Part shown: positions 1-64,000 of the stretch, in pieces
Numbering within the stretch: the first letter of the stretch is position 1
Layout of the letters: every line of letters begins with the position of its first letter
Origin: an uncultured Gammaproteobacteria bacterium
Lineage (GTDB): Bacteria > Patescibacteriota > Microgenomatia > UBA10105 > UBA927
Assembly (NCBI GenBank): GCA_964596355.1
Contig: CAZQTD010000002.1
Span: forward strand, 24,929 to 88,928
Reading direction: 5' to 3'
Length of the DNA: 64,000 bases
The notes under the pieces: generated by a model
What the model was told of the DNA's origin: nothing
Seen by the model: the letters and a program-made list of their open reading frames with translations, nothing else
The model's database searches: none
Program-made: the position numbers and the translations under genes

Positions 1-707
1 GATAGTATTGAACGACAAGCAATGAGGAGTTTAGGGAGATCATTCTCAATTTTCCATACTTCTCCTTTAAGGCCCCTGCCAAATCGCGGCGGATCCATGA
101 TAACGCCGTCATAGACGTTTCCTCGCTTAGCTTCGCGGAGAACAAATTTATACGCGTCATCTTGTATCCACCGGATAAGCCCCCTTGTCTGCGGATTATC
201 TATCGCGGACGCGCGCGCGTTGTTATGTGCCCATGTGATGGCGCTTTTTACGCTGTCTACGTGCGTTACTCTGGCGCCGGCTTTGACGGCGGCGAGGGTT
301 GCGCCGCCGGTATAGGCAAAAAGATTGAGAATGGAAAGCGGCCTGCCGTTTATGGTGTTTTTAAGCCACAGCCAGTTTACCGCCTGCTCAGGAAACACGC
401 CGACGTGTTTAAATTCAGTGGAGCGCAAAGTAAACACGAGGTCATGATACGAAACAGACCAGTTGTCTGGCGGATTTCTTTTACTCTTCCATTGTCCGTT
501 TGTATCATTATCTCGTTCATATAGTGCTTCTGCTTTGTTCCATTCGGACTGCGGGAGAGATTTTCTCCACAGCGCCCTTGGATCCGGACGCGCAATAATA
601 AATCCGTTAGCCGGCGGACCGAATCGTTCGAGCTTGCCGCCTTCGCCAGAGTCGATGAGTTGGTAATCTGTCCAATCGGCAGGGAATTCGAGAAATGGAG
701 TAGGCAT
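1..707 (-). CDS. class I SAM-dependent rRNA methyltransferase (RlmI/YwbD-like), partial; C-terminus lies beyond the window edge
   Basis: Manual reverse-strand translation from ATG (complement of 705-707) gives MPTPFLEFPADWTDYQLIDSGEGGKLERFGPPANGFIIARPDP..., which is RlmI/YwbD-like. The frame stays open to position 1. The ORF track omits it because it is edge-truncated. Confidence 0.6.
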   Translation of the reverse strand, partial: MPTPFLEFPADWTDYQLIDSGEGGKLERFGPPANGFIIARPDPRALWRKSLPQSEWNKAEALYERDNDTNGQWKSKRNPPDNWSVSYHDLVFTLRSTEFKHVGVFPEQAVNWLWLKNTINGRPLSILNLFAYTGGATLAAVKAGARVTHVDSVKSAITWAHNNARASAIDNPQTRGLIRWIQDDAYKFVLREAKRGNVYDGVIMDPPRFGRGLKGEVWKIENDLPKLLIACRSIL

Positions 708-724
708 GGTATGATTGTAACATA

Positions 725-1513
725 ATGAAACGCATCCTTTTGGTTCTGGCTCATCCGGACGATGAATCCTTTGCCTGTGGAGGCACTGTGGCGAAATACG
801 TTGACGCAGGTTTTCGGGCAGACCTCATCTGCACCACACGAGGAGAGGCAGGCGGCGGCGGACCGTTCGGAGACATATCCGGCACTGCTTTGGGTGATAT
901 CCGTCAAAAAGAACTGGAGCTTGCCGCTAGCATACTTGGTATATCCACAATCACATTTTTGGGGTATAAAGACGGAACGCTTCACGATGAGCCCCCCGGA
1001 GAAATAGAAGATGCGGTATTTCGTAAGATGATTGAGATGGTTCCTGACTACGTCATCACGTTTGATACGACAGGGATAAGCAATCACCCTGATCATATTA
1101 AAATATGTTTTTCCGCCACGTATGCATTTCAAAAATACGCGTCATGGGTTATAGACATCATGAAAAGACGGGGCAACGCGGATGAAGGACTATTGCCTAA
1201 ATTGTATTATGTTTCCATGCCTGAAAGCGTGGCAACATTTCTTAAGAAAAAGAAGAATATCCCGGAGGAGTCGTTCGGAAGGCCATGGCAGGGTATTGAG
1301 GACAAACGGATAACCACAGTCATCAACATTGAACGGTACCGGTCAATAAAGAAAAAAGCGCTTCGCGCGCACGCGTCACAAACCAGTGATGTCGAGAGAT
1401 TTTTGTCTCTCGCACGGCACCCCCTTCTTACTTACGAATACTTTATTCTGCGCATGCACGGATTACAGGAAGTATTTATGGGCAAAAACGACCGCTTTGC
1501 CAATCGTTTGTAA
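725..1513 (+). CDS. PIG-L/LmbE family N-acetylglucosaminyl deacetylase
   Basis: N-terminal LVLAHPDDESFACGG motif and the HPDH motif are typical of LmbE/PIG-L (BshB/MshB-like) deacetylases. Confidence 0.8.
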   Translation: MKRILLVLAHPDDESFACGGTVAKYVDAGFRADLICTTRGEAGGGGPFGDISGTALGDIRQKELELAASILGISTITFLGYKDGTLHDEPPGEIEDAVFRKMIEMVPDYVITFDTTGISNHPDHIKICFSATYAFQKYASWVIDIMKRRGNADEGLLPKLYYVSMPESVATFLKKKKNIPEESFGRPWQGIEDKRITTVINIERYRSIKKKALRAHASQTSDVERFLSLARHPLLTYEYFILRMHGLQEVFMGKNDRFANRL

Positions 1514-1554
1514 CCTATATCACACTTCTTGCTGTATAATAAGGGACGCCAACT

Positions 1555-2355
1555 ATGAGTATTCTCCTTCGGGTTTGCAACCTGTCCGTATCTATCGGGG
1601 AAAAGCCTGTCCTTTATGCCGTATCCTTTGCTCTTAGAAAAGGGGAAATACTTGCGGTGATGGGGCCCAATGGAAGCGGAAAATCCACGCTCGTTTACGC
1701 GCTTATGGGACACCCGAACTACACTATCAACGATCAAACGTCAAACATTACATTGAACGCAAGAGACATTACGCGTTTATCCACCGAAGAGCGGGCGAAG
1801 GCAGGGCTTTTCATGTCTCTTCAATCGCCTGTTGCGATTCCCGGGGTAACGGTTATGAATATACTTCGGACAGCATATCAGGAGAAACAAGCCAAGGCGC
1901 GGAGGGGGAATAGCCCCCTCCATAACCCCGGACTTGCACAGCGCTGGAACGCAAAAGATCTGACGCTTGCGCAATTTACATCGTTGGTAAAAAATCACGC
2001 AAATCGTCTTCACATTGACGAATCGCTTTTGTCCCGCGGTATTCATGACGGATTTTCAGGTGGAGAAAAGAAAAAAATAGAAATGTTGACCGCACTGGTA
2101 CTTAAACCCAGCGTTGCGATGTTTGATGAAATCGATACGGGATTAGATGTGGATGCGCTTAAAGTCGTTGCCTATGGAATAGAGACGCTCGCCAAAAGCG
2201 GCACGGGAGTTATAATCATCACTCATTATCAGAGAATCCTTAAGTATGTGCGGCCCAGCCGCGTTCATGTGCTTGCCAATGGAAGAATAGTAAAGACCGG
2301 TCGCGCGCAGCTAGCCAGAGAAATAGAAGAACAAGGATATACAACATTCCTGTAA
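1555..2355 (+). CDS. sufC: Fe-S cluster assembly ATPase SufC
   Basis: Walker A GPNGSGKSTL, the MGHPNY motif characteristic of SufC, and the ABC signature SGGEKKK. It is followed directly by sufB. Confidence 0.85.
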   Translation: MSILLRVCNLSVSIGEKPVLYAVSFALRKGEILAVMGPNGSGKSTLVYALMGHPNYTINDQTSNITLNARDITRLSTEERAKAGLFMSLQSPVAIPGVTVMNILRTAYQEKQAKARRGNSPLHNPGLAQRWNAKDLTLAQFTSLVKNHANRLHIDESLLSRGIHDGFSGGEKKKIEMLTALVLKPSVAMFDEIDTGLDVDALKVVAYGIETLAKSGTGVIIITHYQRILKYVRPSRVHVLANGRIVKTGRAQLAREIEEQGYTTFL

Positions 2356-2358
2356 CCG

Positions 2359-3741
2359 ATGCAGATACCGTCCTACAAATACGGATTCCGGAAGCCTGAA
2401 CACTATGTGTTTAAGTCAAAAAAGGGGTTTACCGAAGACGTTGTTAAACAAATTAGCGGTCACAAAAATGAACCGGCGTGGATGCGAAATTTGCGCCTTA
2501 AGAGCTTGAACATCTTTCGAAAAAAGCCTCTTCCCTTGTGGGGAGGGGATCTAGCTGGCATCCGATTTGACGACATCTATTACTACATCCGTCCGATTGA
2601 TCGAAAAGTGTCATCGTGGGAAGAACTGCCGGCAGAAATTAAAGATACGTATGACAAAATTGGAATTCCAGAAGCGGAGAAAAAGTTTCTTGCTGGGGTC
2701 TCGGCTCAATATGAAAGCGAGGTTGTGTATAAAAGTATTCACGCGATGCTTGAAAAAAAAGGCGTTATTTTCCTTGATATGGATTCGGGATTGGCTCAAT
2801 ATCCTGATTTGGTCAAGCAATATTTTGGGACGATTGTGCCTCCGACGGATAACAAATTTGCGGCCCTTAATACGAGCGTCTGGAGCGGAGGATCATTTGT
2901 TTATGTGCCAAAAGGCGTGCGGATAGAGTTGCCGCTTCAGGCATACTTCCGCATTAACGCCGCGAACATGGGGCAGTTTGAGCGAACTCTCATCATCGCC
3001 GAAGAGGGAAGCTACGTCCATTACGTTGAAGGGTGCACGGCTCCGATATATTCGACTGATTCGCTCCACAGCGCGGTTGTGGAAATTATTGTGAAAAAAG
3101 GCGCGCGCGTGCGCTATACGACCATTCAAAACTGGAGTACCAACGTTTACAATCTCGTCACCAAGCGCTCGCGGGTGGAAGAAGAAGGCATTATGGAGTG
3201 GGTAGACGGCAATTTAGGTTCGAAACTGACCATGAAGTATCCGAGCGTTTTCCTTTGTGGCAGAAAAGCCCGTGGGGAAGTATTGTCCATTGCCTATGCA
3301 GGGAAAAACCAGCATCAGGATGCAGGAGGGAAAATGATTCACGCAGCCAGTGAAACATCGTCGCAGATTATTTCCAAATCAATTAGTGGCGGCGGCGGAA
3401 GGACGTCCTACCGCGGATTGGTGTCGGTTAACCCGGACGCCCAACACGTCAAAAGTAAAGTTGTGTGCGACGCGCTTATTTTGGATCCGCAGTCGCGATC
3501 CGATACGTATCCAACGATGCAGATTAAGGCGCCAGATACGCAGATGGAGCATGAGGCAACAGTGTCGAAAATCGGAGATGAACAGCTGTTTTACCTGCAG
3601 TCGCGCGGCATAGACAAAGCCCAAGCACAGTCCATGATCGTCAACGGATTTATTGAGCCGATTGTCAAAGAACTTCCGCTTGAATACGCCGTTGAAATGA
3701 ATCGCTTAATTCAGTTGCAAATGGAAGGGTCGGTAGGATAA
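2359..3741 (+). CDS. sufB: Fe-S cluster assembly protein SufB
   Basis: 460 aa with conserved SufB core and C-terminal region (FYLQSRGI...). Lies between sufC and sufD. Confidence 0.9.
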
Positions 3742-3743
3742 CT

Positions 3744-4376
3744 ATGAACACAATCGCGCTTGCCGATGGTCAAACGGTTGTGATCGCTCCAAGACGAAAG
3801 CGGTCCGTCTATGCGTACAGTCTTGGAGAGTTAGTTGCGTCAACGATCGTTCTTGTCTCGGTCAATCAGGGAGAGCGGGAGATAACGCTGAGGGTGCACT
3901 TGCGCGGAAGCGGCGCAAAAGCCGTAATCATTGGTATCGTGGTGGGCCGAAGCGGGTCGCGTCTGCTTTTGCATACTCACCAATACCACGAGGCGCCTCG
4001 TGCAACAAGCGATCTTCTCATCAAATCGGTGTTACATGATAAGTCAACATTTGAATACGACGGCGGCATACGTGTAGATGAAAACGCACAACAAACGGAC
4101 GCGTATCAGCGGAATGAAAATTTGCTAATTGGGGTGGATGCGTATGCCAGAAGCGATCCTGCGCTGGAAATCCTGGCAAACGATGTGCGCTGCACGCACG
4201 GGGCCACGACCAGTCCTCTCGCGGACGATCAGGTATGGTATTTGGCAAGCCGAGGAATTTCCGCCTCGCGCGCGCAGCGGCTTCTGATCCGTGGCTTTTT
4301 AACAAGCGCGCTTGAAAACATTTCGGACGAAACAGTGCGAAGCAGTGTATGGCAAAAAATAGAAGCTGCGCTATAA
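3744..4376 (+). CDS. sufD: SufD-like protein, truncated (C-terminal SufBD domain only)
   Basis: 210 aa. The C-terminal region (VWYLASRGISASRAQRLLIRGFL) is paralogous to the SufB C-terminus. Its position after sufB supports the call. Confidence 0.6.
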   Translation: MNTIALADGQTVVIAPRRKRSVYAYSLGELVASTIVLVSVNQGEREITLRVHLRGSGAKAVIIGIVVGRSGSRLLLHTHQYHEAPRATSDLLIKSVLHDKSTFEYDGGIRVDENAQQTDAYQRNENLLIGVDAYARSDPALEILANDVRCTHGATTSPLADDQVWYLASRGISASRAQRLLIRGFLTSALENISDETVRSSVWQKIEAAL

Positions 4377-4387
4377 TAAGAGAAACT

Positions 4388-4699
4388 ATGCCAGGCTTTC
4401 GAAATGTATTAAAAACATCAGATCTCTCGGATGGAGCCAAAAAGACCGTGACAGTCAGCGGTAAAAGAATAGCCGTGTTTAATGTGGGCGGAGAATTTTT
4501 TGCCGTGGATGACATGTGCACCCACCAACAGTGTTCACTGGGAACCAATGGATTTTCCGATGGACGGGAAGTCATCTGCGGCTGCCACGGCGCCAGGTTT
4601 GATGTCACGACCGGAAAAGCCCTTTCGCTTCCTGCGACTATAGACCTTGTTACCTACAAAACTAAAGTTGAGGGGGACAACATCCTCATATATGTTTGA
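4388..4699 (+). CDS. Rieske (2Fe-2S) domain ferredoxin
   Basis: CTHQQC...CGCHGARF matches the two Rieske CxH...CxxH boxes. Start refined to the internal ATG at 4388 to avoid overlap with sufD. Confidence 0.75.
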   Translation: MPGFRNVLKTSDLSDGAKKTVTVSGKRIAVFNVGGEFFAVDDMCTHQQCSLGTNGFSDGREVICGCHGARFDVTTGKALSLPATIDLVTYKTKVEGDNILIYV

Positions 4700-5921
4700 C
4701 GCGCAGTTGTACAGGAAAGATTTTCCCCTTTTCAAACGGCGCATCGGCGGAAAGCACATCGTCTATTTGGACAGTACCGCAACATCGCTAAAACCGCAGC
4801 CGGTCATTGACGCAATACGCTCGTATTACACGATGTTTACCGCCAACGTTTTCCGCGGCATTTACACGACGAGCGAAGAGGCAACAGCAGCGTATGAGGG
4901 AGCGCGGGAAAAAGTCGCGGCATTCATTGGCGCTTTAAAAAGCGAGATTGTGTTTACCAGAAATACCGATGAGTCGATAAGCCTTATTGTCTATTCATGG
5001 TTGCCGTATCATGTAAAAAGAGCTGACGAGATTGTTACAACAATTTTGGAGCATCATGCCAATTTCGTACCGTGGCAGCAATACACAGTGAAGAATAAAA
5101 GCGTACTAAAAATATGGAGAATTGATTCATCTGGTCAACTTAAAATAGCTGATTTGGATAAACTTATTACTCGAAAAACAAAAGTACTCGCTTTTACGGC
5201 AACATCCAACGTGCTCGGCACAATTACACCGGTACAAAAGATTGTTGAAAAAGTCAAATCCATCAATCCTCATTGCCTTATTATCGTGGACGCGGCGCAG
5301 GCGGTTCCCCATATGCCGGTTGATGTTAGGGCATGGGGTGCAGATGTTGTGGCGTTTTCCGGCCATAAAATGCTTGGACCATCGGGAATTGGCGTACTAT
5401 GGGCAAAGAAAAAATTGCTTGAGTCTATGCCGCCTTTCATATATGGCGGCGACATGATCCGCGAGGTGCATGAGAAAGAAACAGTATTTAACGATGTGCC
5501 GCACAAATTTGAAGCAGGAACGCCGTACATAGAAGGCGCCATCGGACTGGGAGCTGCGGTTGATTACCTCTCGCGCCTTGGAATGGACAACATCAGAGCA
5601 CATGAAGAGAAGCTTGTTGACTACGCGCTTCATACCCTGCCAAACGTCAAAGGAATCAGGCTGTTTGGGCCGACGGACCATAAAGTTAAAGGTGGTATCG
5701 TAGCTTTTCAGATTCCTGGCATTCATCCGCATGACATCGCACAGGTATTAAACGAAGACAACATCTGTATCAGAGTCGGGTTTCACTGCGCTCAGCCGCT
5801 TCATGAATATCTTGGAATCGGGCCGACTGCCCGCGCTTCGTTTTACGTTTACACAACAACCGATGATATCGACGCGCTGGCAGAAGGATTGCTTAAGGTG
5901 AAGAAAACATTTCTGAATTAA
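4692..5921 (+). CDS. sufS: cysteine desulfurase SufS (class V aminotransferase)
   Basis: Start at MFDAQLYRKDFPLF..., typical of SufS. Contains the PLP-lysine region SGHKMLGPSGIGVL and the active-site cysteine region RVGFHCAQP. Overlaps the Rieske stop by 8 nt. Confidence 0.85.
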   Translation: MFDAQLYRKDFPLFKRRIGGKHIVYLDSTATSLKPQPVIDAIRSYYTMFTANVFRGIYTTSEEATAAYEGAREKVAAFIGALKSEIVFTRNTDESISLIVYSWLPYHVKRADEIVTTILEHHANFVPWQQYTVKNKSVLKIWRIDSSGQLKIADLDKLITRKTKVLAFTATSNVLGTITPVQKIVEKVKSINPHCLIIVDAAQAVPHMPVDVRAWGADVVAFSGHKMLGPSGIGVLWAKKKLLESMPPFIYGGDMIREVHEKETVFNDVPHKFEAGTPYIEGAIGLGAAVDYLSRLGMDNIRAHEEKLVDYALHTLPNVKGIRLFGPTDHKVKGGIVAFQIPGIHPHDIAQVLNEDNICIRVGFHCAQPLHEYLGIGPTARASFYVYTTTDDIDALAEGLLKVKKTFLN

Positions 5922-6307
5922 TGGATATCTATCGTGAAACGATCTTAGACCACTACAAGAATCCGCGTAACGCTGGCACGTTGCGTAGTCCTTCGGTGAC
6001 AGCGACGCTGGCCAATTCTGTCTGCGGAGACTCTATTACGATGGACGTACGTTTCGGAGAAAAAAACAGTATTCGTGAGATTCGGTTTTCCGGCGCGGGG
6101 TGCGCCATTAGCATTGCCAGCGCATCAATGCTGACGGAGCTGGTGTTGGGTAAAAAAGCAGAAGATGTTATGAACATGGGGCTGCAAGATATTCTTGATT
6201 TGCTGGGCACATCACTTACCCCCTCACGGACGAAATGCGCTCTATTGCCTTTAGAAACATTGCAAAAAGCAATTCATAGCTGTATAAACAAATCGTATGG
6301 CAGATGA
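5921..6307 (+). CDS. sufU: SufU/NifU-like Fe-S scaffold (zinc-dependent sulfurtransferase type)
   Basis: MDIYRETILDHYKNPRN start, and cysteines in CGD...GAGCAIS...C spacing typical of SufU/IscU-like proteins. Confidence 0.8.
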   Translation: MDIYRETILDHYKNPRNAGTLRSPSVTATLANSVCGDSITMDVRFGEKNSIREIRFSGAGCAISIASASMLTELVLGKKAEDVMNMGLQDILDLLGTSLTPSRTKCALLPLETLQKAIHSCINKSYGR

Positions 6308-6548
6308 CGCACACGTTGCGCGCAAGATTCGTTCGTACACGATGCGCATTGATCAGAATTTATGCATCGGTGCCGCCACCTGTGTTGCTATTGCTCCAAA
6401 AGCATGGGCGCTTGACGACAATGCTAAGGCCATCATTCTTGACTCTGCTGATCAGGAATCCGACGAAACGCTTCTTGAGGCTGCTAAGAGTTGTCCGGTG
6501 ATGGCGATTATCATAACTGATGAAAACGGGAAACAGGTATTTCCGTAG
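6297..6548 (+). CDS. small ferredoxin (Fer-type, single [3Fe-4S]/[4Fe-4S] cluster)
   Basis: 83 aa with CIGAATC...CPVMAI cysteine pattern like COG1141 ferredoxins. Lies directly upstream of the OFOR genes. Confidence 0.6.
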   Translation: MADDAHVARKIRSYTMRIDQNLCIGAATCVAIAPKAWALDDNAKAIILDSADQESDETLLEAAKSCPVMAIIITDENGKQVFP

Positions 6549-6630
6549 CGAATGATTGTTCTTCGTTCCCTCGACATAGTATGTTGCTACTAGTCAGTTC
6601 GTTTCGTTTTGTGATACGCTGAAGATAGCA

Positions 6631-8361
6631 ATGAGAGATTCAGTTATCTGGAAAATAGGCGGTGAGGCGGGGTTCGGGATTATGTCTGCAGGAACGATGA
6701 TCTGCAGGGCATTTTCGCGCAGAGGTTACCACGTGTTTGCGACCAACGAATATCCGTCGCTTATCCGTGGGGGACATAATCTCATAACGGTGAGAATTTC
6801 TTCCAGGTATTTTGAATCGATGAATAGAGAGCTTCATGTTTTGGTTGCACTGAATAAACAAACAGTTGAGCTTCACATGGAAGAGCTTAATGAGGGCGCA
6901 TATGTTGTTTACGACCCGAAAGACTACGAGTGGAAACCACGTGAATTCCCCAAGCCCGTTACGCTTATTCCCGTTCCGTTGTCAGAATTGGTCGCGCAGT
7001 TTAACGGTCCGCCGGTGATGAGAAATACTGTCGCGCTGGGCGTTTCGGTCGCGCTTTTCGGTGCGCCGCTTGAGTCGCTTTCATCGGTTATCCGCGATCA
7101 GTTTAAGAATAAAAAGCAGGCGGTTATCGACGGCAACATCGCGATAGCCAAAGCGGGGTATGACTTCGTTAAGGAGCATTTTGCCAAAGAAACGTCAATG
7201 TACCTTTCTTTCGCAGAAAAAAAGGAACCCCAGCTTGTTCTCAATGCCAGTGAAGCCGTGGGTCTTGGAGCGGTGCGTGCAGGCTTAAAGTTTGCCGCGA
7301 TTTACCCTATGACGCCGATTAACTCGCTCATTACGTTCCTTGCCGACCATGCTAAAAAACTTCAAATCGTCTATAAACAGCCGGAGGATGAAATTGCGGG
7401 TATCAATATGGCACTTGGAGCATCTGTTGCGGGCGTGCGAAGTATGGTTGCAACAAGCGGCGGCGGCTTTGCGCTCATGGTAGAGGCGTTATCGTTGGCC
7501 GGCATGATGGAGCTACCGATTGTCATAGATGTAGGCATGCGCGTGGGCCCGGCGACTGGCATGCCGACATGGACAGAGCAGGGAGAATTGCAATTTGTGA
7601 TCCATGCGGGTCATGGTGAGTTTCCCAGGATCGTTCTTGCTCCCAGCGATGCCGCGGAAAGTTATGCGATGACAATCGAAGCGTTTAACTTAGCTGATCG
7701 GTATCAAACGCCTGTATTTGTTCTTACTGATAAATACATGAATGAAAGCCAGTGGTGCGTGCCACGATCACAGTTTACGAAAGACGTTGTTATTGATAGG
7801 GGCAAGGTCGCCTCTTCTGATATGCTTGCCGCAGATGGATCGTATAAGCGGTATCGGCTGGATGTTGAGGATGGTGTATCGCCAAGGAGCTTCGTCGGTA
7901 TGAAAAACGGTGTATATTATGCCAATGGGTATGAGCACGATGAGCAGGGATTTGTCACCGAGGCGCCGGATATGCGCGTGAAAATGGCAAGGAAACGCCT
8001 TCGAAAAATCGAAGCGATAGCGAAAGATGCCCGCGGTCCGCAGGTTTACGGTGATGAACGTGCGGATTTGACATTCGTCAGCTGGGGATCGTCGCGGGGT
8101 CCTGTCATAGACGCCATGGAGCTCCTTGCATCAAAAGGCAAAAAAGCAAGACTTATTCATTTTACGTGGATGTACCCATTCCCGACAGAACCCGTAATGA
8201 AACTTTTGGGAGATGCCAAAAGGATTATTGATGTGGAACAAAATGCGACAGGTCAGCTGGCCGCACTTATCATGGAGCACACGGGGATAAAGATTAACGA
8301 CAAAATACTTAAATTTGACGGACGTCCATTGTATCCGGAGGAAATAGTAGAAAACCTATGA
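6631..8361 (+). CDS. 2-oxoacid:ferredoxin oxidoreductase alpha subunit (fused gamma-alpha type)
   Basis: 576 aa. N-terminal GGEAGFG...NEYPSLIRGG is the OFOR gamma-like domain, followed by the alpha domain. Followed by the beta subunit with a 4-nt overlap. Confidence 0.8.
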   Translation: MRDSVIWKIGGEAGFGIMSAGTMICRAFSRRGYHVFATNEYPSLIRGGHNLITVRISSRYFESMNRELHVLVALNKQTVELHMEELNEGAYVVYDPKDYEWKPREFPKPVTLIPVPLSELVAQFNGPPVMRNTVALGVSVALFGAPLESLSSVIRDQFKNKKQAVIDGNIAIAKAGYDFVKEHFAKETSMYLSFAEKKEPQLVLNASEAVGLGAVRAGLKFAAIYPMTPINSLITFLADHAKKLQIVYKQPEDEIAGINMALGASVAGVRSMVATSGGGFALMVEALSLAGMMELPIVIDVGMRVGPATGMPTWTEQGELQFVIHAGHGEFPRIVLAPSDAAESYAMTIEAFNLADRYQTPVFVLTDKYMNESQWCVPRSQFTKDVVIDRGKVASSDMLAADGSYKRYRLDVEDGVSPRSFVGMKNGVYYANGYEHDEQGFVTEAPDMRVKMARKRLRKIEAIAKDARGPQVYGDERADLTFVSWGSSRGPVIDAMELLASKGKKARLIHFTWMYPFPTEPVMKLLGDAKRIIDVEQNATGQLAALIMEHTGIKINDKILKFDGRPLYPEEIVENL

Positions 8362-9218
8362 GTCTTTCATCATCAGTATTTCAAACGCAGTGTCTGCCCA
8401 CATGGTGTCCGGGATGCGGCAATTTCGGCATCTGGATGGCGCTAAAAGAAGCCCTTGCCAAGCTCAACATCGGTCCAAGCGACGGGCTTATTGTCTATGG
8501 CGTGGGATGTCACGGCAACATGTATGATTGGATGAACATGTATGGGTTCGCAGGCCTTCATGGTCGCACGCTGCCGGTAGCTCAAGGAGCGAAGCTTGCC
8601 AATCACACGCTTCCGGTTATTGTAGTATCTGGAGACGGCGACGGGTTGGGCGAGGGAGGCAATCATTTTATCCATGCTGCCAAACGCAATCCAGATATTA
8701 CTGTTATTATTCATGATAATCAGGTGTATGGACTTACCACCGGCCAAGCCTCGCCGACAGCTAAAGCAGGGTTTAAAACAAAATCTACGCCCGAAGGAGT
8801 TGTGGATGCGCCGATTAATCCTTTGATGATGGCGCTTTCTGCAGGAGCGACCTTCGTCGGACGCGGATTTTCCGGCGATACGCCTCACCTTATTCAGCTG
8901 ATTATTGATGCGATCAGTCATAAAGGATTTGCCCTTGTTGACACGCTTCAGCCGTGCGTGACGTTTGACAAGGATCATACCTACGCGTGGTACAGGGAAC
9001 GATTGTATAAATTGGAATCCCAAAACTATACGCCGGACAATAAACTTCAAGCAATGAAAAAGGCGATGGAATGGGGTGATAAAATTCCCTACGGCATCTT
9101 TTACAAGGAAAACAAGCCCACAAGCGAAGATTATGAACCTGCCCTTGTCGGTGGTCCACTTGCCTATCAGCCTCTCGAAAAAATAACCCTCGATGAAGTT
9201 GTAAACGAATTCATATAA
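8358..9218 (+). CDS. 2-oxoacid:ferredoxin oxidoreductase beta subunit (TPP-binding)
   Basis: CPGCGNFG motif near the N-terminus and the TPP-binding GDG motif (SGDGDG). Translationally coupled to the alpha subunit. Confidence 0.85.
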   Translation: MSLSSSVFQTQCLPTWCPGCGNFGIWMALKEALAKLNIGPSDGLIVYGVGCHGNMYDWMNMYGFAGLHGRTLPVAQGAKLANHTLPVIVVSGDGDGLGEGGNHFIHAAKRNPDITVIIHDNQVYGLTTGQASPTAKAGFKTKSTPEGVVDAPINPLMMALSAGATFVGRGFSGDTPHLIQLIIDAISHKGFALVDTLQPCVTFDKDHTYAWYRERLYKLESQNYTPDNKLQAMKKAMEWGDKIPYGIFYKENKPTSEDYEPALVGGPLAYQPLEKITLDEVVNEFI

Positions 9219-9238
9219 ACACTGTTGAGCATCGCTAG

Positions 9239-9267
9239 TTGACTTATGTGTTAGCAGTTGTTATACT
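9239..9267 (+). promoter_or_regulatory. sigma70-like promoter upstream of lon (TTGACT-N17-TATACT)
   Basis: -35 TTGACT at 9239-9244, a 17-nt spacer, and -10 TATACT at 9262-9267. The lon ATG is at 9284. Confidence 0.45.
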
Positions 9268-9283
9268 AGACTGCTAATCAATT

Positions 9284-11671
9284 ATGAACGAACTTACATC
9301 ACCAGCCGAATTTATCCTTCCCGTCGTTCCGATACGAGACGGCATCGTGTTTCCCGGAACAGAGATGATTCTTACGTTTGGCAGACAGCGGTCTGTTTCT
9401 TCCATAGAAGCGGCGCAAAGCTCCGGAAAGCGCGTGGTGTTGGTTATGCAGAGAAATCCCAATATAAACGATCCTACTCCTTCTGACTTATATCAAATGG
9501 CAACTATTGGTGAAATCGTTCAAATGATGAAAAACGAAGGAGAAATCAACGCGCTTGTGAAAGGAATAGCGAAAGTTGAAATCCTTTCGTATGAATCGGT
9601 CGAGCCGTTTTTTGTCGCGCGCGTCATAGAACGGCAGGATATATCGGATACGTCGGACGAAACCAAAGCGCTTTTTAATCATTTGACTAATAAGCTTCGC
9701 ACTGCAGTAAAAATGGGTAAGACGATGGATTTCCTGACGTTTATGAACATCATGTCGGGGATTACCCCGCTTGCGCTTTCCTATCACTTAGCCGGAATAT
9801 TAGACATAAAGCCCAGTGAGCGGCAGGAGTTGTTGGAGCTTTCGTCAGTAAAAGAGCGGTTGGAGCGGGAGGCCACACTTCTTGCGCGAGAAACGAGGAT
9901 ATTGGAGCTGGAGAAAAAAATTGCAAGTAAAACGCAGGAAAAATTTGATAAAAACGTTAAAGAACAGGTGCTTCGTGAACGCATTAAGACCATAGAGAAG
10001 GAACTCGGCGAAGATGAAGATGGCAAAGAAATTAAGGAATTGCGGGAAAAAATTAAAAAAGCCAATATGCCCGATGATGTGCGGCGGAAGGCAGAAAAAG
10101 AACTGTCACGTCTTGCGCAAATGTCACAATACAATCCGGAAACGTCGTACGTGCGTACGTATCTTGATACGCTTGTTGAACTTCCGTGGGCAGTTGCCAG
10201 TCCAAACAACGTAAACATCAAGGATGCGGAAAAGGTGTTGAACGAAGATCACTATGGCCTTAAGAAAATCAAAGAACGCATTTTGGAATACCTTGCAGTT
10301 ATGAAGCTTCGCGCGCACGCTGCTTCAGGAAATGATACATTGCACAAGGGTAAAGCCGCGCCGACGATTTTGTGTTTTGTTGGGCCGCCGGGAGTTGGCA
10401 AGACGTCCATCGGCAAATCGATTGCGCGCGCGCTGGGACGCAAATTTGTGAAAATGTCTTTGGGCGGCATCCGCGACGAGGCGGAAATTCGCGGTCACAG
10501 AAGGACTTACGTGGGTGCTCTCCCCGGCCGCATCATCCAAGGTATTAAGCAGGCAGGGACTAAAAACCCGATTTTCATGCTCGATGAAATAGATAAAGTC
10601 GGCGCCGATTTCCGCGGGGATCCCTCTGCGGCACTTCTGGAGGCTCTCGATCCAGAGCAAAACTCGGCGTTTTCCGATCACTACTTGGAAGTGCCGTTTG
10701 ATTTATCCGATGTGTTTTTCATCACGACCTGCAACATGCTCGATACGATTCCGCCCGCGCTCCGCGACAGGCTGGAAGTTATCCGATTTGCCGGATATAC
10801 GGAAGATGAAAAGTTCCACATTGCTTCGGATTTTCTTTATGAAAAGCAGCGTGAGATTCACGCGGTACCTGCAGGTGTTGTTCAATTGAGCGAAGCGGCA
10901 ATTTATGAAATTATTCGTCGCTACACGCGTGAAGCGGGCGTGCGCAATTTGGAGCGAGAAATTGCGACTATTTTTCGGAAAGTTGCCAAAAAAATTGCCG
11001 ACAGCGAAAAAAAGCAGACTTTTGTCATCACCCCCAAGTCTCTTCATGAATACTTGGGTCCGTACCGTTTTACGTCATATCTTGCGGAGAAAAAAGACGA
11101 GGTGGGCATGTCGACTGGATTAGCGTGGACAGAAGCAGGAGGGGACATCCTTTTTATTGAAGCCGCGCTCATGCCGGGCAAAGGATCGTTGACACTTACA
11201 GGTCACTTGGGTGATGTTATGAAAGAATCTGCGCAAGCAGCGATGTCATATGTGAGAAATCGATGGAAGCTCCTTGGACTTGATGAAAAGTTTTACCACA
11301 AGCTAGATATCCACGTTCATGTGCCGGAAGGTGCAGTGCCCAAGGATGGCCCGTCTGCGGGAGCAGCTATCGCCACGGCGCTAGTTTCAGCGCTTACGAA
11401 AATTCCGGTGAAACGGACGGTAGCAATGACCGGCGAAATTACCCTGAGAGGGAGGGTGCTGGAAATCGGCGGTGTAAAAGAAAAAGTGATTGCCGCGCAC
11501 AGAGCCGGCATTAAAACAGTTCTTCTGCCAAAAAACAATAAAAAAGATATGGAAGACATTCCCAAGAGCGTGCAGAAAGACCTTGTGTTTCACTTTGTAG
11601 AGCACATGGACGAAGTGCTTAGTATTGCCCTGACACGAACGCCTATCGCAAAGGGGAAACTTACCGCATAA
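9284..11671 (+). CDS. lon: ATP-dependent Lon protease
   Basis: 795 aa. Has the LON N-domain, Walker [10 protein letters not shown], and the catalytic-serine region [10 protein letters not shown]. Confidence 0.95.
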
Positions 11672-12548
11672 AATCAAAAATAACTTTTGATATCTCAGCA
11701 ACAAGTGCTGACGCCTGTTCTTCATCAGTAATGTCGTTTGTGAACACGCCAAGGTAATATACGGTTTTACCTGCCGCTACAATGCCAACGTCGTGAACCG
11801 AGCCGGTGCCGGTACCGATTTTATGATAGACTGTTATTCCCGCAGGAAGAAGTGCGGGCAGTCGATCTTCAAAATCGCTGTCTTTCATAATCGACAGCAC
11901 TTCTTGCGTATATGCATCGTTGACGATATCTCGCTGGTACAGACGTCGCATAAGGAGAGCAATATCGCGGTTTGACGTTTTATTGTTTACCATATCTGTT
12001 TGCGTCATGCCCCACGAGTTGACGAGCTTTTGGATGCGCTCAAGCGTAAGGATGTGATTTCCAACAATGTGTGCTGCGGTATTGTCGCTTTTTTTCATCA
12101 TCAGTTGGGCAAGCGTTTTGATAGAATACTGATTTCCCGGCTCTTCATAGCGCAGGACGCCAGTACCGTAATGCTGGATATCTTGTGCTTGAATCGTGAT
12201 GACTGTATCAAGATCAACTGTTCCGGCTTGGGCGTCGTGATACAGCGCTATAAGAATAGGTATTTTGTTTACAGAAGCGGCAGAATAGATGACTGACTCG
12301 TTTATTCCCATAGTAAAGTCAGACGTGAAATCCACGACATAAATTGAATAATTTTTCCAATTGCTAGCAATTTTGTTGACGACCAGTTGTTTGAGTTTCT
12401 GCGGGTCTTTGGTGCGACGCATGAAGCGAGATACGAAGGATCTTGTTGCTTGGTGGTCGTCAGGAAGCGGCGATATTATTTGTGCTTTTGACTTATCCGA
12501 AGCAAGCGCCAGAAGAGATGTGAGCATAATGACCGTGCCATATACCAT
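11661..12548 (-). CDS. class A beta-lactamase-like serine hydrolase (secreted/membrane-anchored)
   Basis: SxxK (SVNK), SDN (KSDNTAA) and KTG-like (KIGTG) motifs in class A order. N-terminal hydrophobic segment. Start chosen at the internal Met preceding the signal-like segment; the upstream ATG at 12611 is also possible. Convergent 11-nt overlap with the lon stop. Confidence 0.6.
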
Positions 12549-12624
12549 CAGTTTCTTCAGACAAGAATAAGGGATTTGTGTGGTGCGTCGCTTGCGGCGA
12601 TCCATGGGCAAATTGTATCACACG

Positions 12625-13182
12625 TTATTTGGAACAGTTATGCCAGGCAGTCAATCCGTCAGTGGAAATAGCAAACGCGGCGGTTCTGATGGATTCCTCT
12701 GCGTTCATTCGCAGATTAACATCTGGGTCCATGCCCATCCGGCTTCGAACGGACCGCCACGTGTCGGGTGAGAATTGATAGAGCCCCACATACGGACCGT
12801 TTACTGCGTTGACTTGCAATCCGGATTCACAGATGGCGATTGTGCGCAACCGTTCGCGGTCTACGCTGTAATGATTAGCGGCGTTGGTAAGCCACTCATC
12901 CAGCTGGGCGTCCATTACCGGAATCGGCGTTGGGATCGGTGTGGCGGTGGATGTAGGTGTAGCTGTCGGTTTTGGTGTCGAACGCGGAGAAGGACGTGGC
13001 TTTGGTTGAGGAGAGAGGGCAGGAGTGGGTGCGCTCGTTGGTGTGGGGGGTAAAGTGGGGGAATACCGCACGATCGCAAGCACCTTGGTCGGCGCTCCGG
13101 CGCGAACCATGGAAACAACGGCTGATGGAGTGGCAAGAGAAACTCCCAGAATAATGCCTATGGTCATTCTATTGATATTCAT
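12625..13182 (-). CDS. Rpf-like transglycosylase-like domain protein with N-terminal anchor and Pro/Thr-rich linker
   Basis: C-terminal CESGLQVNAVNGPYVGLYQFSPDTW matches the transglycosylase-like (Rpf) domain signature. N-terminal TM or signal segment, and a linker PTLPPTPTSAPTPALSPQPKPRPSPRSTPKPTATPTSTATPIPTPIP. Confidence 0.6.
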   Translation of the reverse strand: MNINRMTIGIILGVSLATPSAVVSMVRAGAPTKVLAIVRYSPTLPPTPTSAPTPALSPQPKPRPSPRSTPKPTATPTSTATPIPTPIPVMDAQLDEWLTNAANHYSVDRERLRTIAICESGLQVNAVNGPYVGLYQFSPDTWRSVRSRMGMDPDVNLRMNAEESIRTAAFAISTDGLTAWHNCSK

Positions 13183-13185
13183 TCT

Positions 13186-13668
13186 GTGCTATGGTTATTG
13201 TATATGCTTGGAGCAATTCTTGCTATTGTTATCTGTCAGATTGCGGGAGCCTTGGGAGCGGTGGTTACAGCTCCCGCGATCCCCGCGTGGTATGCCGGTT
13301 TGACAAAGCCGGCGATAAACCCGCCAAATTGGGTATTTGGCCCCGTGTGGACCCTTCTTTATACACTGATGGGAATTGCCGTGTATCTAGTTTGGAAGAA
13401 AGGGATAAAGAAGCCACGCGTTCGGCTCGCAGTGACAGTCTTTGGCATTCATCTTGCGGTTAATACTGCATGGTCTATCGTATTTTTTGGCTTCCACGCT
13501 ATTGCATCAGCGCTTTTCGTCATTTTCATTCTCTGGAGTCTTATAGTTATTCTTATGAAGCTGTTTCATCCGATCGATAAGCGTGCAACCTACTTCCTTG
13601 TTCCCTATTTGGCGTGGGTATCGTTTGCTGCCATCCTCAATTTTTGGCTTCTCATTCTGAATCCGTAG
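13186..13668 (+). CDS. tspO: TspO/MBR family tryptophan-rich sensory protein
   Basis: 160 aa polytopic protein with WYAGLTKPAINPPNWVFGPVWTLLYTLMG, diagnostic of TspO. Confidence 0.8.
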   Translation: MLWLLYMLGAILAIVICQIAGALGAVVTAPAIPAWYAGLTKPAINPPNWVFGPVWTLLYTLMGIAVYLVWKKGIKKPRVRLAVTVFGIHLAVNTAWSIVFFGFHAIASALFVIFILWSLIVILMKLFHPIDKRATYFLVPYLAWVSFAAILNFWLLILNP

Positions 13669-13788
13669 AGGTTATTCAAAATGTTCGAGGGGATCATTTG
13701 ACGGGTCGTTTGGTATTGCGGTTTTTGACACGGTTTTGCGGCACGCAGGGTTTTTTTTGCCGATACCTTCGTAACATTATACCTAAAA

Positions 13789-13865
13789 TGGTACCCCGTG
13801 CCGGATTCGGACCGGCGACCTTCGCCTTGAGAAGGCGACGTCCTAGACCGCTAGACGAACGGGGC
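13789..13865 (-). tRNA. tRNA-Glu (anticodon CUC), CCA encoded
   Basis: The reverse complement folds as a cloverleaf: acceptor GCCCCGU/ACGGGGU (G1-U72 wobble), D-arm, anticodon stem UCGCC/GGCGA with loop UUCUCAA (anticodon CUC), 5-nt variable loop, T-arm GCCGG/CCGGC, and ACCA tail. The T-loop reads UCCGAAU (C at position 55), which is unusual. Confidence 0.75.
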
Positions 13866-13888
13866 ATTTCGACTCAATCCTACGTTCG

Positions 13889-13917
13889 ATTCTATCAGCA
13901 TCCTCTTGACATAGCAA
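13889..13917 (-). promoter_or_regulatory. sigma70-like promoter for tRNA-Glu (minus strand TTGCTA-N17-TAGAAT)
   Basis: On the minus strand, -35 TTGCTA (complement of 13912-13917) and -10 TAGAAT (complement of 13889-13894) with a 17-nt spacer. Lies about 20 nt upstream of the tRNA 5' end. Confidence 0.4.
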
Positions 13918-13934
13918 GGTAAGTTCGCTACTAT
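13906..13934 (+). promoter_or_regulatory. sigma70 consensus promoter for greA (TTGACA-N17-TACTAT)
   Basis: -35 TTGACA at 13906-13911, a 17-nt spacer, and -10 TACTAT at 13929-13934. Back-to-back with the tRNA promoter; the -35 elements are adjacent. Confidence 0.45.
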
Positions 13935-14016
13935 GGACGGTGCTGAATTCATTATTAATTGGGCTCCCTACAGAGAATGACCGTTGCGGGGAGATTTTTT
14001 TTAGGCCGTTTTTCAA

Positions 14017-14493
14017 TTGATGATTATGGACATGACGCACAACAAGGTAGTGTTAACTAAACAAGGACTCGCAGAGCTCAAAGCAGAGCATGAAGAGTTG
14101 GTCAACAAAAAGCGACCGGAAGTCGTAAAGCGTCTTTCTGATGCGCGCGATCTGGGAGATCTGTCAGAAAACAGTGAATATGCCGCAGCAAAACAGGATT
14201 TAGCCTTCATAGACGGCAGAATTTTGGAACTTGAAGAGATAATTCACGGCGCCAAAGTGGTAACTTCGCACAGCAAAGGGCAGGTAGACGTAGGGTGTAA
14301 AGTCACCCTGCACGTGAACGGTAAAAAGGAAGTCTTTACGGTGGTAGGAGAATGGGAGGCAGATCCGGTACAAAAGAAAATCTCCCATGAATCGCCGCTA
14401 GGCAAAGCGCTCATAGGAAAAAAGGTCGGAGAAAAGGTGGAAGTAGAGGCTCCGGCGGGGAAGATACTCTATAAAGTTCTCCATATAGAATAA
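14017..14493 (+). CDS. greA: transcription elongation factor GreA
   Basis: N-terminal coiled-coil with acidic tip (DLGDLSENSEYAAAKQDLAFIDGRILELEE) and a C-terminal FKBP-like domain. The true start may be one of the internal Met codons at 14026-14032. Confidence 0.85.
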   Translation: MMIMDMTHNKVVLTKQGLAELKAEHEELVNKKRPEVVKRLSDARDLGDLSENSEYAAAKQDLAFIDGRILELEEIIHGAKVVTSHSKGQVDVGCKVTLHVNGKKEVFTVVGEWEADPVQKKISHESPLGKALIGKKVGEKVEVEAPAGKILYKVLHIE

Positions 14494-14516
14494 AAAAAAT
14501 AACAGACGACACGCCA

Positions 14517-14538
14517 CCCGCCGAGAAGGCGGGTTTTT
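14517..14538 (+). terminator. Rho-independent terminator after greA
   Basis: CCCGCC-GAGAA-GGCGGG hairpin followed by TTTTT, immediately downstream of the greA stop. Confidence 0.55.
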
Positions 14539-14624
14539 AATAGCGCAGGTATGATATTATTATGGAGAAGATTGCGAAATTATTTGTATCGTCGAATACG
14601 TAATTTCTACAATCTTCTACAGGA

Positions 14625-16712
14625 ATGCCGACAATTGATGAACTCAAAAAAGTGCGGATAGAAAAGCTTGAGCGGCTCAAAAAGCTCAAGATAGACCCGT
14701 ATCCGGCAACCGTCAAACGAGAGCAAACCATAGATCAGGCGCGTCAAATGGATGGCAAGGAAGTAGGCGTTGCCGGGCGCATCATGGGATTACGAAGTCA
14801 CGGAAATATCACATTCGTTGACGTGGCCGATGAGTTCGGAAAAATTCAAGTCGTCTTTAAGTCCAGTGATGTGGACAAACTCGTAAAAGCGATCGTTGAG
14901 CTTTTGGATATCGGCGATTTCATTGCGGTACAAGGGATTGTAGGAAAAACACACGCAGGCGAGATTTCAATATTTGCCAAAGATGCCCAGATGGTTGCCA
15001 AATCCGTGCGTCCTCTGCCTAGCCAATGGCATGGCCTCAAAGATGTCGAAGATCGCTACCGTCAGCGATACGTTGATCTTATCGTTAATCCGTCGGTTCG
15101 TGAGATATTTAAAACGCGCACACGGATTATTACGTTTCTGCGAAGTTTTCTAGACCAGAATGGATTTATGGAAGTCGAAACGCCGGTGCTGCAGCCGATC
15201 TATGGCGGGGCGTCCGCAAAACCCTTTATCACACACCATAACGCGCTTGGGTGTGACTTATTTCTTCGAATTTCCGATGAACTGTATCTGAAACGACTCA
15301 TCGTGGCGGGATTTGAAAAAGTGTATGAGCTTAGCAAAGATTTCAGAAATGAAGGCATTGATCATCAACACAGCCCGGAATTTACGATGCTGGAATTCTA
15401 CTGGGCGTATGCAGATTACGAACGACTCATGACATTTACAGAAGAGATGATGTCCAAGCTCATTGGTTCGATACAAGGATCAATGAAGGTTGTATTTCAA
15501 AAAAAAGAGCTTGACTTTACGCCCCCCTGGCCCAGAAAAACCTATAGAGACGTCGTCTATGAGTATTTAGGTATTGATATTGATGCGGCCGACAGCGAGG
15601 AACGGCTGCTTGGGGCGATAAAGGAAAAGAACATCCAATTGGATCTTACCGGCGTCATCGGCTACGGCGCAATCCTTGATACATTATTCAAAGCGACAGC
15701 CCGCCCGCATTTAACCGGCCCGATGTTTTTGACTGACAGGCCAACGGCGTTTGTAACGCTTGCTAAGCGGCGTCCTGATGATCCAAGAAAAACCGCGTCG
15801 TTTCAGCTTCTTGTTGCGGGTAAAGAGATGATAAACGCGTATAACGAGCTCAATGATCCAATGGATCAAGCGGCTCGGTGGCGCGAATCAGAGAAGCTTG
15901 GAGAAAAGGGCCAGACAGAACATGAAGCATTTGACGCCGATTACATCCGTGCGCTTGAGTACGGTATGCCGCCGGCTGCGGGCTGGGGCATGGGAATTGA
16001 TCGTCTGGTGTCGATTCTAACCGATCAGGAAGGTCTTAAAGATGTCATTTTGTTTCCAGCTTTGCGGCCCGAATATGCCAGCCCTCATTCCAAGACGAAG
16101 CATGATACGATCGAAACTATCGGTGAGACGTTTGAGACGTTGCGAAAGATTACGAGAGAGCAGGCCATTGAACTTCTCCATGCGCATACCAAAAGCGTGA
16201 ACCTGCGGCGGCATTGTTATGCGGTGGGAGCGGTCATGCACGCGCTTGCCAAAAAGCTGGGAGGAGATCCGGCGTTATGGGAAGTGCTAGGTATTCTTCA
16301 CGATGCGGATTGGGAGGAGACAAAAGATAGGCCGGATCATCACACGCTGAAAACATTAGAGTGGTTGAAGGAATTGGGGCTAACTGAAGGCCCGCTTGTT
16401 CATGCATTCATGTCACACAACAGGAAGCACACGCGCTTAGCGGAGCTTGAGGGCGTCATGGAATGGGCGCTTGAAACGTGCGATGAACTCACCGGATTTA
16501 TTGTCGCTGTTGCGCTTGTTCGGCCGGATAAAAAGCTAACATCCGTCACCGTTGAATCGGTTCTCAAAAAGTGGAGGAATAAGGAGTTTGCCAGAGCTGT
16601 TGACCGCGCACAAATTGAAAAGTGCGAAGCAAAACTCGGGATACCTCTCAATGAATTTATTGGGATTGCGCTTGCCGCGATGCAAGACCACCACAAGGAG
16701 CTGGGACTGTAA
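14625..16712 (+). CDS. lysS: lysyl-tRNA synthetase (class II) fused to a C-terminal HD-domain phosphohydrolase
   Basis: Residues 1-490 are canonical LysRS: OB-fold anticodon-binding domain and class II motifs 1-3 (FRNEG, GIDRL). Residues 495-695 carry an HD/HDIG-like domain (H..H...LHDADWEE...HH...H). Confidence 0.85.
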   Translation: MPTIDELKKVRIEKLERLKKLKIDPYPATVKREQTIDQARQMDGKEVGVAGRIMGLRSHGNITFVDVADEFGKIQVVFKSSDVDKLVKAIVELLDIGDFIAVQGIVGKTHAGEISIFAKDAQMVAKSVRPLPSQWHGLKDVEDRYRQRYVDLIVNPSVREIFKTRTRIITFLRSFLDQNGFMEVETPVLQPIYGGASAKPFITHHNALGCDLFLRISDELYLKRLIVAGFEKVYELSKDFRNEGIDHQHSPEFTMLEFYWAYADYERLMTFTEEMMSKLIGSIQGSMKVVFQKKELDFTPPWPRKTYRDVVYEYLGIDIDAADSEERLLGAIKEKNIQLDLTGVIGYGAILDTLFKATARPHLTGPMFLTDRPTAFVTLAKRRPDDPRKTASFQLLVAGKEMINAYNELNDPMDQAARWRESEKLGEKGQTEHEAFDADYIRALEYGMPPAAGWGMGIDRLVSILTDQEGLKDVILFPALRPEYASPHSKTKHDTIETIGETFETLRKITREQAIELLHAHTKSVNLRRHCYAVGAVMHALAKKLGGDPALWEVLGILHDADWEETKDRPDHHTLKTLEWLKELGLTEGPLVHAFMSHNRKHTRLAELEGVMEWALETCDELTGFIVAVALVRPDKKLTSVTVESVLKKWRNKEFARAVDRAQIEKCEAKLGIPLNEFIGIALAAMQDHHKELGL

Positions 16713-16717
16713 CGTTA

Positions 16718-16745
16718 TGTTACTATGTTTTAAAACATAGTAACA
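16718..16745. repeat. perfect 28-bp palindrome (TGTTACTATGTTTT|AAAACATAGTAACA) between lysS and rdgB
   Basis: 14-bp arms with no spacer. No flanking U-tract on either strand. Confidence 0.5.
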
Positions 16746-16751
16746 AAATCC

Positions 16752-17366
16752 ATGAAACTTTTGATAGCGACTGCGAATCCCGGAAAACTTGCAGAAATAC
16801 GCGAGTTTCTTTCGGATTTGCCAATAGAGCTATTGAGCCTTCAAGATATAGAGTGTACGGATGTCATAAAAGAAACCGGGAAAACATTTGAAGAAAACGC
16901 AATTCTTAAGGCGACGTATTATTTCACGCGAAGCGGTCTTCCAACGATTGCCGACGACGGAGGATTTGAAATTGACGCGCTTGGAGGAGCTCCGGGTGTT
17001 AGGTCTCACCGATGGATGAGCGGCGAAGAAGAAAACGACGATGAAGAGCTTATTGCATACACGCTTAAAAAGATGAAGGGATTACCCCCAGTTCGTCGAG
17101 GGGCCCAGCTTCGGTCGGTTATTGCGCTTGTCATTTCAACTGACGCTGTTTATACGGCGGAGGGTGTCATCCGGGGCATCGTGCCGGAACAGGCTTCAAC
17201 GTATAGAATGAAAGGATTTCCATACCGGTCGCTTCTTTATCTACCAGAATGCAACGCGTTCTATAACGAACACGAATTGACGAATGCCGAGAATGAAGCG
17301 TACAATCACAGAAAGAAAGCGATAGAAAAGATCAAACCCATTATTCGGACACATTTATTACGGTAA
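16752..17366 (+). CDS. rdgB: RdgB/HAM1 non-canonical purine NTP pyrophosphatase
   Basis: MKLLIATANPGKLAEIREFL start and conserved ITPase motifs (FEIDALGGAPGV). Confidence 0.85.
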   Translation: MKLLIATANPGKLAEIREFLSDLPIELLSLQDIECTDVIKETGKTFEENAILKATYYFTRSGLPTIADDGGFEIDALGGAPGVRSHRWMSGEEENDDEELIAYTLKKMKGLPPVRRGAQLRSVIALVISTDAVYTAEGVIRGIVPEQASTYRMKGFPYRSLLYLPECNAFYNEHELTNAENEAYNHRKKAIEKIKPIIRTHLLR

Positions 17367-17446
17367 AACTCTCGCGTGTTTTTACGTGGGTGATTAGAGA
17401 GGTATATTGTACAATTATTACATTATTTATTTCTTTTCATAACTCT

Positions 17447-18691
17447 ATGCTTGATATCACATATATACGAAACAATTTAGAGCGTTGCAAAGCCGCGGCA
17501 AAAAATAAAAAACGTGAGGTATTGTGGGATACGCTATTGTCGCTTGATATAAAACGGCGCGAACTTATTGGCCAGTGGGAAAAGTTGCGCGCAGCGCGCA
17601 ATAAAATTTCAGGCAATAATGAAAACGGTCGGGAAGAAGGGAAAAAGCTTAAGGTGGCGCTGAAAACTCTTGAAGAAGAATTGCGAAACGTTGAAGCGGA
17701 ATTTGAGGCGTTGATGCTCACGGTTCCCAATGTCCCAGACCCTTCGGTTCCTATTGGGAAGGGGGCAGATGGAAATAAGGAGGTTAAAAAATGGGGGACA
17801 ATTCCAACGTTTGATTTTACGCCTAAAGACCACGTGGAGCTTGCAACGTCATTGGATTTAATTGATTTTGAGCGAGGAGCAAAAGTTGGCGGGTCGCGTG
17901 CGTATTTTTTGAAAAACGAAGGCGCACAGCTTGAATTTGCTCTCCTTTATTATACGTATTGTAGGCTTATTAATAAAGGCTATACGCCGCTCATTGCGCC
18001 AAGCCTTGTGCGTGAGTTTACGCTGGTGGGCAGCGGGCAGTTTCCGTGGGGAAAAGAAGAGGTATATAAGATCGAAAAAGATGGCGTATTTCTTGCCGGT
18101 ACCGCAGAGGTGCCGGTGACAGCATATTTTGCCGACGAGATCCTCACAGCCGACGATCTGCCACAAAAATTCGTTGCATTTTCTCCGTGCTTTCGCAGAG
18201 AGGCGGGGAGCTATGGGAAGGATACGAGAGGGGTTTATAGATTACACCAATTTAATAAAATTGAACAAGTTATTATCACAACTGCGGAAACGAACAATTC
18301 TCTTGCTCTACACGAAGAATTATTGGCTAACGCAGAAGAAATTTTACAGGTATTGGAACTTCCGTACCGTGTGCTTCTCATGTGTACAGGCGACATGGGC
18401 GAACCGCAAGTAAAAAAATATGATATTGAAGCATGGATGCCCGGCAGAAACGCATATGGCGAAACGATGTCAAATTCATTTATGGGAGATTTTCAAGCTA
18501 GAAGACTCAAAATCCGATACAAAACTAAGGACGGCAAAACAATGTTTTGCCATACACTCAACAATACTGCTATTGCTTCTCCAAGAATTCTGATTGCGAT
18601 TTTGGAACACTACCAACAGAAAGACGGGTCCGTAATCATCCCGAAAGTCCTGCGGCCACTTATGGGAAAAGATGTGATTACACGGTCATAG
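17447..18691 (+). CDS. serS: seryl-tRNA synthetase
   Basis: Start refined to MLDITYIRNN, the canonical SerRS N-terminus. Coiled-coil arm followed by a class II core (GSGQFPWGKEE...). Confidence 0.9.
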   Translation: MLDITYIRNNLERCKAAAKNKKREVLWDTLLSLDIKRRELIGQWEKLRAARNKISGNNENGREEGKKLKVALKTLEEELRNVEAEFEALMLTVPNVPDPSVPIGKGADGNKEVKKWGTIPTFDFTPKDHVELATSLDLIDFERGAKVGGSRAYFLKNEGAQLEFALLYYTYCRLINKGYTPLIAPSLVREFTLVGSGQFPWGKEEVYKIEKDGVFLAGTAEVPVTAYFADEILTADDLPQKFVAFSPCFRREAGSYGKDTRGVYRLHQFNKIEQVIITTAETNNSLALHEELLANAEEILQVLELPYRVLLMCTGDMGEPQVKKYDIEAWMPGRNAYGETMSNSFMGDFQARRLKIRYKTKDGKTMFCHTLNNTAIASPRILIAILEHYQQKDGSVIIPKVLRPLMGKDVITRS

Positions 18692-18736
18692 CGCAATGCC
18701 AACAGCATTCTCACAGCGTCTTATTTCAAGATTGCA

Positions 18737-19402
18737 ATGGGACGCTCCATTGACACCATGGATGTTCTTTCGTTCATAATTCCCCGATCGCTTTTCAGGA
18801 CTTGTTCTCCATATAACAAAGACATTGACGTTATCAATTGGAAAGGCAAGCGCATGCTTTATGCCAACGGCATCCAGCAGTCCGGACATTACACTGTTAA
18901 GCTCTGGAAGCGCGCATGTGGCGAACTCCAGCTTATGCTGCCAGAGGCGCAAACTATCCTCGTATTGGGTGTTGGAGGAGGGACGGTATTTCCATTGCTT
19001 CGTTCACTGTATCCGGCAGCAGCCATAACCGGCGTTGATATTGATAAGGAAATACTCCGCGTTGCCAAACAGTATTTCGCTTCTCATGTAAGCGCCGCTG
19101 GCATTCTTGATGCTTCCGACGCGCGCGATTGGGTGGTGCGGGCGAAAAAAATAAAAAAGCGATTCGATTGCATCATTGTCGATCTCTATATTGGCAATGA
19201 TGTACCGACATTTGTTGCAGAAAAACCTTTTCTTGCGAACCTTGCGCGCATTCTTGCGCCTCGGGGCATTGTGGCAATAAATTACTTTAGCAGCGCAGAG
19301 CATAAGAAACGATCGAAGGTTCTTTTTGATAGACTCGTGCGCACTTATCATTCCGTAACAAGAAGAGATGTCTATTGCAATACATTCTTTTTTTGTTCCT
19401 AG
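18737..19402 (+). CDS. class I SAM-dependent methyltransferase (spermidine-synthase-like fold)
   Basis: VLGVGGGT glycine-rich SAM motif, the acidic DID motif, and the D-loop IIVDLY. Specific function unknown. Confidence 0.5.
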   Translation: MGRSIDTMDVLSFIIPRSLFRTCSPYNKDIDVINWKGKRMLYANGIQQSGHYTVKLWKRACGELQLMLPEAQTILVLGVGGGTVFPLLRSLYPAAAITGVDIDKEILRVAKQYFASHVSAAGILDASDARDWVVRAKKIKKRFDCIIVDLYIGNDVPTFVAEKPFLANLARILAPRGIVAINYFSSAEHKKRSKVLFDRLVRTYHSVTRRDVYCNTFFFCS

Positions 19403-19475
19403 CTGATTGTTAGCGCATCGAATCGTCGGTCCAGTTCTGCGGATGAAGTCAAGGTTTGTGTTACAATAGGGTACC

Positions 19476-22181
19476 ATGTTCAAGTTTTTAGGGAAATTCC
19501 TCGACAGCAACGAAAAAGAAATAGCACGTCTTCGACAGATTGTAGAAAAAATTAACGCGCTCGAAGGCGACATGCGCAAGGTGAAGACACCGGTTAAAAA
19601 AACCGCAGAACTGCGCATGCGCCTTGAAAAGGGGTTGACACTCGATGATATACTCCCCGAAGCATTTGCGCTTGTGCGGGAGGTTTCGCGCCGTACGATT
19701 GGACAACGGCATTACGACGTGCAACTTATGGCGGCGCTTACGCTCCATATGGGAAAAATCGCCGAGCAAAAAACCGGCGAGGGTAAAACACTTTCGGCAA
19801 TTCCTGCGCTCTACCTTAACGCCCTTTCAGGGCATGGGGCGCACCTAGTGACTGTTAACGATTATTTGGCACGCCGCGACGCGGGATGGATGGGGCCGAT
19901 CTTTCATGAGCTGGGACTTACGACCGCTGCGATTATCAGTGAGCAATCGTTTCTGTATGATCCGGGTTTTGAAGATCCCAATGCCGCGGATTGGCGCCTT
20001 AAACACCTTAGGCCAATCACGCGGAAGGAAGCGTATCAGGCGGATATTACGTACGGCATAAATAGCGAATACGGGTTCGATTATCTCCGCGATAACATGG
20101 CGTCAGATTTGTCGCAGACTGTCCAGCGTGAATACCACTATGCGGTAGTGGATGAGGTAGACTCGGTGCTTATTGATGAAGCGAGGACCCCTCACATTAT
20201 TTCCGCGCCGGATACGGAGGCAACGCACGCGTATTACGATTACGCGGCGCTTGTGGGCAAGCTCAATCGCGATACAGATTTTATCATTGACGAAAAACTT
20301 CGCACCGCGCATCTTACTGATCATGGAATAGTAAAAGTAGAAAAGCTTCTAGGCATCGGGAATATCTACGAAAAAGATTTTGAAACCGTTCACCATATAG
20401 AAGCGGCACTGAAAGCTCGAACGCTTTTTATTCGCGAGCGCGATTATATTGTAAAAGACGGCCAAGTCATTATCGTCGACGAGTTTACCGGCAGGCTTCT
20501 TCATGGTCGGCGATTTAGCGAAGGCATCCATCAGGCGATAGAAGCCAAAGAAGGTGTCCCAATTCAGCAGGAGAGTAAAACGCTTGCGACGGTGAGCTTG
20601 CAAAACTATTTCCGCATGTATCAAAAACTGGCCGGCATGACGGGAACAGCGGCGACAGAGGCGGAAGAATTTCATAAAATATACGGTCTTGACGTGACCA
20701 TCATTCCTACGCATCGGCCGATGATTCGTCGTGATTTCGCCGACAGCGTGTATAAAACGCCGCGCGCCAAATACGCCGCGATTGTGGAAGACATTATCGC
20801 ATGTCACAAAAAGGGACAGCCGGTTTTGGTAGGCACCACGTCGATAGATAAAAATGAAATTATCAGCGAATTCTTACGAAGGAAAGGCGTCCCACATCAA
20901 GTGCTGAACGCCAAAAATCATTTGCAGGAAGCTATGATTATTTCCGATGCCGGCAAAAAAGGGAGCGTGACCGTTGCAACCAACATGGCTGGTCGCGGGG
21001 TGGACATCATCTTGGGTGGGTCGCGCAAAGAAAAGTGGGAAGTTGCGAGTCAGCAAGAGTGGGAGCACGAAGAAAAACAGTGGCAGAAGCGCCACGATGA
21101 GGTTATCGCACTGGGCGGCCTTCATGTCATCGGCACGGAGCGGCATGAGTCTCGGCGCATAGATAATCAGTTGCGCGGCAGAAGCGGCCGGCAAGGAGAT
21201 CCGGGGACGAGCAGGTTTTATGTATCCCTTGAAGATGACATCATGCGGCTTTTTGGCGGGGAGCAAGTTGCGCGCTTAATGACGATATTTAAACTTCCGG
21301 AAGATGTGCCGCTTGAGCACGGCATGGTGTCAAAAGCTATCGAGCAGGCGCAGGTGAGAGTTGAGGGATTTCATTTTGATTCACGCAAACACTTGGTTGA
21401 TTATGACGATGTACTTAATAAACAGCGCGAGATTGTATATAAACGCAGACGCAAAATTCTGGAAGGCGAGCGGTTAAAAGACACAATCCTTTCAAGCATT
21501 AGGTCGGAAATTGCCAATGTCGTTACGCTCTATGCCGATGAAAAGAATTCACAGCTTGATCGGGAAAAAATACTTTCTGAATTTGTCTCCATCATCCCTT
21601 TTGATGAAGCGTCGCAAAAGCACCTACGCGCACAGCTTATGCAATGTCACGCGGTTGAGGAAATGATTGATGTTCTGACAAAACTGGCGACTGATATGTA
21701 TAGCATGCGGGAGAATCAGGTGACGCCGGAGGTCATGGGGCAGATCGAGCGGTGGGTAAGCTTAAGTGTCATTGATAATCTTTGGATGGATCATCTGGAT
21801 GCCATAGACGATCTACGGGAAGGCATCGGTCTTCGCGGCTACGGACAGAGGGATCCGCTGGTTGAATACAAAAATGAGGCATTTTCGATGTTTGAGCGGC
21901 TTATGGCGACAATTGACAGTGAAATCGTTCATAGAATTTTTAAAGTGCAGGTGCAGACATCCTCCTCTCAAGCGCAACAGTCCTTAGCATACAAGCCAGC
22001 GGGTAAAGACGAAACGCCAAAAATTGAAACGAAGTTAAGTGCTGCCGCCAAAAGGGCGCGTAGTGCGGAAAGTTCCCACACGCCGATCGTCAGTGCAAAG
22101 AAAAGCCTTGGCCGCAATGACCCCTGCCCTTGCGGCTCAGGGAAAAAGTGGAAGAAATGCCACTATCCCAATGTCCCGTAG
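19476..22181 (+). CDS. secA: preprotein translocase ATPase SecA
   Basis: 901 aa with DEAD-like motor domains and a C-terminal zinc finger CPCGSGKKWKKCH. Confidence 0.95.
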   Translation: MFKFLGKFLDSNEKEIARLRQIVEKINALEGDMRKVKTPVKKTAELRMRLEKGLTLDDILPEAFALVREVSRRTIGQRHYDVQLMAALTLHMGKIAEQKTGEGKTLSAIPALYLNALSGHGAHLVTVNDYLARRDAGWMGPIFHELGLTTAAIISEQSFLYDPGFEDPNAADWRLKHLRPITRKEAYQADITYGINSEYGFDYLRDNMASDLSQTVQREYHYAVVDEVDSVLIDEARTPHIISAPDTEATHAYYDYAALVGKLNRDTDFIIDEKLRTAHLTDHGIVKVEKLLGIGNIYEKDFETVHHIEAALKARTLFIRERDYIVKDGQVIIVDEFTGRLLHGRRFSEGIHQAIEAKEGVPIQQESKTLATVSLQNYFRMYQKLAGMTGTAATEAEEFHKIYGLDVTIIPTHRPMIRRDFADSVYKTPRAKYAAIVEDIIACHKKGQPVLVGTTSIDKNEIISEFLRRKGVPHQVLNAKNHLQEAMIISDAGKKGSVTVATNMAGRGVDIILGGSRKEKWEVASQQEWEHEEKQWQKRHDEVIALGGLHVIGTERHESRRIDNQLRGRSGRQGDPGTSRFYVSLEDDIMRLFGGEQVARLMTIFKLPEDVPLEHGMVSKAIEQAQVRVEGFHFDSRKHLVDYDDVLNKQREIVYKRRRKILEGERLKDTILSSIRSEIANVVTLYADEKNSQLDREKILSEFVSIIPFDEASQKHLRAQLMQCHAVEEMIDVLTKLATDMYSMRENQVTPEVMGQIERWVSLSVIDNLWMDHLDAIDDLREGIGLRGYGQRDPLVEYKNEAFSMFERLMATIDSEIVHRIFKVQVQTSSSQAQQSLAYKPAGKDETPKIETKLSAAAKRARSAESSHTPIVSAKKSLGRNDPCPCGSGKKWKKCHYPNVP

Positions 22182-22220
22182 GTGTCTAGCTAACACACCA
22201 CGGGGGCGTGAAGCGATCTT

Positions 22221-23396
22221 ATGATCAAGCTCATTAAATCGACGTTTTATAAGGAAAAGAAAACAATTAGCGCGCTTACGGCATTTTTACGAACCGCAAA
22301 ACAGTTAAGTTATGGGACCCAGTGTGAGCTTTTTCAGAAGGAATTTGCTCTGTGGCAGGGAAGGAAGCATTGCATATTCGTCAACAGTGGAAGTTCCGCA
22401 AACCTTGCTATTATCCAAGTGCTCCTCAATATCGGGAAGCTTAAAAGGGGCGATCGCGTCGGGTTTTCTGCTGTGACGTGGTCAACCAATGTGATGCCGA
22501 TTATTGAGTTGGGATTGACCGCAGTGCCGATTGACGTTGAACTTTCGACGCTGAATATTTCATCAAGAACCCTTGCAGACGCCCTTTCGCGATATACGCT
22601 TAACGCGCTTTTTTTAACGCACCTGCTGGGGTTTTGTGATGATGTAGAAAACATTATTTCATGGTGCAACGCGCATAATATAATCGTTATTGAAGATACG
22701 TGCGAATCGTTGGGTACGGAGTATAAAAAGATTAAGCTTGGAAATTTCGGGTTAGCGAGCACGTTTTCTTTTTACGTCGGCCATCATATGTCGACGATAG
22801 AAGGCGGGGCGGTATGTACCGATGATGAGGATCTTGCAACGATGCTCTACCTTGTTCGTGCGCACGGATGGGACAGGAATTTAACGTATGCGAAACAGTC
22901 AGAAATACGCAAAAAATTTAACGTCAATTCCGAGTTCTACTCCCGCTATACGTTTTATGATCTGGGGTACAATCTGCGGCCGACGGAAATAGCGGGGTTT
23001 TTAGGAAGAAATCAGCTTCCACATTTGCCGGAAATTATTGCCAAGAGGCAAAAAAATTTTGAGTATTTTGCGGAGCATCTGTATTCGCTTCCCGATACGT
23101 ATTATCCGATACGAACCGATCATCTGGATATCGTGTCGAACTTTGCCGTCCCCCTCATTTGCAAGACGCGTCAAATCCGCGACGACAAGGTGAAACAATG
23201 CGACGGAAAAATAGAGATTCGTCCTATCGTAGGAGGCGACATCGTGGCCCAGCCTTTTTTCAAAAAATACGCCGGCGATACGTCTCTCCCGCCAACTCCC
23301 AATGCGGCGCGAATTCACACGCAGGGATTTTATTTCGCCAATAATCCGGAATTATCGGAAAAGGAAAAACAAACAATCGTTTCAATACTTTCTTAA
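22221..23396 (+). CDS. DegT/DnrJ/EryC1/StrS family PLP-dependent sugar aminotransferase
   Basis: Characteristic IIVIEDTCESLG...GHHMSTIEGG region of DegT-family aminotransferases (ArnB/PglE-like). Confidence 0.8.
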   Translation: MIKLIKSTFYKEKKTISALTAFLRTAKQLSYGTQCELFQKEFALWQGRKHCIFVNSGSSANLAIIQVLLNIGKLKRGDRVGFSAVTWSTNVMPIIELGLTAVPIDVELSTLNISSRTLADALSRYTLNALFLTHLLGFCDDVENIISWCNAHNIIVIEDTCESLGTEYKKIKLGNFGLASTFSFYVGHHMSTIEGGAVCTDDEDLATMLYLVRAHGWDRNLTYAKQSEIRKKFNVNSEFYSRYTFYDLGYNLRPTEIAGFLGRNQLPHLPEIIAKRQKNFEYFAEHLYSLPDTYYPIRTDHLDIVSNFAVPLICKTRQIRDDKVKQCDGKIEIRPIVGGDIVAQPFFKKYAGDTSLPPTPNAARIHTQGFYFANNPELSEKEKQTIVSILS

Positions 23397-23408
23397 CATT
23401 TTACACCC

Positions 23409-24119
23409 ATGTATTCGCGTATTGGCATTGTTATCCCTGCATACAATGAGACGAAGAATTTGGAACAGCTTGTGCCGCAGATTCTTTCCCTCTACAAAGG
23501 CATCCGCGTTGTTATAGTAGACGATTCAGAAGAGTCGGAATCAAAAAGACTTGCTCGCGCAATCAAGCGACTAGGCAGAGGAATCCGCATCATTATGCGC
23601 GGGAAAAAATCCGGCAGAGGAGGCGCGGTGCGCGAAGGGATGATACATTTAATGAGCAATCCTCGTATTGACTTCATTATTGAAATGGATGCGGATTTGG
23701 CGCATAAGCCAGAAGAAATTCTCTTGCTTCTAAACAAAAAAGACAGCGCAGATCTTGTTATCGGCTCGCGGTACCTCAACAAAAGCAGCATTATCAGGTG
23801 GCCTCTGCGGCGGCGCATCCAAAGCAAGCTCATTAATGCATTTTTACGCATATGGTTGGGTTTAAACATTCGTGATTTCACCAACGGGTTTCGACTCTAT
23901 AGTAGGCGCGCGGCAGACACACTTCTTAAAGCAAATCTGCGAGAAACAGGCTATATTGCACTCTCTGAAATGGCGTATGTATTAAAGCATACAGGATGCA
24001 CGATCCGCGAAGTTCCCACTACTTTCACCGACAGAACATACGGCAAATCCAATGCGGATACCAAAGAGCTCATTCGCTCTCTTATTGGTGCTATTCGCAC
24101 GAAATTTGTTCACAAATGA
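23409..24119 (+). CDS. GT2 polyprenol-phosphate glycosyltransferase (Dpm1/ArnC/GtrB-like)
   Basis: IVIPAYNE N-terminal motif, VVIVDDSEE and DADLAH (DxD). 236 aa, the length of soluble Dpm1-like enzymes. Confidence 0.75.
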   Translation: MYSRIGIVIPAYNETKNLEQLVPQILSLYKGIRVVIVDDSEESESKRLARAIKRLGRGIRIIMRGKKSGRGGAVREGMIHLMSNPRIDFIIEMDADLAHKPEEILLLLNKKDSADLVIGSRYLNKSSIIRWPLRRRIQSKLINAFLRIWLGLNIRDFTNGFRLYSRRAADTLLKANLRETGYIALSEMAYVLKHTGCTIREVPTTFTDRTYGKSNADTKELIRSLIGAIRTKFVHK

Positions 24120-24123
24120 TCTC

Positions 24124-24152
24124 TTGAGTAATACGGTGAGGTTTATTACAAT
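24124..24152 (+). promoter_or_regulatory. candidate sigma70 promoter for the DsbA-like gene (TTGAGT-N17-TACAAT)
   Basis: TTGAGT at 24124-24129 and TACAAT at 24147-24152. The downstream Shine-Dalgarno AAGGAGG lies 6 nt before the ATG at 24188. The region has a tandem TTATTACAA duplication. Confidence 0.3.
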
Positions 24153-24187
24153 TATTACAATAATGATATGAGGCGATAAGGAGGAGT

Positions 24188-24961
24188 ATGGAAAAGTCTA
24201 GTAGATTGAAGAAACTGCCGTTTATCAGCGCGATAACTGTTCAGGGAATTTTGGTCGCGGCCCTTATCGTCAGTGCGTTTTTCATGGGATCGCTGTGGAC
24301 AAAGGTGAAAATGTTAGAAAAAGGAGGAGCGGCAGGAATAGCAAGAAAACCGGGAGTTCCCGCCACTGGCTCACCGGTTGCGACGTTTACACCCACGCCG
24401 TCGCCCGTTCCGCCAAAATTAGAGAAAGACGACTACGTACTGGGAAGCGACAATGCGCGGATCATCCTTTTTGAGTATTCAGACCTGGAGTGCCCGTTTT
24501 GTAAACGATTCCATCCAACGGCACAGCAGATTCTTAAAGAATACCAAGGAAAAGTAAAATGGGTGTACCGTCACTACCCGCTTTCGTTTCATGCCAACGC
24601 ACAGAAGGAGTCGGAGGCGGCCGAATGCGCGGGCGAGCTTGGCGGGAATACCGCGTTTTGGAAGTATATCGATGCCATTTATGAACGCACGACATCAAAC
24701 GGCACTGGTTTTGCGCTTGAGAAATTGACGCCGCTAGCCGTTGAGTTGGGGCTTAACCAAAAGCAGTTTCAGACGTGTCTTGATAGCGGCAAACATGCGC
24801 AGAGAATTCAGAATCAGATGGCGCAGGGGATAAAAGAAGGCGTCACCGGTACGCCGGGAAACATTCTGTTGGATAGTAAAACCGGGAAGACGACGAGTAT
24901 TCCTGGCGCGGTTCCATTCGAGCAAATTAAACCAGTGATAGATGAAATGTTGCAATCATAA
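24188..24961 (+). CDS. DsbA-like thiol:disulfide oxidoreductase, membrane-anchored
   Basis: N-terminal TM helix, thioredoxin fold with CPFC active site ([14 protein letters not shown]). A Pro/Thr-rich stretch lies between the anchor and the domain. Confidence 0.7.
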
Positions 24962-25966
24962 CCGGCGTTCAACGCGTTTTCCCAGATGAGCAAGTGCCTG
25001 CGGGGTGGCGATCCTTCCGCGGGGCGTGCGTTTCAAAAATCCAATCTGCATAATATAAGGCTCCAGAACCTCTTCTACCGTGCCAATATCCTCTGAAAGG
25101 GCTTGAGCAAGCGTTTCTACGCCAACAGGCCCGCCCTGAAACGTTTCAATAATTGTCAGAAGCAGTCTTCGGTCAGATGCATCCAAGCCGGCGCTATCGA
25201 CTTCGAGCATTCGGAAAGCGTGGGTTAAAATATCGTCTGTTACTTCGCCATTGCCGCGCACTTGCGCAACGTCTCTCACGCGTTTAAGGAGACGCAGGGC
25301 GATTCTCGGCGTGCCCCGGCTGCGGGATGCAAGTTCGCGCCTCGCTTTTTTATCAATGGCAATTCCGAGCTTGCGGGCAGCCCGTTCTATAATCTGTTCG
25401 AGGTCCTTGGGATCATAAAATGGAAGCCGTGCAATAAGACCAAACCGGTCGCGCATAGGGGATGACAGAAGTCCGATGCGCGTCGTAGCTCCCACAATTG
25501 TAAAATGAGGAAGATCAAGCCGAAGCGTTCGCGCCGACGGACCTTTGCCGATGATAATATCAAGCGCGTAATCTTCCATAGCGGGATAGAGTGTTTCTTC
25601 GACTGCTTTGTTGAGTCTGTGAATTTCGTCAATAAAGAGGATATCGCCTGATTCAAGATTGGTAAGGATTGAAGCCAGATCGCCCGCTCGCTCAAGTGCC
25701 GGGCCGCTGGTCGTACGGACGTTCACGCCCATTTCTTTGCCGATGATGTGGGCAAGCGTTGTTTTACCAAGTCCCGGCGGGCCGTAAAGGAGGATGTGTT
25801 CAAGGGGTTCCTTGCGTTTTTTTGCAGCCGCAATAGCGACGCGCAGATTTTCTTTGACCGCATCCTGCCCTTGAAATTCGTTCCACGAAGACGCGCGAAG
25901 CGAAACAAACAGTCGCTCCTCTTCGGGGGTGGCTTTTTCTTGGATTGCATCGTTTTGCTTGTTCAT
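24956..25966 (-). CDS. ruvB: Holliday junction helicase RuvB
   Basis: Walker [15 protein letters not shown] and RuvB sensor motifs. Start set to MNKQND, just downstream of the ruvA stop. Confidence 0.9.
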
Positions 25967-25970
25967 ACCG

Positions 25971-26561
25971 TTAGCGGGTTTTGCCCAACAGTTTGAGAGC
26001 ATGACGAATTTTCAGCTCAAGCGAGCTGTCTTTTTCATCGAGCTTGCCAACCGTTTCGACAATTTCCTTGTGATCAAACCCCATGGATGCCAGCGCGTCG
26101 ATGAGCTGTCTGGTTTCACCCGTCGTGTCGCGGGATAGGTCCAGATCTTTAAGCCCCCCCAGCTTATTTTTGAGCTCTATAATGATTTTTTGGGCATTTT
26201 TTTTTCCAAGACGCGGAATGGTGGTAAAAAAATCTACGTCACCGGTGCGCACCGCGTGAACAATCGCGTCTGCCCCTCTGTCCATGACAGCAAGCGCGGT
26301 CTTCGGTCCGATACCGGGAACAATCAGGAGAAGTTCAAATAAATCCAATTCCTTCTGATTATTGAATCCATATAGCTCAAGAGCGTCTTCTCGTACGTGC
26401 GTATGAATGAACAGTGTGCACGCGTCTCCTTTGCGGGTTTGAGATATGAGGGTATTTGGGACAGAGACGACGTAGCCAACATCGTGGACATCAACAAGTA
26501 TTGAATGCAGAGAGTGCGATTCTATGGTTCCTGTGAGTTTCCCGATCATACTATTTGGCAA
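25971..26561 (-). CDS. ruvA: Holliday junction DNA-binding protein RuvA
   Basis: [10 protein letters not shown] start and HhH motifs (GIGPKTA). Gene order ruvC-ruvA-ruvB on the minus strand. Confidence 0.85.
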
Positions 26562-27039
26562 ATCGTTTCATCTTATAGCTGTATGCGTGCGTCATGGCTA
26601 TAGCAAGGGCATCTGCGGTATCGTCTAGTTTAGGTATCGATTTAAGAGAAAGGAGCTTGGTAACCATTGTCCCAACTTGCCTTTTATCCGCTTTGCCGTC
26701 GCCGCAGATAGCTCGCTTCACCGCAAGCGGAGAATATGATATCACGGGAATACCCGTCTTTGCAGCGATAAGAAGAATGACGCCGCGGGATTGTCCCACA
26801 CCGATTGCTGTTTTAGCATTGGTTGAAAAATAAAGTTCTTCAACAGCCATGCAGTCCGGTTTATGTTTCCGTAAAAGTTTGGCAATGGTATCGTATATGA
26901 ATGACAAACGGGCAGGAGAATCAAGCGTTTTTTGTGTTTCAACGCAGCCGTAAGAACGGGCTATAAGTGTGCCTGCATGCATCTGTATTACTGCCCATCC
27001 CACGCGTGCGATGCCCGGATCAACCCCCATGATAATCAT
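26551..27039 (-). CDS. ruvC: crossover junction endodeoxyribonuclease RuvC
   Basis: MIIMGVDPGIARVGWAV N-terminus with the catalytic Asp. Start trimmed to an internal Met matching canonical RuvC. Confidence 0.85.
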   Translation of the reverse strand: MIIMGVDPGIARVGWAVIQMHAGTLIARSYGCVETQKTLDSPARLSFIYDTIAKLLRKHKPDCMAVEELYFSTNAKTAIGVGQSRGVILLIAAKTGIPVISYSPLAVKRAICGDGKADKRQVGTMVTKLLSLKSIPKLDDTADALAIAMTHAYSYKMKRFAK

Positions 27040-27084
27040 CCTTGTAGTTATATCATGAATGTATAGCATATACTAGAAAGAGGT

Positions 27085-27465
27085 ATGGGATCGGTCATGC
27101 ATTTCTTTTTAGCGGTTGGTGTAGCCGGAGTAACACTTATCACGTCAAGCTTGGCGTGGCCCAAATTTACCACACAGGTGCGGCCTAAACTCCTTCAAGA
27201 TGTCTACGACGTTGTGGTGCGCACTCCGTGGGGAGCAAGAAGCGCGAACGTCTTGGGCGTTTCCGATGAAGCGCACGTAGAACCCATTAACTTCGGAGAG
27301 ATAGCTGGGACTGCAGTTTTAACTATACGACAAAGCATACATGATAGGATGCAGACGATCGTTGTGGGCAACACCATCAATCACTTGTCGCGGCAATTTG
27401 ACCATTTGCCTGAAGAAAAAAAGGAGCAACTCCGGAGCATTATTTGCGAGCCCCATGAACCATAA
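27085..27465 (+). CDS. hypothetical protein with N-terminal hydrophobic segment
   Basis: 126-aa ORF that fills the ruvC-prfB gap. It has a signal/TM-like N-terminus and no recognisable motif. Confidence 0.35.
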   Translation: MGSVMHFFLAVGVAGVTLITSSLAWPKFTTQVRPKLLQDVYDVVVRTPWGARSANVLGVSDEAHVEPINFGEIAGTAVLTIRQSIHDRMQTIVVGNTINHLSRQFDHLPEEKKEQLRSIICEPHEP

Positions 27466-27486
27466 AATGGTGGTACAATAGTTTGC

Positions 27487-28497
27487 ATGGACGAACAGGT
27501 ATTTGCGCGCGCAAAAGAACTTCTCATGAAACTAGCGTTGGATGAAAAACGCAAAACCATTCGTCTTCTGGAGGCGGAAAGCGGTCATCCGGATTTTTGG
27601 AACGATCCTAAAGCCGCTGCACAAAAAATGAAGCGTCTTGCCGCGCTCCAAAAAGAGCTTGACGAAGGAGAAAGGCTTGAGCGACTTATTTCTGAAAGGA
27701 GAGAAAAAGAACTAGCGGACGAAATTCGCCGGCTAGAATTTGCATTGTATCTTTCGGGTCCTTACGATGAAGGCGATGCCATCATCGCGCTGCACGCGGG
27801 GCAGGGAGGGACTGAAGCGATGGACTGGACTGCGATGCTCTATCGGATGTATAGCCGATATAGTGAACGCAAAGGCTGGGAAGTTGAGGAAATTGACTAT
27901 ACGCCGGGTGATGAGGCGGGGATAAAAAGCGTGACTGTTAATGTATCGGGAAAATTTGCCTACGGATTTTTGAAAGCCGAAGCAGGGGTCCACAGACTCG
28001 TGCGACAGTCGCCGTTTAATGCCGATAATCTGCGTCAAACGTCGTTTGCCATGGTGGAAGTGTGGCCTGTTATAGAGGAAGAATCTGCCGTGACGATCAG
28101 AGAAGAAGATTTGGAGTGGGATTTTTTCCGCTCCGGTGGCAAAGGCGGGCAAAACGTCAATAAAGTATCCACTGCCGTCCGATTGAAGCATAAGCCCACA
28201 GGAATTATCATCACGAGCCAATCGCAGCGCTACCAAGGTCAAAACAGAGAATATGCGTTGAAAGTCCTGAAGGCCAAGCTGTGGGCACTCGAAGAGGATT
28301 CCAAACGCAGGCGGCAGGAAAAAATGAAAGGAGCGTATAAAACGCCCGGATGGGGGAATCAGATACGATCGTATGTCCTTCATCCGTACCACATGGTTAA
28401 AGATTTACGGACTCATTACGAGACAAGCGACACCGGCAGGGTGCTTGATGGCGATATCGAAGATTTTATGACCTCATACTTGAAAAAACTCGCATAA
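27487..28497 (+). CDS. prfB: peptide chain release factor 2
   Basis: SPF tripeptide (RQSPFNA), which is RF2-specific, and GGQ ([10 protein letters not shown]). Encoded in a single frame with no programmed +1 frameshift site. Confidence 0.85.
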
Positions 28498-28534
28498 GGC
28501 ATGATAATGGTTAGATAAACGAGGGAGAATACGT

Positions 28535-29023
28535 ATGGAAAGAAAATCCGCCCCGTCCGCAGTATCGCCTCAAGCGAAGGATGCTCCCGTTATCAAAAAG
28601 ATCGATGATCAATCATTAGAAGAAGGAGATCAGAATATGCAAAAACGGTTAGTGATTGGAGTCTATGCCCTGTTGGTTTTGTTAGGTGTTGGGACTGGGT
28701 ACCTTTTATCAAGAACATTTGGCGGAGGCGCTCTGATGCCGGGAAGCAAGTCGACAGTGATAAAAACAGAAACGGTCGTCGGAAGCACCGACACTCAAAC
28801 ATTTAAGGATTCGGCTGAAGGCATCATTGAAAAAGGCGGTATAGATGGGGAGGGTTCGCACAAACTTATTCGAGATGGCGGGCCGTCCCAGACAGCGTTT
28901 CTTATATCGTCGGTGATTGATCTGGACGAGTACGTTGGCAAAAAAGTGAAAGTGTGGGGGCAGACGTTTGCAGCCAAAAAGGCATCATGGCTCATGGATG
29001 TGGGTAAAATCGAATTGCAATGA
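28535..29023 (+). CDS. hypothetical membrane-anchored protein, co-operonic with ftsEX
   Basis: 162 aa. N-terminal charged region then one TM helix (LVIGVYALLVLLGVGTGYLL). Its ATGA stop/start overlap with ftsE suggests translational coupling. Confidence 0.4.
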   Translation: MERKSAPSAVSPQAKDAPVIKKIDDQSLEEGDQNMQKRLVIGVYALLVLLGVGTGYLLSRTFGGGALMPGSKSTVIKTETVVGSTDTQTFKDSAEGIIEKGGIDGEGSHKLIRDGGPSQTAFLISSVIDLDEYVGKKVKVWGQTFAAKKASWLMDVGKIELQ

Positions 29024-29763
29024 TTCGTTTTCAGGATGTTTCAAAACGCTTTCTCGGGCATATCAACGCCCTGTCCAATATAACCGTCACAATACAGGAC
29101 GGCGAGTTTGTGTTTCTTATCGGTCCTTCAGGCGCGGGTAAAACAACGTTTTTACGACTCCTTATTCGCGACATCCTGCCCACTAGCGGAAGCGTATATG
29201 TGGATGATTGGCAATTAGATACCCTTCCGCCGCAAAAAATTTATCTTCTTAGAAGAAAAGTGGGGACGGTATTTCAGGATTTTAAATTGTTAACCGACCG
29301 CACAGTTTTTGAAAACGTTGCACTGGGGCTGGAAATTCTTGGCAAAAGCGAAATGGACATTGCTTCGCGGGTGGATGATGTTTTGGAGCTTGTAGGATTG
29401 AGTTCTCGACGCAATTTTTTTCCGCGGGAGCTTTCTGCCGGTGAAATGCAGCGGACGAGCATCGCCCGCGCCATAGTGGGTGGTCCAAGCATACTGCTTG
29501 CTGATGAGCCGACGGGCAACTTGGACCCTCAAACGTCGTGGGATATTTTAGACATTCTTCGTGAGGTAAATACCATTGGCACGACAGTGATCATGGCAAC
29601 CCATAACGCGACGATTGTCAATAACATGCGCAAACGTACGATTGCACTTGATAAAGGAGAGATGGTCAGCGATGAAGAAAAAGGTCAGTATAGAGTTTCG
29701 GTAAAATCCAAAAGTTCGCACCAAACGCACCATACCAAAAAAGACCATGAACGTCATGCATAA
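29020..29763 (+). CDS. ftsE: cell division ATP-binding protein FtsE
   Basis: MIRFQDVSKRF start, Walker A GPSGAGKTT, and ABC signature LSAGEMQR. Confidence 0.9.
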   Translation: MIRFQDVSKRFLGHINALSNITVTIQDGEFVFLIGPSGAGKTTFLRLLIRDILPTSGSVYVDDWQLDTLPPQKIYLLRRKVGTVFQDFKLLTDRTVFENVALGLEILGKSEMDIASRVDDVLELVGLSSRRNFFPRELSAGEMQRTSIARAIVGGPSILLADEPTGNLDPQTSWDILDILREVNTIGTTVIMATHNATIVNNMRKRTIALDKGEMVSDEEKGQYRVSVKSKSSHQTHHTKKDHERHA

Positions 29764-30643
29764 TACATGGACGCACATGCGCCGCAGTCCGTATCAGTCG
29801 CTTGCGGCAATCATTACGATGTTTCTCACAATGCTGTTAACCGGCGTATTTCTTGTAACGACGACGGCATCGGCGTTGACTCTTCGATATTTTGAAGGCA
29901 AACCGCAAATAACTGTCTTTTTTCTGGACAATGCTGAAACCAACGATGTTGACGCTCTTAAGCAGACGCTGGAACATACAGGAAAAGTCGCGTCAATTAC
30001 ATATGTTTCCAAAGAAGACGCGCTTGCAATTTATAAAGAGCAGAATAAAAACGATCCGCTTCTTCTGGAAATGGTGACTGCAGACATTCTTCCCGCGTCG
30101 CTTGAGATATCAGCGCTTGACCCGAGCTATTTATCTGTATTGGAACCGATTATTAAAGAAGCCAAGGGAGTGGAAGAAGTCGTCTATCAAAAAGATGTGG
30201 TAGAGAATCTCCTTATTTGGACGCGAGCAATTCGTATCGCCGGCGGCATTTTGGTCGGGCTCTTTGCATTTAACGCAATTCTCATTGTCATGACGGTGAT
30301 AAGCATGAAAATAGCGCTTAAAAAAGACGAAATAGAAATACTCAAGCTTGTCGGCGCTTCTCCGTGGTATATTCGAGGGCCGTTTGTCATCGAAGGGGGA
30401 CTGTATGGAGCAATCGGCGCTGCGGCATCATGGTTCGTTTTGACACTTACGGTGGTTATCATAAGACCAATGCTGGTAGAATTTTTAGGCGTGATTCCAA
30501 CGATTCATCTGATATTGAGCGACCCGCTGTCTTTATCGTTTATTCTTGCGCTCGCGGGCTTTTTGGGTTTGCTTTTAGGAAGCGGATTTCTTCTTGGAAG
30601 CATTGGAAGTATGATTGCATTGAGTCGGTATCTTACGTTTTAG
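29747..30643 (+). CDS. ftsX: cell division permease FtsX
   Basis: 298 aa. One N-terminal TM, a large periplasmic loop, and three C-terminal TMs. Follows ftsE. Confidence 0.8.
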   Translation: MNVMHNTWTHMRRSPYQSLAAIITMFLTMLLTGVFLVTTTASALTLRYFEGKPQITVFFLDNAETNDVDALKQTLEHTGKVASITYVSKEDALAIYKEQNKNDPLLLEMVTADILPASLEISALDPSYLSVLEPIIKEAKGVEEVVYQKDVVENLLIWTRAIRIAGGILVGLFAFNAILIVMTVISMKIALKKDEIEILKLVGASPWYIRGPFVIEGGLYGAIGAAASWFVLTLTVVIIRPMLVEFLGVIPTIHLILSDPLSLSFILALAGFLGLLLGSGFLLGSIGSMIALSRYLTF

Positions 30644-30653
30644 CTCTACATGC

Positions 30654-31790
30654 ATGAAGGTATTTCGATTACTGATCGTGCTTTTGGTGTCTCTTGAGGT
30701 TTGCAGCGGCATATTTTCAGTTGTTGCCCAAAGTGAAATAGAATCAAGAATCAGCGAACTTCAAAAAAAAATTTCGGAGCTTCAAGGTCAGGAAAGAACG
30801 CTGTCAGACAAAATCACGTACTATAATACCCAGATTTCGCTTACCCAGCTGCGGATAGACAGCATTAAGGCTAACATATCAAAGCTTTCAACGGAAATTG
30901 ACGAGCTCAATACGGAAATAGAGCGGCTTGAGGCGTTAAAAACCAGACGGCTGGAACTCGTGCTTCATAGGATTCCGCAAGCGTATAAACGGACCGTTGC
31001 TTCACAGTTTGGCATGGTATTGTTTAGCAAAAATTTTTCTGATTTTCTTTTTCGCGTAAAGTACCTTCTATCCGTTCAAGCGCAAGATTCGTTTTTGTAC
31101 ACACAGCTTCAAAATACACAGGATCACTACAATGAACGAAAGATCCAGCGTGAAAAGAAAAAAGAACAGCACGAAACGCTGAAAAGAGAGCTTGAATTGG
31201 AAACTGCGCAGCTTACCCAGCAGAAAAAAGAAAAGCAGATTCTGCTAGAACAAACCAAAAACAGCGAAGCGATCTATCAACAGCTGTTAGCGCAGGCGCT
31301 CGCTGAGAAACAGGCGCTTGAGCGCGCACTGGTGGATGCCGTTAAAGTGGGGCCGATTAAACAGGGTGATCCGATTGCACTTGTTGGTAATACCGGATAT
31401 CCGGGATGCTCAACTGGTGCGCACCTGCATTTTGAAATTCGAAGAAATAACGGCTGGACTGACCCGGCTGAATTTTTGTCATCCAAAACCGTGATTGATG
31501 AACAGAACGGAGGAAATACGACGCTGGGGCGCGGAAGTTGGCCGTGGCCGCTGGATGATCCCATCAGGCTAACGCAGCATTACGGCAAAACGCCATATTC
31601 TTGGCGGTACGCATATTCAGGCGGCATTCATACGGGGTTTGATATGGTTTCATCAAGCAGCGTCATTCGAGCGCCAAAAGACGGGACGTTATATTCGTCC
31701 AGCCAGACCTGCGGAGGCAGCAGTGTTATAAAAATCAAATATATCGATCATGGTGATGGATTGATAAGCTTTTATCTGCATGTTCAATAA
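30654..31790 (+). CDS. EnvC-like coiled-coil M23 peptidase (murein hydrolase activator/LytM family)
   Basis: Signal peptide, a long coiled-coil (heptad-rich 30-230), and a C-terminal LytM/M23 domain (GNTGYPGCSTGAHLHFEIR). Confidence 0.75.
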   Translation: MKVFRLLIVLLVSLEVCSGIFSVVAQSEIESRISELQKKISELQGQERTLSDKITYYNTQISLTQLRIDSIKANISKLSTEIDELNTEIERLEALKTRRLELVLHRIPQAYKRTVASQFGMVLFSKNFSDFLFRVKYLLSVQAQDSFLYTQLQNTQDHYNERKIQREKKKEQHETLKRELELETAQLTQQKKEKQILLEQTKNSEAIYQQLLAQALAEKQALERALVDAVKVGPIKQGDPIALVGNTGYPGCSTGAHLHFEIRRNNGWTDPAEFLSSKTVIDEQNGGNTTLGRGSWPWPLDDPIRLTQHYGKTPYSWRYAYSGGIHTGFDMVSSSSVIRAPKDGTLYSSSQTCGGSSVIKIKYIDHGDGLISFYLHVQ

Positions 31791-32634
31791 TTTGCATCAT
31801 GTTGCGGTAGGGGTATGCGCAATTGGTATTGCGCTGTCGTTTCCTCTTTCGTTGGTACAAGCAGACGTCGTCATTAATGAGTTTAGTTCTGGCAGTACTT
31901 CGGATTGGATTGAAGTATATAATTCCGGCGACACAGCAGACCTTTCTTTTTATAAGCTGCGAGATTCGGGAACAAATGTCAAAGATTTAGACGGAGAAAT
32001 TGGACCGGGTGCGTTCGTTTCGTTTTCGTTTAGCAACTGGCTTAACAATACCGGAGACACCGTTCGGTTGATGCGCGTATCCGACGGAGGCGAGGAGGAA
32101 GTTGACCATATTACGTATGGAGAAGGCGGCATATGCGCGCCATCGGCAAGTCAGACTATAGGAAGACAGCCGGACGGTAGTGCAGCAATCGTTCGCTTTT
32201 CTTCAGGAAGTCAAAACGCTTCTAATAATTCAAGTACACAGGAGCCTTGTCCGACTCCAAGTCCCACGCCGACGCTTACTCCGATGCCTACATTAACACC
32301 CACCAACACGCCGTCGTCTACGCCGACTCACACTCCGACCAAAACTCCCACGCCCAGTAAAACTCCCACGACCACAAAAACTCCTACTCCGTCGCTCAAA
32401 AAAAGTCCGACCCCAACAGGGGAACAATCCGAGCCGCCAACGCCGGAAGAAGAATCCGGAGAAGTTGAAAGCGCTTTTATCGCATCAGAATCGTCGCCGC
32501 TTGAATCTGAATCAAGAAAAAAAGTTCTTCCGCTTGTTATCTCGCTTCTTTTTGTTTCTGTGGGATCTGCGCTTTTGGCGCTGGTATTTATTTGGAAAAA
32601 GCGGCACGCGATGGTTTCACCAAAAACAGAATGA
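31780..32634 (+). CDS. lamin-tail-domain (LTD) protein with Pro/Thr-rich linker and C-terminal TM anchor
   Basis: VVINEF...DWIEVYN...LRD is the LTD signature. Then PCPTPSPTPTLTPMPTLTPTNTPSSTPTHTPTKTPTPSKTPTTTKTPTPS, an acidic stretch, and a C-terminal hydrophobic helix plus KKRH. Confidence 0.6.
   Translation: MFNNLHHVAVGVCAIGIALSFPLSLVQADVVINEFSSGSTSDWIEVYNSGDTADLSFYKLRDSGTNVKDLDGEIGPGAFVSFSFSNWLNNTGDTVRLMRVSDGGEEEVDHITYGEGGICAPSASQTIGRQPDGSAAIVRFSSGSQNASNNSSTQEPCPTPSPTPTLTPMPTLTPTNTPSSTPTHTPTKTPTPSKTPTTTKTPTPSLKKSPTPTGEQSEPPTPEEESGEVESAFIASESSPLESESRKKVLPLVISLLFVSVGSALLALVFIWKKRHAMVSPKTE
32230..32425 (+). repeat. low-complexity ACNCCNAC(N) codon repeats encoding the PT linker of the LTD protein
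   Basis: Degenerate tandem ACG/ACT/CCC/CCG units seen directly in the sequence. Confidence 0.5.
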
Positions 32635-32645
32635 TGCTGCATGCT

Positions 32646-33074
32646 ATGGCAATGAAAGCAGTGGAGTTTTTTCGACTATGGGCTCCGGTAATCGTCTGGA
32701 TGGCGATTATATTTCTTTTATCCAGCCGCCAGCGCATTGAGATTTCCTCTGAACATGTTGTTAACTTCGTATTTTTCAAAGCGCTTCACATGATTGAGTA
32801 CGCTGTTCTTTTTCTCTTGAGCTATCGCGCAGTTAACAATACGTTAAAGAGAAAAAACGCAGTCAACCCATTCATTCTAGCAATAGTCTTGACTATGGCG
32901 TATGCAATTTCCGATGAATTGCACCAGTCATTTGTTCCAACGCGCGAAGGAAAGGCACGCGATGTTATAATTGACGCGCTGGGAGCAATTCTGGCATGGG
33001 TGGCACTCAAACGATTACTACCAAGAGTCCCGAAGAAACTCAACAGGTGGGTCAAAGCCTTGCAACTTTTTTAA
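32646..33074 (+). CDS. VanZ-like family membrane protein
   Basis: Polytopic small protein (WAPVIVWMAIIFLLSS...HMIEYAVLFLL) matching VanZ-like topology. Start set to an internal Met to avoid overlapping the LTD gene. Confidence 0.6.
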   Translation: MAMKAVEFFRLWAPVIVWMAIIFLLSSRQRIEISSEHVVNFVFFKALHMIEYAVLFLLSYRAVNNTLKRKNAVNPFILAIVLTMAYAISDELHQSFVPTREGKARDVIIDALGAILAWVALKRLLPRVPKKLNRWVKALQLF

Positions 33075-33460
33075 AAAAAGAGAGGAGTGTTCAAGGATTG
33101 GCGCGTATTGTGTGTCTGTATGGAGAATTGGGAAGCGGGAAGACCACGTTTGCGCAAGGGTTTGCCAAGGGTCTTGGGATTTTCCGGCGACTTCCCTCCC
33201 CGACGTTTATTATTGTACGACGTTATGATATTTCCCGAACACGAAATGTGTTCTATCATCTGGACTTATATCGTGTGAATTCTGTACAAGAGGTGGATGA
33301 ATTAGGCGTGAATGAAATATTCCGTGATTCCAATGCTTACGTCATCATTGAATGGGCGGAAAAACTGGGAGGGTTATTGCCGGATCGTCGTACCGATATA
33401 CACTTTACGATGGTAAGCGATGGCAGGCACAGGTTGAGCTTCATTAGCCTACATAAATAA
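32996..33460 (+). CDS. tsaE: t6A biosynthesis ATPase TsaE (YjeE)
   Basis: LYGELGSGKTTFAQGF P-loop and PSPTFIIVRRYD...HLDLYRV motifs. Overlaps the vanZ-like 3' end by 79 nt. Confidence 0.75.
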   Translation: MGGTQTITTKSPEETQQVGQSLATFLKKERSVQGLARIVCLYGELGSGKTTFAQGFAKGLGIFRRLPSPTFIIVRRYDISRTRNVFYHLDLYRVNSVQEVDELGVNEIFRDSNAYVIIEWAEKLGGLLPDRRTDIHFTMVSDGRHRLSFISLHK

Positions 33461-33532
33461 CCACGAAGAAGAAATTGAAATTTGGTTCATTAAGACGTAT
33501 TGGAAATTAGGTCAATTAGAAATTAGAAATGT

Positions 33533-34111
33533 ATGAACAATATACAAAAAGCAATCACTGCGCTAGCCGCAGGAGGCATTATTATTTATCCTACCGACAC
33601 CGCCTTCGGTATAGGGTGCAGGATCGATAACCATGAAGCGGTTAATAAACTGTTCCGCATCCGCAGACGGCCGATTTCACAGGCTATGCCTGTATTGGTT
33701 TCTTCAAAAGCCATGGCTCTCACCTATTTTGACAACCCTTCAGATATTGTACGACGTTTGATGGATATGTATTGGCCGGGTGCGCTGACGATCGTTGCGC
33801 CGTGCAAGACATCGTTACTATACTCTCCTATCCGCGCCGGCGGTGATACGGTTGGCATTCGTCAGCCTCGTCACGACATTCCATGTGCGATAATAGAGGC
33901 CATCGGCGTGCCGATTCTTGGGCCATCTGCCAATTTTCATGGAGAACCAACGCCCTACTCCATGGATGATCTTAGTCCGGAGCTAATGACGCTCGTAGAT
34001 TATGTTGTCCCCGGGCAATGTCCGGTGGGTGTAGCATCAACCGTTGTAGACTGTACATCATCGCCGTATCGCATTATTCGTCAGGGGTCAATAGTTCTTC
34101 CGTGTGAATGA
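33533..34111 (+). CDS. tsaC: L-threonylcarbamoyladenylate synthase TsaC/YrdC
   Basis: GGIIIYPTDTAFGIGC and KLFRIRRRP motifs of the YrdC/Sua5 family. 192 aa, so YrdC-only with no Sua5 domain. Confidence 0.8.
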   Translation: MNNIQKAITALAAGGIIIYPTDTAFGIGCRIDNHEAVNKLFRIRRRPISQAMPVLVSSKAMALTYFDNPSDIVRRLMDMYWPGALTIVAPCKTSLLYSPIRAGGDTVGIRQPRHDIPCAIIEAIGVPILGPSANFHGEPTPYSMDDLSPELMTLVDYVVPGQCPVGVASTVVDCTSSPYRIIRQGSIVLPCE

Positions 34112-34152
34112 TTTACACACGATATCGATATATGAGAAATCGAACAATTATC

Positions 34153-34494
34153 ATGCGTTTAGATACATCCACGCCGCATGAAGCTCGTGTCCGCTTGATT
34201 GTTGACGGCAGGGCAGTAGAAAAAGTCGCGGTTTCAGAGAAACTCAAAGCGCAAACGGTTTTGCCACTTATTGAAGAAATCATTCGTGAACACGGCATCG
34301 CGCTTGCCGATATCACACATATAGAAGTAACGACCGGCCCAGGTTCATTTACCGGAATTCGCGTCGGACTATCCGTAGTTAATACTCTTGCGACGCTTCT
34401 TCATGTCCCGGTTAACGGAAAACAGGGTCTTGCCGAGCCGGTCTATTCGGCTTACAATGGGCAAAAGGATAATAGAACTAAGGAAAGGAGTTGA
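34153..34494 (+). CDS. tsaB: TsaB (YeaZ)-like protein, truncated to the N-terminal ASKHA half
   Basis: MRLDTSTP...IEVTTGPGSFTGIRVGLSVVNTLA matches the TsaB N-terminal domain. Only about 113 aa; the C-terminal half is absent. Confidence 0.6.
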   Translation: MRLDTSTPHEARVRLIVDGRAVEKVAVSEKLKAQTVLPLIEEIIREHGIALADITHIEVTTGPGSFTGIRVGLSVVNTLATLLHVPVNGKQGLAEPVYSAYNGQKDNRTKERS

Positions 34495-34495
34495 T

Positions 34496-35110
34496 ATGGC
34501 AGGAGAAAAATCTGAAAACGTTGAGGAGAAAGGGTCGGCAAAAAAGAGTTCAAACACGCTCTTGATCGTTGGACTTGGGTGTTTGGGAGTGGTTGTTCTT
34601 TTGGCTATTGTCGGAGCTGTTGTCGGTCGGGTGCTCGTAAAAAATGCCGGCCGTGTCGGCACGTCGCTTCTTCAAGAGACGATTGAGAAGCAAACTGGCA
34701 TTAAAACCGATCTAAGCGACGTTGAAGAAGGAAAAATGACGTTCACGGACACGAAAACCGGATCAACGGTTGACATCGGTTCAGGAAAACTGCCTGATAA
34801 TTTTCCCAAAGATTTTCCTGTCTATCCCGGATCAAAGGTCGCAAGCGCGGCTTCCGGAAGTGAAAAAGGAGAACAAGAAGGATTTTGGGTTACGTTGACC
34901 ACCTCTGATTCGACTGACAAGGTCAATATGTACTATAAAACCAATCTAGCTGCTAACGGATGGGAAACATCCGCTACGTACCAGGCGGAAGACGCATCGA
35001 CGCAGACCATACGTAAAGGAACGATGAGCGGCAGTCTGACCGTTACCAGAGATGGGGACGACATAACGACAAATATCGTTATTGTGCTAGGCCAAGAAGC
35101 CGGCGAGTAA
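34496..35110 (+). CDS. hypothetical membrane-anchored extracytoplasmic protein
   Basis: 204 aa. Charged N-terminus and one TM (LLIVGLGCLGVVVLLAIVGAVVG). No recognisable domain. Confidence 0.4.
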   Translation: MAGEKSENVEEKGSAKKSSNTLLIVGLGCLGVVVLLAIVGAVVGRVLVKNAGRVGTSLLQETIEKQTGIKTDLSDVEEGKMTFTDTKTGSTVDIGSGKLPDNFPKDFPVYPGSKVASAASGSEKGEQEGFWVTLTTSDSTDKVNMYYKTNLAANGWETSATYQAEDASTQTIRKGTMSGSLTVTRDGDDITTNIVIVLGQEAGE

Positions 35111-35160
35111 CTGTGTTGCGGACTAGTCTTTTTTGCCGGTTCTTATTATGATGAATAGGT

Positions 35161-36147
35161 ATGACAATTATAGGGGTTGTGGTTCACCTCTTTGTTCCGC
35201 ACCACTCAAATAACCATCGGTCAAAAGTTCTTCATGTAGAATCGCTTCTCGTCTACGTGTTAGTATTCGCCATCTTAAATCTTGGGGTTCGGATCCTTCA
35301 TAGGACGATGCCTGACGTATTGGGATATGCTACAGATATCCACGTTGAGCAGCTTTTGAGTGAAACCAATGGACTGCGTCAAGGAGCGGGACTTGCTCCA
35401 TTAGCTCTCAATCAGCAACTATCGGCTGCCGCCGCACAAAAGGCCCAGGACATGTTTGCCAAAGGGTATTGGGCGCACAATAGTCCTAGCGGGGCGACTC
35501 CTTGGGACTTCATTTCCCAAGCGGGATACAAATACACCGTAGCAGGAGAAAACCTCGCCAAGAATTTTTCAACGAGCAAAGGCGTGATTGACGCGTGGAT
35601 GGCATCTCCTACGCACAGAGACAATATTTTGAAGCCTGCTTACAGAGAAGTGGGATTCGCCGTGGTCAACGGGATTCTCAATGGAGAAGAAACAACGCTC
35701 GTGGTTCAGATGTTTGGCGCATCCTCAACACCGCTTGCAATTGCGCCGCCAAAACCGGCCGTGCCTGTTGCGGTAAGCCAAAAAGCAGCGGTGACAGAAA
35801 AACCGTTACAGCCAACGAAGGCGCCTGCCAGAGAAGGGGCAACCCCTCTTGTGACCCCGACGGCAGCACCTCTAGCGCCGCCTGTTCTGGCTTATGGCAA
35901 ATCCATAGAGCCAATTTCGAGCGCATTCCTTGGAGTGACCAAGCAGCCCGCGATTAATATCCCTTCGCTTACGCGGGACATTGTTTTTGTGTTTGCCGGG
36001 GTTATTTTGGGGGTTTTGGCGCTTGACGCGTGGATTGTATCGCGCCGCCGCGTCGTTCGGGTTGCAGGACATAATATCGCGCACTTTTTATTTCTTAGCG
36101 CGATGGTCATTGCGGCAAGCATGGTGGGGAGAGGGAGTTTGATATGA
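35161..36147 (+). CDS. CAP/SCP/PR-1-like domain protein with Pro-rich linker and C-terminal TM segments
   Basis: GYWAHNSPSG...GENLA...WMASPTHRDNIL matches CAP (YkwD-like) motifs. Has an N-terminal TM, a linker PAVPVAVSQKAAVTEKPLQPTKAPAREGATPLVTPTAAPLAPP, and two C-terminal TM helices. Confidence 0.7.
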   Translation: MTIIGVVVHLFVPHHSNNHRSKVLHVESLLVYVLVFAILNLGVRILHRTMPDVLGYATDIHVEQLLSETNGLRQGAGLAPLALNQQLSAAAAQKAQDMFAKGYWAHNSPSGATPWDFISQAGYKYTVAGENLAKNFSTSKGVIDAWMASPTHRDNILKPAYREVGFAVVNGILNGEETTLVVQMFGASSTPLAIAPPKPAVPVAVSQKAAVTEKPLQPTKAPAREGATPLVTPTAAPLAPPVLAYGKSIEPISSAFLGVTKQPAINIPSLTRDIVFVFAGVILGVLALDAWIVSRRRVVRVAGHNIAHFLFLSAMVIAASMVGRGSLI

Positions 36148-36392
36148 ACATGAATATCATTCAGTACAGTGTACTTGCTTTCATCCTTATTGCCGGAATT
36201 GCGTCGTTTCAGTATGTTAAACCCGATTCAACAGCACAGCTTATGATTGGGATTGCAACATCTGTGGCATATGTGGCGTGGGGCATTATTCATCATTTCA
36301 TTCGGCGAGATTTGCACAAGCGGGTTGTAGTAGAATATATTTTGATTGGAGCGATTGCAATCACTCTTCTTGTTACCGTTATAGACCTATAA
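36144..36392 (+). CDS. small integral membrane protein (2-3 TM), hypothetical
   Basis: 82 aa with hydrophobic helices. Overlaps the previous stop (ATGA). Confidence 0.3.
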   Translation: MNMNIIQYSVLAFILIAGIASFQYVKPDSTAQLMIGIATSVAYVAWGIIHHFIRRDLHKRVVVEYILIGAIAITLLVTVIDL

Positions 36393-36396
36393 TACT

Positions 36397-37134
36397 ATGA
36401 AGGGAGTTATTCTTGCAGGCGGACTTGCGACAAGGCTTCGGCCGCTGACACTTGTTACCAACAAACACCTATTGCCCGTTTACCACAAGCCGATGATTTA
36501 TTACCCGCTTGAGGCGATGCACCGCAGCGGCATCAAAGAGGTGCTTCTTACCACATCGCCTGACCACGCGGGTCATTTTGCCAACTTGCTCAAAGCGGGC
36601 GAGGACTTTGATCTTAAGCTCTATTATGCTGTGCAGCAAAATGCCAAAGGCGGCATCGCCCAAGCAATCGCCCTTGCTCAAGAGTTTGCCAAAAACGAGT
36701 GCGTGGTTGTACTTCTTGGCGACAATATATTTACCGTGAACTTGAAGCAATCAATACAAAAAATCGAATCACAAGGCCGCGGCGCAATGGTTTTTGGCGT
36801 TCGTCGCAGCATGGATTCGAAGCAGTATGGTGTCATCGAGGTTGACGCGAACGGAAAAGTTTTGTCTATAGAAGAAAAGCCTGAACACCCCAAGAGCAAC
36901 ATCGTGCAAACGGGCATTTATGTGTATGACAGCAGGGTATTTGACTTTATCCAAAAACTTACGCCGAGCGCGAGAGGTGAGCTTGAAGTAACGGATTTAA
37001 ATAACCTCTACGTACAAGAGGGGTCATTATACTGTGAAATTATCGATTGGTGGGTTGATGCCGGAACGTCGTACGATGAGCTTCTGCGGGCAAACAACGA
37101 AGTGGCACAGATGGTAAGAGAAGGAAAGTTATGA
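36397..37134 (+). CDS. rmlA: glucose-1-phosphate thymidylyltransferase-like sugar nucleotidyltransferase (short RmlA)
   Basis: MKGVILAGGLATRLRPLT...KHLLPV is the RmlA/G1P nucleotidyltransferase signature. 245 aa, so the C-terminal oligomerisation extension is missing. Confidence 0.75.
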   Translation: MKGVILAGGLATRLRPLTLVTNKHLLPVYHKPMIYYPLEAMHRSGIKEVLLTTSPDHAGHFANLLKAGEDFDLKLYYAVQQNAKGGIAQAIALAQEFAKNECVVVLLGDNIFTVNLKQSIQKIESQGRGAMVFGVRRSMDSKQYGVIEVDANGKVLSIEEKPEHPKSNIVQTGIYVYDSRVFDFIQKLTPSARGELEVTDLNNLYVQEGSLYCEIIDWWVDAGTSYDELLRANNEVAQMVREGKL

Positions 37135-37273
37135 TTAGGAAGTAGTCTTGGAAATGCACGTTTTTTGCCTCGCGTGATGAATGCTACTGGATATCATAAC
37201 GGCAACACAAGTCCGAGGTACCATGAAACGTTAAATGCAATGCAGGGCAAAAAGCAAAACGTCACTATCTCAT

Positions 37274-37750
37274 ATGATTGATGGAGTTGCTATAAAAGAA
37301 TTGATTCGCCATCCGGACGAACGGGGATTTTTTGAAGAAATAATCAGGCGCACTGACCCCTTTTTTGCCGAGGGGTTTGGACAGCTGTCGCGGTCTTCCA
37401 TGCATCAGGGTGTTGTAAAAGCTTGGCACGTTCATAAAACGCAGATTGACTGGTGGTATCTTGTGCGGGGAATTATGAAAGTTGCCCTTTACGATACACG
37501 CAAGGAGTCAAAAACATATAAAGAACTGAATGAATTCGTTTTAGGCGAACAGGGAAAGCCTAACCGTGTATTAAAAATTCCTGCTGGGGTCGCTCACGGA
37601 TTGAAGGTGCTTGTGGGGCCTGCTGACCTTGTGTACGTTACCAGTCGTACGTATGCCAAAGACGAAGAGGGGCGCATCGCGTACGATGATCCCGGTATCG
37701 GCTATGATTGGGTGCAGGGAATACCGATTACTAATATACACGTCACATAG
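37274..37750 (+). CDS. rmlC: dTDP-4-dehydrorhamnose 3,5-epimerase
   Basis: Cupin fold with DERGFFEE...GQLSRSSMHQGVVKAWHVH typical of RmlC. Start set at MIDGV. Confidence 0.8.
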   Translation: MIDGVAIKELIRHPDERGFFEEIIRRTDPFFAEGFGQLSRSSMHQGVVKAWHVHKTQIDWWYLVRGIMKVALYDTRKESKTYKELNEFVLGEQGKPNRVLKIPAGVAHGLKVLVGPADLVYVTSRTYAKDEEGRIAYDDPGIGYDWVQGIPITNIHVT

Positions 37751-37814
37751 ATATGAATCATTTAGAGGTTGGAGGTGTGGGTTGAGAATAGTATAGAAGA
37801 TACATAATTTTTTC

Positions 37815-38804
37815 ATGAAACTTCTGGTAACCGGTGGGGCCGGATTCATCGGCTCGAACTTTATTCTGTATTGGATGGACCGTCATCCCGATGATAGCGT
37901 GGTTAATATAGACGCGTTGACGTATGCTGGCAACCTTGACAATTTGGCACCTGTTAACAATAACCCGCGATATCAATTTATTCACGGAGATATCTGTGAC
38001 GTTAATGTTGTGACCAAGGCGCTTGCGGGCGTTGATACGGTCGTTCATTTTGCGGCAGAGAGCCATGTGGATCGGTCAATTGATAAACCGTTGCCGTTTG
38101 TGATGACGAATATTGTGGGTACACACGTTCTGTTGGAGGCAGCGTTGAAGGCAAAGGTTCAGCGATTTCACCATATTTCTACGGATGAAGTCTATGGATC
38201 TCTTGAATTAGGAACATTGGATAGATTTAGTGAACGAACAAAATATAACCCCAGAAGTCCATATTCGGCGAGCAAAGCTGCTTCAGATCATTTAGTAAAC
38301 GCATACTTTCATACGTACGGTTTACCTATTACAATTACGAATTGTTCCAATAATTATGGTCCATTTCAGTTTCCGGAAAAATTCATTCCCCTTACCATTA
38401 CTAATATTCTGGAAGGCAAAAAAGCGCCTCTTTATGGAGACGGTAAACATGTGCGCGATTGGCTTTATGTATTAGATCATTGTCGCGCAATCGAGCTTGT
38501 GTTGACCAAAGGCAAGGTCGGTGAAACATATTGCGTTGGAGGGCTTACCGAAGACGTTGACAACGAGACGGTGATGAAAAAAATTCTACAGATTATGGGC
38601 AAGGATGAGTCGTTTATCGAGCGGGTGAACGACAGGCCGGGTCATGACCGACGGTACGCGATTGACTGGTCAAAAATTCACCGCGAGTTAGGGTGGCAGC
38701 CAGAGCATGATTTTGACACATGGTTAACCAAAACAGTTAAGTGGTACAAAACGCATGAGTCATGGTGGAAAAAAATCAAATCCCGTGAATATGCAAAGCT
38801 ATGA
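37815..38804 (+). CDS. rmlB: dTDP-glucose 4,6-dehydratase
   Basis: MKLLVTGGAGFIGSNF Rossmann motif and YSASKAASD catalytic YxxxK. Confidence 0.9.
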   Translation: MKLLVTGGAGFIGSNFILYWMDRHPDDSVVNIDALTYAGNLDNLAPVNNNPRYQFIHGDICDVNVVTKALAGVDTVVHFAAESHVDRSIDKPLPFVMTNIVGTHVLLEAALKAKVQRFHHISTDEVYGSLELGTLDRFSERTKYNPRSPYSASKAASDHLVNAYFHTYGLPITITNCSNNYGPFQFPEKFIPLTITNILEGKKAPLYGDGKHVRDWLYVLDHCRAIELVLTKGKVGETYCVGGLTEDVDNETVMKKILQIMGKDESFIERVNDRPGHDRRYAIDWSKIHRELGWQPEHDFDTWLTKTVKWYKTHESWWKKIKSREYAKL

Positions 38805-39685
38805 AGATATTAGGAACAGGATTATCAGGGCTTGTCGGTTCGCGCGTTGTTGAACTTCTTTCACCCCCTTGGAGTTTTGAAAACTTGAGTCTTGAAACTG
38901 GTATTGATATTACTGACAAAACGCTCGTGACGCGCTACATTGAGCAATCAGAAAGCCAGTGGGTTTTCCATTTTGCGGCAATTACTGATGTTGACGGATG
39001 TGAACAAGAAAAAGATAGAGGCCAGCAGAGCAGATCGTGGCAGGTCAACGTTGCAGCCACAGAACACATCGTTCAAGCGTGCAAGGAGACCGGAAAGCGC
39101 ATGGTGTATATTTCCACAGATTTTGTTTTTGACGGCACGAAACCGTCATATACCGAAGAAGATATTCCTAATCCTCTGAGCTGGTACGCGCTGACAAAAT
39201 ATGAAGGCGAGAAACGGGTCACTGCCTTGGGCGATCGCGGGCTTATTGTGCGCATCGCCTACCCCTATCGCGCAACAGCTGCCGGCAAGCCTGATTTTGT
39301 CCATAGAATACTTGAAAGATTACAACAGGGCAGTCCGGTGACTGCTCCAAGCGATTCGTTTATTACGCCGACGTTTATCGATGATATTGCCTATGCCTTG
39401 AAAAAACTTATATCGGCACGTTCAAGCGGCATCTATCATGTGGTTGGAGGCGCCGCGACGACTCCTTTTGAGGCGGCGCAAACGATCGCTCGCGTGTTTG
39501 AACTAGACAGTTCGCACATTACATCGATTATGCATGAAGACTATTACAAGAATCGAGCGAGGCGTCCCTTTTACGGCATACTCAAACATGATAAAATAGC
39601 GAAATTCGGTGTCGCTATGTCTACTTTGGAAGACGGGTTGCGAGCGGTACGTGAACAGGTAGGTAAGGCGCGTAAAGACGTATGA
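38801..39685 (+). CDS. rmlD: dTDP-4-dehydrorhamnose reductase
   Basis: MKILGTGLSGLVGSRV start, RmlD-like SDR with YALTKYEGE (YxxxK). 4-nt overlap with rmlB. Confidence 0.85.
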   Translation: MKILGTGLSGLVGSRVVELLSPPWSFENLSLETGIDITDKTLVTRYIEQSESQWVFHFAAITDVDGCEQEKDRGQQSRSWQVNVAATEHIVQACKETGKRMVYISTDFVFDGTKPSYTEEDIPNPLSWYALTKYEGEKRVTALGDRGLIVRIAYPYRATAAGKPDFVHRILERLQQGSPVTAPSDSFITPTFIDDIAYALKKLISARSSGIYHVVGGAATTPFEAAQTIARVFELDSSHITSIMHEDYYKNRARRPFYGILKHDKIAKFGVAMSTLEDGLRAVREQVGKARKDV

Positions 39686-40980
39686 CGATAGCATTTATCG
39701 GCCATGGGTACGTTGGACTTGTTTCTGCCGCTGTATTTGCGGATTTAGGTAATACCGTGTGGGTGGTCGGACGAACGAAGGAGAAAATAGATAAGCTTAA
39801 ACGCGGCATAGCGACGTTTTATGAGCCGGGTCTTTCGGAGTTGGTCAAACGCAACGTTGACGCAGGCAGATTGCTTTTTACGCTGGACTATAAAGACGCG
39901 GTCGTTCCATCCACAATCATTTTTATTTGTGTGGGCACGCCTGCCAGGCGCAATGGCGAGGCAGACCTAACGAGTGTTTTTTCAGCGGCTGAACACATAG
40001 GAAAAAATCTCACGGGTTATAAAGTAGTGGCAACAAAAAGTACCGTGCCGCCGGGAACAAATCGCAAGGTAGCTGCAATTCTTGCAAAACACGCTTCGCG
40101 GGATGCGTTGTTTGACGTTGCATCGGTGCCGGAATTCTTGCGTGAAGGAAGCGCCATAGACGATACGCTTCATCCGGATCGTGTCGTTATTGGCTGTGAT
40201 GCGAAGCGAGCCTGCAAACTGCTTCTTGAACTCCACAAGCCTATTGACGGCAAGACGGTGCTTTGTGCTATAGAGACTGCGGAACTTATCAAATACGCAT
40301 CCAATTCGCTTTTGTCTACAAAAATATCGTTTGCCAACGCCATATCATTTCTTGCGGAAAGGGTTGGAGCAGATGCAGAGCAGGTTTTGGAAGGTGTTGG
40401 ACTGGACAAAAGGCTGGGCAGAAGTTTTCTCTATCCCGGGGTTGGATATGGCGGCAGTTGCTTCCCCAAAGACGTGAAAGCGCTTATCGCTATCGCCAAG
40501 GAGCACGGGTATGATTTTAGCCTTCTTAAGGCGGTTGACGCTATAAACAAGGAGGCTGCCGAACATTTTATAGAGAAAATCTTGAACCACTTTGACGGTA
40601 AACTCGCAGGAAAAACCATCGCGATATGGGGACTATCATTTAAGCCAAATACCGATGACATGCGAGAAGCGCCGTCAATATCAATAATTTCACGTCTTGT
40701 TCGCGAGGGGGCAACTGTTCGCGCCTACGATCCCGCGGCTGTGGAAAACGCGAAGCTCGTGTTGCCCAAAAGCGTCGAATTTACCAGAAGCGCGCAAGAG
40801 GCAGCAACCGGAGCAGACGCGGTTGCTGTCATCACAGAATGGAATGAATTTCGCCAGATTGATCTGGAGAAGCTAGCTAAAAATCTTAAAAGCAGAGTTC
40901 TTTTTGATGGAAGGAACATTTACGATCCCGAGCGTGTAAAAGAGGCGGGTTTTCTGTATTATAGTGTTGGGAGGGGATAA
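39682..40980 (+). CDS. ugd: UDP-glucose 6-dehydrogenase / nucleotide-sugar dehydrogenase
   Basis: IAFIGHGYVGLVSA Rossmann motif and catalytic Cys region GGSCFPKDV. Confidence 0.85.
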   Translation: MTIAFIGHGYVGLVSAAVFADLGNTVWVVGRTKEKIDKLKRGIATFYEPGLSELVKRNVDAGRLLFTLDYKDAVVPSTIIFICVGTPARRNGEADLTSVFSAAEHIGKNLTGYKVVATKSTVPPGTNRKVAAILAKHASRDALFDVASVPEFLREGSAIDDTLHPDRVVIGCDAKRACKLLLELHKPIDGKTVLCAIETAELIKYASNSLLSTKISFANAISFLAERVGADAEQVLEGVGLDKRLGRSFLYPGVGYGGSCFPKDVKALIAIAKEHGYDFSLLKAVDAINKEAAEHFIEKILNHFDGKLAGKTIAIWGLSFKPNTDDMREAPSISIISRLVREGATVRAYDPAAVENAKLVLPKSVEFTRSAQEAATGADAVAVITEWNEFRQIDLEKLAKNLKSRVLFDGRNIYDPERVKEAGFLYYSVGRG

Positions 40981-40983
40981 ATT

Positions 40984-41943
40984 ATGGTTAAGAAAAAAGT
41001 ATTCATTACCGGTATTGCCGGGTTTGTGGGGAGCCATTTGGCGGAATTGCTTCTGCATAAGGGGTTTGAAGTGTATGGACTTGTACGGCCGCGCAGCAAC
41101 ACCGATCACATTGAATCCATCATGAGCAGACTGCGGCTGGTGGACGCCGATCTAATGGACACCCACAGTCTCTATACAACCATCAATAGGATTAAGCCTG
41201 ATTTTATTTTCCATCTGGCTGCACAATCGTTCGTTCCAACATCATGGGTTTCTCCGTCGGTGACGCTGGAGGTCAATGTTGTGGGATCCGCAAACCTCTT
41301 CGAAGCGGTTAAGATGGCAAAAATAGATCCCGTCATCCAGATTGCGTGTTCTTCAGAAGAATACGGTTTGGTTATGCCCGAAGAACTGCCAATAGTGGAA
41401 ACGAACCCCCTGCGGCCGCTTTCTCCGTATGCGGTATCAAAAGTCGCAATGGATTATTTGGGATACCAGTATTACCAATCGTACAAGGTGCGAATTGTGC
41501 GGACTCGCGGGTTTAACCATACCGGTCCAAGGCGTGGAGAAACGTTTGCCGAGTCGAATTTTGCCAAGCAAATTGCGATGATTGAAAAGGGCAAACAAGA
41601 ACCGGTCGTCAGCGTCGGAAATTTGGATGCAAGCCGTGACTATACCGATGTGCGGGATATGGTGCGCGCGTACCTTTTGGCTGTTGAGAAGTGCGACCCG
41701 GGCGACGTTTACAATATCTGTTCAAATAAAACGGTCAAAATTGGCGATATGCTTAACCTTCTTGTATCATATGCAAAGGTGAAGGTGACGGTAAAGACGG
41801 ACCCCGCACGGATGCGTCCCAGCGACGTGCCGATACTTTTGGGAAGCAGCAAGAAATTTTTTGATAAAACCGGTTGGAAGCCAGAGATCCCGTTTGAAAA
41901 AACCATGGAAGATCTTCTTAATTACTGGCGGGCGAGAGTGTGA
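40984..41943 (+). CDS. NAD-dependent nucleotide-sugar epimerase/dehydratase (Gmd/UXS/ArnA-C-terminal-like extended SDR)
   Basis: VFITGIAGFVGSHLAELLL and YAVSKVAMD (YxxxK). Its position directly after ugd suggests it acts on UDP-glucuronate or a related sugar. Confidence 0.7.
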   Translation: MVKKKVFITGIAGFVGSHLAELLLHKGFEVYGLVRPRSNTDHIESIMSRLRLVDADLMDTHSLYTTINRIKPDFIFHLAAQSFVPTSWVSPSVTLEVNVVGSANLFEAVKMAKIDPVIQIACSSEEYGLVMPEELPIVETNPLRPLSPYAVSKVAMDYLGYQYYQSYKVRIVRTRGFNHTGPRRGETFAESNFAKQIAMIEKGKQEPVVSVGNLDASRDYTDVRDMVRAYLLAVEKCDPGDVYNICSNKTVKIGDMLNLLVSYAKVKVTVKTDPARMRPSDVPILLGSSKKFFDKTGWKPEIPFEKTMEDLLNYWRARV

Positions 41944-41950
41944 CGCTGCT

Positions 41951-43063
41951 ATGAATCTGGTCTTCATTCTTCCCACGTATAACGAACGGGAGAATATTGT
42001 TACGCTGCTTGAAGCGCTTAGAAAAGCGACGTCAAAAGTTAAAGGCTATACGATTACGTATCTTATCGTTGATGATAATTCTCCGGATGGCACAAAAGAT
42101 GAAGTGTTGCGGTACAAAAAAACTCACCCTACCGTTCAGGTGGTATCCGGCAAGAAAGAAGGTTTGGGCAAAGCGCTATTGCGGGGAATGAAGTATGCGG
42201 TTCATACGCTTCGTACCGACATTTTGTTTCAAATGGATGCGGACTTATCGCATGATCCCTCTAAAGTGCCGGAATTTTTAGAGCATCTGGCAAAGGGCGC
42301 GGATTTTGTCATCGGAAGCAGATACATTCCGGGAGGGTCTATACCGGACAACTGGGGAGCGCACCGAAAGCTTTTTAGCAGGGCTGGTAATGCGATCGTG
42401 CGGTTTGGGCTCGGATATCCGCATGTGCATGACTGGACAGGAGGATTTAGAGCGTTTCCCAAAAAGTATTATGAATTATTGCATGAAGAAGTTTCTCCGT
42501 ACAGCGGATACGTATTTCAAATAGCATTTTTGCACCGCGCGATTATGAAAGGCGCGCGTGTTGCCGAAGTGCCGTTTAGATTTACGGATAGACGGTTTGG
42601 CAGGTCAAAAATAGCGCCCGCCGAATATATCCGCAATGTGTTGGTATATGTGGCAAATGCCAGAATGATGCAATGCATACATGGCCCCATCGGCAAGATG
42701 CTTGTTGTGGGCGCCATAGGGTTTGTCATCAATACGATTATTCTTGAGGCCGGCGTTGCGCTGGGTTTGGATCCGACGGTTGGAAGCGCGGCAGGAGCAG
42801 AAACAGCGATTATATCGAATTTTATCCTCAACAACACGTGGACGTTTCGGGAGAGAAAAATTATCGGCATAAGATTAATCAGTAAATTCCTGCAATTTAA
42901 CGCGACGTCGTTTGGCGCGATACTCATTCAGACGGCAACAGTGTTTGCGGGCACGCGATTGTTTGGTCACGGCGTGTATCGGTTGTTTTACATGATGGGC
43001 GTGGGAATCGGTTTGGTATGGAATTTTACAATGTACGCAAAGGTCATCTGGAGAAAAAAATGA
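41951..43063 (+). CDS. GT2 polyprenol-phosphate glycosyltransferase fused to C-terminal GtrA-like domain
   Basis: Start refined to MNLVFILPTYNERENI. GT2 core with DDNSPDGT and DADLSHDP, then four C-terminal TM helices resembling the GtrA family (residues 250-370). Confidence 0.75.
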   Translation: MNLVFILPTYNERENIVTLLEALRKATSKVKGYTITYLIVDDNSPDGTKDEVLRYKKTHPTVQVVSGKKEGLGKALLRGMKYAVHTLRTDILFQMDADLSHDPSKVPEFLEHLAKGADFVIGSRYIPGGSIPDNWGAHRKLFSRAGNAIVRFGLGYPHVHDWTGGFRAFPKKYYELLHEEVSPYSGYVFQIAFLHRAIMKGARVAEVPFRFTDRRFGRSKIAPAEYIRNVLVYVANARMMQCIHGPIGKMLVVGAIGFVINTIILEAGVALGLDPTVGSAAGAETAIISNFILNNTWTFRERKIIGIRLISKFLQFNATSFGAILIQTATVFAGTRLFGHGVYRLFYMMGVGIGLVWNFTMYAKVIWRKK

Positions 43064-43067
43064 ACAT

Positions 43068-44609
43068 ATGATAGTAATATGCGGTGAGCAGAAGAAACCA
43101 TGGATGGTTCCCCTTGTGGTGGGGGTTATTCTCGCGCTTGGAGCGTATCTTCGGCTCCACAATATTGCTGGCTACATGACGTTTTTGGGTGATGAAGGAC
43201 GAGACGTCCTTGTCGTCAAACGCATGATAGTGGACCATAAATTTACGCTTCTTGGCCCCACTGCGTCAGTGGGCGGATTTTTCCTTGGACCGCTCTACTA
43301 CTACCTTATGCTTCCTTTTTTGTGGGCATGGGGGCTTAATCCTGTGGGTCCCGCCGTTATGGTTGCGCTTTTTGGTGTTGCGACGATTTACCTTGTGTAC
43401 CTGACCGGACGCGTACTGTTTGACCGGTGGGTCGGTATAATCGCTGCAAGTCTCTATGCGGTGTCTCCTTTAGTTATCGCGTACTCCCGATCATCATGGA
43501 ATCCAAACGTGGTGCCGTTTTTTGCGACGCTTCTTGTATTGTTATTGTGGAAGCTTAAACAACGCGAAACAGGACGTGTTGCCCTTGGAATCGGCGTTGT
43601 TCTCGGCATGGGACTGCAGCTCCATTATCTCTTCCTCTTTTTATTTGTACTGGTGGGTTTGTGGTATGCGGTGAGCGTTCGGCGTGCCACGCTGTTACGA
43701 CTCGTCGCTCTGACGACAGCGGGGTTCGTCATTGGGTACGCGCCGTTTCTAGCGTTTGAGGTGCGCCACGGTTTTCCTAACACGCAATCCGTGATACGTT
43801 TTGTGTTTGCGGGTAAAGAAACCGGGTATCAGGGGACAGCGTTTTTTACGACGATTTACGACATCGTGTTTAGGCTTTTTGGAAGACTTCTTTTCAGACT
43901 TCCAGATACGACCGTATGGGACAATTTCCCGCGATGGCAAATAGCCGTTTGGATCATGATCACGCGGACGACTGCTATAATAAGCAGCATTGCTTTATTC
44001 TTGCCTGTCTTTAGAAGACGCAAACAATCACAAAACTATCTCCTCCTCCTTCTGTGGTTTACTGTTCCGGTGTTTCTTTTTGGGTTTTACAAAAAGGGTA
44101 TCTATGATTATTATTTTGGCATTTTTTTTGCATTGCCGTTTCTTGCCGTTGGAATCATCGTGTCGCTCCTTATGAAAGGAAAACTTTCCCGGTGGATGGC
44201 ATTGGGACTTTGGCTGGGACTGGTATATTTTAATTGGCAGGGAAGGCCGTTTGTTCATCCTCCGAATAATCAGCTGGCGCAGGCGAGAGAAATCGCTCGT
44301 GTTGCGTATGAAAAGGCAGAGGGGCGGCCGTACAACTTTGCCTTGGTAACCAGCGGGAATTCTGATCACGCGTACCGATACTTTTTTGAACTATGGGGCA
44401 ATAAGCCAGTTACAATTGAGAATGAAAGCATTGACCCGGAAAGGAAAACCGTGACAGATCAACTCATCGTTATATGTGAAGGCGCGTGCGAGCCGCTGGG
44501 ACATCCCTTGTGGGAGATTGCTGGTTTCGGCAGAGCAGAAATCGCAGGAAGCTGGGACGTACCATTTGTCAAAATTTATAAACTCGTCCACTATAAAGGA
44601 GAATCGTGA
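43068..44609 (+). CDS. polytopic GT-C-type glycosyltransferase (ArnT/PMT superfamily-like, DEGRD motif in first loop)
   Basis: 513 aa with more than 10 TM helices and an acidic motif FLGDEGRD after TM1. Paralogous to the minus-strand gene at 62574-63842 (shared GP.YYYL block). Confidence 0.55.
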   Translation: MIVICGEQKKPWMVPLVVGVILALGAYLRLHNIAGYMTFLGDEGRDVLVVKRMIVDHKFTLLGPTASVGGFFLGPLYYYLMLPFLWAWGLNPVGPAVMVALFGVATIYLVYLTGRVLFDRWVGIIAASLYAVSPLVIAYSRSSWNPNVVPFFATLLVLLLWKLKQRETGRVALGIGVVLGMGLQLHYLFLFLFVLVGLWYAVSVRRATLLRLVALTTAGFVIGYAPFLAFEVRHGFPNTQSVIRFVFAGKETGYQGTAFFTTIYDIVFRLFGRLLFRLPDTTVWDNFPRWQIAVWIMITRTTAIISSIALFLPVFRRRKQSQNYLLLLLWFTVPVFLFGFYKKGIYDYYFGIFFALPFLAVGIIVSLLMKGKLSRWMALGLWLGLVYFNWQGRPFVHPPNNQLAQAREIARVAYEKAEGRPYNFALVTSGNSDHAYRYFFELWGNKPVTIENESIDPERKTVTDQLIVICEGACEPLGHPLWEIAGFGRAEIAGSWDVPFVKIYKLVHYKGES

Positions 44610-45358
44610 AACAACCGTTTTTGTCCATCGTCATCCCTGCATACAATGAAGAAACGAATATTCGCTTAGGCGCGCTTGATAAGGTGTCCAGGTATCTGGA
44701 GCACCAAACATACAGAAAGGAAGTTATTGTGGTTGATGACGGCTCGACCGATGCGACAGGGGATCTCCTTGACGATTTTGTCCAAACGAATAAAGACTTT
44801 CGCGTTATCCACAAGGCTCACAGTGGAAAAGCCGGCACGGTGATAGAGGGTGTGTTGGCGGCAAAAGGAGAACTGGTGCTGTTTACCGATCTAGATCAGG
44901 CAACGCCGCTTCATGAACTAGAACGTTTGCTGCCGTATTTTGCCAGCGGATATGACATTGTTATCGGTTCAAGGAATGCAAGGCGTGAAGGAGCGCCCGT
45001 TACACGCGTCATAATGGCGAAAGGATTTATGATGCTTCGCGCGCTCTTTCTGGGACTTCGAGGAATTACTGACACGCAGTGCGGATTTAAAGCGTTCCGG
45101 CGGGAAGTAGCAGTGTCAATTGTTCGAAACCTCAAGCTCTACGGACATGGCGGCCAAGCGACCGGTTCGATGGTAACCGCAGGATTTGATATAGAGGTGC
45201 TTTTTGTTGCGAAAAAAAAGAAATACAAAATTAAAGAAGTTCCTGTCGAGTGGCACTATGTGGAAACGAGGAGAGTTAGCCCGCTAAAAGATTCTTTATT
45301 CGGACTTGTGGATATGATAAAAATCCGCGTGAATGCGTGGCGGGGGCTCTATCGGTAG
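44606..45358 (+). CDS. GT2 polyprenol-phosphate glycosyltransferase (Dpm1-like)
   Basis: SIVIPAYNEE, VVDDGSTD and DLDQATP (DxD). 4-nt overlap with the preceding GT-C gene. Confidence 0.8.
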   Translation: MKQPFLSIVIPAYNEETNIRLGALDKVSRYLEHQTYRKEVIVVDDGSTDATGDLLDDFVQTNKDFRVIHKAHSGKAGTVIEGVLAAKGELVLFTDLDQATPLHELERLLPYFASGYDIVIGSRNARREGAPVTRVIMAKGFMMLRALFLGLRGITDTQCGFKAFRREVAVSIVRNLKLYGHGGQATGSMVTAGFDIEVLFVAKKKKYKIKEVPVEWHYVETRRVSPLKDSLFGLVDMIKIRVNAWRGLYR

Positions 45359-45366
45359 ATTAGCGT

Positions 45367-46506
45367 ATGGTATTGCTTGTATCCTATGTATTTGCGGCGT
45401 TGAGCTTGCTGGTATATTCGTACACTCAAGTTGACTTAAGCCTTACGCTAACCGAAGCGGGCATTTTTCAATCTATACAAAAGGCGTTTCAGCACATTGG
45501 TTATTATCAGCGACCAATGTCTACTGCTTTATTTATCGTGATCGTTCTGATGTTTTCCGGACTTTACCTTGCATCCATTCGCGCGTTTCGGAAGAACGCA
45601 CTGACGAACCGCCAGCTTTGGCATATTATCGGTGCGGTTGCAGCAATTCTTGTATTGTCATACCCGGCTTTTTCTTATGACCTATTTAACTACATGTTTA
45701 CCGCAAAAACCGTACTGGTATATCACAAAAACCCGTACACGGTGACTCCGCTTCAGTTTTCTGGTGTTGAACCATGGCTTTCCTTCATGCATTGGACGCA
45801 TCTACCCAGTGCCTATACCCCATTGTGGATACTCATAACTATCCCCGCGTACCTTTTAGGGTTTGGGTATTTCTTGGGGATCATGTGGAACATGAAACTC
45901 ATTGCTGCGGCATTTTATCTGTTGACTGCATGGTGTATTGGTCAAATTCTGTCGCGCGTCGATGAAAAACGGCGGCAAGTGGGTATGGCGATATTTGCGC
46001 TCAATCCTCTTATCATCATAGAGACGCTTGTCAGCGGCCACAACGATATCGTCATGATGGCGTTCGCAATGTTGGCGCTCTGCTTATGGCTGGCAAGAAA
46101 GCACCGTTTGTCATACGTGTTTTTGGCTCTGTCTGTTGCAAGCAAGCTCATAACGCTTGTTTTGTATCCCGTCGCAGTATCAGGGTGGAATAGACGATGG
46201 GCGCTTGCCGCCATGCTTGGTGGATTTGCCGCTGTTTTAACCCAGCGCGAGGTGCTTGCGTGGTATTGGGTATGGATCGTGCCGTTTGTCGCGCTTCTGC
46301 CGTCCTATGGCGAATTAACGATCGTATCACTGGGCGTATCCATTGGTTTGCTTCTTCGCTACGCGCCGTTTCTCTATTTCGGTCACTGGAACGACCCGGT
46401 TCCGCTTATTAAGGAGTGGGCGACATGGGTGCCTGTTGGCGCTTCAATTGTTTTAGTATGTTCTATACGTCTTTTGCGTAGAAAAAATCGCGCATCTTCG
46501 GTATAA
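45367..46506 (+). CDS. polytopic membrane protein, putative GT-C-like glycosyltransferase or polymerase
   Basis: 379 aa with about 10 TM helices and a conserved-looking SGHNDIVMMAF segment. Family not recognised with confidence; the call rests on context within the glycosylation locus. Confidence 0.4.
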   Translation: MVLLVSYVFAALSLLVYSYTQVDLSLTLTEAGIFQSIQKAFQHIGYYQRPMSTALFIVIVLMFSGLYLASIRAFRKNALTNRQLWHIIGAVAAILVLSYPAFSYDLFNYMFTAKTVLVYHKNPYTVTPLQFSGVEPWLSFMHWTHLPSAYTPLWILITIPAYLLGFGYFLGIMWNMKLIAAAFYLLTAWCIGQILSRVDEKRRQVGMAIFALNPLIIIETLVSGHNDIVMMAFAMLALCLWLARKHRLSYVFLALSVASKLITLVLYPVAVSGWNRRWALAAMLGGFAAVLTQREVLAWYWVWIVPFVALLPSYGELTIVSLGVSIGLLLRYAPFLYFGHWNDPVPLIKEWATWVPVGASIVLVCSIRLLRRKNRASSV

Positions 46507-46525
46507 TCTCCGTATATCCTTCTTT

Positions 46526-48028
46526 ATGGCACAACGCACGAAGATTTGGAGTTTAAGGCTGTTGTTCATAGGTGTTTTATTGCTTCTTTTTTACTTAGTC
46601 ACGAGGCTGACCAACCTTACCCAATTGCCGATATTTACCGATGAAGCAATCTATATCCGCTGGAGTCAGATAGGTTCACGCGATGCCAACTGGAGATTTA
46701 TTTCGCTTGTTGACGGCAAGCAGCCGATGTTTACGTGGATTATGATGGTTTTTTTGAAAGTTATCCGCGATCCGCTGCTGGCGGGTCGGCTGGTATCTGT
46801 TGTGAGCGGATTTGTGACGATGGCAGGGTTGGGGCTTTTGACGTTTGCGTTATTTCGAAGTGCGAAGCTGGGGTTTGTCGTCTGTACGCTGTATATACTT
46901 TCTCCGTTTGCCCTTATGTATGACCGCCTCGCACTGTACGATTCTCTGGTAGCCGCGTTTTCTGTGTGGAGTCTTTACGGCGGCGTCCTATTGGTTCGGT
47001 TATTGCGTTTGGACATCGCGCTTCTTCTGGGGATGGTATTGGGCGCGGGAATGCTCAACAAATCCTCGGGATTTATGAGCCTCTACTTTTTGCCTGTTAC
47101 GCTGGTGCTGTTTGACTGGCGTAAAAAGGAGAGAATAATGAGGTTTCTGCGATGGCTGGGTCTTGTGCTGGTTGCCGCAATCATTTCCCAGCTTCTTTAC
47201 AGCGTACTTAGACTTTCGCCGCTTCTTCATATGGTGAAACAAAAAGACGCGGTATTTGTCTATCCGTTTCACGAGTGGCTCAAACACCCTTTCAATTATT
47301 TCGTCGGCAATATACAAGGACAATTTGATTGGCTCATCCGATACATGACCATTCCGATAGCACTGCTTTCATTTATTCCAGCTGTTACTTTCTGGAAGCA
47401 CACACGCGAGAAACTCCTTCTCTACGCGTGGTGGGCAGCGCCGTTTCTTGTGCTTGCGCTGTTTGCCAGAGTCTTGTACCCCCGGTTCATTTTATTTATG
47501 GTAATGCCGCTTTACGTTTTAGCATCGATTCCTTATCTATGGATTATGGAGCGGCTTGGACATCGTCTTTGGAAAGCGGTTCTGCTGTTTCTTATCATAT
47601 TTCCGAGCGTGTTTGCCGACTTTTACATCATCGCGGATCCCAGATATGCGCCGCTCCCATTTTCCGACAAAGTTCAACTTGTAGACGACTGGCCGTCGGG
47701 ATGGGGCATTCGTGAGGTCAACGCATATCTTATAGAAGAAGCGAAAAAGGGAGAGATCGCCGTTTATACAGACGGGACGTTTGGCCTCCTTCCGTATGCA
47801 ATAGAGATGTATCTTGTTGATAACCCGCACGTAACGATAAAAGGAATCTGGCCGCTTCCCAAAGATCCGCCGGAAGAGATGATTGCGGATGCGGCCCGTA
47901 AACCGACATACATGGTATTTAATCAAACGCAGAATGTGCCGTTGTGGCCCATGGAGAAAATCAGTGAATATGCAAAAGGCAACAGCAAGGATCAAAAACT
48001 TCGCTTATATCGAATCATTGAAAAATAA
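46526..48028 (+). CDS. GT39/GT83-like (ArnT/PMT family) GT-C glycosyltransferase
   Basis: First-loop motif PIFTDEAIYIRW (the DE motif of ArnT/PMT enzymes), more than 10 TM helices, and a C-terminal soluble domain. Confidence 0.65.
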   Translation: MAQRTKIWSLRLLFIGVLLLLFYLVTRLTNLTQLPIFTDEAIYIRWSQIGSRDANWRFISLVDGKQPMFTWIMMVFLKVIRDPLLAGRLVSVVSGFVTMAGLGLLTFALFRSAKLGFVVCTLYILSPFALMYDRLALYDSLVAAFSVWSLYGGVLLVRLLRLDIALLLGMVLGAGMLNKSSGFMSLYFLPVTLVLFDWRKKERIMRFLRWLGLVLVAAIISQLLYSVLRLSPLLHMVKQKDAVFVYPFHEWLKHPFNYFVGNIQGQFDWLIRYMTIPIALLSFIPAVTFWKHTREKLLLYAWWAAPFLVLALFARVLYPRFILFMVMPLYVLASIPYLWIMERLGHRLWKAVLLFLIIFPSVFADFYIIADPRYAPLPFSDKVQLVDDWPSGWGIREVNAYLIEEAKKGEIAVYTDGTFGLLPYAIEMYLVDNPHVTIKGIWPLPKDPPEEMIADAARKPTYMVFNQTQNVPLWPMEKISEYAKGNSKDQKLRLYRIIEK

Positions 48029-48034
48029 CCCGTT

Positions 48035-49570
48035 ATGGCAAAAAAGACCGCGCATGTTCCCCTTTTTTCAATTGCCATCATTATTTTTGCCGTCTTCATT
48101 GTGCTCATTCCCCTCATCCGACGCGGTTTTTTCGTTTCCGATGACGGCGAATGGATGATTATCAGGTTATCCGCCTTCTATCAGGCGTTTCGGGAGGGGC
48201 AGTTTCCGGTCCGATTTCTCGGCAGGCTAAACAACAGTTATGGCTATCCGGTCGCAAATTTTTTGTATCCCGGGTTTTTGTATATTGGTTCCGTTTTGCA
48301 TGCGATAGGCTTCTCGTTTGTCGACAGCGTCAAACTCATTCTCGCGGGTTCGGTCATCGGCGCTACAATATTTTTGTACTTATGGCTTCGGACATTTTTT
48401 ACTCCACGCATAAGTGCCGCAGGCGTTTTAAGTTTTGTGTTTGCCCCGTACCTTCTCCATGATATGTACAAGCGGGGCTCCGTAGGTGAGGTGTTGGCGA
48501 TATGTTGGGCGGCAATGGGTTTATACGCTATCGACTCGAAAAAGTCATGGTTGTTTTCACTCGCTCTGGCACTTCTTATCGTCAGTCATAACTCATTGGC
48601 ACTTCTTTTCAGCGGGTTTTTCCTGTTGTATCTCATGTGGCTGCGGCGGATAAACGATTTTCTCTATCCATATTTGTTAGGAGTTGGGATGACAACCTTT
48701 TTCTGGTTGCCAGCGATTATTGAGCAAACCTATGTGGTTTTCCGATCTGCTACCGTAGCAAATCCATCTGAATATTTACTCAAGGGGCTCGAGATTTCGC
48801 GTGTCGGTTTGGCGTTTGTTGTCTTCGCACTCATCCTCATGATAAAACATGAGGTAAAACAACGGGTGCCTTTTTTTATTTGCGTGCTTTGTGGCATCGT
48901 TATCCTTACCCTCCCTATAAGCGCTCCGGTTTGGAAGCTTACAATTTTAAAGACATATGTGCAGTTTCCTTTTCGATTTCTTTCTCTTGGACTTTTTGTT
49001 GGGCCGTGGATCGTTGCTTTTGCCTTGCAGAGACTACGCGGGGGTTGGCGCGTGGCCGCAACAGTTCTCATCGCGATCCTGTGGCTGCATAGCGTCGGCG
49101 ATGCGTTCCGGTCAATCCGTTTTACGCAGGAGGTCGAAGGGTACTACACAACCAATGAGTCAACAACGACGGTACATGATGAATACATGCCTCGGTGGGT
49201 TGTTATGAAGCCAAAGACACGTCCGCGCGAGCGAATGGAGTTTATTAACGGAAGCGGACGGTTCGATTATAGAACAGTGAGCACTCAACTTATTGATGCG
49301 ACTGTTGACGCTCATACAGATAGTATCATTCAAATTAATACAATCTATTATCCTGGTTGGGGAGCAAGCCTTAATGACAGAAAAGTTGTTATAGATTATA
49401 ACAATGATGCGGGAGTGATGCGCATCGCTGTGCCCAAGGGAACATATCGTCTGATTGTGGCATTTCGCGAAACCGTATCGCGGTTTGCCGCAGACGTCGT
49501 TTCAATTATTGCATTCATCCTGTTTCTTGTGTACGCGAGATCTTCGCAAGTGAGGAAGTATCCGGTATGA
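48035..49570 (+). CDS. PTPS-related/YfhO-like polytopic membrane glycosyltransferase (paralog 1)
   Basis: SDDGEWMIIRLSAFYQAFREGQFPVRF...YGYPVANFLYPGF N-terminal block is paralogous to the next gene. Multi-TM with a C-terminal extracytoplasmic domain. Confidence 0.55.
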   Translation: MAKKTAHVPLFSIAIIIFAVFIVLIPLIRRGFFVSDDGEWMIIRLSAFYQAFREGQFPVRFLGRLNNSYGYPVANFLYPGFLYIGSVLHAIGFSFVDSVKLILAGSVIGATIFLYLWLRTFFTPRISAAGVLSFVFAPYLLHDMYKRGSVGEVLAICWAAMGLYAIDSKKSWLFSLALALLIVSHNSLALLFSGFFLLYLMWLRRINDFLYPYLLGVGMTTFFWLPAIIEQTYVVFRSATVANPSEYLLKGLEISRVGLAFVVFALILMIKHEVKQRVPFFICVLCGIVILTLPISAPVWKLTILKTYVQFPFRFLSLGLFVGPWIVAFALQRLRGGWRVAATVLIAILWLHSVGDAFRSIRFTQEVEGYYTTNESTTTVHDEYMPRWVVMKPKTRPRERMEFINGSGRFDYRTVSTQLIDATVDAHTDSIIQINTIYYPGWGASLNDRKVVIDYNNDAGVMRIAVPKGTYRLIVAFRETVSRFAADVVSIIAFILFLVYARSSQVRKYPV

Positions 49571-51219
49571 AAAAGATCGCAGCGGGAAGCATTCTAGTCA
49601 TTATTCTTTCGGTATGGGCAATCCGTCCAATTGCGATGCCGGGTTTTTTCCCGATGCATGACGACACCCAAGTCGGGCGCGTCATTGCCATGGGCAGAGC
49701 GCTTCGTCTGGGGCAATTCCCGGTTCGCTGGGTGCTGGATTTGGGATATGGGTACGGATATCCTATTTTTAATTTTTACGGTCCGCTCCCATACTATTTT
49801 GGAGGCGCGCTTTATGCGTTGGGTGTTCCGGGGCTTATTGCAACCAAGGCCATGTTTATCGCAGGAGTCGTTGGCGCGGGGATTGCTATGTTTGGCGCGT
49901 CTTCGGCGTTTTTGGGAGTAACCGGCGCTCTTGTTGCTGCTATTTTTTATGTGTATGCACCTTATCACGCGGTTCAAGTTTACGTGCGAGGAGCTGTCGG
50001 AGAATTTTGGTTCCTTATATTTCTACCGATCATTCTATCGGGCATAGCGAAACGCCGCGTTCTGGTTACCGGTTTGGGGCTTGCCGGAGCAATACTTTCC
50101 CATACGGTGTTAGGATATGCGACAACGCTTATGTATGTTCTCGGTGTGATGTTCGCTGCCATTGTCGCGCGCAGGGGGAGCACCGTTGACGCCGGCAGCG
50201 TGTGGCGTCTGTTGACTGCGCTTGCCCTTGCGCTGGGCGGTACTGCGTTCTTTTGGCTTCCTGCGGCAGCCGAGATGCGCTTCACAAGTGTCGTGGGCCA
50301 GGTGGGGAAGACCGCAAACTTTTCTGATCATTTTGTCTGCTTGCCGCAGTTGTGGGATTCTTTGTGGGGGTACGGCGGGTCGGCAATCGGGTGCGTTGAC
50401 GGGCTTTCGTTTAAACTTGGCAAGCTCCACAGTGTGCTGTCGCTGATAGCGGTAGCGTTGTGGTTTATTTTTGGGAGAATGCGGCATACAACGAGTTCGC
50501 GCCTCGTTTATGTATCAATGGTTGTTGCCATGATTGGTATGTTTTTTGTGCTTTCTGTAAGCGAGCCGGTATGGATGCTTATGCCTGGCTTTGCCTACAT
50601 TCAATACCCGTGGAGATTTCTAACCTACGCCATTGCTGCCGCGTCGCTTCTCGTTGGCAGCCTTTGCATCTATATAAAGCACCGCTTGATCAAGTGGGCT
50701 ACGGCAACAGTACTTTGTATATCGGTCATAGCGCTGCAGCAAAAAGTTTTCGTGCCCCAATATATCTACAGCAGAAATTTGAACGCGTTTGAATCCGATA
50801 CGTATCTTCGGTATGAGGTGTCAAAAATATCCGACGAATATTTGCCACGTGACATTATTCGGCCGAAAAGCGAGAAGCAGGTTATCCGTGATACAATACG
50901 CGGACCGGATACATCGCGGGTTAAAATTGAGAGGGATACGGATACATCGCTTCGATTTTCGATAATAACCGACAACCCGCAGGTCGTTGAGGTCATGCGG
51001 ACATATTTTCCCGGGTGGCGATATAGGGTGAATGGCAAATACGTGGAACCTATGCTGTCACACGGATTGCCGCGTCTTGCGGTCCCTGCTGGATATAGCG
51101 TGATTGAAATAGACTTTGTCGATACACCGGTTAGAACAATTGGGAACGCCGTGTCTGTCCTGACAGCGGCAGTTCTTATTACCATTTATGGGAAAAAAGC
51201 AAAAAAACCCATCACTTAA
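49567..51219 (+). CDS. PTPS-related/YfhO-like polytopic membrane glycosyltransferase (paralog 2)
   Basis: HDDTQVGRVIAMGRALRLGQFPVRW...YGYGYPIFNFYGPLPYY aligns residue-for-residue with the N-terminal block of the preceding gene. 4-nt overlap. Confidence 0.55.
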   Translation: MKKIAAGSILVIILSVWAIRPIAMPGFFPMHDDTQVGRVIAMGRALRLGQFPVRWVLDLGYGYGYPIFNFYGPLPYYFGGALYALGVPGLIATKAMFIAGVVGAGIAMFGASSAFLGVTGALVAAIFYVYAPYHAVQVYVRGAVGEFWFLIFLPIILSGIAKRRVLVTGLGLAGAILSHTVLGYATTLMYVLGVMFAAIVARRGSTVDAGSVWRLLTALALALGGTAFFWLPAAAEMRFTSVVGQVGKTANFSDHFVCLPQLWDSLWGYGGSAIGCVDGLSFKLGKLHSVLSLIAVALWFIFGRMRHTTSSRLVYVSMVVAMIGMFFVLSVSEPVWMLMPGFAYIQYPWRFLTYAIAAASLLVGSLCIYIKHRLIKWATATVLCISVIALQQKVFVPQYIYSRNLNAFESDTYLRYEVSKISDEYLPRDIIRPKSEKQVIRDTIRGPDTSRVKIERDTDTSLRFSIITDNPQVVEVMRTYFPGWRYRVNGKYVEPMLSHGLPRLAVPAGYSVIEIDFVDTPVRTIGNAVSVLTAAVLITIYGKKAKKPIT

Positions 51220-51925
51220 TGTTGTCATCCCTGTATACAACGAGGAAGCGGAGCTTGAAAAAAGCGTTAGAACGCTTCACAGATACCTTAGCAATCACTT
51301 GACTGATTTTGACTGGAGGATAATGATCGCTGATAACGCCTCGACGGATTTGACGCTTGCGATCGCCAAGCGCGTAAGCCGCACGCTTTCGCGGACTGGT
51401 GCCATTCATTTGAAAGAAAAGGGCAGAGGTCGTGCGGTGAAGCGCGTCTGGTGCACTGCCGACAGCGATATTTGCGCCTACATGGATGTAGATCTTTCCA
51501 CCGATCTTAAGCACTTTCCGCCGCTTGTCAGAAGCCTTCTTCGGGGGTATGACATTGCAATCGGCACACGAAACGCGCGCGGATCCCGCGTCTATGGTAG
51601 AGGGTTGTTGCGCACGCTGACGTCAAAAATATACATCGCTCTCATCAAATTGTTCTTTTGGGTAAACTTTAGCGACGCGCAGTGTGGATTTAAAGCCGTC
51701 ACCAGAAGAGTCGTGAAAGAAGTAATTCCTAAAATACACGACAACGGATGGTTTTTTGACTCCGAGCTTTTAATCGTGGCAGAAAAAAGCGGGTACAGAA
51801 TATATGAAGAGCCTGTTACCTGGACAGACAATCCCGGATCCACGGTGCGCGTCCTTAAAACCGCACAGGGAGACATAGAAGGGTTATATAGACTCTATAT
51901 TACTCGCCCGTGGAGACGTAAGTAG
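51188..51925 (+). CDS. GT2 polyprenol-phosphate glycosyltransferase (Dpm1-like)
   Basis: LNVVIPVYNEE, IADNASTD and DVDLSTD motifs. 32-nt overlap with the upstream gene. Confidence 0.75.
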   Translation: MGKKQKNPSLNVVIPVYNEEAELEKSVRTLHRYLSNHLTDFDWRIMIADNASTDLTLAIAKRVSRTLSRTGAIHLKEKGRGRAVKRVWCTADSDICAYMDVDLSTDLKHFPPLVRSLLRGYDIAIGTRNARGSRVYGRGLLRTLTSKIYIALIKLFFWVNFSDAQCGFKAVTRRVVKEVIPKIHDNGWFFDSELLIVAEKSGYRIYEEPVTWTDNPGSTVRVLKTAQGDIEGLYRLYITRPWRRK

Positions 51926-51926
51926 C

Positions 51927-53372
51927 ATGCAAGACATTGATATTGCTCTTGTCAAGAAGCGGTCAATTAAAGGAATTATCGCGCTGACGTCTCGGACGTT
52001 TTTTCTTCAGATCATCGCATTTAGCGCGACATTTCTTTTGACGATTTTTTTAAGCCCGCAGGTTTTTGGAATTTTTTACGTCGTAAGCGCAATCATTGCG
52101 TTTTTAGGGTACTTTTCCGATGTGGGTCTGGCCGCTGCTCTCATTCAGAAAAAGGAACAGCTCACAAAAGATGATTTAACTACGACGTTTACGATTCAGC
52201 AGATATTGGTGGGGAGCGTGGTCGTTATTGCCTTTGTTGCTTCCGGTACTGTCGGGAGATTCTATGGGCTCGATACTTCCGGCGTTTGGCTTTTCCGCGC
52301 GCTGGTTGCCGCGTTTTTTCTCTCGTCACTTAAGACCATTCCTTCTGTGCTTTTGGAGCGCGGGCTAGAGTTTAATAAACTTATCATCCCAAATATCCTT
52401 GAGACTATTGGGTTTTATGTCGTTGCGGTTCTTTTGGCATGGAGAGGATTTGGAGTGGCAAGTTTTACGTGGGCAGTTATGACGCGTGCGGTCGTCGGAT
52501 TGATTGCTATGTATGTGGTATCGCCATGGCGTGTGACATTGGGTCTTAAACGAAGCGTTGCAAAAAAATTATTACGATTTGGACTGCCGTTTCAACTTAA
52601 CTCATTTCTCGCGCTTCTTAAGGACGATCTTTTGACAGTATTTTTGGGCAAGATTCTCACGTTCAGTGAAGTAGGATATATTGGCTGGGCTAAAAAATGG
52701 GCGGAAGTGCCGCTGCGGCTGATCATGGACAGCGTCATCCGCGTGACGTTTCCGGCGTTTTCCAGACTGCAGGAGTCCAAAGCTCTGCTTGGCCGCGCCA
52801 TAGAAAAAACACTCTTCGGTGTGTCAGTAGCCATGATGCCGGTTTCCATAGGGTTGTTGTTTTTCATGCGGCCGTTTATCGCGGTAATTCCTCGTTATGG
52901 CAAATGGGAGCCTGCGGTGCTGTCGTTCTATTTTCTTGCCTTCGCCTCGGTTGTCGCGAGCCTTTCCACACCGTTGACTAACGCGCTAAATGCAGTCGGG
53001 AAGATTCGATTGACGCTTCTTCTTATGGCCATGTGGACGGTAATGACATGGATTCTGGTTACTGTTTTCGTTCGATTGTTCGGTTTTACCGGCGTCTCTG
53101 TTGCGCTATTTGCTGTTACGCTGACGATTGGATTGGTGGTGAGTCTGGCAAAGAGAATCGCGGATTTTTCTTTTTTGGCAAGTGTACGAAATCCGGTTTT
53201 CGGCGGTCTCGTCCAAGCGGCCCTTTATGGTGCTTTTATTGAAGCAATTCCACAGAAACTCCCCTGGCTGATACTGCTTGCTGCCAGCGGTGTTATACTG
53301 TATATGGGAATTGTATGGTTAATCGATAAGGACCGTATTAACAGCCTTATCGGAGATTTTTGGCACCGATGA
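51927..53372 (+). CDS. Wzx-like polysaccharide/oligosaccharide flippase (MOP superfamily)
   Basis: 481 aa with 12-14 TM helices. The N-terminal pattern (KGIIALTSRTFFLQIIAFSATFLL...DVGLAAALIQ) is typical of polysaccharide biosynthesis protein flippases. Confidence 0.75.
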   Translation: MQDIDIALVKKRSIKGIIALTSRTFFLQIIAFSATFLLTIFLSPQVFGIFYVVSAIIAFLGYFSDVGLAAALIQKKEQLTKDDLTTTFTIQQILVGSVVVIAFVASGTVGRFYGLDTSGVWLFRALVAAFFLSSLKTIPSVLLERGLEFNKLIIPNILETIGFYVVAVLLAWRGFGVASFTWAVMTRAVVGLIAMYVVSPWRVTLGLKRSVAKKLLRFGLPFQLNSFLALLKDDLLTVFLGKILTFSEVGYIGWAKKWAEVPLRLIMDSVIRVTFPAFSRLQESKALLGRAIEKTLFGVSVAMMPVSIGLLFFMRPFIAVIPRYGKWEPAVLSFYFLAFASVVASLSTPLTNALNAVGKIRLTLLLMAMWTVMTWILVTVFVRLFGFTGVSVALFAVTLTIGLVVSLAKRIADFSFLASVRNPVFGGLVQAALYGAFIEAIPQKLPWLILLAASGVILYMGIVWLIDKDRINSLIGDFWHR

Positions 53373-54277
53373 ATTCCATCAGCGTTGTCATTTCCGCTTA
53401 CAACGAAGAGGCAAAACTGCCCGGCTGCTTACGTTCTGTTTCGTGGGCAGATGAGATTATTGTGGTTGACAACGAATCGACGGACGGGACCGCTGGCGTG
53501 GCAAAACGAGCCGGTGCGGCAGTGTATCGCTGCAAAAACAACCCAATGCTTAATGTAAATAAAAATTATGGATTCAACAAAGCAAGCGGCGACTGGATTT
53601 TGAACCTCGATGCTGACGAAGAAATCCCCAAGGAGCTTGCCCGGGAAATCCGTCATGCCATAGCGGCGCCCAATAACATCATGGGATTCTGGATTCGGAG
53701 AAAAAACATCATATTCGGCAAATGGATTAGTCACGGACTGTGGTGGCCGGACAGGCAAATGAGGCTGTTTCGAAGAGGGCGCGGCGCGTTTCCGTGCAAG
53801 CACGTGCATGAATATATCGAAGTTGAAGGTCGAACAGGGGAACTGGCGCATCCGTTTGTACACTATAACTATGATACGATTTCACAGTTCATCCGCAAAA
53901 TGGACGCAATTTATACAGAAAATGAAGTTCAGCGGCTGATTGATTCAGGGCACCGTCTCTTTTGGTTTGACGCGATACGGTTTCCGCTGTCTGATTTTGC
54001 CAAAATTTATTTCGCGCAGGAAGCGTATAAAGACGGACTGCATGGGCTAATTATCAGCATTCTACAGTCCTTTTATTCATTTGTGGTGTTCGCTAAATTA
54101 TGGGAGCGCAAACGCTTTGAAGAGCGAACCATTACACTTTCGTCCGTTAATAAAGAATTGAACCATGCACAAAAAGAACTGATGTACTGGTCGCTTACCT
54201 CGCAATTGAAAAACACACCGTCGCGTATCCAGCGGCTATGGGTAAGAATTCTTCGTTGGGTTGTTACTCGCTTATGA
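53360..54277 (+). CDS. GT2 glycosyltransferase
   Basis: ISVVISAYNEE, VVDNESTDGT and LDADE (DxD). Confidence 0.75.
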   Translation: MAPMNSISVVISAYNEEAKLPGCLRSVSWADEIIVVDNESTDGTAGVAKRAGAAVYRCKNNPMLNVNKNYGFNKASGDWILNLDADEEIPKELAREIRHAIAAPNNIMGFWIRRKNIIFGKWISHGLWWPDRQMRLFRRGRGAFPCKHVHEYIEVEGRTGELAHPFVHYNYDTISQFIRKMDAIYTENEVQRLIDSGHRLFWFDAIRFPLSDFAKIYFAQEAYKDGLHGLIISILQSFYSFVVFAKLWERKRFEERTITLSSVNKELNHAQKELMYWSLTSQLKNTPSRIQRLWVRILRWVVTRL

Positions 54278-55238
54278 TATGAAAGCCGTAAGTATCGTCA
54301 TCGTCAATTGGAATGGCAAAGAACACATCATTCCTTGTCTTTCATCCGTTGTCAAGATGAAAACATCCAATTGGGCGGTCAATATTATTGTGGTTGATAA
54401 TGCCTCGATCGACGGTTCTGTGGGCGCGATTCGCAAACGATTTCCCTGCGTCACTGTTATTGAGCTTCCGACGAATCAAGGATTTAGCGGGGGAAATAAC
54501 GTAGGCATCCAATTTGCGTGCACACGCACGTGCGACTATATCTGGCTTCTTAATAACGACACCACCGTTCATCCGTCGGCACTGCGCGAGCTAATAAACG
54601 CGTTTAATGATAAACGCGTCGGTATTGCAGGATCTAAAATATATTTTTCCCCTGGGCGGGAATATCATAATTCGCGCTATACATCCGCGCAAAAAGGCAA
54701 GGTGCTCTGGTACGCGGGCGGGCGCATTGACTGGGCGAATGTGTACGCATCCCATAGGGGCGTTGATGAGGTTGATTGCGGACAGTACGATACGCCGCAA
54801 GACACAGATTTCGTGACAGGGTGCTCTATGTGCATTCGTAGAAACGTGATAGACCGGATCGGATTATTTGACGAGAGATATTATTTGTATCTTGAAGATC
54901 TGGATTATTGCATGAGGGCGAAAAACGCCGGCTTTCGTCTTGTGTACGCGCCTGATTCTGTTGTCTGGCATGCCAATGCGGCATCAACTGCCAAGCCCGG
55001 GAATTCCCTCCATCAGTATTACATGACGCGAAACAGATTGCTTTTCGGAATGACGTACGCATCGACTCGCACAAAGGTTGCGCTTTTTTGTGAAGCGGTA
55101 AGGCAGGTGGTGTCTGGATCAGTTATTCAAAAAAGGGCAGTTTTAGATTATGCATTTGGAAAATTTGGGAATAGATTCGTATGGAAGTATGCTAAACAGG
55201 CTGTATCAGTCAGCCGGCGGACAGATAGAAACAGATAA
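54261..55238 (+). CDS. GT2 glycosyltransferase (WbbL/rhamnosyltransferase-like)
   Basis: VSIVIVNWNG, VVDNASIDGS, GFSGGNN and the LEDLDYC motif, typical of GT2 rhamnosyl/galactosyl transferases. Confidence 0.75.
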   Translation: MLLAYDMKAVSIVIVNWNGKEHIIPCLSSVVKMKTSNWAVNIIVVDNASIDGSVGAIRKRFPCVTVIELPTNQGFSGGNNVGIQFACTRTCDYIWLLNNDTTVHPSALRELINAFNDKRVGIAGSKIYFSPGREYHNSRYTSAQKGKVLWYAGGRIDWANVYASHRGVDEVDCGQYDTPQDTDFVTGCSMCIRRNVIDRIGLFDERYYLYLEDLDYCMRAKNAGFRLVYAPDSVVWHANAASTAKPGNSLHQYYMTRNRLLFGMTYASTRTKVALFCEAVRQVVSGSVIQKRAVLDYAFGKFGNRFVWKYAKQAVSVSRRTDRNR

Positions 55239-55245
55239 TCTGATT

Positions 55246-56025
55246 ATGAAGGGAACAACAAAACCGGCGGTCACAGCAGTTGTGATTGCTAAAAACGAGG
55301 AACCCCGCATTACAGAATGCTTGAAGCGGCTCGCATGGACGGATGAACGGATCGTCATCGATAATGGATCGACAGACAGGACAATAACGCTTGCCAAACG
55401 ACAGCGAGCCCGCGTGGTACGGATCAAAGAACGAAATTTCTCACTTCTTCGGAACAGAGGCAAGAGGGAAGCGCACTCGTCATGGATTCTCTACGTGGAT
55501 GCGGACGAATGGGTTACTGACGACCTCCAAGAAGAAATTCTCAAAACCGTTTCCAACTACAAGCCGGGAGCTCCGATTGCATATTACATACAGCGCAAAA
55601 ATTACTATCTGGGCGCGCTTTGGCCAACGAAGGATAAAATGCAGCGATTGTTTCTTAAATCTGCACTTTGTGGTTGGAAAGGAATCGTTCATGAAACAGC
55701 AGAGGTTGTTGGAGAGACAGGAGTGTTGAAAGAACCCTTGGTGCACAGGACCCACAGGACATTAGAAGAAATGGTTGCAAAAACCAATGAATGGTCGCAG
55801 ATGGAAGCAGAGCTTCGGTTCGCTTCCGGCCATCCGCCGGTGGTATGGTGGCGTTTGATACGAGTCATAATGACAGGATTTTATCGGTCTTTTATTGGTG
55901 AAGACGGTTGGAAAGCAGGTACCATTGGCTGGATAGAAAGCATTTATCAGGCGTTCAGCATGTTTATCACGTACGCTAAGCTGTGGGAGTTACAAAAAGC
56001 GAGGGGAAAAACCATTGAAGGATGA
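55246..56025 (+). CDS. GT2 glycosyltransferase
   Basis: Start refined to the ATG at 55246 (MKGTTKPAVTAVVIAKNEE). Has IDNGSTD and VDADE motifs. Confidence 0.7.
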   Translation: MKGTTKPAVTAVVIAKNEEPRITECLKRLAWTDERIVIDNGSTDRTITLAKRQRARVVRIKERNFSLLRNRGKREAHSSWILYVDADEWVTDDLQEEILKTVSNYKPGAPIAYYIQRKNYYLGALWPTKDKMQRLFLKSALCGWKGIVHETAEVVGETGVLKEPLVHRTHRTLEEMVAKTNEWSQMEAELRFASGHPPVVWWRLIRVIMTGFYRSFIGEDGWKAGTIGWIESIYQAFSMFITYAKLWELQKARGKTIEG

Positions 56026-58342
56026 CATGAATAGTGTGCGAAAGAACTTGTGGTCGATTCTTTTGATCGTCGCGGTGTGGCTTATATTTTCTTCACCGTA
56101 CATTTTGAAAGGCCTTGTTCCGTTTCCGTCGACGTATTTGGTTACCTTTTTTCCGCCGTGGAGCGCAACGTACGGAATGCCGGTCAAAAACTCCGCGATG
56201 CCGGACGTCATTACACAAATCTATCCATGGAAGACATTGACCATCGAACGCTGGAAAGCCGGACAAATCCCCCTATGGAACCCGTATAGTTTTTCCGGGA
56301 CTGCTCACGCCGCCAACTACCAAACCGCCGTGTTTTCACCGGTGCAAGCGTTATTTTTTTTACTTCCTTTTATAGATGCGTGGAGCATTATGATTCTCAT
56401 TCAGCCCCTTCTTGCCGGGATATTCATGTATGTATTGTTGCGAAGTTTCAATCGATCGGGCGCAGCGAGTGTTATCGGAAGTCTTGCATTTATGTTTTGC
56501 GGGTTCATGGTTACATGGATGGCATATGGAACGCTTGGCTACGCTGCGCTTTGGCTGCCGCTTATTTTCTACGCAATTCATAGCGGGTGGGAAAGACCCA
56601 CTGTCTGGAAATACGCTATGGTTAGTATCGGTCTTGCATTATCCTTTCTTTCGGGCCACTTTCAGATAAGCCTTTATGTTTCGCTACTATCTTGCGGTTA
56701 CATCGCTTATCGAATACTTCGGACAAAGGAATATGCGACGGGTCTAAGATTTGCCCTGTTTTTTCTGCTTGGCCTCCTCATTGCAGCGCCCCAATTATTA
56801 TTGAGTTTTGATGCATATACCAAGTCGGTCAGGATGACGAATTATGTCAAGGCAGAGATCATTCCTTGGGAGTATCTTATTACGCTTCTTGCGCCTGATT
56901 TTTACGGCAATCCGGTCACCCGCAACGACTGGTTTGGACATTACGCGGAATGGGCAGGGTATATAGGCGTAGCTCCGCTTCTTTTGGCTTTGTTTTCTGT
57001 ATCCAAAAAAAGAAAACAAGATGAATGGTTTTTTATACTCTGCAGTGGTGCCGCCTTGCTGTTGGCGTTGCCGACTCCATTTACCGATTTTCTTTTCATG
57101 ATAAAACTTCCTGTACTGTCAACAAGCGCCGCATCAAGAATTATTATTCTTGTCAGTTTCAGCCTCGCGACGCTATCGGCATATGGCTTTGACCATTTGA
57201 ACGAAAGATGGAAAAAATGCACGCTTCTGCCGGTTTTTCGGTTTATACTTTTTGTATTGATTATCGTTGGGGGCATATGGATATACATGGTCGTCGCCCG
57301 TCCGCTCCCTGCGGATAAGCTAGCGATCGCCAAACGAAATTTTATCCTCCCCACAGCGTTGACCGTCGCGTCGCTTGCCATATTCATCGCGGGTTTTGTG
57401 AAGAAGGCTGGCATGTCGCTTCTTGCGCCGTTTCTTCTGTGTCTGGTTGTTGCGTTTGACGTCAGTAGATTTGCGACAAAATGGATGCCGTTTGACCCAA
57501 AAGAATATATGTACCCAAAGGAAAAATCTCTTCAATTCCTTGAGTCTCATGCAGGATATGACCGAGTGTTTGGAAATATCGGGAATGAAGTGGCATCGAT
57601 GTTTCATCTGTCTGTTGTGGAAGGGTATGACGCGATGTATCAGGGGAGATATGCTGAATTTATCAACGCGGCATCCAAAGGGAAGGTCATTGAAGGTGAT
57701 CGGTCTGTGGTTCAATTTGATAAACATGGACTCTATAAAAAGGAAGCGCTGCAGCTTTTGGGTGTTCGGTATATATACCACAGGGTGAGGGACGGCAGGG
57801 CGCCATGGGTATTTCCATACTGGGAATACGGCGCCATGCGGCAGGTATATAACGATTCTGTTTATTGGATTTACGAATATACCGACGCCTATCCGCGGGC
57901 GTTTTTAGCGTCATCATACACGGTAGCAGTTGATAAGCAGGATATCATTGATGCGCTGTTTGCACCGGAGTTTGACCGCAGGGACACGCTTGTTCTTGAG
58001 GAAACTCCTCATTTGGAGCCTCAACCCGGACCGGGACAAGCCACGATACGGTCATATACCCCCAACGAGGTGATAATAGAGACGGAATCTTCCGTGCCGA
58101 AATTGCTGTTTTTATCTGACGTCTTTGACTCCGGCTGGAAGGCGTATATCGACGGAACGGCGTCACATCTGTATCGAGCGGATTATGATTTTCGTGCGGT
58201 TGCCGTGCCGGCGGGCAGTCACACGGTCCGATTTGTCTACTCCCCAACCTCTTTACGTATTGGAATACTGCTTTTTAGTATCGCGCTTGCAGGTATAATC
58301 GGATTACTTGGTAAAACAATCTATGAACATCGGGTTATATAG
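56015..58342 (+). CDS. YfhO-family GT-C glycosyltransferase (paralog A)
   Basis: 775 aa with more than 12 TM helices. N-terminal block PDVITQIYPWKTLTIERWKAGQIPLWNPYSFSGTAHAANYQTAVFSP and a large C-terminal extracytoplasmic domain. Confidence 0.65.
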   Translation: MKDDMNSVRKNLWSILLIVAVWLIFSSPYILKGLVPFPSTYLVTFFPPWSATYGMPVKNSAMPDVITQIYPWKTLTIERWKAGQIPLWNPYSFSGTAHAANYQTAVFSPVQALFFLLPFIDAWSIMILIQPLLAGIFMYVLLRSFNRSGAASVIGSLAFMFCGFMVTWMAYGTLGYAALWLPLIFYAIHSGWERPTVWKYAMVSIGLALSFLSGHFQISLYVSLLSCGYIAYRILRTKEYATGLRFALFFLLGLLIAAPQLLLSFDAYTKSVRMTNYVKAEIIPWEYLITLLAPDFYGNPVTRNDWFGHYAEWAGYIGVAPLLLALFSVSKKRKQDEWFFILCSGAALLLALPTPFTDFLFMIKLPVLSTSAASRIIILVSFSLATLSAYGFDHLNERWKKCTLLPVFRFILFVLIIVGGIWIYMVVARPLPADKLAIAKRNFILPTALTVASLAIFIAGFVKKAGMSLLAPFLLCLVVAFDVSRFATKWMPFDPKEYMYPKEKSLQFLESHAGYDRVFGNIGNEVASMFHLSVVEGYDAMYQGRYAEFINAASKGKVIEGDRSVVQFDKHGLYKKEALQLLGVRYIYHRVRDGRAPWVFPYWEYGAMRQVYNDSVYWIYEYTDAYPRAFLASSYTVAVDKQDIIDALFAPEFDRRDTLVLEETPHLEPQPGPGQATIRSYTPNEVIIETESSVPKLLFLSDVFDSGWKAYIDGTASHLYRADYDFRAVAVPAGSHTVRFVYSPTSLRIGILLFSIALAGIIGLLGKTIYEHRVI

Positions 58343-59345
58343 TCCGTATTTGGATTCGTTAAGCGGTGGTGAGCGGTATGTATTGACCATCGCGTCTCAC
58401 TGGTCGAAAACTCATACCGTGTCGATTTTTTGGAATGATCCTGCAATCACAACGATTGCAGGCAAGCGCTTTAATGTGGATTTAAGAACTGTTGCCGTCA
58501 AGCCCAATATATTTGTGCGAGGAAACTACTTCGGGAAATTGATTGAATCTCGCCGGTATGACTGCATCGTTTTTTTAAGCGACGGCAGCATTCCAATAAG
58601 TTTTGCGCGGAGAAATATTTTGCATTTTCAAGTTCCGTTTCAGCGCGTATTGTTTCCGCCGTGGAAGCGTGCGCTGTATAAACATATTGTATGCAATTCT
58701 CGCTTTACGAAAGACCATATCGATCCTGCTATTGGATCTCGTGCCCGCGTGATTTATCCACCGGTAGATGTGGAGCCTCAAAAGACGGTAAAAAAAGAAC
58801 CCATCATTTTGTCTGTGGGGAGGTTTTCTGAACTTAAAAATCAACGGGTGCTCATATCGGCTTTCAAGGAAGGGTACACGGCAGGCCGTTTTCCCAGGTG
58901 GAAGCTGGTTATGGCTGGGGGACTGCTGCCCAGTGATAGGAAGTATTACGAATCCTTGCGCCTGCAGGCGAGGCAATTGCCCGTCACATTTTATCCGAAC
59001 ATTGCGTACGAAGATCTTTGGAAGCTTTACGCAACGTCTGCGATTTTTTGGCATGCTGCTGGTTTCGGGCAAACGAAGCCGGAAAATATGGAGCACTTCG
59101 GCATTACGACGGTGGAAGCTATGGCAGCCGGCTGCATCCCGGTCGTTGTAAGTGCCGGAGGATTGAAAGAGATCGTGACGCATGGCAAAGACGGGTATCT
59201 GTGGAAAAATCCCAAGGAGCTCATTGAGTATTCGCTTGCCGCAATGACAGGAGAAAAGGCGGCTTTCCAAAAGAGAGCACAAACAAGAGCGTTAGATTTT
59301 AACGTTATGAAGTTTTGCCAGTCTTTTGACAGACTCCTTGTATGA
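58323..59345 (+). CDS. GT4 (GT-B fold) glycosyltransferase
   Basis: GGERYVLTIASHW N-terminal motif and C-terminal EHFGITTVEAMAAGCIPVV...GG..E, typical of group 1 (GT4) transferases. Start at MNIGLY. Confidence 0.65.
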   Translation: MNIGLYSPYLDSLSGGERYVLTIASHWSKTHTVSIFWNDPAITTIAGKRFNVDLRTVAVKPNIFVRGNYFGKLIESRRYDCIVFLSDGSIPISFARRNILHFQVPFQRVLFPPWKRALYKHIVCNSRFTKDHIDPAIGSRARVIYPPVDVEPQKTVKKEPIILSVGRFSELKNQRVLISAFKEGYTAGRFPRWKLVMAGGLLPSDRKYYESLRLQARQLPVTFYPNIAYEDLWKLYATSAIFWHAAGFGQTKPENMEHFGITTVEAMAAGCIPVVVSAGGLKEIVTHGKDGYLWKNPKELIEYSLAAMTGEKAAFQKRAQTRALDFNVMKFCQSFDRLLV

Positions 59346-61633
59346 AACGCCGGCTTTTTTTCCTTCACATTTGCTTGTTTGGTGTTGCAGCGCTGTTATT
59401 TTTTTATAAAACACTGTTTTTTGGGCTTTTGCCGGTTCCTTCAGACGCGCTCGTCGGTTTGTATCATCCGTGGCGGGACGCTTTTGCGCAGGAATATCCC
59501 CGCGGCATGCCGTTTAAGAACTTTTTGATTACCGATCCGGTCAGGCAGCAAATCCCGTGGCGGAAGCTTGCGGCGGACTCGTGGAAGCGGGGTGAGCCGC
59601 CGGCATGGAACCCAACTGCATTTTCTGGAACGCCGCTTGGCGCCAATGTTCAATCTGCCGCGTTTTACCCGCTCAACGTCTTGTTTTTGTTTTTGCCGTT
59701 TAGTGCGGCGTGGAGCGTCCTTATCCTTATCCAGCCGGTTATTGGCGGGATAGGCATGTTCCTTTATTTGGGTATGCTTGGCCTTGCAGCACCGGCAGCG
59801 ATGGTGGGCGCGATACTTTTTGGGTTTAGCGGTACTGCTGTAGCATGGATGACGTGGGGAACAATTGGACACGTTATGATGTGGACGCCGTTTGTCTTAA
59901 TTGCGGTCGAACGGCTTTTTTCTCCGTGTGACTATTCAAAGCACCGGCCGTTGTGGATTATACTGATAGCCGTTCTTTTTGTCCTTCAAATTACGGCGGG
60001 TCATCTGCAAGTTGCATTGTACTCAATAGGATTGGCGGCAATCTATGCTGTATGGAAATACACGATGAGCCCAAAAGATATGGTTCGCAAGCTACTGGGA
60101 TTTGCGCTGGCTTGCCTTAGTGCGCTTATTATTATCCTTCCGATACTTATTCCGCTTGTGAGGTTTCTAACAAGCACAAGTCGTCTGGCTGGAGCAAACT
60201 ACATGTCCGAAGGATTTTTTTTCCCACCAATCCACCTCATACAACTTATTGCGCCGGATTTTTTCGGGAACCCAGCAACGATGAATTATTGGGGGACGTG
60301 GAACTACGGTGAAATGGTGGCCTACGCGGGAGTTGGGGGCATTCTCTTTGCCCTTCTGGGCCTGACCGCATGGAAATCCAATACACACGTGCGGTTCTGG
60401 GCGTTCGTGGCCGGAGCTTCGGTAGTCCTAACTACCAAAAACCCTCTGACGCTTGCCGTCTATACGGCAAAAATTCCCATCCTTTCCTCTTTGCAGCCCA
60501 CGCGGCTTCTTATCATTTTTGATCCGGCGCTTGCCGTACTTGCCGCGATCGGGTTTGACAGATTTATCCGTGAGAAAACTCCGGCCGTACGGTATATCTG
60601 CGCGGGTATCGGGGGCATCATAGGTATTGCCGGGGTCATTGTTTCATACGCGCTTCTGACAACACGTGACGTTTTATTGCAGACCAATTATATGGTTGCA
60701 CGAAGAAATCTCATTATTCCCGCTGCCCTCCTTCTGGTGTCCGTTATTCTCATTGAGGCATATGAGCGATTGTTTATTATGAAACGGTTGAATTTTCTGA
60801 AAACCGCGATCGTTTACTGCCTCGTCGGCGTGATCATTGCAGACCTATTCCGATTCGGCTGGAAATTCTTGCCGTTTACCGATTCCAAACACTTTTTTCC
60901 GGAAACGCAGATAATCGCATTTTTTAAACGCCAGAAACAACCATTCCGGATTATGACGCTCGATGACCGCGTATTTCCTCCTGATGCGCAGGCGTATTAC
61001 GGCCTGTCTTCAGTGGGAGGATACGATCCGCTTAGATCCGCGCGGTACGAGCGATTCATCGCTGTTGTCGAACAGGATCGAAGCGATGTTGCGCCTCCGT
61101 ATGGATTTGAGAGGATAATCAATCCGAAAAACTACCGCTCACGGTTGTTTGATCTTTTGCGCGTCCGGTATCTTGTGAGTTTGGAAGACATACGCGACCG
61201 GCAATTTTCCCTCGTGTTTCAGGAAGGGCAAACGCGCGTATACGAATATACGCGCGCTTTGCCGCTGGGACATTTCGTAACAACGCTCCTGCCTGCTTCT
61301 CGTAATGATGCGGCGCTAACTGCGATGGTTTCCGATGATTTTGATCCGCGCAAGCACGCAGTGGTCGAGGGCTTGGGAAAAGACGCAGTGCTGTTTTTAT
61401 CCGAATCGGAAGATACGGTGAAGGTTGTTGGATACAGTCAAAATAACACACTATTTTCCACGCATACAAAGGAGCATAAGTTTTTGTCTACTGGACTTAT
61501 ATACGATCCGGGGCTTCGGGCAACGGTAGACGGCAAAGCGGCACGAGTTTACCGGACAAATTACGTATATTCTGGTATTATAGTCCCCAGCGGTGACCAC
61601 ACGGTCGCATTCACCTACAGACTCATTGATTGA
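59342..61633 (+). CDS. YfhO-family GT-C glycosyltransferase (paralog B)
   Basis: 763 aa. N-terminal block TDPVRQQIPWRKLAADSWKRGEPPAWNPTAFSGTPLGANVQSAAFYP aligns with the gene at 56015. Multi-TM. Confidence 0.65.
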   Translation: MKRRLFFLHICLFGVAALLFFYKTLFFGLLPVPSDALVGLYHPWRDAFAQEYPRGMPFKNFLITDPVRQQIPWRKLAADSWKRGEPPAWNPTAFSGTPLGANVQSAAFYPLNVLFLFLPFSAAWSVLILIQPVIGGIGMFLYLGMLGLAAPAAMVGAILFGFSGTAVAWMTWGTIGHVMMWTPFVLIAVERLFSPCDYSKHRPLWIILIAVLFVLQITAGHLQVALYSIGLAAIYAVWKYTMSPKDMVRKLLGFALACLSALIIILPILIPLVRFLTSTSRLAGANYMSEGFFFPPIHLIQLIAPDFFGNPATMNYWGTWNYGEMVAYAGVGGILFALLGLTAWKSNTHVRFWAFVAGASVVLTTKNPLTLAVYTAKIPILSSLQPTRLLIIFDPALAVLAAIGFDRFIREKTPAVRYICAGIGGIIGIAGVIVSYALLTTRDVLLQTNYMVARRNLIIPAALLLVSVILIEAYERLFIMKRLNFLKTAIVYCLVGVIIADLFRFGWKFLPFTDSKHFFPETQIIAFFKRQKQPFRIMTLDDRVFPPDAQAYYGLSSVGGYDPLRSARYERFIAVVEQDRSDVAPPYGFERIINPKNYRSRLFDLLRVRYLVSLEDIRDRQFSLVFQEGQTRVYEYTRALPLGHFVTTLLPASRNDAALTAMVSDDFDPRKHAVVEGLGKDAVLFLSESEDTVKVVGYSQNNTLFSTHTKEHKFLSTGLIYDPGLRATVDGKAARVYRTNYVYSGIIVPSGDHTVAFTYRLID

Positions 61634-62565
61634 TACGCGCTATGAAAAATCGACCGCTTACGATTTCTGTCGTCATTCCCAATTGGAATGGCCGAGTGCT
61701 GCTTGAACGCCATTTGCCCACAATAGTGGCCAGATCTGCGGTGGCGCGTGAGATTATTGTTGTTGATGACGGATCAACTGATGATTCATGCGAATTCGTT
61801 AAAAAAAATTACCCGAACATCGTAATTGTTCAAAAGCAAAAAAATGAGGGATTTGCATCTACTGTGAATATCGGTGTTAAGAAAGCCGCGAGCGAACTGG
61901 TATGTCTTTTAAATACCGACGTTCTGCCGGAAAAGGGGTATCTGGAAGCTGTTATACCGCATTTTGCCAACCCAAAGGTTTTTGCCGTCGGCAGTCTGGA
62001 TAAAAGTCATGAAGGAAACCGCGTCGTTGACCGCGGCCGGGGCCTATCTCGGTGGGAACGCGGGTTTTATATTCACAAGCGCGGAGACGTGAATAAATCA
62101 ACGACTGCATGGGTTGCCGGCGGAAGCGGAACATTCCGACGATCCGTGTGGCTGTCACTGGCAGGCATGGATACACTCTACAATCCGTTTTATTGGGAAG
62201 ATATTGATTTATCATACCGCGCGATTAAAGCAGGATATTCTCTCATATTTGAGCCGAAAAGCATTGTTCACCACATGCACACCGAAGGGGCAATAACGAA
62301 GCATTTTTCGCCTTGGGTAGTCAAACGGATTGCCTATAGAAATCAATTTATTTTCCACTGGAAAAACATATCCGATGGCGGCATCATCGTTTCACATCTG
62401 GCATGGTTACCCGTCCGTTTGATTCAGGCGTGCTTTCGCCTTGACACGGCGATAATCGTCGGATTTTTCGGAGCGCTTCTTCGATTGCCTCGCATTATAC
62501 CCAAACGGCTTGACGCCATCCGTCGCTGGAAACTTCCGGATGACGCGTGCGTGCTTCCAAAATGA
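61630..62565 (+). CDS. GT2 glycosyltransferase
   Basis: ISVVIPNWNG, VVDDGSTDDS and an EDIDLSYR motif. 4-nt overlap with the YfhO gene. Confidence 0.75.
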   Translation: MIRAMKNRPLTISVVIPNWNGRVLLERHLPTIVARSAVAREIIVVDDGSTDDSCEFVKKNYPNIVIVQKQKNEGFASTVNIGVKKAASELVCLLNTDVLPEKGYLEAVIPHFANPKVFAVGSLDKSHEGNRVVDRGRGLSRWERGFYIHKRGDVNKSTTAWVAGGSGTFRRSVWLSLAGMDTLYNPFYWEDIDLSYRAIKAGYSLIFEPKSIVHHMHTEGAITKHFSPWVVKRIAYRNQFIFHWKNISDGGIIVSHLAWLPVRLIQACFRLDTAIIVGFFGALLRLPRIIPKRLDAIRRWKLPDDACVLPK

Positions 62566-62573
62566 TTCTGCCG

Positions 62574-63842
62574 TTACAGTTGATAGGGTGATATTCCACT
62601 TTGGGTATAGAGGTAATAAAAATAGAGGTATGACTGGGGGTTTCCGTCAGAAAATCCTATGGTTTTCCCTTCCTTGATTGCCTGTTTTACCAACCTTCTA
62701 TCTTTCGTGAGGTTTCCCTCGGCCGCTAAGAAAAACTTCTGCGTGTTTGTGACTACGTAATACATCCAAAAGATCACTACTGCCGCCTTGGTCACAATTA
62801 ACTTCCGGGCCCATATCCAATGGCTAATATACGCAAGGATAATAATCGCGATATACAAATGGAGAGAAAAGTAATAATCGCTTATTTCGCCGCTATACGC
62901 AGTGAATAGTATCCACGGGACAATGAACCATAACAGCACAAGATAGCGAAGTTTCTTGGCATTATCGCCGGTATGACGCGTGCGGTGCAGGATAAAAAAC
63001 AGCGGGAGATAGAGAAAGCCGCTTGAGCGCAAGAATCCGTACGGGAATTCCAGTATGGATACGAACTTAATGAACGCATCGTGCGTGAGCTGAAAAAATC
63101 GCATCAGATGAAATCCATGATAGTACTGTCCAATATACGTGTTGATGGAGCCTGCACGCCGTCCGCCGGAATGCGCGTAATACAGCGCTTGAGGAATGAG
63201 GCCTGCGCCCAGGATGCATGCGGCAACTGCCAGATATGCTATTTTCGTTTTGTGAAAAGACACCAGCGGCAGCGATAACAGCGTGATGATAAGAAAAAAT
63301 AGTGACGTAACATGAATATGAAACGATAAGGCTAATACGAATCCCAGATAGAGAATGTGTTTGGGTTTTTCAGTTACTGCGCCGTACAAAAAATAGAGTA
63401 TGAGAAGTGAAAACGACGGGATGAAATTTACCGGCCACTGCGAGCGTTCAAAAAATATGATGTACGAGGAGAACGTGTAGATGCACGATGAGATGAGCGC
63501 AATGTTTTCATCAAACAGGCGCTTGGCTACATAATATAAGACAATGAAGTTGAATAGACCTGTGAAGCCGGCAAGAAGCGGAGAAGCGATGGGGTCAAGC
63601 TGCGTTATGGCGTAGAAAACAGCGACGAGATAGTAATAGAACGGGCCGATATAAATACCGCTGTTTGCTTTGGCCACCATGCCCACGAGGGGATATTTAT
63701 GTGCAACGAGAATTCTCACTGCCGCCCACGCGTTGTCAATTTGATCCCACGTAAACGATGCCCAGCGTTCCAAATGATAAAATCGAAAGAACAGGTGAAA
63801 CAGAAATAACAGAAACAAAAGGAAGAAATGCTTTTTATTCAT
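62574..63842 (-). CDS. polytopic GT-C-type glycosyltransferase (paralog of 43068-44609)
   Basis: 422 aa with more than 10 TM helices. WDQIDNAW after TM1 and a GIYIGPFYYYL block shared with the 43068 gene. Convergent with the + strand locus. Confidence 0.5.
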   Translation of the reverse strand: MNKKHFFLLFLLFLFHLFFRFYHLERWASFTWDQIDNAWAAVRILVAHKYPLVGMVAKANSGIYIGPFYYYLVAVFYAITQLDPIASPLLAGFTGLFNFIVLYYVAKRLFDENIALISSCIYTFSSYIIFFERSQWPVNFIPSFSLLILYFLYGAVTEKPKHILYLGFVLALSFHIHVTSLFFLIITLLSLPLVSFHKTKIAYLAVAACILGAGLIPQALYYAHSGGRRAGSINTYIGQYYHGFHLMRFFQLTHDAFIKFVSILEFPYGFLRSSGFLYLPLFFILHRTRHTGDNAKKLRYLVLLWFIVPWILFTAYSGEISDYYFSLHLYIAIIILAYISHWIWARKLIVTKAAVVIFWMYYVVTNTQKFFLAAEGNLTKDRRLVKQAIKEGKTIGFSDGNPQSYLYFYYLYTQSGISPYQL

Positions 63843-63878
63843 GGTATTATATGTAGTAATAGTACTGCATTTATCAGG

Positions 63879-64000
63879 ATGAAGAAACTGTTTGCGACTG
63901 TTCCGTTTGGTCTTATCATCGTCACGCTCATCGCCGGCGCACTTCGATTGCCTGCGTTAGCCAAATACCCCGTTGGATTTCACATCGATGAAGCGTCGCT
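63879..64000 (+). CDS. ArnT/PMT-like GT-C glycosyltransferase, N-terminal fragment (continues beyond window)
   Basis: MKKLFATVPFGLIIVTLIAGALRLPALAKYPVGFHIDEASL has a TM1 then a HIDEA acidic loop motif, like the gene at 46526. Confidence 0.4.
   Translation, partial: MKKLFATVPFGLIIVTLIAGALRLPALAKYPVGFHIDEAS

What the first reader, a model, noticed from the sequence alone, without database searches (positions are those of the whole stretch)
12912..13062. Pro/Thr-rich linkers in three secreted or anchored proteins as candidate O-glycosylation substrates
Three extracytoplasmic proteins carry 45-60 aa Pro/Thr(/Ser)-rich linkers: the Rpf-like protein (this span, minus strand), the LTD protein (32230-32425) and the CAP-domain protein (35716-35880). 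In Actinobacteria such linkers are O-mannosylated by GT39 Pmt enzymes using polyprenol-phosphate-mannose made by Dpm1-like GT2. The same window encodes ArnT/PMT-like GT-C enzymes and several Dpm1-like GT2 genes. That gives a self-consistent hypothesis: protein O-glycosylation of PT linkers.
Basis: inference. Interest (0 to 1): 0.55.

Follow-up and report, generated by a model that had tools for sequence, protein, structure and literature searches.

The report
Thr-Pro stalks on CPR surface proteins

Summary
The linkers are real at the stated coordinates, but only two of the three are Pro/Thr linkers.

- **Rpf-like transglycosylase (12625-13182, -):** 24 P+T in 40 residues.
- **LTD protein (31780-32634, +):** 29 P+T in 40 residues. 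Background is about 4.
- **CAP protein:** its linker is Ala/Pro-rich (T 11%), and its orthologues do not keep a PT tract.

The (Thr-Pro)n tract is conserved in 103 of 108 Rpf-like homologues (median 49 aa) and in 29 of 29 LTD orthologues. It is not a DNA tandem repeat. In both proteins it lies between the membrane anchor and the folded domain.

The organism is a Gottesmanbacteria-like member of the Microgenomates (CPR), about 47% GC. It is not an actinobacterium.

The window holds eight GT-C-type genes: three PMT_2, two YfhO, two YfhO-related without a Pfam family, and one GT87-like. It also holds four polyprenol-phosphate-sugar-synthase-like GT2 genes. None matches the GT39 family. They sit among rhamnose-synthesis genes, a Wzx flippase and soluble glycosyltransferases, which fits cell-wall glycopolymer synthesis equally well.

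The best precedent is streptococcal GtrB plus a YfhO-family enzyme, which glycosylates Ser/Thr-rich disordered regions. GT-C genes are not significantly enriched next to Rpf-like genes in relatives (p = 0.30).

Verdict: a plausible, unproven hypothesis of modest interest.

The parts
12625..13182 (-). Rpf-like lytic transglycosylase: N-terminal membrane anchor (aa ~6-26), (Thr-Pro)n stalk (aa 37-90), catalytic domain (aa ~93-185)
   Evidence: PF06737 31.9 bits and SLT 26.6 bits. 107 homologues, the named ones from Microgenomates, Levybacteria and Woesebacteria. Invariant C118-E119-S120, W142 and C183.
12913..13074 (-).
   Evidence: 24 P+T in 40 aa. Mixed Thr and Pro codons, and no DNA tandem repeat. 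A tract is present in 103 of 108 family members, median 49 aa, IQR 43-55.
31780..32634 (+). LTD protein: signal peptide, lamin-tail-like domain, (Thr-Pro)n stalk, acidic Ser/Glu segment, C-terminal TM helix with a basic tail
   Evidence: PF00932 34.2 bits against a 34.3 cut-off, E 3.6e-8. The orthologue lies directly downstream of the M23 peptidase gene in 28 CPR loci, always with a PT tract and a C-terminal TM helix.
32221..32448 (+). PT tract of the LTD protein (76 aa)
   Evidence: 29 P+T in 40 aa. Only an 18-bp x 2.4 DNA repeat, at 32341-32384. Family tract is 36-80 aa, median 56; T 31%, P 27%, S 10%.
35161..36147 (+). CAP-domain protein with an N-terminal TM helix, an Ala/Pro-rich linker (35716-35880) and C-terminal TM helices. 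Its linker is not a conserved PT linker.
   Evidence: PF00188 77.2 bits. Linker composition A 24%, P 22%, T 11%. Orthologue linkers lack PT tracts.
24350..24415 (+). Short Pro/Thr-containing segment (aa 55-76) after the TM anchor of a DsbA-like protein (24188-24961). It is not conserved in orthologues.
   Evidence: 13 P+T in 40 aa. Pfam Thioredoxin_4/DSBA. Orthologue linkers are Ala/Pro/Gln/Gly-rich.
41861..43063 (+). GT2 fused to a GtrA-type membrane domain; candidate polyprenol-phosphate-sugar synthase
   Evidence: PF00535 93.5 bits plus GtrA_DPMS_TM 57.6 bits. Sub-threshold NCBIfam hits to AglJ, Dol-P-hexose transferase, PgfS and ArnC. Orthologues of about 500 bits in syntenic loci.
43068..44609 (+). 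PMT_2-type GT-C with a G-D42-E43-G-R-D motif after TM1
   Evidence: PF13231 35.9 bits. D42 invariant and E43 nearly invariant in 26 sequences. Orthologues named 'GT39 family', 'ArnT family' or 'ArnT-like' by their sources. No PDB sequence match.
44606..45358 (+). Small GT2; candidate polyprenol-phosphate-sugar synthase
   Evidence: PF00535 98.5 bits. Best NCBIfam hit is PgfS at 73.8 bits, against a cut-off of 500.
45367..46506 (+). GT87/DUF2029-like GT-C (11 predicted TM helices)
   Evidence: PF09594 30.8 bits against a cut-off of 25. TM prediction.
46526..48028 (+). Second PMT_2-type GT-C, from a different family; T-D-E-A motif after TM1
   Evidence: PF13231 35.9 bits. Unrelated to 43068-44609 by phmmer. 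No PDB sequence match.
48035..51219 (+). Two paralogous multi-TM proteins (48035-49570 and 49567-51219) with a DD motif after TM1. No Pfam family; remotely related to YfhO.
   Evidence: No Pfam or NCBIfam family. Paralogy at 115 bits. hhalign against the YfhO profile gives probability 95%, E 3.7e-8. The AF2 model was unusable, pLDDT 37.9.
51188..51925 (+). Small GT2; candidate polyprenol-phosphate-sugar synthase
   Evidence: PF00535 77.2 bits. Sub-threshold NCBIfam hits to PgfS, Dol-P-hexose transferase, AglJ and ArnC.
51927..53372 (+). Wzx-type polysaccharide flippase
   Evidence: Polysacc_synt_3 168.2 bits.
56015..58342 (+). YfhO-family GT-C (775 aa) with a C-terminal beta-rich extracytoplasmic domain
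   Evidence: PF09586 74.9 bits. 2028 homologues at E<1e-10, the named ones from Gottesmanbacteria and Woesebacteria. Invariant D64 in the first loop. AF2 pLDDT 80.8. Best Foldseek matches are AftD, ArnT and STT3/PglB.
59342..61633 (+). Second YfhO-family GT-C (763 aa)
   Evidence: PF09586 54.5 bits. Paralogue of 56015-58342 at 306 bits.
62574..63842 (-). Third PMT_2-type GT-C (422 aa), paralogue of 43068-44609
   Evidence: PF13231 38.4 bits. 78-82 bits to 43068-44609.
23409..24119 (+). Small GT2 (PpgS/ArnC/AglJ-like) downstream of a DegT-family aminotransferase (22221-23396)
   Evidence: PF00535 89.9 bits. NCBIfam PpgS 69.3 bits and ArnC 63.2 bits, both sub-threshold.
36397..40980 (+). dTDP-rhamnose genes rmlA, rmlC, rmlB and rmlD, plus UDP-glucose 6-dehydrogenase; the sugar-nucleotide supply for the glycan locus
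   Evidence: ORFs. rmlC and rmlD NCBIfam hits. Three UDPG_MGDP_dh domains. RmlA and RmlB orthologues conserved in synteny.

Best explanation
**What it is.** The Rpf-like transglycosylase and the LTD protein are membrane-tethered extracytoplasmic proteins of a Gottesmanbacteria-like CPR bacterium. In each, a (Thr-Pro)n tract of about 50-75 residues joins the membrane anchor to the folded domain.

**Shown.**
- The architecture.
- Its conservation in composition and length across more than 100 relatives.
- That the tract is kept at the protein level rather than by DNA repeat slippage.

**Inferred, stalk role.** The tract is an extended, disordered stalk that holds the domain away from the membrane and into the wall.

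**Inferred, glycosylation (my commitment, roughly 45%).** The Thr residues are O-glycosylated outside the cytoplasm in three steps.
1. A small GT2 loads a sugar onto polyprenol phosphate. Candidates are 41861-43063, 44606-45358, 51188-51925 and 23409-24119.
2. The lipid-linked sugar is flipped by the fused GtrA domain or by Wzx.
3. A GT-C enzyme transfers the sugar to the membrane-proximal stalk, stiffening it and protecting it from proteases.

The most likely transferases are the YfhO-family proteins (56015-58342 and 59342-61633) or a PMT_2-type protein. The working analogy is streptococcal GtrB+PgtC2 and PgfS+PgfM1, not actinobacterial GT39 Pmt. The sugar is unknown.
For: **The tracts are real and specific.**
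- They are extreme in composition.
- They are present in 103 of 108 Rpf-like homologues (median 49 aa, IQR 43-55; P 29.5%, T 27.3%, S 9.8%) and in 29 of 29 LTD-family members.
- Among 914 ORFs from 41 syntenic CPR loci, only the LTD orthologue carries such a tract. It is therefore a family-specific trait, not genome-wide bias.
- Codons are mixed and there is no DNA tandem repeat in the Rpf-like linker.
- The CAP and DsbA linkers of the same lineage are Ala/Pro-rich. The preference for hydroxyl residues is therefore selective (inference).

**The enzymes are present.**
- Eight GT-C-type proteins have an acidic motif after TM1.
- YfhO 56015-58342 has a confident GT-C fold, with invariant D64 in the first loop.
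- Four GT2s resemble polyprenol-phosphate-sugar synthases.
- YfhO and PMT_2 orthologues lie on the same contigs as LTD-PT orthologues. Contig lengths 75960, 81704, 80144, 81485, 65157 and 86865 recur across.

**There is experimental precedent.**
- YfhO-family PgtC2 and PgfM1, with GtrB and PgfS, O-glycosylate Ser/Thr-rich disordered regions of membrane-associated extracytoplasmic proteins, and the glycans protect against proteolysis (PMC12041528).
- Actinobacterial Pmt glycosylates Rpf2 and PT-type linkers (references in PMC11727336).
- Cell-wall enzymes are glycoproteins in S. coelicolor (PMC6593405).

**Gene adjacency, anecdotal only.** GT-C genes abut Rpf-like genes on the same strand in L050 (54-bp gap) and L092 (26-bp gap). 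A YfhO gene is convergent in L053 and 1.3 kb away in L045.
Against: - There is no direct evidence of any glycan.
- The GT-C genes sit in a locus with rmlABCD, Ugd, Wzx, GT2 and GT4 genes, typical of wall-polysaccharide synthesis and decoration. The first-described YfhO function is teichoic-acid glycosylation (PMC5836110, PMC8035078).
- There is no statistical gene-neighbourhood link. GT-C density is 2.1 per 100 kb within 2 kb of Rpf-like genes, against 0.9-2.7 further out. Immediate neighbours are 3/118 GT-C against 7/489 other ORFs, p = 0.30.
- The adjacent GT-C genes belong to different families.
- Similarity to PgfM2 and PgfS is far below the NCBIfam cut-offs (15.6 against 1500 bits; 73.8 against 500 bits).
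- Thr-Pro tracts can act as spacers without glycans.
Confidence: 0.45

Rival explanations
1. The Thr-Pro tracts are bare spacers. They are extended, flexible-but-stiff stalks of set length that place the transglycosylase and the LTD domain at the right depth in the wall, and they carry no glycan. The GT-C/GT2 locus builds and decorates a rhamnose-containing wall glycopolymer or a teichoic-acid-like polymer, and has nothing to do with these proteins.
For: - Tract length is narrowly distributed (IQR 43-55 aa), as expected for a ruler.
- The tract always lies between anchor and domain.
- The GT-C genes are embedded with rmlABCD, Ugd, Wzx, GT2 and GT4 genes.
- GT-A + flippase + GT-C systems decorate teichoic acids and rhamnose polysaccharides (PMC8035078, PMC5836110).
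- GT-C genes are not enriched near Rpf-like genes.
Against: - Other linkers in the same lineage use Ala/Pro rather than Thr/Pro. A spacer role alone does not explain the strong preference for Thr (27-31%).
- In the monoderm bacteria cited here where such tracts were examined, they were glycosylated (PMC12041528, PMC11727336).
- Eight GT-C enzymes is many for a single polymer.
Confidence: 0.4
2. It is an actinobacterial-type O-mannosylation system, in which a GT39 Pmt uses polyprenol-phosphate-mannose made by a Dpm1/Ppm1-like GT2 to mannosylate the PT linkers.
For: - PMT_2 hits lie above the Pfam cut-off for three proteins.
- A D-E pair follows TM1 in 43068-44609 and 46526-48028, echoing the GT39 'DE motif' (PMC11727336).
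- NCBI labels some orthologues 'glycosyltransferase family 39 protein'.
- Some Microgenomates GT-Cs outside this window reach PF02366 just above its cut-off, at 24-30 bits against 22.7.
Against: - The organism is CPR, not an actinobacterium.
- No window protein matches PF02366 or PMT_4TMC at E<0.01.
- The profile of the 43068-44609 family finds no PMT1/2/4 or ArnT chain in the PDB by sequence.
- No GDP-mannose or mannose-specific gene was identified in the window.
- GT2 hits are not specific to Ppm1/Dpm1.
- The GT-C families that do hit PF02366 in relatives have no detectable homologue among the window's GT-Cs.
Confidence: 0.07
3. The tracts are functionless low-complexity sequence produced by replication slippage or compositional drift.
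For: One short 18-bp x 2.4 DNA repeat lies inside the LTD linker.
Against: - There is no DNA repeat in the Rpf-like linker, and all four Thr and all four Pro codons are used.
- The tract is retained in 103 of 108 and 29 of 29 family members at 34-72% domain identity, with constrained length.
- It is absent from the other ~890 ORFs of related loci.
Confidence: 0.03

Closest known systems
[quoted passage not shown]
   Same: - The cell-envelope logic is monoderm-type.
- Acceptors are hydroxyl-rich disordered tracts next to folded domains of membrane-associated extracytoplasmic proteins, many of them wall-active.
- The enzyme classes are the same as in this window: a GT-A polyprenol-phosphate-sugar synthase and a YfhO-family GT-C with an acidic residue in an outer loop.
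   Different: - The tracts here are strict Thr-Pro repeats rather than poly-Ser/Thr.
- They lie between anchor and domain rather than at C-termini.
- The window's YfhO proteins are not orthologues of PgtC2, PgfM1 or PgfM2 (15.6 bits against an NCBIfam cut-off of 1500).
- The phylum is different (CPR).
- Nothing has been shown experimentally.
Actinobacterial protein O-mannosylation: GT39 Pmt + Ppm1. Substrates include C. glutamicum Rpf2, Cellulomonas cellulase linkers and S. coelicolor wall enzymes (PMC11727336, PMC6593405)
   Same: - Pro/Thr-rich linkers of secreted proteins serve as acceptors.
- One known substrate has an Rpf motif.
- The donor is a lipid-linked sugar used outside the cytoplasm.
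- Two of the PMT_2-type proteins have a D-E pair after TM1.
   Different: - There is no GT39 (PF02366/PMT_4TMC) match in the window.
- The organism is not an actinobacterium.
- The sugar is unknown.
- The PMT_2 proteins are about 420-510 aa, with no detectable sequence link to solved PMTs.
[quoted passage not shown]
   Same: GT2 + GtrA or Wzx flippase + GT-C gene sets, placed beside rhamnose-synthesis genes, exactly as in 36397-63842.
   Different: In those systems the acceptors are glycopolymers, not proteins. Which acceptor applies here is the open question. CPR wall polymers are uncharacterised.
ArnC/ArnT aminoarabinose transfer to lipid A (GT83)
   Same: - PMT_2-type GT-C proteins, named 'ArnT-like' by their sources.
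- A DegT-family aminotransferase plus an ArnC-like GT2 pair at 22221-24119.
- A UDP-glucose dehydrogenase in the window.
   Different: - The bacterium is monoderm-type and no lipid A genes were seen in the window.
- All NCBIfam hits to ArnB, ArnC and ArnT are far below cut-off.
- There is no sequence match to solved ArnT.

Membership tests
Rpf / transglycosylase-like domain (PF06737) | Pfam match above the gathering score | tested here: met
   31.9 bits against a cut-off of 27; also SLT at 26.6 bits against 21.3.
Rpf / transglycosylase-like domain (PF06737) | Conserved catalytic Glu and a conserved Cys pair. These features are from my own knowledge of Rpf domains. | tested here: met
   C118, E119, S120 and C183 are invariant in 36 aligned homologues.
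Lamin tail domain (PF00932) | Pfam match above the gathering score | tested here: inconclusive
   34.2 bits against a cut-off of 34.3, E 3.6e-8.
CAP superfamily (PF00188) | Pfam match above the gathering score | tested here: met
   77.2 bits against a cut-off of 21.1.
GT39 protein O-mannosyltransferase (Pmt) | Sequence membership: PF02366 (PMT), with PMT_4TMC | tested here: not met
   No PF02366 or PMT_4TMC match at E<0.01 for any of the eight GT-C-type proteins.
GT39 protein O-mannosyltransferase (Pmt) | Detectable sequence relation to solved PMT1/PMT2/Pmt4 | tested here: not met
   phmmer and profile hmmsearch against all PDB chains found no PMT hit. The Foldseek search of the YfhO model ranks Pmt4 and Pmt1-2 well below AftD, ArnT and STT3.
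GT39 protein O-mannosyltransferase (Pmt) | Conserved D-E motif in the first extracytoplasmic loop (PMC11727336) | tested here: met
   43068-44609 has D42-E43 (D invariant, E nearly invariant). 46526-48028 has T-D-E-A. Acidic loop-1 motifs are shared by many GT-C families, so this is not specific to GT39.
GT39 protein O-mannosyltransferase (Pmt) | Transfers mannose from polyprenol-phosphate-mannose to protein Ser/Thr | not testable with these tools
   This needs biochemistry or glycoproteomics.
PMT_2 / ArnT-like GT-C (PF13231) | Pfam match above the gathering score | tested here: met
   35.9, 35.9 and 38.4 bits against a cut-off of 26.1 for 43068-44609, 46526-48028 and 62574-63842. The family does not define the acceptor.
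YfhO-family GT-C (PF09586) | Pfam match above the gathering score | tested here: met
   74.9 and 54.5 bits against a cut-off of 28.5.
YfhO-family GT-C (PF09586) | GT-C fold with a conserved acidic residue in an outer loop near TM1 | tested here: met
   AF2 pLDDT 80.8, pTM 0.83. Foldseek matches AftD, ArnT and STT3/PglB at E 1e-6 to 1e-4. D64 is invariant in 33 sequences. The loop itself is modelled with low confidence.
Streptococcal protein O-glycosyltransferases PgtC2 / PgfM1 / PgfM2 and synthase PgfS | Orthology (NCBIfam equivalog cut-offs) | tested here: not met
   PgfM2 15.6 bits against 1500; PgfS 73.8 bits against 500. The similarity is at family level only.
Streptococcal protein O-glycosyltransferases PgtC2 / PgfM1 / PgfM2 and synthase PgfS | Acceptors are Ser/Thr-rich disordered regions of extracytoplasmic membrane-associated proteins | tested here: inconclusive
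   Candidate acceptors of the right kind exist, but no modification can be shown.
Polyprenol-phosphate-sugar synthase GT2 (GtrB / CsbB / ArnC / Dpm1-like) | GT2 catalytic domain, either small in size or carrying a C-terminal membrane/GtrA segment | tested here: met
   41861-43063 has GT2 plus GtrA_DPMS_TM. 23409-24119, 44606-45358 and 51188-51925 are 236-250 aa, with best hits to PpgS, ArnC, PgfS, AglJ and Dol-P-hexose transferases.
Polyprenol-phosphate-sugar synthase GT2 (GtrB / CsbB / ArnC / Dpm1-like) | Specific identity as a mannose (Dpm1/Ppm1) synthase | tested here: not met
   No NCBIfam equivalog passes its cut-off, and the hits are spread over synthases for different sugars.

The most novel reading that the evidence does not exclude
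Microgenomates (CPR) bacteria run a general extracytoplasmic protein O-glycosylation system. In it, YfhO-type or PMT_2-type GT-C enzymes decorate conserved (Thr-Pro)n stalks of membrane-tethered wall-active proteins, such as the Rpf-like transglycosylase and the FtsEX/M23-linked LTD protein. This would be the first protein glycosylation pathway described in the Candidate Phyla Radiation. The papers found here describe CPR glycosylation as unexplored (PMC11623550).
Probability: 0.4. Interest if true: 0.55.

Novelty: new member of a known kind. Interest (0 to 1): 0.35.

Why it matters
CPR bacteria are ultrasmall, mostly uncultured, and live attached to other cells, so their surface is central to their biology. 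Almost nothing is known about its chemistry.

If the Thr-Pro stalks are glycosylated, the idea of O-glycosylated disordered stalks on wall-active enzymes would extend from Actinobacteria and Firmicutes to CPR. It would also help explain why these tiny genomes keep so many GT-C enzymes (about 1% of ORFs in the loci examined), and it would give defined targets for metaproteomics.

If they are not glycosylated, the stalks are ordinary spacers and the GT-C locus is a wall-polysaccharide locus. That locus is still of interest, but it is a different finding.

Tried and rejected
- **Exact look-up of the Rpf-like protein.** It is not on record. The source contig was traced through the YfhO and PMT_2 proteins instead: an NCBI contig of 124,944 bp and Logan SRR10095374.
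- **PDB sequence searches.** Searches with two PMT_2 proteins, with the YfhO and PMT_2 family profiles, and with two GT-Cs from related loci found no relevant match.
- **AF2 model of 49567-51219.** Built from a two-sequence alignment, it reached pLDDT 37.9, so no fold search was run. hhalign replaced it and shows a remote YfhO relation. hhalign against the PMT_2 profile was not convincing, at probability 22%.
- **Guilt by association.** Six neighbourhoods of Rpf-like homologues and 80 metagenome loci were annotated with local HMMs and Pfam. There is no distance enrichment and no neighbour enrichment. My GT-C detection may miss divergent families. Several multi-TM neighbours have no Pfam family: L061 3012-4289, L068 6538-8310, L106 10788-12002 and L128 8983-10623.
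- **Slippage origin of the tracts.** Rejected on Tandem Repeats Finder output and codon usage.
- **Actinobacterial origin.** Rejected on GC content and homologue names.
- **Literature on protein glycosylation in CPR.** Only a bioinformatic prediction for Saccharibacteria pilins was found.
Checking whether PT linkers persist in relatives lacking GT-C genes could not be run, because whole genomes cannot be fetched with these tools. PT-poor homologues exist, such as P0097 on a 614,743-bp contig, but only 20 kb around that gene could be read; it holds no GT-C.
Full report
**1. What is in the sequence**

The span 12912-13062 lies inside a minus-strand ORF, 12625-13182 (185 aa). It encodes three parts:
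- an N-terminal hydrophobic anchor;
- a Pro/Thr tract at aa 37-90, i.e. 12913-13074;
- a C-terminal domain matching the Rpf-type transglycosylase family (PF06737, 31.9 bits against a cut-off of 27) and SLT.

The second protein, 31780-32634 (+), has a signal peptide and a lamin-tail-like domain (34.2 bits, a hair under the 34.3 cut-off). These are followed by a 76-residue Thr-Pro tract (32221-32448), an acidic Ser/Glu segment, and a C-terminal TM helix with a basic tail.

The third protein, 35161-36147 (+), is a CAP-domain protein (77.2 bits) flanked by TM helices.

Across 62 ORFs (20,192 aa), Pro is 4.4% and Thr is 5.7%. Two of the three linkers are therefore extreme. The CAP linker is Ala/Pro-rich (A 24%, P 22%, T 11%, S 5%).

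**2. Whose genome this is**

GC content is 45-50%.
- The named homologues of the Rpf-like protein come from the Microgenomates group, Ca. Levybacteria and Ca. Woesebacteria.
- A scan of species-representative genomes with the neighbouring M23 peptidase returned 41 CPR loci, the best at 71% identity. Most are titled Ca. Gottesmanbacteria or Patescibacteria.
- YfhO and PMT_2 proteins identical to the window's are on record on an NCBI contig of 124,944 bp. The YfhO protein was also located on a contig from Logan run SRR10095374.

The bacterium is a Gottesmanbacteria-like member of the Candidate Phyla Radiation, not an actinobacterium.

**3. Are the tracts conserved?**

Yes, for the two true PT linkers.
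- **Rpf-like family.** 103 of 108 members carry a tract of at least 15 residues between the TM anchor and the catalytic domain. Median length is 49 aa (IQR 43-55). Composition is P 29.5%, T 27.3%, S 9.8%.
- **LTD family.** In the 41 syntenic loci, 28 of 914 ORFs have a strong PT window. All 28 are the gene directly downstream of the M23 peptidase, which is the LTD orthologue, and each has a C-terminal TM helix. Tract median is 56 aa, with T 31% and P 27%.
- **Other linkers in the same lineage.** CAP orthologues have Ala/Pro/Val/Glu/Gln-rich linkers with no PT tract. DsbA orthologues likewise lack one.
- **DNA level.** The Rpf-like linker is not a DNA tandem repeat, and the LTD linker holds only an 18-bp x 2.4 repeat. 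All four Thr and all four Pro codons are used.

The tracts are therefore maintained by selection on the protein. The preference for Thr is specific to two families, whereas other linkers in the lineage use Ala/Pro.

**4. The enzymes**

The stretch from about 41.9 kb to the window's end holds eight multi-TM proteins of GT-C type.

| Gene(s) | Type | Score or status |
|---|---|---|
| 43068-44609, 46526-48028, 62574-63842 (-) | PMT_2 | 35.9-38.4 bits against 26.1 |
| 56015-58342, 59342-61633 | YfhO | 74.9 and 54.5 bits against 28.5 |
| 45367-46506 | GT87-like | 30.8 bits against 25 |
| 48035-49570, 49567-51219 | paralogous pair, no Pfam family | remote YfhO relation |

- They fall into five unrelated sequence families. 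Seven of the eight show an acidic motif just after TM1: GDEGRD, TDEA, SDDGE, HDDT, MPDV, TDPV and WDQID. No such motif was identified in the GT87-like protein.
- The no-family pair is remotely related to YfhO by profile-profile comparison (probability 95%, E 3.7e-8).
- The YfhO protein 56015-58342 gave a confident model (pLDDT 80.8). Its best solved neighbours are AftD, ArnT and STT3/PglB, with Pmt4 and Pmt1-2 much weaker. D64 in the first loop is invariant.
- Four small GT2s resemble polyprenol-phosphate-sugar synthases, but only at family level. They are 23409-24119, 41861-43063 (fused to a GtrA domain), 44606-45358 and 51188-51925. Their hits are to PgfS, ArnC, PpgS, AglJ and Dol-P-hexose transferases, all below the curated cut-offs.
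- No window protein matches the GT39 family PF02366 at E<0.01. Neither single sequences nor family profiles find any solved PMT or ArnT by sequence.
- NCBI's 'glycosyltransferase family 39 protein' label on orthologues appears to be generic naming for this superfamily. That reading is my inference.

**5. Genomic context of the enzymes**

The GT-C genes are interleaved with rmlA, rmlC, rmlB and rmlD, UDP-glucose dehydrogenase, a Wzx flippase, four further GT2s (one overlooked by my ORF picker, at 55189-56025) and a GT4.

This is the layout of the multi-component transmembrane glycosylation systems that build and decorate wall teichoic acids and rhamnose polysaccharides in Gram-positive bacteria (PMC8035078; PMC5836110).

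The string DsbA ... FtsE-FtsX-M23-LTD ... CAP-rmlA-rmlB ... GT2-GtrA is conserved across Gottesmanbacteria. Enzymes and candidate substrates thus co-occur. In a clade where both appear near-universal, that says little.

**6. A test of association**

I looked for GT-C genes beside Rpf-like genes in relatives. Sources were six database neighbourhoods and 80 metagenome loci, annotated with local HMMs and Pfam.

There are suggestive cases:
- a PMT_2 gene 54 bp downstream on the same strand (L050);
- a PF02366/PMT_2-hitting gene 26 bp upstream on the same strand (L092);
- a convergent YfhO gene 64 bp away (L053);
- a YfhO gene 1.3 kb away (L045).

Over 70 non-redundant loci, however, the numbers show no enrichment:
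- GT-C density is 2.1 per 100 kb within 2 kb, against 0.9-2.7 per 100 kb at 2-10 kb.
- Immediate neighbours are GT-C in 3 of 118 cases, against 7 of 489 for other ORFs (odds ratio 1.8, p = 0.30).
- The adjacent GT-Cs belong to different families.

The association test is negative or underpowered.

**7. Comparison with what is known**

The closest experimental precedent is not GT39. In streptococci, GtrB (a Glc-P-undecaprenol synthase) and the YfhO-family GT-C PgtC2 O-glycosylate Ser/Thr-rich disordered regions. In S. mutans, PgfS and PgfM1 do the same. The substrates are extracytoplasmic, membrane-associated proteins such as PrsA, PBP1a, LytR and PknB, and the glycans protect those regions from proteolysis (PMC12041528).

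The window has the same enzyme classes and acceptors of the same general kind. Orthology to PgfM2 and PgfS fails, at 15.6 against 1500 bits and 73.8 against 500 bits.

The actinobacterial analogy is real as an analogy:
- C. glutamicum Rpf2 is a Pmt-dependent glycoprotein (references in PMC11727336).
- Cellulomonas linkers are heavily mannosylated.
- S. coelicolor wall enzymes are glycoproteins (PMC6593405).

Membership in GT39 was tested and not met.

I found no paper on protein glycosylation in CPR beyond a software prediction for Saccharibacteria pilins. Those authors call the field unexplored (PMC11623550).

**8. Verdict**

What is shown is their role as membrane-proximal stalks of set length. 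That they are O-glycosylated by a polyprenol-phosphate-sugar/GT-C route is a reasonable inference by analogy, at roughly 45%.

The near-equal rival is that the stalks are bare and the GT-C locus serves a wall glycopolymer. The specific GT39/mannose/Actinobacteria framing is not supported.

PT-linker glycosylation is well known elsewhere, so this is a new member of a known kind. Interest is modest (0.35). It would rise if metaproteomics or reconstitution showed the first CPR glycoproteins.

Noticed in passing
window 29020-32634; loci L001-L033: FtsE, FtsX, a coiled-coil M23 peptidase and the LTD/Thr-Pro/TM protein form a conserved gene string in 28 Gottesmanbacteria-like (Microgenomates) loci. 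This suggests the LTD protein belongs to the FtsEX-controlled cell-wall hydrolase module.
   Followed up: partly
window 48035-49570 and 49567-51219: Two paralogous proteins with about 9-12 TM helices and a DD motif after TM1 have no Pfam or NCBIfam family. They show only a remote profile-level link to YfhO (hhalign probability 95%). They are a candidate undescribed GT-C subfamily. The AF2 model from two sequences failed (pLDDT 37.9).
   Followed up: partly
window 43068-63842: Eight GT-C-type genes lie within 21 kb of a small CPR genome. In related loci about 1% of ORFs (10 of 879) are GT-C. This is a high load for such reduced genomes.
   Followed up: partly
window 55189-56025 (+): A 278-aa GT2 ORF (weak SunS-like and MftF-like hits) lies between 54261-55238 and the YfhO gene. 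It is called as a gene on the matching Logan contig L044 but was missed by a longest-ORF picker.
   Followed up: yes
L050 10001-12165; L092 287-2444; L053 9833-12772; L045 6264-10510: In four relatives a GT-C gene (PMT_2, PF02366-hitting or YfhO) lies directly beside the Thr-Pro Rpf-like gene. Two of these are on the same strand with gaps of 26-54 bp. The pattern is not statistically enriched overall, but these are the best loci for an experimental test.
   Followed up: yes
L053 666-4885; L057 12107-13789; L092 287-1885: A further Microgenomates GT-C family has a (S/W/R)DE or EEE motif after TM1. It reaches PF02366 (PMT) just above its cut-off, at 24-30 bits. It has no detectable homologue among the window's GT-Cs.
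   Followed up: partly
L128 8983-10623: A protein with 10 TM helices and C-terminal TPR repeats overlaps the end of an Rpf-like gene. It has no GT-C Pfam match, but its architecture recalls TPR-bearing GT-C enzymes.
   Followed up: no
L001, L003, L007, L011, L012 and other 'binchicken' MAG records: These records are titled 'uncultured Gammaproteobacteria bacterium'. They share 60-71% identity and full synteny with Gottesmanbacteria loci, so the titles appear to be mislabelled.
   Followed up: no
window 22221-24961: A DegT/RfbH-like aminotransferase and a PpgS/ArnC-like small GT2 sit directly upstream of a membrane-anchored DsbA-like protein. With the UDP-glucose dehydrogenase at 39682-40980, this hints at a lipid-linked amino-sugar pathway.
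   Followed up: partly
window 13186-13668 and 13789-13865: A TspO/MBR family gene (159 bits) lies divergent from the Rpf-like gene. The window's only tRNA (Glu, CTC) is on the minus strand just downstream.
   Followed up: no
P0097, P0098, P0099 (L047 10001-10513): A few Rpf-like homologues on contigs of 615-647 kb have Ser/Thr-containing but Pro-poor linkers. They are natural contrasts for a co-variation test with GT-C content. The 20 kb around P0097 holds no GT-C.
   Followed up: partly

Follow-up and report, generated by a model that had tools for sequence, protein, structure and literature searches.

The window, that is, the whole 64 kb stretch of DNA analysed here, carries a gene in which a class II lysyl-tRNA synthetase (LysRS) continues into a C-terminal HD-type domain, embedded in a block of co-oriented genes with the following features:

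14017..14493, + strand: greA, the upstream neighbour, conserved by synteny
14516-14534: terminator-like hairpin after greA
14625..16712, + strand: lysS::HD fused gene, a single ORF with an ATG start, 695 codons and a stop
14769..14990, + strand: LysRS N-terminal OB-fold anticodon-binding domain, residues 49-122 (PF01336, tRNA_anti-codon, 52.6 bits)
15048..16073, + strand: LysRS class II catalytic core, residues 142-483 (PF00152, 276 bits; NF001756)
16074..16148, + strand: interdomain linker, residues 484-508 (YASPHSKTKHDTIETIGETFETLRK), 25 unconserved residues
16149..16709, + strand: HD/HDIG-type phosphohydrolase domain, residues 509-695 (187 aa), all-alpha
16752..17366, + strand: Ham1/RdgB-type non-canonical NTP pyrophosphatase, the conserved downstream neighbour
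17390..18691, + strand: serS (seryl-tRNA synthetase), the next gene in the syntenic block

A real fusion of LysRS and an HD domain

The ORF listing displayed no internal stop over the 695 aa of 14625..16712 (+), and the protein can be divided into a class II LysRS (residues 6-483), a linker (residues 484-508) and the HD domain (residues 509-695). The LysRS part reached 588.9 bits with NF001756 (cut-off 468), its residues 6-483 covering profile positions 2-488 of 488, and 533.6 bits with TIGR00499 (cut-off 427.6); Pfam tRNA-synt_2 spans residues 142-479. Motif 2 (FRNE, residues 240-243, within DFRNEGID) and motif 3 (GWGMGIDR, residues 453-460) revealed residues invariant across 58 fused homologues. 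Judged by its full length, domains and motifs, this part corresponds to a bacterial class II lysS and reads as a complete, housekeeping-type lysyl-tRNA synthetase; no second LysRS of class I or II was found in the window. The initial annotation, made from the letters of the sequence, had described a complete class II LysRS of about 490 aa that runs without a stop into an HD domain near nt 16075, and each of these points was borne out: neither a frameshift nor a stop splits the ORF, and LysRS ends at about nt 16073 (…ILFPALRPE).

The fusion is real, confirming that first observation. Surveying LysRS architectures in relatives, as the initial annotation had suggested, we found the same two-part architecture in 88 of the 120 best homologues, at 51-79% identity and with 100% of the length aligned, so that the read-through is no sequencing artefact. 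The fused homologues number in the dozens and were assembled independently (NCBI, JGI, ENA and Logan data), and a 100% identical protein (P0121) is encoded on a 124,944-bp NCBI contig. The two nearest relatives (79% and 78% identity) are also fused, with homologous linkers (32-36% linker identity), and GC content continues over the LysRS/HD junction without a break in composition. Though very short spacers between two separate genes in close relatives would suit a sequencing or assembly error at the boundary of lysS and an HD gene of its own, with a stop codon lost or the frame changed, such an error is hardly conceivable in view of the independent assemblies, the linker shared with both closest relatives and the unbroken composition. 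A terminator scan found no terminator-like site at the junction, and neither an Rfam nor a tRNA scan detected a leader RNA at lysS::HD.

In the AlphaFold2 model of the full-length protein (pTM 0.64), both domains are confident, pLDDT lies below 50 at residues 485-506, and no fixed contact or interface between LysRS and HD is predicted. Among the fused homologues the linker has a mean identity of 6.6% and a length of 16-55 aa, and the model suggests that it acts as a flexible tether. A TTG at 16140-16142 encodes L506, at a place where the closest fused relatives carry Met; this codon is probably what remains of the start that the HD gene once had. Average identity to the window protein is 63% for LysRS, 55% for HD and 6.6% for the linker, a pattern pointing to purifying selection on both the LysRS and the HD halves.

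Gene order and distribution

The taxonomic placement follows from relatives labelled Gottesmanbacteria, Microgenomates or Patescibacteria. Close relatives share the order greA-lysS-HD-Ham1-serS with HD fused, separate or absent: it is fused in the window and in locus L083, separate in L001 and L089, and absent in L088 and L090. In L001 a 17-nt gap lies between lysS and HD, while in L089 both genes are in frame with only TAA and two codons between them; with spacers this tiny, a single mutation suffices for fusion. From this gene order, the fusion appears to have arisen from adjacent, co-oriented lysS and HD genes within the block, by loss of the stop codon. As close relatives can do without the HD gene at this locus, the gene is accessory and not an obligatory partner of LysRS, and any coupling between the two is likewise not obligatory. 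In a neighbour-joining tree of the LysRS part, fused and unfused forms are interleaved; because its sample was ranked with the fused query, the tree is silent on the ancestral state and on the number of events.

LysRS-HD recurs in many lineages of the Patescibacteria, a group of uncultured candidate phyla. Among the best 150 clusters of the HD family (50% identity), at least 19 are class II LysRS-HD proteins, 12 of them full-length and seven cut at the N-terminus, and among 80 GTDB species loci eight are fused and about 15 more have a class II lysS directly upstream of HD. The fused forms reach down to about 51% identity and into several Patescibacteria groups, including loci labelled Saccharibacteria and Peribacteria. 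The earlier remark that this architecture is not standard thus holds for model organisms, but not for Patescibacteria, where it is common. A description of a LysRS-HD fusion was not found in the literature; what Mukai et al. 2017 mention is limited to a few Microgenomates LysRS whose C-terminal domain is PheRS-beta B2-like.

Within the set of long proteins inspected, the HD family is fused to LysRS far more often than to any other partner, and every LysRS found fused to HD was of class II. Other architectures comprise HD-Ham1 (P0244), LysRS-HAD-HD, PAS-GGDEF-HD, LysRS-tRNA_bind-B3_4-HD (P0364) and LysRS-B3_4-HD (P0170). B3_4 and DUF2000 (PF09391) are also fused to Patescibacteria LysRS of both classes, and C-terminal B3_4 fusions are tolerated by class I LysRS. 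An HD gene lies directly 3' of a class I LysRS gene in L006, L011, L064 and L086, the first three apparently all from Patescibacteria; in L064, a YfbR-like HD gene is found directly downstream. The class I LysRS fills the identical greA-…-Ham1-serS slot, and only one of four such loci in an unbiased sample keeps HD. No class I LysRS-HD fusion was found, including in a search with an artificial chimera of class I LysRS and HD. The adjacency of LysRS and HD persists despite genes inserted between them or a different LysRS class. Two candidates were rejected: a class I LysRS upstream of HD in the Caldiserica locus L034, where a GH57 enzyme sits instead, and a B3_4 gene in the lysS-HD gaps of 560-650 nt seen in some loci, where the ORFs are of various unrelated kinds or none reaches 100 aa. 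The HD family is also widespread beyond Patescibacteria, where most members have no LysRS neighbour; in seven Firmicutes loci, RNase R lies immediately downstream of the HD gene.

The HD domain and its relation to YqeK

The HD domain belongs to a large, uncharacterised HDIG-type family, which comprises 2,478 clusters (50% identity) and occurs in at least 596 GTDB species; it is also known as a standalone 187-aa protein of 70-79% identity. A PF01966 search of the C-terminal part, proposed by the initial annotation, was positive, with 22.4 bits for the full protein (residues 529-604) and 24.1 bits for the C-terminal piece alone (cut-off 22); the HDIG model TIGR00277 gave 29.1-29.5 bits for the domain alone and 26.9 bits for the whole protein (cut-off 27.6). 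These matches are marginal but consistent, HDIG being matched by 92 of 99 family representatives. The residues in question are the following:

16212..16214, + strand: H530 (in NLRRH), first metal ligand, aligned with YqeK H29/H21, invariant
16299..16316, + strand: LHDADWEE, with the HD doublet H559-D560, then D562 (invariant) and E564 (invariant or nearly so)
16341..16343, + strand: H573, second-metal ligand, aligned with YqeK H91/H83
16416..16418, + strand: H598, second-metal ligand, aligned with YqeK H117/H109
16482..16484, + strand: D620, last metal ligand, Asp, or Glu in the B-type variant, aligned with YqeK D135/D127

Across 58 fused proteins there is no variation at H530, H559, D560, D562, H573 or H598, nor at H598 across the 99 family representatives. 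The metal-binding His and Asp residues are retained. The motifs HAH, LHDADWEE and DHH given in the initial annotation are all present, but HAH (H519/H521) is unconserved and the first ligand is H530. PMC8177086 treats the six-residue motif H…HD…H…H…D as diagnostic for a dinuclear site, and, judged from the alignments, the domain keeps the full set that marks a binuclear metal centre.

For structural comparison we used a family profile of 99 members restricted to the HD columns, the LysRS columns being excluded because LysRS structures dominated otherwise. Its significant matches in the PDB were all YqeK (8jja with an E value of 4e-7; 2ogi, 2o08, 8wmy and 3ccg), and in the profile alignment to 8jja, YqeK H29/H58/D59/H91/H117/D135 align with H530/H559/D560/H573/H598/D620 (YqeK ligand lists from PMC11857287 and PMC13627108). 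A phmmer search of PDB sequences with the C-terminal part as single query yielded chance matches only. The leading fold matches are the dinucleotide hydrolases PgpH, HD-GYP and YqeK. TIGR00488, the YqeK model with which the initial annotation had proposed to search, had no match at E<=1 in the window protein or in its C-terminal piece, and was matched at E<=0.01 by only 16 of the 99 family representatives (best E 4.4e-8); the RNase Y model was matched by 63 of them and the Trm56-HD model PRK12703 by 44.

The residues by which YqeK binds polyphosphate and adenine are R18, K54, R133, F135 and F163 (PMC13627108), and comparison with PMC13627108 and PMC8177086 revealed no conserved counterparts in the HD family. 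Three positions before the first His, the family has Leu where YqeK has Arg; three positions after the HD doublet, it has Trp or Tyr where YqeK has Lys, with D562 at +2 and E564 at +4. After D620 there is no conserved Arg or Phe at YqeK-like spacing, in a C-terminal half whose alignment is less certain. A tetraphosphate chain would be poorly accommodated by D562 and E564, unless these two residues bind an additional metal. Linkage to nadD, a trait of YqeK, is absent, the neighbours here and in relatives being greA, lysS, Ham1 and serS. On these sequence features, the domain is YqeK-like in its metal ligands but is not a member of the YqeK family. Of the earlier comparison with YqeK, it stands that YqeK proteins are the nearest solved relatives and that all six ligands align, but the substrate-binding residues do not follow.

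Possible function and comparison with known systems

LysRS is cited as the principal source of Ap4A (PMC13627108). We predict, with a probability of roughly 40%, that the HD part is a tethered, active binuclear phosphohydrolase clearing a LysRS by-product of the Ap4A/Ap4N type, similar to NadD-YqeK. HD would then be an active metal-dependent phosphohydrolase, a tethered module that acts independently and has a small nucleotide as its substrate. Class II LysRS makes Ap4A/Ap4N when ATP or another NTP attacks lysyl-AMP; these products would be the most likely substrate of HD, and their cleavage near the source may keep the by-product, or alarmone, low. This logic would be shared with the 'proofreading' NadD-YqeK fusion of mycoplasmas and with other HD-based synthetase/hydrolase pairs.

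In favour of this reading we counted the recurrence of the fusion, the conservation of both halves, the flexible tether, the YqeK-only PDB matches with all six ligands aligned, the dinucleotide-hydrolase fold matches, the fusions and neighbours from nucleotide metabolism (HD-Ham1, LysRS-HAD-HD, PAS-GGDEF-HD and the YfbR-like HD gene of L064) and the restriction of fusions to class II LysRS, though HD adjoins class I LysRS in several genomes. Against it we counted that TIGR00488 does not match the window protein and is matched by fewer representatives than RNase Y and PRK12703, that the YqeK substrate-binding residues are unconserved and D562/E564 acidic, that the family is widespread outside Patescibacteria without a link to LysRS (next to RNase R in the seven Firmicutes loci) and HD missing at L088 and L090, that AlphaFold2 predicts no fixed interdomain contact, and that neighbours in compact operons can fuse without functional coupling, HD-Ham1 being another fusion.

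Another reading is that no specific coupling exists and that HD, as a hydrolase for general nucleotide house-cleaning or for second messengers, happens to adjoin lysS in a conserved, packed operon, where repeated loss of the stop codon would yield tolerated, roughly neutral fusions. We regard this as possible, if somewhat doubtful. The labile state of the locus, the gaps that one mutation can close, the joining of HD to its other neighbour Ham1, the disordered linker without an interdomain interface and the many family members outside Patescibacteria without a LysRS neighbour all fit it; the deep persistence of the fusion (~51% identity) in several Patescibacteria groups with both domains conserved, the prevalence of LysRS among the fusion partners, the adjacency maintained despite inserted genes or a change of LysRS class, and the HD end retained in elaborated forms with HAD or B3_4 inserted speak against it. 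Alternatively, HD may be an RNA- or tRNA-end phosphoesterase tethered to LysRS through a shared tRNA substrate; its activity could be that of a 2',3'-cyclic phosphodiesterase or 3'-phosphatase healing the 3' ends of tRNA(Lys) or other RNA, comparable to HD in the CCA-adding enzyme of E. coli, or that of an RNase Y-like or decapping enzyme. This would agree with HD genes directly downstream of both unrelated LysRS classes, with the tRNA-handling modules between LysRS and HD in P0364 and P0170, with the RNase Y (63/99) and PRK12703 (44/99, HD part) matches, with the HD gene immediately upstream of RNase R in seven Firmicutes loci, and with the decapping of Ap4A-capped RNA by YqeK itself (PMC13627108). 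However, the class I adjacency is explicable by inherited gene order, no class I fusion was found, the RNase Y and Trm56-HD matches lie far under the family cut-offs and may reflect the shared HDIG core alone, the window protein has no attached RNA-binding domain, and a specificity for tRNA(Lys) would be left without explanation, so we consider this reading unlikely.

It is quite improbable that HD is a new quality-control domain of aminoacyl-tRNA synthetases, namely a metallo-phosphoesterase destroying a LysRS-specific adenylate-type product, with D562 and E564 recognising the amino group or groups of the substrate; candidates would be non-cognate ornithyl- or homocysteinyl-AMP, released lysyl-AMP or Ap4N caps. 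If true, this would, together with the B3_4 and DUF2000 fusions, point to an unrecognised modular LysRS editing and clean-up system in bacteria with reduced genomes. Even less credible is a non-catalytic appended domain that aids LysRS in tRNA binding or dimerisation, like the degenerate HD of GlyRS-beta. Aminoacyl-tRNA synthetases commonly carry appended RNA-binding domains, and GlyRS-beta HD is among the top fold matches (7eiv, 7xjy and 8ie2); it lies between the B3 and anticodon-binding domains, facing the tRNA acceptor arm (PMC8464048). Yet the HD of heterotetrameric GlyRS is embedded within the beta subunit and has lost its catalytic His-Asp doublet (Ser/Lys; PMC8464048), whereas in the LysRS-linked domain all ligands are retained, the connection is a flexible linker, and a free form exists as the standalone 187-aa protein; no such loss was seen in the 58 fused proteins, where H559-D560 is invariant, and HD is absent beside otherwise very similar LysRS genes (L088 and L090).

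Opinion remains divided on whether Ap4A acts as a regulated alarmone or arises as a damage by-product. If HD does clear Ap4A/Ap4N, the fact that LysRS is repeatedly joined to an intact, YqeK-like binuclear hydrolase would speak for removal of Ap4A at its source in some bacteria, and LysRS-HD would offer a simple one-protein system for synthesis versus hydrolysis. If the substrate differs, being an RNA end or an aminoacyl-adenylate, the result would tell what a large, uncharacterised HD family does and give aminoacyl-tRNA synthetases a new type of accessory domain. Either way, the fusion offers a clue to the function of an abundant Patescibacteria protein, 'HD domain-containing protein'.

Several known proteins display a comparable design. 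In the E. coli CCA-adding enzyme, Rel/SpoT, GlnD and GGDEF-HD-GYP proteins, an HD domain is joined to an enzyme that makes phosphoesters or phosphoanhydrides, and the HD part reverses or repairs the chemistry of its partner; the HD subfamilies and substrates differ from those of LysRS-HD, and to our knowledge none of these proteins involves an aminoacyl-tRNA synthetase. LysX, the mycobacterial MprF-LysRS, likewise combines a class II LysRS core with a second enzyme using or handling the LysRS product, and its model NF002821 matches the LysRS part at 480 bits, under the cut-off of 742; it differs in that an N-terminal membrane lysyl-phosphatidylglycerol synthase consumes Lys-tRNA, compared with a C-terminal soluble HD hydrolase here. 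YqeK (COG1713/TIGR00488), the symmetrical Ap4A/Ap4N hydrolase of Gram-positive bacteria, which splits Ap4A into 2 ADP with a kcat/KM around 1e6-1e7 M-1 s-1, is likewise an all-alpha HD protein of about 190 aa with the six-ligand motif, and is also fused or adjacent to an adenylyl-transferring enzyme, NadD. The resulting NadD-YqeK fusion of mycoplasmas (e.g., JCVISYN3A_0380), again a nucleotidyl-transferring enzyme with a C-terminal HD diphosphatase, alternates between clustered and fused forms among lineages and was experimentally shown to act as a proofreading diphosphatase, its HD hydrolysing the erroneous dinucleotide products of the partner (PMC9426524). Though its partner is a NaMN adenylyltransferase and not an aminoacyl-tRNA synthetase, its HD belongs to another family, and proofreading by LysRS-HD is only inferred, NadD-YqeK is the best functional analogy for the LysRS-HD protein.

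The lysS::HD gene and its fused homologues

The gene lysS::HD lies between greA and Ham1, in the following surroundings.

Features in the window at and around lysS::HD
11661-12611 (-), class A beta-lactamase-like protein, just upstream of the locus
12625-13182 (-), Pro/Thr-rich transglycosylase-like protein, just upstream of the locus
13186-13668 (+), TspO/MBR family membrane protein, just upstream of the locus
13789-13865 (-), tRNA-Glu(CTC) gene, upstream of greA
14017-14493, greA, upstream neighbour of lysS::HD
14516-14534 (+), terminator-like hairpin (ACCCGCC-GAGAA-GGCGGGT, then a T run) between greA and lysS::HD
14625..16712 (+), lysS::HD, uninterrupted ORF of 695 codons; OB anticodon-binding domain (Pfam) at residues 49-122, class II core (Pfam) at residues 142-479
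16752-17366, Ham1, downstream neighbour of lysS::HD
17390-18691, serS, 3' of Ham1, followed by a methyltransferase gene and secA
42996-62565, long co-directional cell-envelope glycosylation cluster with two PMT_2-type glycosyltransferases, two YfhO-like membrane proteins and a polysaccharide flippase; several of its 500-600 aa ORFs (e.g., 48029-49570, 49408-51219) had no Pfam match

Profile scans of the window protein revealed a complete bacterial class II LysRS at residues 6-483 (NF001756, 588.9 bits, cut-off 468; TIGR00499, 533.6 bits, cut-off 427.6) and, at residues 529-604, a PF01966 HD match barely over its cut-off as well as an HDIG match, over cut-off with the HD domain scanned alone. 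Judged by sequence, the protein is a bona fide LysRS joined to a bona fide HD/HDIG protein. The initial annotation had placed the junction near nt 16075, and both this position and its quoted motifs are correct. Of the two profiles it named for the HD part, PF01966 was matched, while the YqeK model TIGR00488 found no match in the window protein. GC content stays level through the LysRS/HD junction, and no terminator-like site was found there. AlphaFold2 gave the isolated HD domain a pLDDT of 97; in the full-length model (pTM 0.64) both domains are confident and the linker (residues 485-506) falls below a pLDDT of 50, which depicts "beads on a string" with no fixed interface predicted between the domains.

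The whole-protein search found one NCBI protein identical to the query, along with dozens of homologues of 685-727 aa, aligning over 100% of their length at 51-79% identity and drawn from NCBI, JGI, ENA and Logan assemblies; the HD part is present in 88 of the 120 best matches. The fusion is real and recurrent. Across 57 fused homologues, mean identity to the window protein is 63% for LysRS, 55% for HD and 6.6% for the linker; the linker is 16-55 residues long, with an abundance of K, S, V, E, P and T. Class II motifs and HD ligands show no variation across fused homologues, so the claim that the metal-binding His/Asp residues are kept holds; "HAH", one of the quoted motifs, is not conserved and does not contain the first ligand, which is H530 in NLRRH. 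The HD domain, with its intact binuclear ligand set, is under purifying selection, and it is attached by a flexible tether to a functional-looking LysRS.

This architecture is already in public databases, un-named and annotated just as lysine--tRNA ligase. We found no description of it in the searchable literature; the nearest published mention concerns a different C-terminal domain (PheRS-beta B2-like) on a few Microgenomates LysRS (PMC5370408). It can be viewed as a hydrolase added to an aminoacyl-tRNA synthetase or, equally well, as a pairing of a synthetase with an HD hydrolase, and is directly testable.

Origin of the fusion at the greA-serS locus

The C-terminal 212 aa of the window protein matched 1,903 proteins, the best being standalone proteins of 187-189 aa with 70-79% identity from Gottesmanbacteria/Microgenomates/Patescibacteria. 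The close relative L001 carries greA, lysS (484 aa) and, after a gap of 17 nt, HD (187 aa), followed by Ham1, His_Phos_1, serS and secA; the window's block (greA, lysS::HD, Ham1, serS, methyltransferase, secA) matches this order. At locus L089, lysS and the HD gene share one frame with only TAA and two codons between them; at L083, a divergent "B-type" HD (LHDIDWEL…, Glu for D620) is fused at the equivalent position; and L088 and L090 lack the HD gene, with the order greA-lysS-Ham1-serS. Since HD is found fused, separate or absent in relatives, its slot is labile, and losing one stop codon is enough to create the fusion.

An in-frame TTG (L506, nt 16140-16142) corresponds to a Met in the two closest fused relatives and is probably a relic start of the HD gene; GGTGAG lies ~12 nt upstream, and the HD domain may be separately translated from this internal start. 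Given the good terminator-like hairpin behind greA, lysS::HD may be the first gene of a separate transcription unit.

The "B-type" HD, fused to LysRS at the same locus in L083:6001-8091, also occurs fused in the proteins P0144, P0151-P0154, P0156 and P0170. It carries the motifs LHDIDWEL…SHGYGQGFGDEYYGP…QHALAAAETLTG, is 36-39% identical to the window HD, and has Glu instead of Asp as last ligand plus a Gly/Tyr-rich insertion; in most of these fusions the LysRS sequence groups with the window's closest unfused relatives.

Unrelated class I LysRS lies directly upstream of the HD gene at L006, L011, L064 and L086 (three found via the HD gene, one via lysK). Comparison of L084, L085, L086 and L087 with L001, L083, L088-L090 and window 14017-18691 showed that both classes share one slot in the conserved block greA-LysRS-[HD]-Ham1-serS; this looks like non-orthologous displacement of lysS in situ within Microgenomates. 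In an unbiased sample, only one of four class I loci kept the HD gene, and a targeted search for HD fusions of class I LysRS yielded none.

Other C-terminal additions were also seen. A B3_4 domain (PheRS-beta editing fold) follows LysRS of both unrelated classes in Microgenomates, as in L064:1695-3995 (Daviesbacteria), L084:3501-5837 (Roizmanbacteria CP066689.1) and the proteins P0410, P0412, P0421, P0425, P0204, P0170, P0364 and others. Among the 120 best matches for class I LysRS, ~25 are such proteins, with lengths of 771-793 aa, and class II versions exist, some also with tRNA_bind and HD; these fusions point to a cis-editing or tRNA-handling module of LysRS that has gone unrecognised. In P0185 (632 aa) and P0211 (639 aa), whose LysRS is ~72-74% identical to that of the window, the uncharacterised DUF2000 (PF09391) replaces HD at the C-terminus of class II LysRS.

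Breadth of the HD family

A scan with one genome per GTDB species found HD relatives in at least 596 species. Among the best 80 loci, 8 encode LysRS-HD fusions, including MAGs labelled Patescibacteria, Saccharibacteria and Peribacteria, and ~15 more have class II lysS immediately upstream; the remainder (among them Clostridia, Desulforudis, Aminicenantes, Thermotogae, Chloroflexota, some archaea and several Patescibacteria) have none within 4 kb. When 1.84 billion representatives were searched exhaustively (E<=1e-3), 2,478 clusters emerged, and at least 19 of the best 150 are class II LysRS-HD fusions (12 full-length, 7 N-terminally cut off); fusion with this synthetase is repeated. The fused proteins include P0246 (918 aa), with a HAD-type hydrolase between synthetase and HD, and P0364, a LysRS-tRNA_bind-B3_4-HD protein. 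The only other fusions among those examined were HD-Ham1, AMMECR1-HD, PAS-GGDEF-HD and beta-propeller-HD. P0246 and the HD-Ham1/RdgB protein P0244 (395 aa) thus show that each of the two neighbours at the locus has become fused to the HD gene. At seven Firmicutes/Clostridia loci (L020, L031, L054, L055, L058, L065, L073), RNase R (RNB/S1 domains) lies immediately 3' of a co-oriented standalone HD gene; this repeated pairing may point to a function connected with RNA.

Identity and possible function of the HD domain

The domain belongs to a distinct, uncharacterised HDIG-type family. In the profile search, the only significantly matched solved structures were YqeK Ap4A hydrolases (8jja, E 4e-7; 2ogi, 2o08, 8wmy, 3ccg). 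The YqeK ligands H29, H58, D59, H91, H117 and D135 (ligand lists in PMC11857287, PMC13627108) align with H530, H559, D560, H573, H598 and D620, respectively, and the extended H…HD…H…H…D motif has been described as the mark of a binuclear site (PMC8177086). Family members also matched other models at E<=0.01: RNase Y (63/99), DVU_1551 NTP-transferase-HD (54/99), Trm56-HD PRK12703 (44/99), TIGR00295 (43/99), NadD-YqeK PRK07152 (26/99) and YqeK (16/99). YqeK substrate-binding residues are not conserved in the family, which has no Arg at -3 of the first His and no Lys at +3 of HD; instead, D562 and E564 are invariant, and K648/K649, F655/A656 and R661 are also conserved.

We favour, at a probability of about 0.4, a reading in which the HD module would be a working phosphohydrolase whose substrate is a small nucleotide produced at or close to LysRS, with Ap4A/Ap4N the most plausible candidate, in line with the NadD-YqeK "proofreading" fusion, which has experimental support (PMC9426524), and with LysRS being the main source of Ap4A (PMC13627108). 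This reading is weakened by the missing YqeK substrate-binding residues, by the acidic pair D562/E564, by the wide occurrence of the family without a LysRS link, and by the dispensability of the HD gene in close relatives. A neutral fusion of neighbouring genes, with HD as a general nucleotide hydrolase, is possible, if doubtful. An RNA/tRNA-end phosphoesterase seems unlikely, although the tRNA_bind/B3_4 co-fusions, the likeness to RNase Y and Trm56-HD models, and the adjacency of the HD gene to RNase R and to class I LysRS speak for it. A catalytically dead HD domain that binds tRNA, as in GlyRS-beta, is contradicted by the invariant metal ligands, and we regard it as highly improbable. The chance of an artefact is negligible: full-length fused homologues from several independent assembly sources uphold the initial annotation's single ORF, split by neither stop nor frameshift.

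Among known systems, YqeK shows the nearest likeness to the HD domain, with aligned metal ligands, but the domain departs from YqeK in family model, substrate-binding residues and genomic partner. If the favoured phosphohydrolase reading is right, the system that the LysRS-HD protein would work most like is the NadD-YqeK fusion.

Follow-up and report, generated by a model that had tools for sequence, protein, structure and literature searches.

[quoted passage not shown] Here we show that one polypeptide joins a sugar-lipid synthase to a GtrA-like four-helix membrane domain, with domain matches that lie far beyond chance. The gene thus belongs to a family that is already known and is an unexceptional bacterial representative of it, because this layout is common and has already been crystallized in an archaeal enzyme, the dolichyl-phosphate mannose synthase (DPMS) of Pyrococcus furiosus (PfDPMS).

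How polyprenyl-phosphate sugars cross the membrane is a matter of debate, to which a synthase with a GtrA domain of its own lends itself well as a test, a case that has already been made for the crystallized archaeal enzyme. The locus described here adds three points: the architecture and its polar pocket are widespread in bacteria, especially in Patescibacteria, beyond the hyperthermophilic archaea; the pocket residues are common to stand-alone GtrA relatives; and GT-C genes often come immediately after the fused gene in Patescibacteria. Modest as they are, these points help annotation and the choice of proteins for transport assays, and they leave the current picture unchanged.

A GT2 and a GtrA-like domain on one polypeptide

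The open reading frame runs from an ATG at 41951 to a stop codon at 43061-43063. A TTG at 41861, which would give a protein of 400 aa, was considered as the start and rejected. The ATG is the likely start, because the longer version overlaps the upstream gene, which ends at 41943, and because homologues of 368-375 aa begin at the Met equivalent to that of 41951. Residues 5-174 (41963..42472; this domain and all other parts of the gene lie on the + strand) match the GT2 family PF00535 (E 1.5e-26, 93.7 bits against a Pfam cut-off of 23.3), the catalytic region as a whole reaching approximately residue 222. On the same polypeptide, residues 251-367 match PF04138 (GtrA_DPMS_TM, 'GtrA/DPMS transmembrane domain') over positions 3-117 of the 117 in the model (E 1.6e-15, 57.8 bits against a gathering cut-off of 26.1). 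The sequence-only reading had described precisely this pair of domains, a GT2 domain recognized by the motifs TYNERENI, DDNSPDGT and DADLSHDP, all of which are present, followed by four C-terminal TM helices of GtrA-like character.

It was conceivable that the C-terminal helices were a generic GT2 anchor and not a GtrA domain. This is ruled out by the PF04138 match and by the existence of stand-alone GtrA relatives: when the TM domain alone was used as a query, the best 150 representatives included 74 apparently stand-alone proteins of GtrA size (at most 200 aa, starting with Met, no GT2 domain), together with 37 full-length fusions.

The AlphaFold2 (AF2) model of the protein (pLDDT 89.2, pTM 0.73) has alternating strands and helices in the catalytic domain, as expected of a GT-A fold, and four C-terminal helices. 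It also has two helices that we equate with the interface helices of PfDPMS: residues 137-153 (42359..42409), which align with IFH1 of PfDPMS, and residues 223-244 (42617..42682), which link the catalytic and TM domains. The GtrA-like TM domain (42686..43048) consists of TM1 (residues 246-270), TM2 (275-298), TM3 (307-338) and TM4 (340-366), as delimited by PF04138, the AF2 helices and hydropathy. The loop formed by residues 299-306 and the C-terminus (WRKK) are positively charged, with three K/R each, whereas the loops 271-274 and 338-341 lack K/R. The TM domain is therefore predicted to have an N-in/C-in topology, which fits the positive-inside pattern.

Structures of PfDPMS (5MLZ, 5MM0, 5MM1 and 9EP0) have been reported by Gandini et al. 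(2017, PMC5526996; 2026, PMC12992685), and the full-length PfDPMS sequence that we used for alignment was obtained via homology search. The three top matches of the AF2 model in a Foldseek search of the PDB were the PfDPMS structures 9EP0, 5MLZ and 5MM1 (E about 5e-23, ~375 columns), followed by ArnC and GtrB (E 1e-14 to 1e-9). The global rmsd to PfDPMS was 8.3 A and the TM-score about 0.6, so that the domains, or the TM pairs, may be positioned differently with respect to one another than in PfDPMS. At the sequence level, phmmer against the PDB gave 5MLZ over the full length (E 4.4e-40), ArnC (E 4e-9), and GtrB (5EKP) over residues 3-127 only (E 4e-5). PfDPMS is thus both the best sequence match (about 30% identity over the full length) and the best fold match, and it shares with the present protein the arrangement of a GT2 domain, two interface helices and a four-helix GtrA-like TM domain in a single polypeptide. 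The TM-interface aromatics (F291, W367) are also shared.

GtrB (5EKP) is a tetramer whose subunits end in a C-terminal hairpin of two helices. The present protein has four GtrA-type C-terminal helices instead of such a hairpin, and its match to GtrB is far poorer than that to DPMS; an identity as GtrB was rejected on these grounds. The catalytic half is, judged by its sequence, of the DPMS/Dpm1/Ppm1 type and not of the GtrB type, and of the earlier label 'Dpm1/GtrB-type' only the first half holds.

The sequence-only reading noted that GtrA-like proteins are usually encoded by separate small genes. Matches to the present protein came from more than 7,800 sequence clusters, Pfam itself names the domain 'GtrA/DPMS', one NCBI record is entitled 'dolichol-phosphate mannosyltransferase, fused to membrane-bound GtrA-like domain', and a structure has been available since 2017 (PMC5526996); the fusion is neither rare nor new. 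Among the matches listed, all 120 homologues (368-419 aa) contain both domains, and 47 of 80 loci from species-representative genomes contain a fused ORF. It could be argued that the fusion is artificial, a GT2 gene having been joined to an adjacent gtrA in this one genome through faulty sequencing or assembly or through loss of a stop codon, since split versions do exist. Adjacent but separate GtrA and GT2 genes are found in Lucifera butyrica and in a Chloroflexia MAG, the stand-alone copies matching PF04138 at 78 and 101 bits, respectively, and in the latter nothing but a single in-frame stop codon and 9 nt of spacer lies between the two. Nevertheless, an artefact is so improbable as to be practically negligible: besides the prevalence of fused homologues and the crystallized archaeal fusion, the identical 370-aa protein is recorded in two independent sources, NCBI and Logan. 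The split but adjacent genes show that GtrA and GT2 remain associated also where each has a gene of its own.

Catalytic residues and the likely donor sugar

The catalytic half carries the motifs PTYNERENI (residues 8-16, 41972-41998) and DDNSPDGT (residues 41-48, 42071-42094), and the DXD metal/diphosphate motif DADLSHDP (residues 96-103, 42236..42259). D96 and D98 of the DXD (D96-A97-D98) are invariant in both of our alignments (A1 and A2), and so are the acceptor-phosphate residues R124 (in the motif SRY), R139 and S143 (42317..42379), which correspond to R117, R131 and S135 of PfDPMS. The acceptor-loop residues R214 and K220 (42590..42610), corresponding to R202/K208, are invariant or nearly so. 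In PfDPMS these residues have roles in lipid-phosphate binding and in the acceptor loop, and the equivalents of D42 and of G71-L72 contact guanine N1/N2 and guanine O6 (with stacking), respectively (PMC5526996). Little or no variation is seen, in the CPR-type sequence set as well as in the archaeal one, at Y10, E12, D42, G71-L72, D96/D98/H101, R124, R139, S143, R214 and K220. D96 and H101, at the positions that contact mannose O2/O3 in PfDPMS, are invariant. PfDPMS and the present protein thus have in common the residues for GDP, for mannose O2/O3, for the metal and A-loop, and for the lipid phosphate. The conservation of the residues that bind GDP-mannose and lipid phosphate suggests that the product is likely polyprenyl-phosphate mannose, with the mannose specificity deduced from these residues.

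The likeness to the archaeal enzymes does not extend to all motifs. The strict type-III DPMS, as defined by Gandini et al. (2026, PMC12992685), is a single polypeptide with DADxQHPP at residues 89-96 (x = L/F/Y), R117 (SRY), R131, S135, K178 (KIL motif), N248, N277 and the gate residue F338, for which Tyr is tolerated. The present protein has S123-R124-Y125, R139 and S143, the pocket residues N261 and N290, and the GT2 domain with two interface and four TM helices. It nevertheless falls outside the strict definition, because it has DADLSHDP in place of the archaeal DADLQHPP, V188 in place of K178 (GYVFQ, residues 186-190, 42506..42520, against GFKIL in PfDPMS) and L355 in place of F338. These differences separate whole groups of sequences. 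S100 is found in all 48 CPR-type sequences and Q in all 26 archaeal ones, and D/N at position 102 replaces the archaeal P. At position 188 the CPR-type sequences have V or L (48/48) and the archaeal ones K (26/26), and at position 355 the former have L or M (48/48) and the latter mostly F (24/26). The present protein further differs from PfDPMS in being bacterial, and presumably mesophilic, in its lipid, which would be a bacterial polyprenyl phosphate instead of dolichyl phosphate, and in being encoded in an operon with GT-C genes.

Two of these substitutions bear on the donor sugar, because in PfDPMS the Gln at the position of S100 (Q93) is a metal ligand and the Lys at the position of V188 (K178) contacts mannose O4/O6. 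An enzyme of the same architecture might thus use a donor other than mannose (glucose, glucuronate, a 6-deoxyhexose or an amino sugar) and make another polyprenyl-phosphate sugar. The adjoining upstream genes, which are for dTDP-rhamnose and UDP-glucuronate synthesis plus a gmd-like dehydratase, could be read in the same way, as this gmd-like SDR, which scores below its cut-off, is the sole pointer to GDP-mannose among them. The NCBIfam equivalogs AglJ, dolichyl-P-hexose transferase, PgfS, ArnC and PpgS all scored far below their own cut-offs, so that no specific name can be transferred, and PfDPMS itself has some activity with GDP-Glc (PMC5526996). On the other hand, the guanine-contacting residues D42 and G71-L72 are invariant, as are D96 and H101, and the matches to ArnC and GtrB are poorer than that to DPMS by at least 30 orders of magnitude. 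Moreover, DADxSH and GYxFQ occur together in TM-less GT2 relatives from loci of Actinomycetota and Myxococcota, which are 40-45% identical over the GT2 domain, and the V188-containing motif itself is present in TM-less GT2 relatives of the loci that we fetched. The same pair of motifs occurs in the Dpm1/Ppm1 mannose synthases. The enzymes encoded downstream belong to PMT_2 and GT87, families built around users of polyprenyl-P-mannose; GT87 enzymes use this lipid. Taking both sides into account, we regard a donor other than mannose as rather unlikely, and we retain polyprenyl-phosphate mannose as the likely product. Relatives of the protein carry the JGI label 'dolichol-phosphate mannosyltransferase'.

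Gene neighborhood and comparison with related systems

The gene that starts 4 nt past the stop codon of the fused gene encodes a GT-C glycosyltransferase of 513 aa (43068..44609; this and the following genes are on the + strand). It matches PMT_2 (PF13231, 35.9 bits against a cut-off of 26.1) and has many hydrophobic segments, the first of which is shortly followed by a DE motif (FLGDEGRD). This GT-C is presumably a consumer of the lipid-linked sugar. It is followed by a second GT2 of 250 aa without TM helices (44606..45358), whose best NCBIfam matches are polyprenyl-P-hexose synthases, by a GT87-like multi-TM glycosyltransferase (45367..46506; PF09594, 30.8 bits against a cut-off of 25), and by a second PMT_2-type GT-C of 500 aa (46526..48028; PF13231, 35.9 bits) with the DE motif IFTDEAIY. 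In searches of PDB sequences, no meaningful match was found for the GT-C encoded at 43068 or for the GT87-like protein.

Loci of Patescibacteria with identities as low as about 40% have the same order of fused gene, GT-C, GT2, GT87-like gene and GT-C. A homologue of the first GT-C lies directly downstream in 17 of the 47 fused loci, mostly those of Patescibacteria, and within 4 kb in 29 of them. The adjoining GT-C gene pointed out in the sequence-only reading is hence a recurrent partner, and its description of three components encoded in two genes, at 41951 and 43068, agrees with our results. The nearest homologues and the shared gene order make Patescibacteria the probable source of the gene, although several of the top loci are labelled 'uncultured Gammaproteobacteria' in TPA records. 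Our literature search on an operon of this fused gene and GT-C in Patescibacteria returned nothing specific.

Within the 64-kb window, a search with an HMM built here for the TM domain found GtrA only as the fused copy; such an HMM is narrow, and a very divergent GtrA could escape it. Two small multi-TM ORFs that were considered as gtrA were identified as TspO and VanZ. An Rfam search of the window gave only one tRNA.

This arrangement invites comparison with the three-component systems, for which we took the Gtr system of Shigella phage SfX, CsbB-GtcA-YfhO of Bacillus and Listeria, and ArnC-ArnE/F-ArnT of E. coli. The logic would be the same, in that synthesis of a polyprenyl-P-monosaccharide by a GT2 takes place in the cytoplasm, a small four-helix module of the GtrA family is implicated in its crossing, and a GT-C transfers the sugar outside; the window holds all three predicted functions side by side. 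On the other hand, in the present case the synthase and GtrA are one protein, the GT2 half is far closer to DPMS than to GtrB, and the likely donor is GDP-mannose, as opposed to UDP-glucose, UDP-GlcNAc or UDP-Ara4FN. YfhO-type genes lie further along the cluster.

The Ppm1/Pmt system of protein O-mannosylation in Actinobacteria and the eukaryotic Dpm1/PMT system share with the present one the DADxSH/GYxFQ motifs and partner enzymes that are PMT_2-type GT-Cs. Unlike the present protein, the Ppm1 and Dpm1 synthases lack a GtrA domain; they are devoid of TM helices, have just one, or rely on DPM2/3 or Ppm2 as separate partners, and we know of no flippase for their product.

The membrane domain and its proposed role in the crossing of the lipid-linked sugar

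The TM domain has a set of polar residues that correspond to those of a pocket in PfDPMS. N261 in TM1 (42731..42733) and N290 in TM2 (42818..42820), the equivalents of N248 and N277, are invariant in A1 and A2; position 261 is N or Q in most relatives, and N290 is conserved in 50 of the 51 sequences of the locus set. In TM4 the motif LVWN (43013..43024) places L355 at the position of the PfDPMS gate residue F338, and N358 at that of R341. N358 is present in 48/48 CPR-type sequences and in 48/51 locus sequences, and Asn is also the residue at position 341 in archaea other than Thermococcales. N261, N290 and N358 are conserved in the fused proteins as well as in 67 stand-alone GtrA-like relatives.

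[quoted passage not shown] The authors cautioned that detergent might account for the flipped lipid, and that a transport assay does not exist. The notion that the fusion couples synthesis and translocation, put forward in the sequence-only reading, had already been published in 2026; as to its substance, flippase activity of the domain is a hypothesis. GtrA proteins have, to our knowledge, never been directly shown to flip lipids, and we are not aware of any identified Dol-P-Man flippase.

With moderate confidence, we favor the view that the protein is a polyprenyl-phosphate mannose synthase that works like PfDPMS, with a cytoplasmic GT2 domain, two amphipathic interface helices and a four-helix GtrA domain, and that it flips its own product for use by GT-Cs. 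Firstly, mannose would be transferred from GDP-mannose to polyprenyl phosphate at the cytoplasmic face, giving polyprenyl-P-beta-mannose. Secondly, the product would be passed to the enzyme's own GtrA-like domain, whose polar pocket (N261/N290/N358 together with E284 and N294) may shield the sugar-phosphate head group while it crosses down its concentration gradient. Thirdly, the GT-C encoded at 43068, and probably the proteins encoded at 45367 and 46526, would mannosylate a wall glycopolymer or protein on the outside. The second step is the weakest of the three, as flipping has been proposed only from the crystal structure of the archaeal homologue.

A bolder version of this proposal is that the fused GtrA-like domain is a self-contained translocase, so that in Patescibacteria the pair with GT-C would constitute a minimal two-gene machine for extracytoplasmic mannosylation; we put this forward tentatively and consider it doubtful. 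Bacterial fusions, archaeal DPMS and stand-alone GtrA relatives all conserve the Asn-lined pocket (N261/N290/N358 with E284 and N294), which would then be the general translocation site of this GtrA subfamily. It should be noted that the strict type-III DPMS has been confined to hyperthermophilic archaea, and that the pocket motifs are absent from the two GtrA proteins compared in the same study (PMC12992685). If the domain is indeed such a translocase, the archaeal proposal of 2026 would be extended to a large bacterial family, and mesophilic bacterial proteins would be on offer for a lipid-sugar flipping assay.

It is quite possible, though in our view not probable, that the same enzyme has a GtrA-like domain that does not translocate at all and acts as an anchor, as a docking platform for polyprenyl or as a scaffold that recruits GT-C, with flipping carried out by another protein or not being protein-specific. 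A role as scaffold, hub or anchor instead of flipping has been argued for the GtrA proteins Rv3789 and P. aeruginosa 6247, and the tight, conserved adjacency of the GT-C gene suits a physical complex as well as it suits flipping. The cluster also contains a MOP/Wzx flippase gene at 51927 and two TM-less GT2s resembling lipid-sugar synthases without a GtrA of their own; if these make lipid-linked sugars, the products must get across the membrane in some other way. Own-product flipping, in turn, would account for features that a plain anchor would not need, namely the buried polar residues N261, E284, N290, N294 and N358, invariant in fused proteins and stand-alone relatives, and in 9EP0 the head group lies inside the equivalent pocket. 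It also fits with data on the stand-alone protein GtcA, in which an Asn in TM4 (N132) and an Arg in TM3 (R95) are essential for glycosylation in vivo. Our guess, from spacing alone, is that N132 of GtcA corresponds to N358.

Domain architecture and kinship to dolichyl-phosphate mannose synthases

The sequence-only reading of the gene at 41951-43063 (forward strand), namely a GtrA-type synthase fusion lying beside a GT-C gene, was confirmed as an observation and is essentially right as an interpretation, and the finding itself is ordinary. The architecture already has a Pfam entry, a crystal structure and annotations in public records, and thousands of sequence clusters carry it; the hypothesis that it couples synthesis to translocation has been published. 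What our analysis adds is small: how widely the fusion occurs in bacteria, indications that its polar pocket also occurs in stand-alone GtrA relatives, and a conserved operon in Patescibacteria.

The ORF starts with an ATG located 7 nt past the stop codon of the upstream gene and encodes a product of 370 aa (the 41951 protein). The three motifs noted earlier, TYNERENI, DDNSPDGT and DADLSHDP, are found at residues 8-16 (as PTYNERENI), 41-48 and 96-103. Pfam places both expected domains, PF00535 and PF04138, on the same polypeptide: the Glycos_transf_2 domain spans residues 5-174 (E 1.5e-26), and PF04138, currently named 'GtrA/DPMS, transmembrane domain', is matched over its full model length at residues 251-367 with 57.8 bits, so that the C-terminal region does match a GtrA HMM above the gathering score of 26.1. 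In an AlphaFold2 model derived from 74 homologues (pLDDT 89.2, pTM 0.73), strands and helices alternate as in the GT-A type; besides these there are a helix at 137-153, another at 223-244 and, in line with the proposed topology, four long C-terminal helices (246-270, 275-298, 307-338 and 340-366). The loop charges fit a predicted N-in/C-in arrangement with a cytoplasmic catalytic domain.

Among solved proteins, the dolichyl-phosphate mannose synthase of Pyrococcus furiosus (PfDPMS) is by far the closest, with a phmmer E-value of 4.4e-40 over residues 3-338, versus 4e-9 for ArnC and 4e-5 for GtrB. When the TM region was the sole query, the only PDB chain matched was again PfDPMS (E 7e-4). Furthermore, the top three Foldseek matches are PfDPMS entries, aligned over about 375 columns with E about 5e-23 and a TM-score of about 0.6; ArnC and GtrB rank below them. 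The 41951 protein has exactly the layout described for PfDPMS, in which a GT2 domain is combined with two interface helices and four TM helices (PMC5526996). In view of the phmmer values, the GtrA half of the proposed "GtrB-GtrA fusion" stands and the GtrB half does not; the protein is better stated to be a DPMS/Dpm1/Ppm1-type synthase fused to a GtrA-type domain.

Most of the PfDPMS ligand contacts are kept: those to guanine (D39, G68 and L69, here D42, G71 and L72), ribose (Y10 in both), mannose O2/O3 (D89 and H94, here D96 and H101), the metal (D91, here D98), the A-loop (E12, R202 and K208, here E12, R214 and K220) and the lipid phosphate (R117, R131 and S135, here R124, R139 and S143). 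Two residues are changed, Q93 to S100 and K178 to V188, which gives the motifs DADLSHDP and GYVFQ. Such motifs are also present in TM-less GT2 relatives found by genome scan in Actinomycetota and Myxococcota (for example, DADGSHQP/GYCFQ in Streptosporangium and DADFSHDP/GYAFQ in Corallococcus), and the same motif pair occurs in eukaryotic Dpm1. Based on these shared motifs, and on the JGI label of relatives, dolichol-phosphate mannosyltransferase, the most likely reaction is the conversion of GDP-mannose to polyprenyl-phosphate mannose. No NCBIfam equivalog matched the 41951 protein at its cut-off, and we therefore infer this reaction rather than assign it; a donor sugar other than mannose is possible.

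The strict type-III DPMS class has been defined by DADxQHPP, SRY/R131/S135/K178 and N248/N277/F338, and is described as confined to hyperthermophilic archaea (PMC12992685). The 41951 protein falls outside this class because the positions of Q93, K178 and F338 fail; it does have the same architecture and fold, and the pocket asparagines.

The polar pocket of the transmembrane domain

[quoted passage not shown] In its 9EP0 crystal, Dol-P-Man is bound upside-down with the head group in a polar pocket that N248, N277 and R341 form and F338 gates; TM deletions and pocket mutants retained catalytic activity, and PfDPMS was proposed to flip its own product. The coupling idea of the sequence-only reading has thus already been published for a structural homologue. 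In our alignment the three pocket residues correspond to N261, N290 and N358, which are invariant in all 48 Patescibacteria-like (CPR-type) sequences; position 341 is also Asn in archaea other than Thermococcales (PMC12992685). The gate position is Leu or Met in CPR-type sequences, and E284, N294 and a W297-T298-F299 motif are nearly invariant.

[quoted passage not shown] Flipping by any GtrA protein is still a hypothesis, and hub roles have been argued for the GtrA proteins Rv3789 and P. aeruginosa 6247; a plain anchor, on the other hand, is disfavoured by the buried conserved polar residues.

The pocket motifs have been said to be absent from GtrA proteins, on the basis of two comparators (PMC12992685). 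The TM domain alone was searched against 1.84 billion representatives, and the best 150 matches comprised 37 full-length fusions and 74 apparently stand-alone GtrA proteins (200 aa or shorter, with a Met start and no GT2). In the 67 of these 74 that were aligned, N/Q261, E284, N290, N294 and N358 are as conserved as in the fusions, which appears to conflict with the statement of absence. Since fragments or split genes may be among the short sequences, this suggests, but does not settle, that the polar pocket residues are common to stand-alone relatives. In the stand-alone protein GtcA, an Asn in TM4 and an Arg in TM3 are essential in vivo (PMC7389260).

Fused and split forms

A word-indexed search with the 41951 protein scored 8,000 candidates, of which 7,890 had E <= 1e-5. 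Both Pfam domains are present in all 120 matches listed (59-100% identity, 368-419 aa), whose named sources are Patescibacteria or Gottesmanbacteria; an artefactual fusion is excluded. A search of the same kind seeded with PfDPMS retrieved the archaeal family, including an NCBI record (P0190) titled 'dolichol-phosphate mannosyltransferase, fused to membrane-bound GtrA-like domain'.

Scanning one genome per species yielded at least 570 relatives, and 47 of the best 80 loci contain a fused ORF. By record title these belong to many lineages of Patescibacteria (Gottesman-, Beckwith-, Levy-, Ames-, Collier- and Daviesbacteria, Paceibacterota and Peribacteria) and to Nitrosospira sp. Nsp11, SAR86, Methylococcaceae, Spirochaetota, Chloroflexota and several archaea; the Pfam architecture was checked and found in the Nitrosospira, SAR86, Spirochaetales and Chloroflexota examples. 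Several of the closest loci (L002, L006, L007, L012, L017 and others) are titled 'uncultured Gammaproteobacteria' on third-party assembled MAGs and have the operon as in Patescibacteria MAGs; these labels look unreliable.

Split forms also occur. In Lucifera butyrica (L071, 3604-4753), a 141-aa GtrA (PF04138, 78 bits) precedes a 251-aa GT2 and overlaps its start. In a Chloroflexia MAG (L052, 3983-5290), a 273-aa GT2 is followed by one in-frame stop, a 9-nt spacer and a 158-aa GtrA, which could be a real split, a pseudogene or a sequencing error. The occurrence of both split and fused forms supports the view that the two parts are functionally linked, and it marks the fusion as an ordinary variant in evolution.

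The glycosylation cluster

The fused gene belongs to a cluster for cell-envelope glycosylation that extends over at least 26 kb. Just upstream, in the region 36397-41943 (forward strand), is a complete dTDP-rhamnose set, consisting of rmlA (start 36397; 245 aa, short, covering model positions 1-238 of 286), rmlC (37235), rmlB (37815) and rmlD (38801), together with genes for a UDP-glucose 6-dehydrogenase (39682) and a gmd-like SDR (40984; 187 bits, short of the cut-off of 415). Downstream, the start codon of a PMT_2 GT-C gene (43068-44609, 513 aa) is 4 nt past the fused-gene stop, followed on the same strand by a TM-less GT2 of about 250 aa (44606-45358), a GT87-like gene (start 45367) and a second PMT_2 GT-C gene (start 46526). 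In both PMT_2 proteins the first hydrophobic segment is soon followed by a DE motif, as is typical of GT-C enzymes. The five genes from the fused gene to the second PMT_2 gene recur in this order in Patescibacteria loci, down to about 40% identity. In the 47 fused loci among the best 80, a homologue of the 43068 gene is immediately downstream in 17, and a GT-C homologue is at most 4 kb away in 29. Based on these counts and the recurring order, the proposed module of three components in two genes holds as a conserved unit in Patescibacteria; it does not hold elsewhere, as most proteobacterial, spirochaete and archaeal loci are without a neighbouring GT-C.

In the best-supported account, the 41951 enzyme would make polyprenyl-P-mannose at the cytoplasmic face and hand it over to its fused GtrA-like domain, and the adjacent GT-C enzymes would use it outside the membrane. 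Of this, our data show the architecture, the conserved gene order, and the residues for catalysis and for the pocket; which sugar and lipid are used, and the flipping and coupling steps, are inferred.

Farther downstream on the forward strand, two multi-TM ORFs (48035-49570, 511 aa; 49567-51219, 550 aa) have no Pfam or NCBIfam match and may be unclassified GT-C-like enzymes; homologues are present in other Patescibacteria loci (L027, 6253-7365; L030, 6533-8275). They are followed by another TM-less GT2 of about 250 aa (51188-51925, forward). The best NCBIfam matches of this GT2 and the one at 44606 are polyprenyl-P-hexose synthases (PgfS, dolichyl-P-hexose transferase and PpgS), and neither has a GtrA partner. 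Next come a MOP/Wzx flippase gene (start 51927), three GT2s, two YfhO-type genes (starts 56015 and 59342; 775 and 763 aa) with a GT4 between them, a further GT2 and, on the reverse strand, a third PMT_2 gene (62574-63842). Including those in 51927-63842, a stretch of about 21 kb holds at least six genes of the GT-C or YfhO type.

Unrelated to the fusion, the window also contains genes for a TspO/MBR family protein (13186-13668, forward; 159 bits), a VanZ-like protein (32592-33074, forward) and a CAP/SCP-domain protein (35161-36147, forward), and one tRNA gene on the reverse strand (13792-13865).
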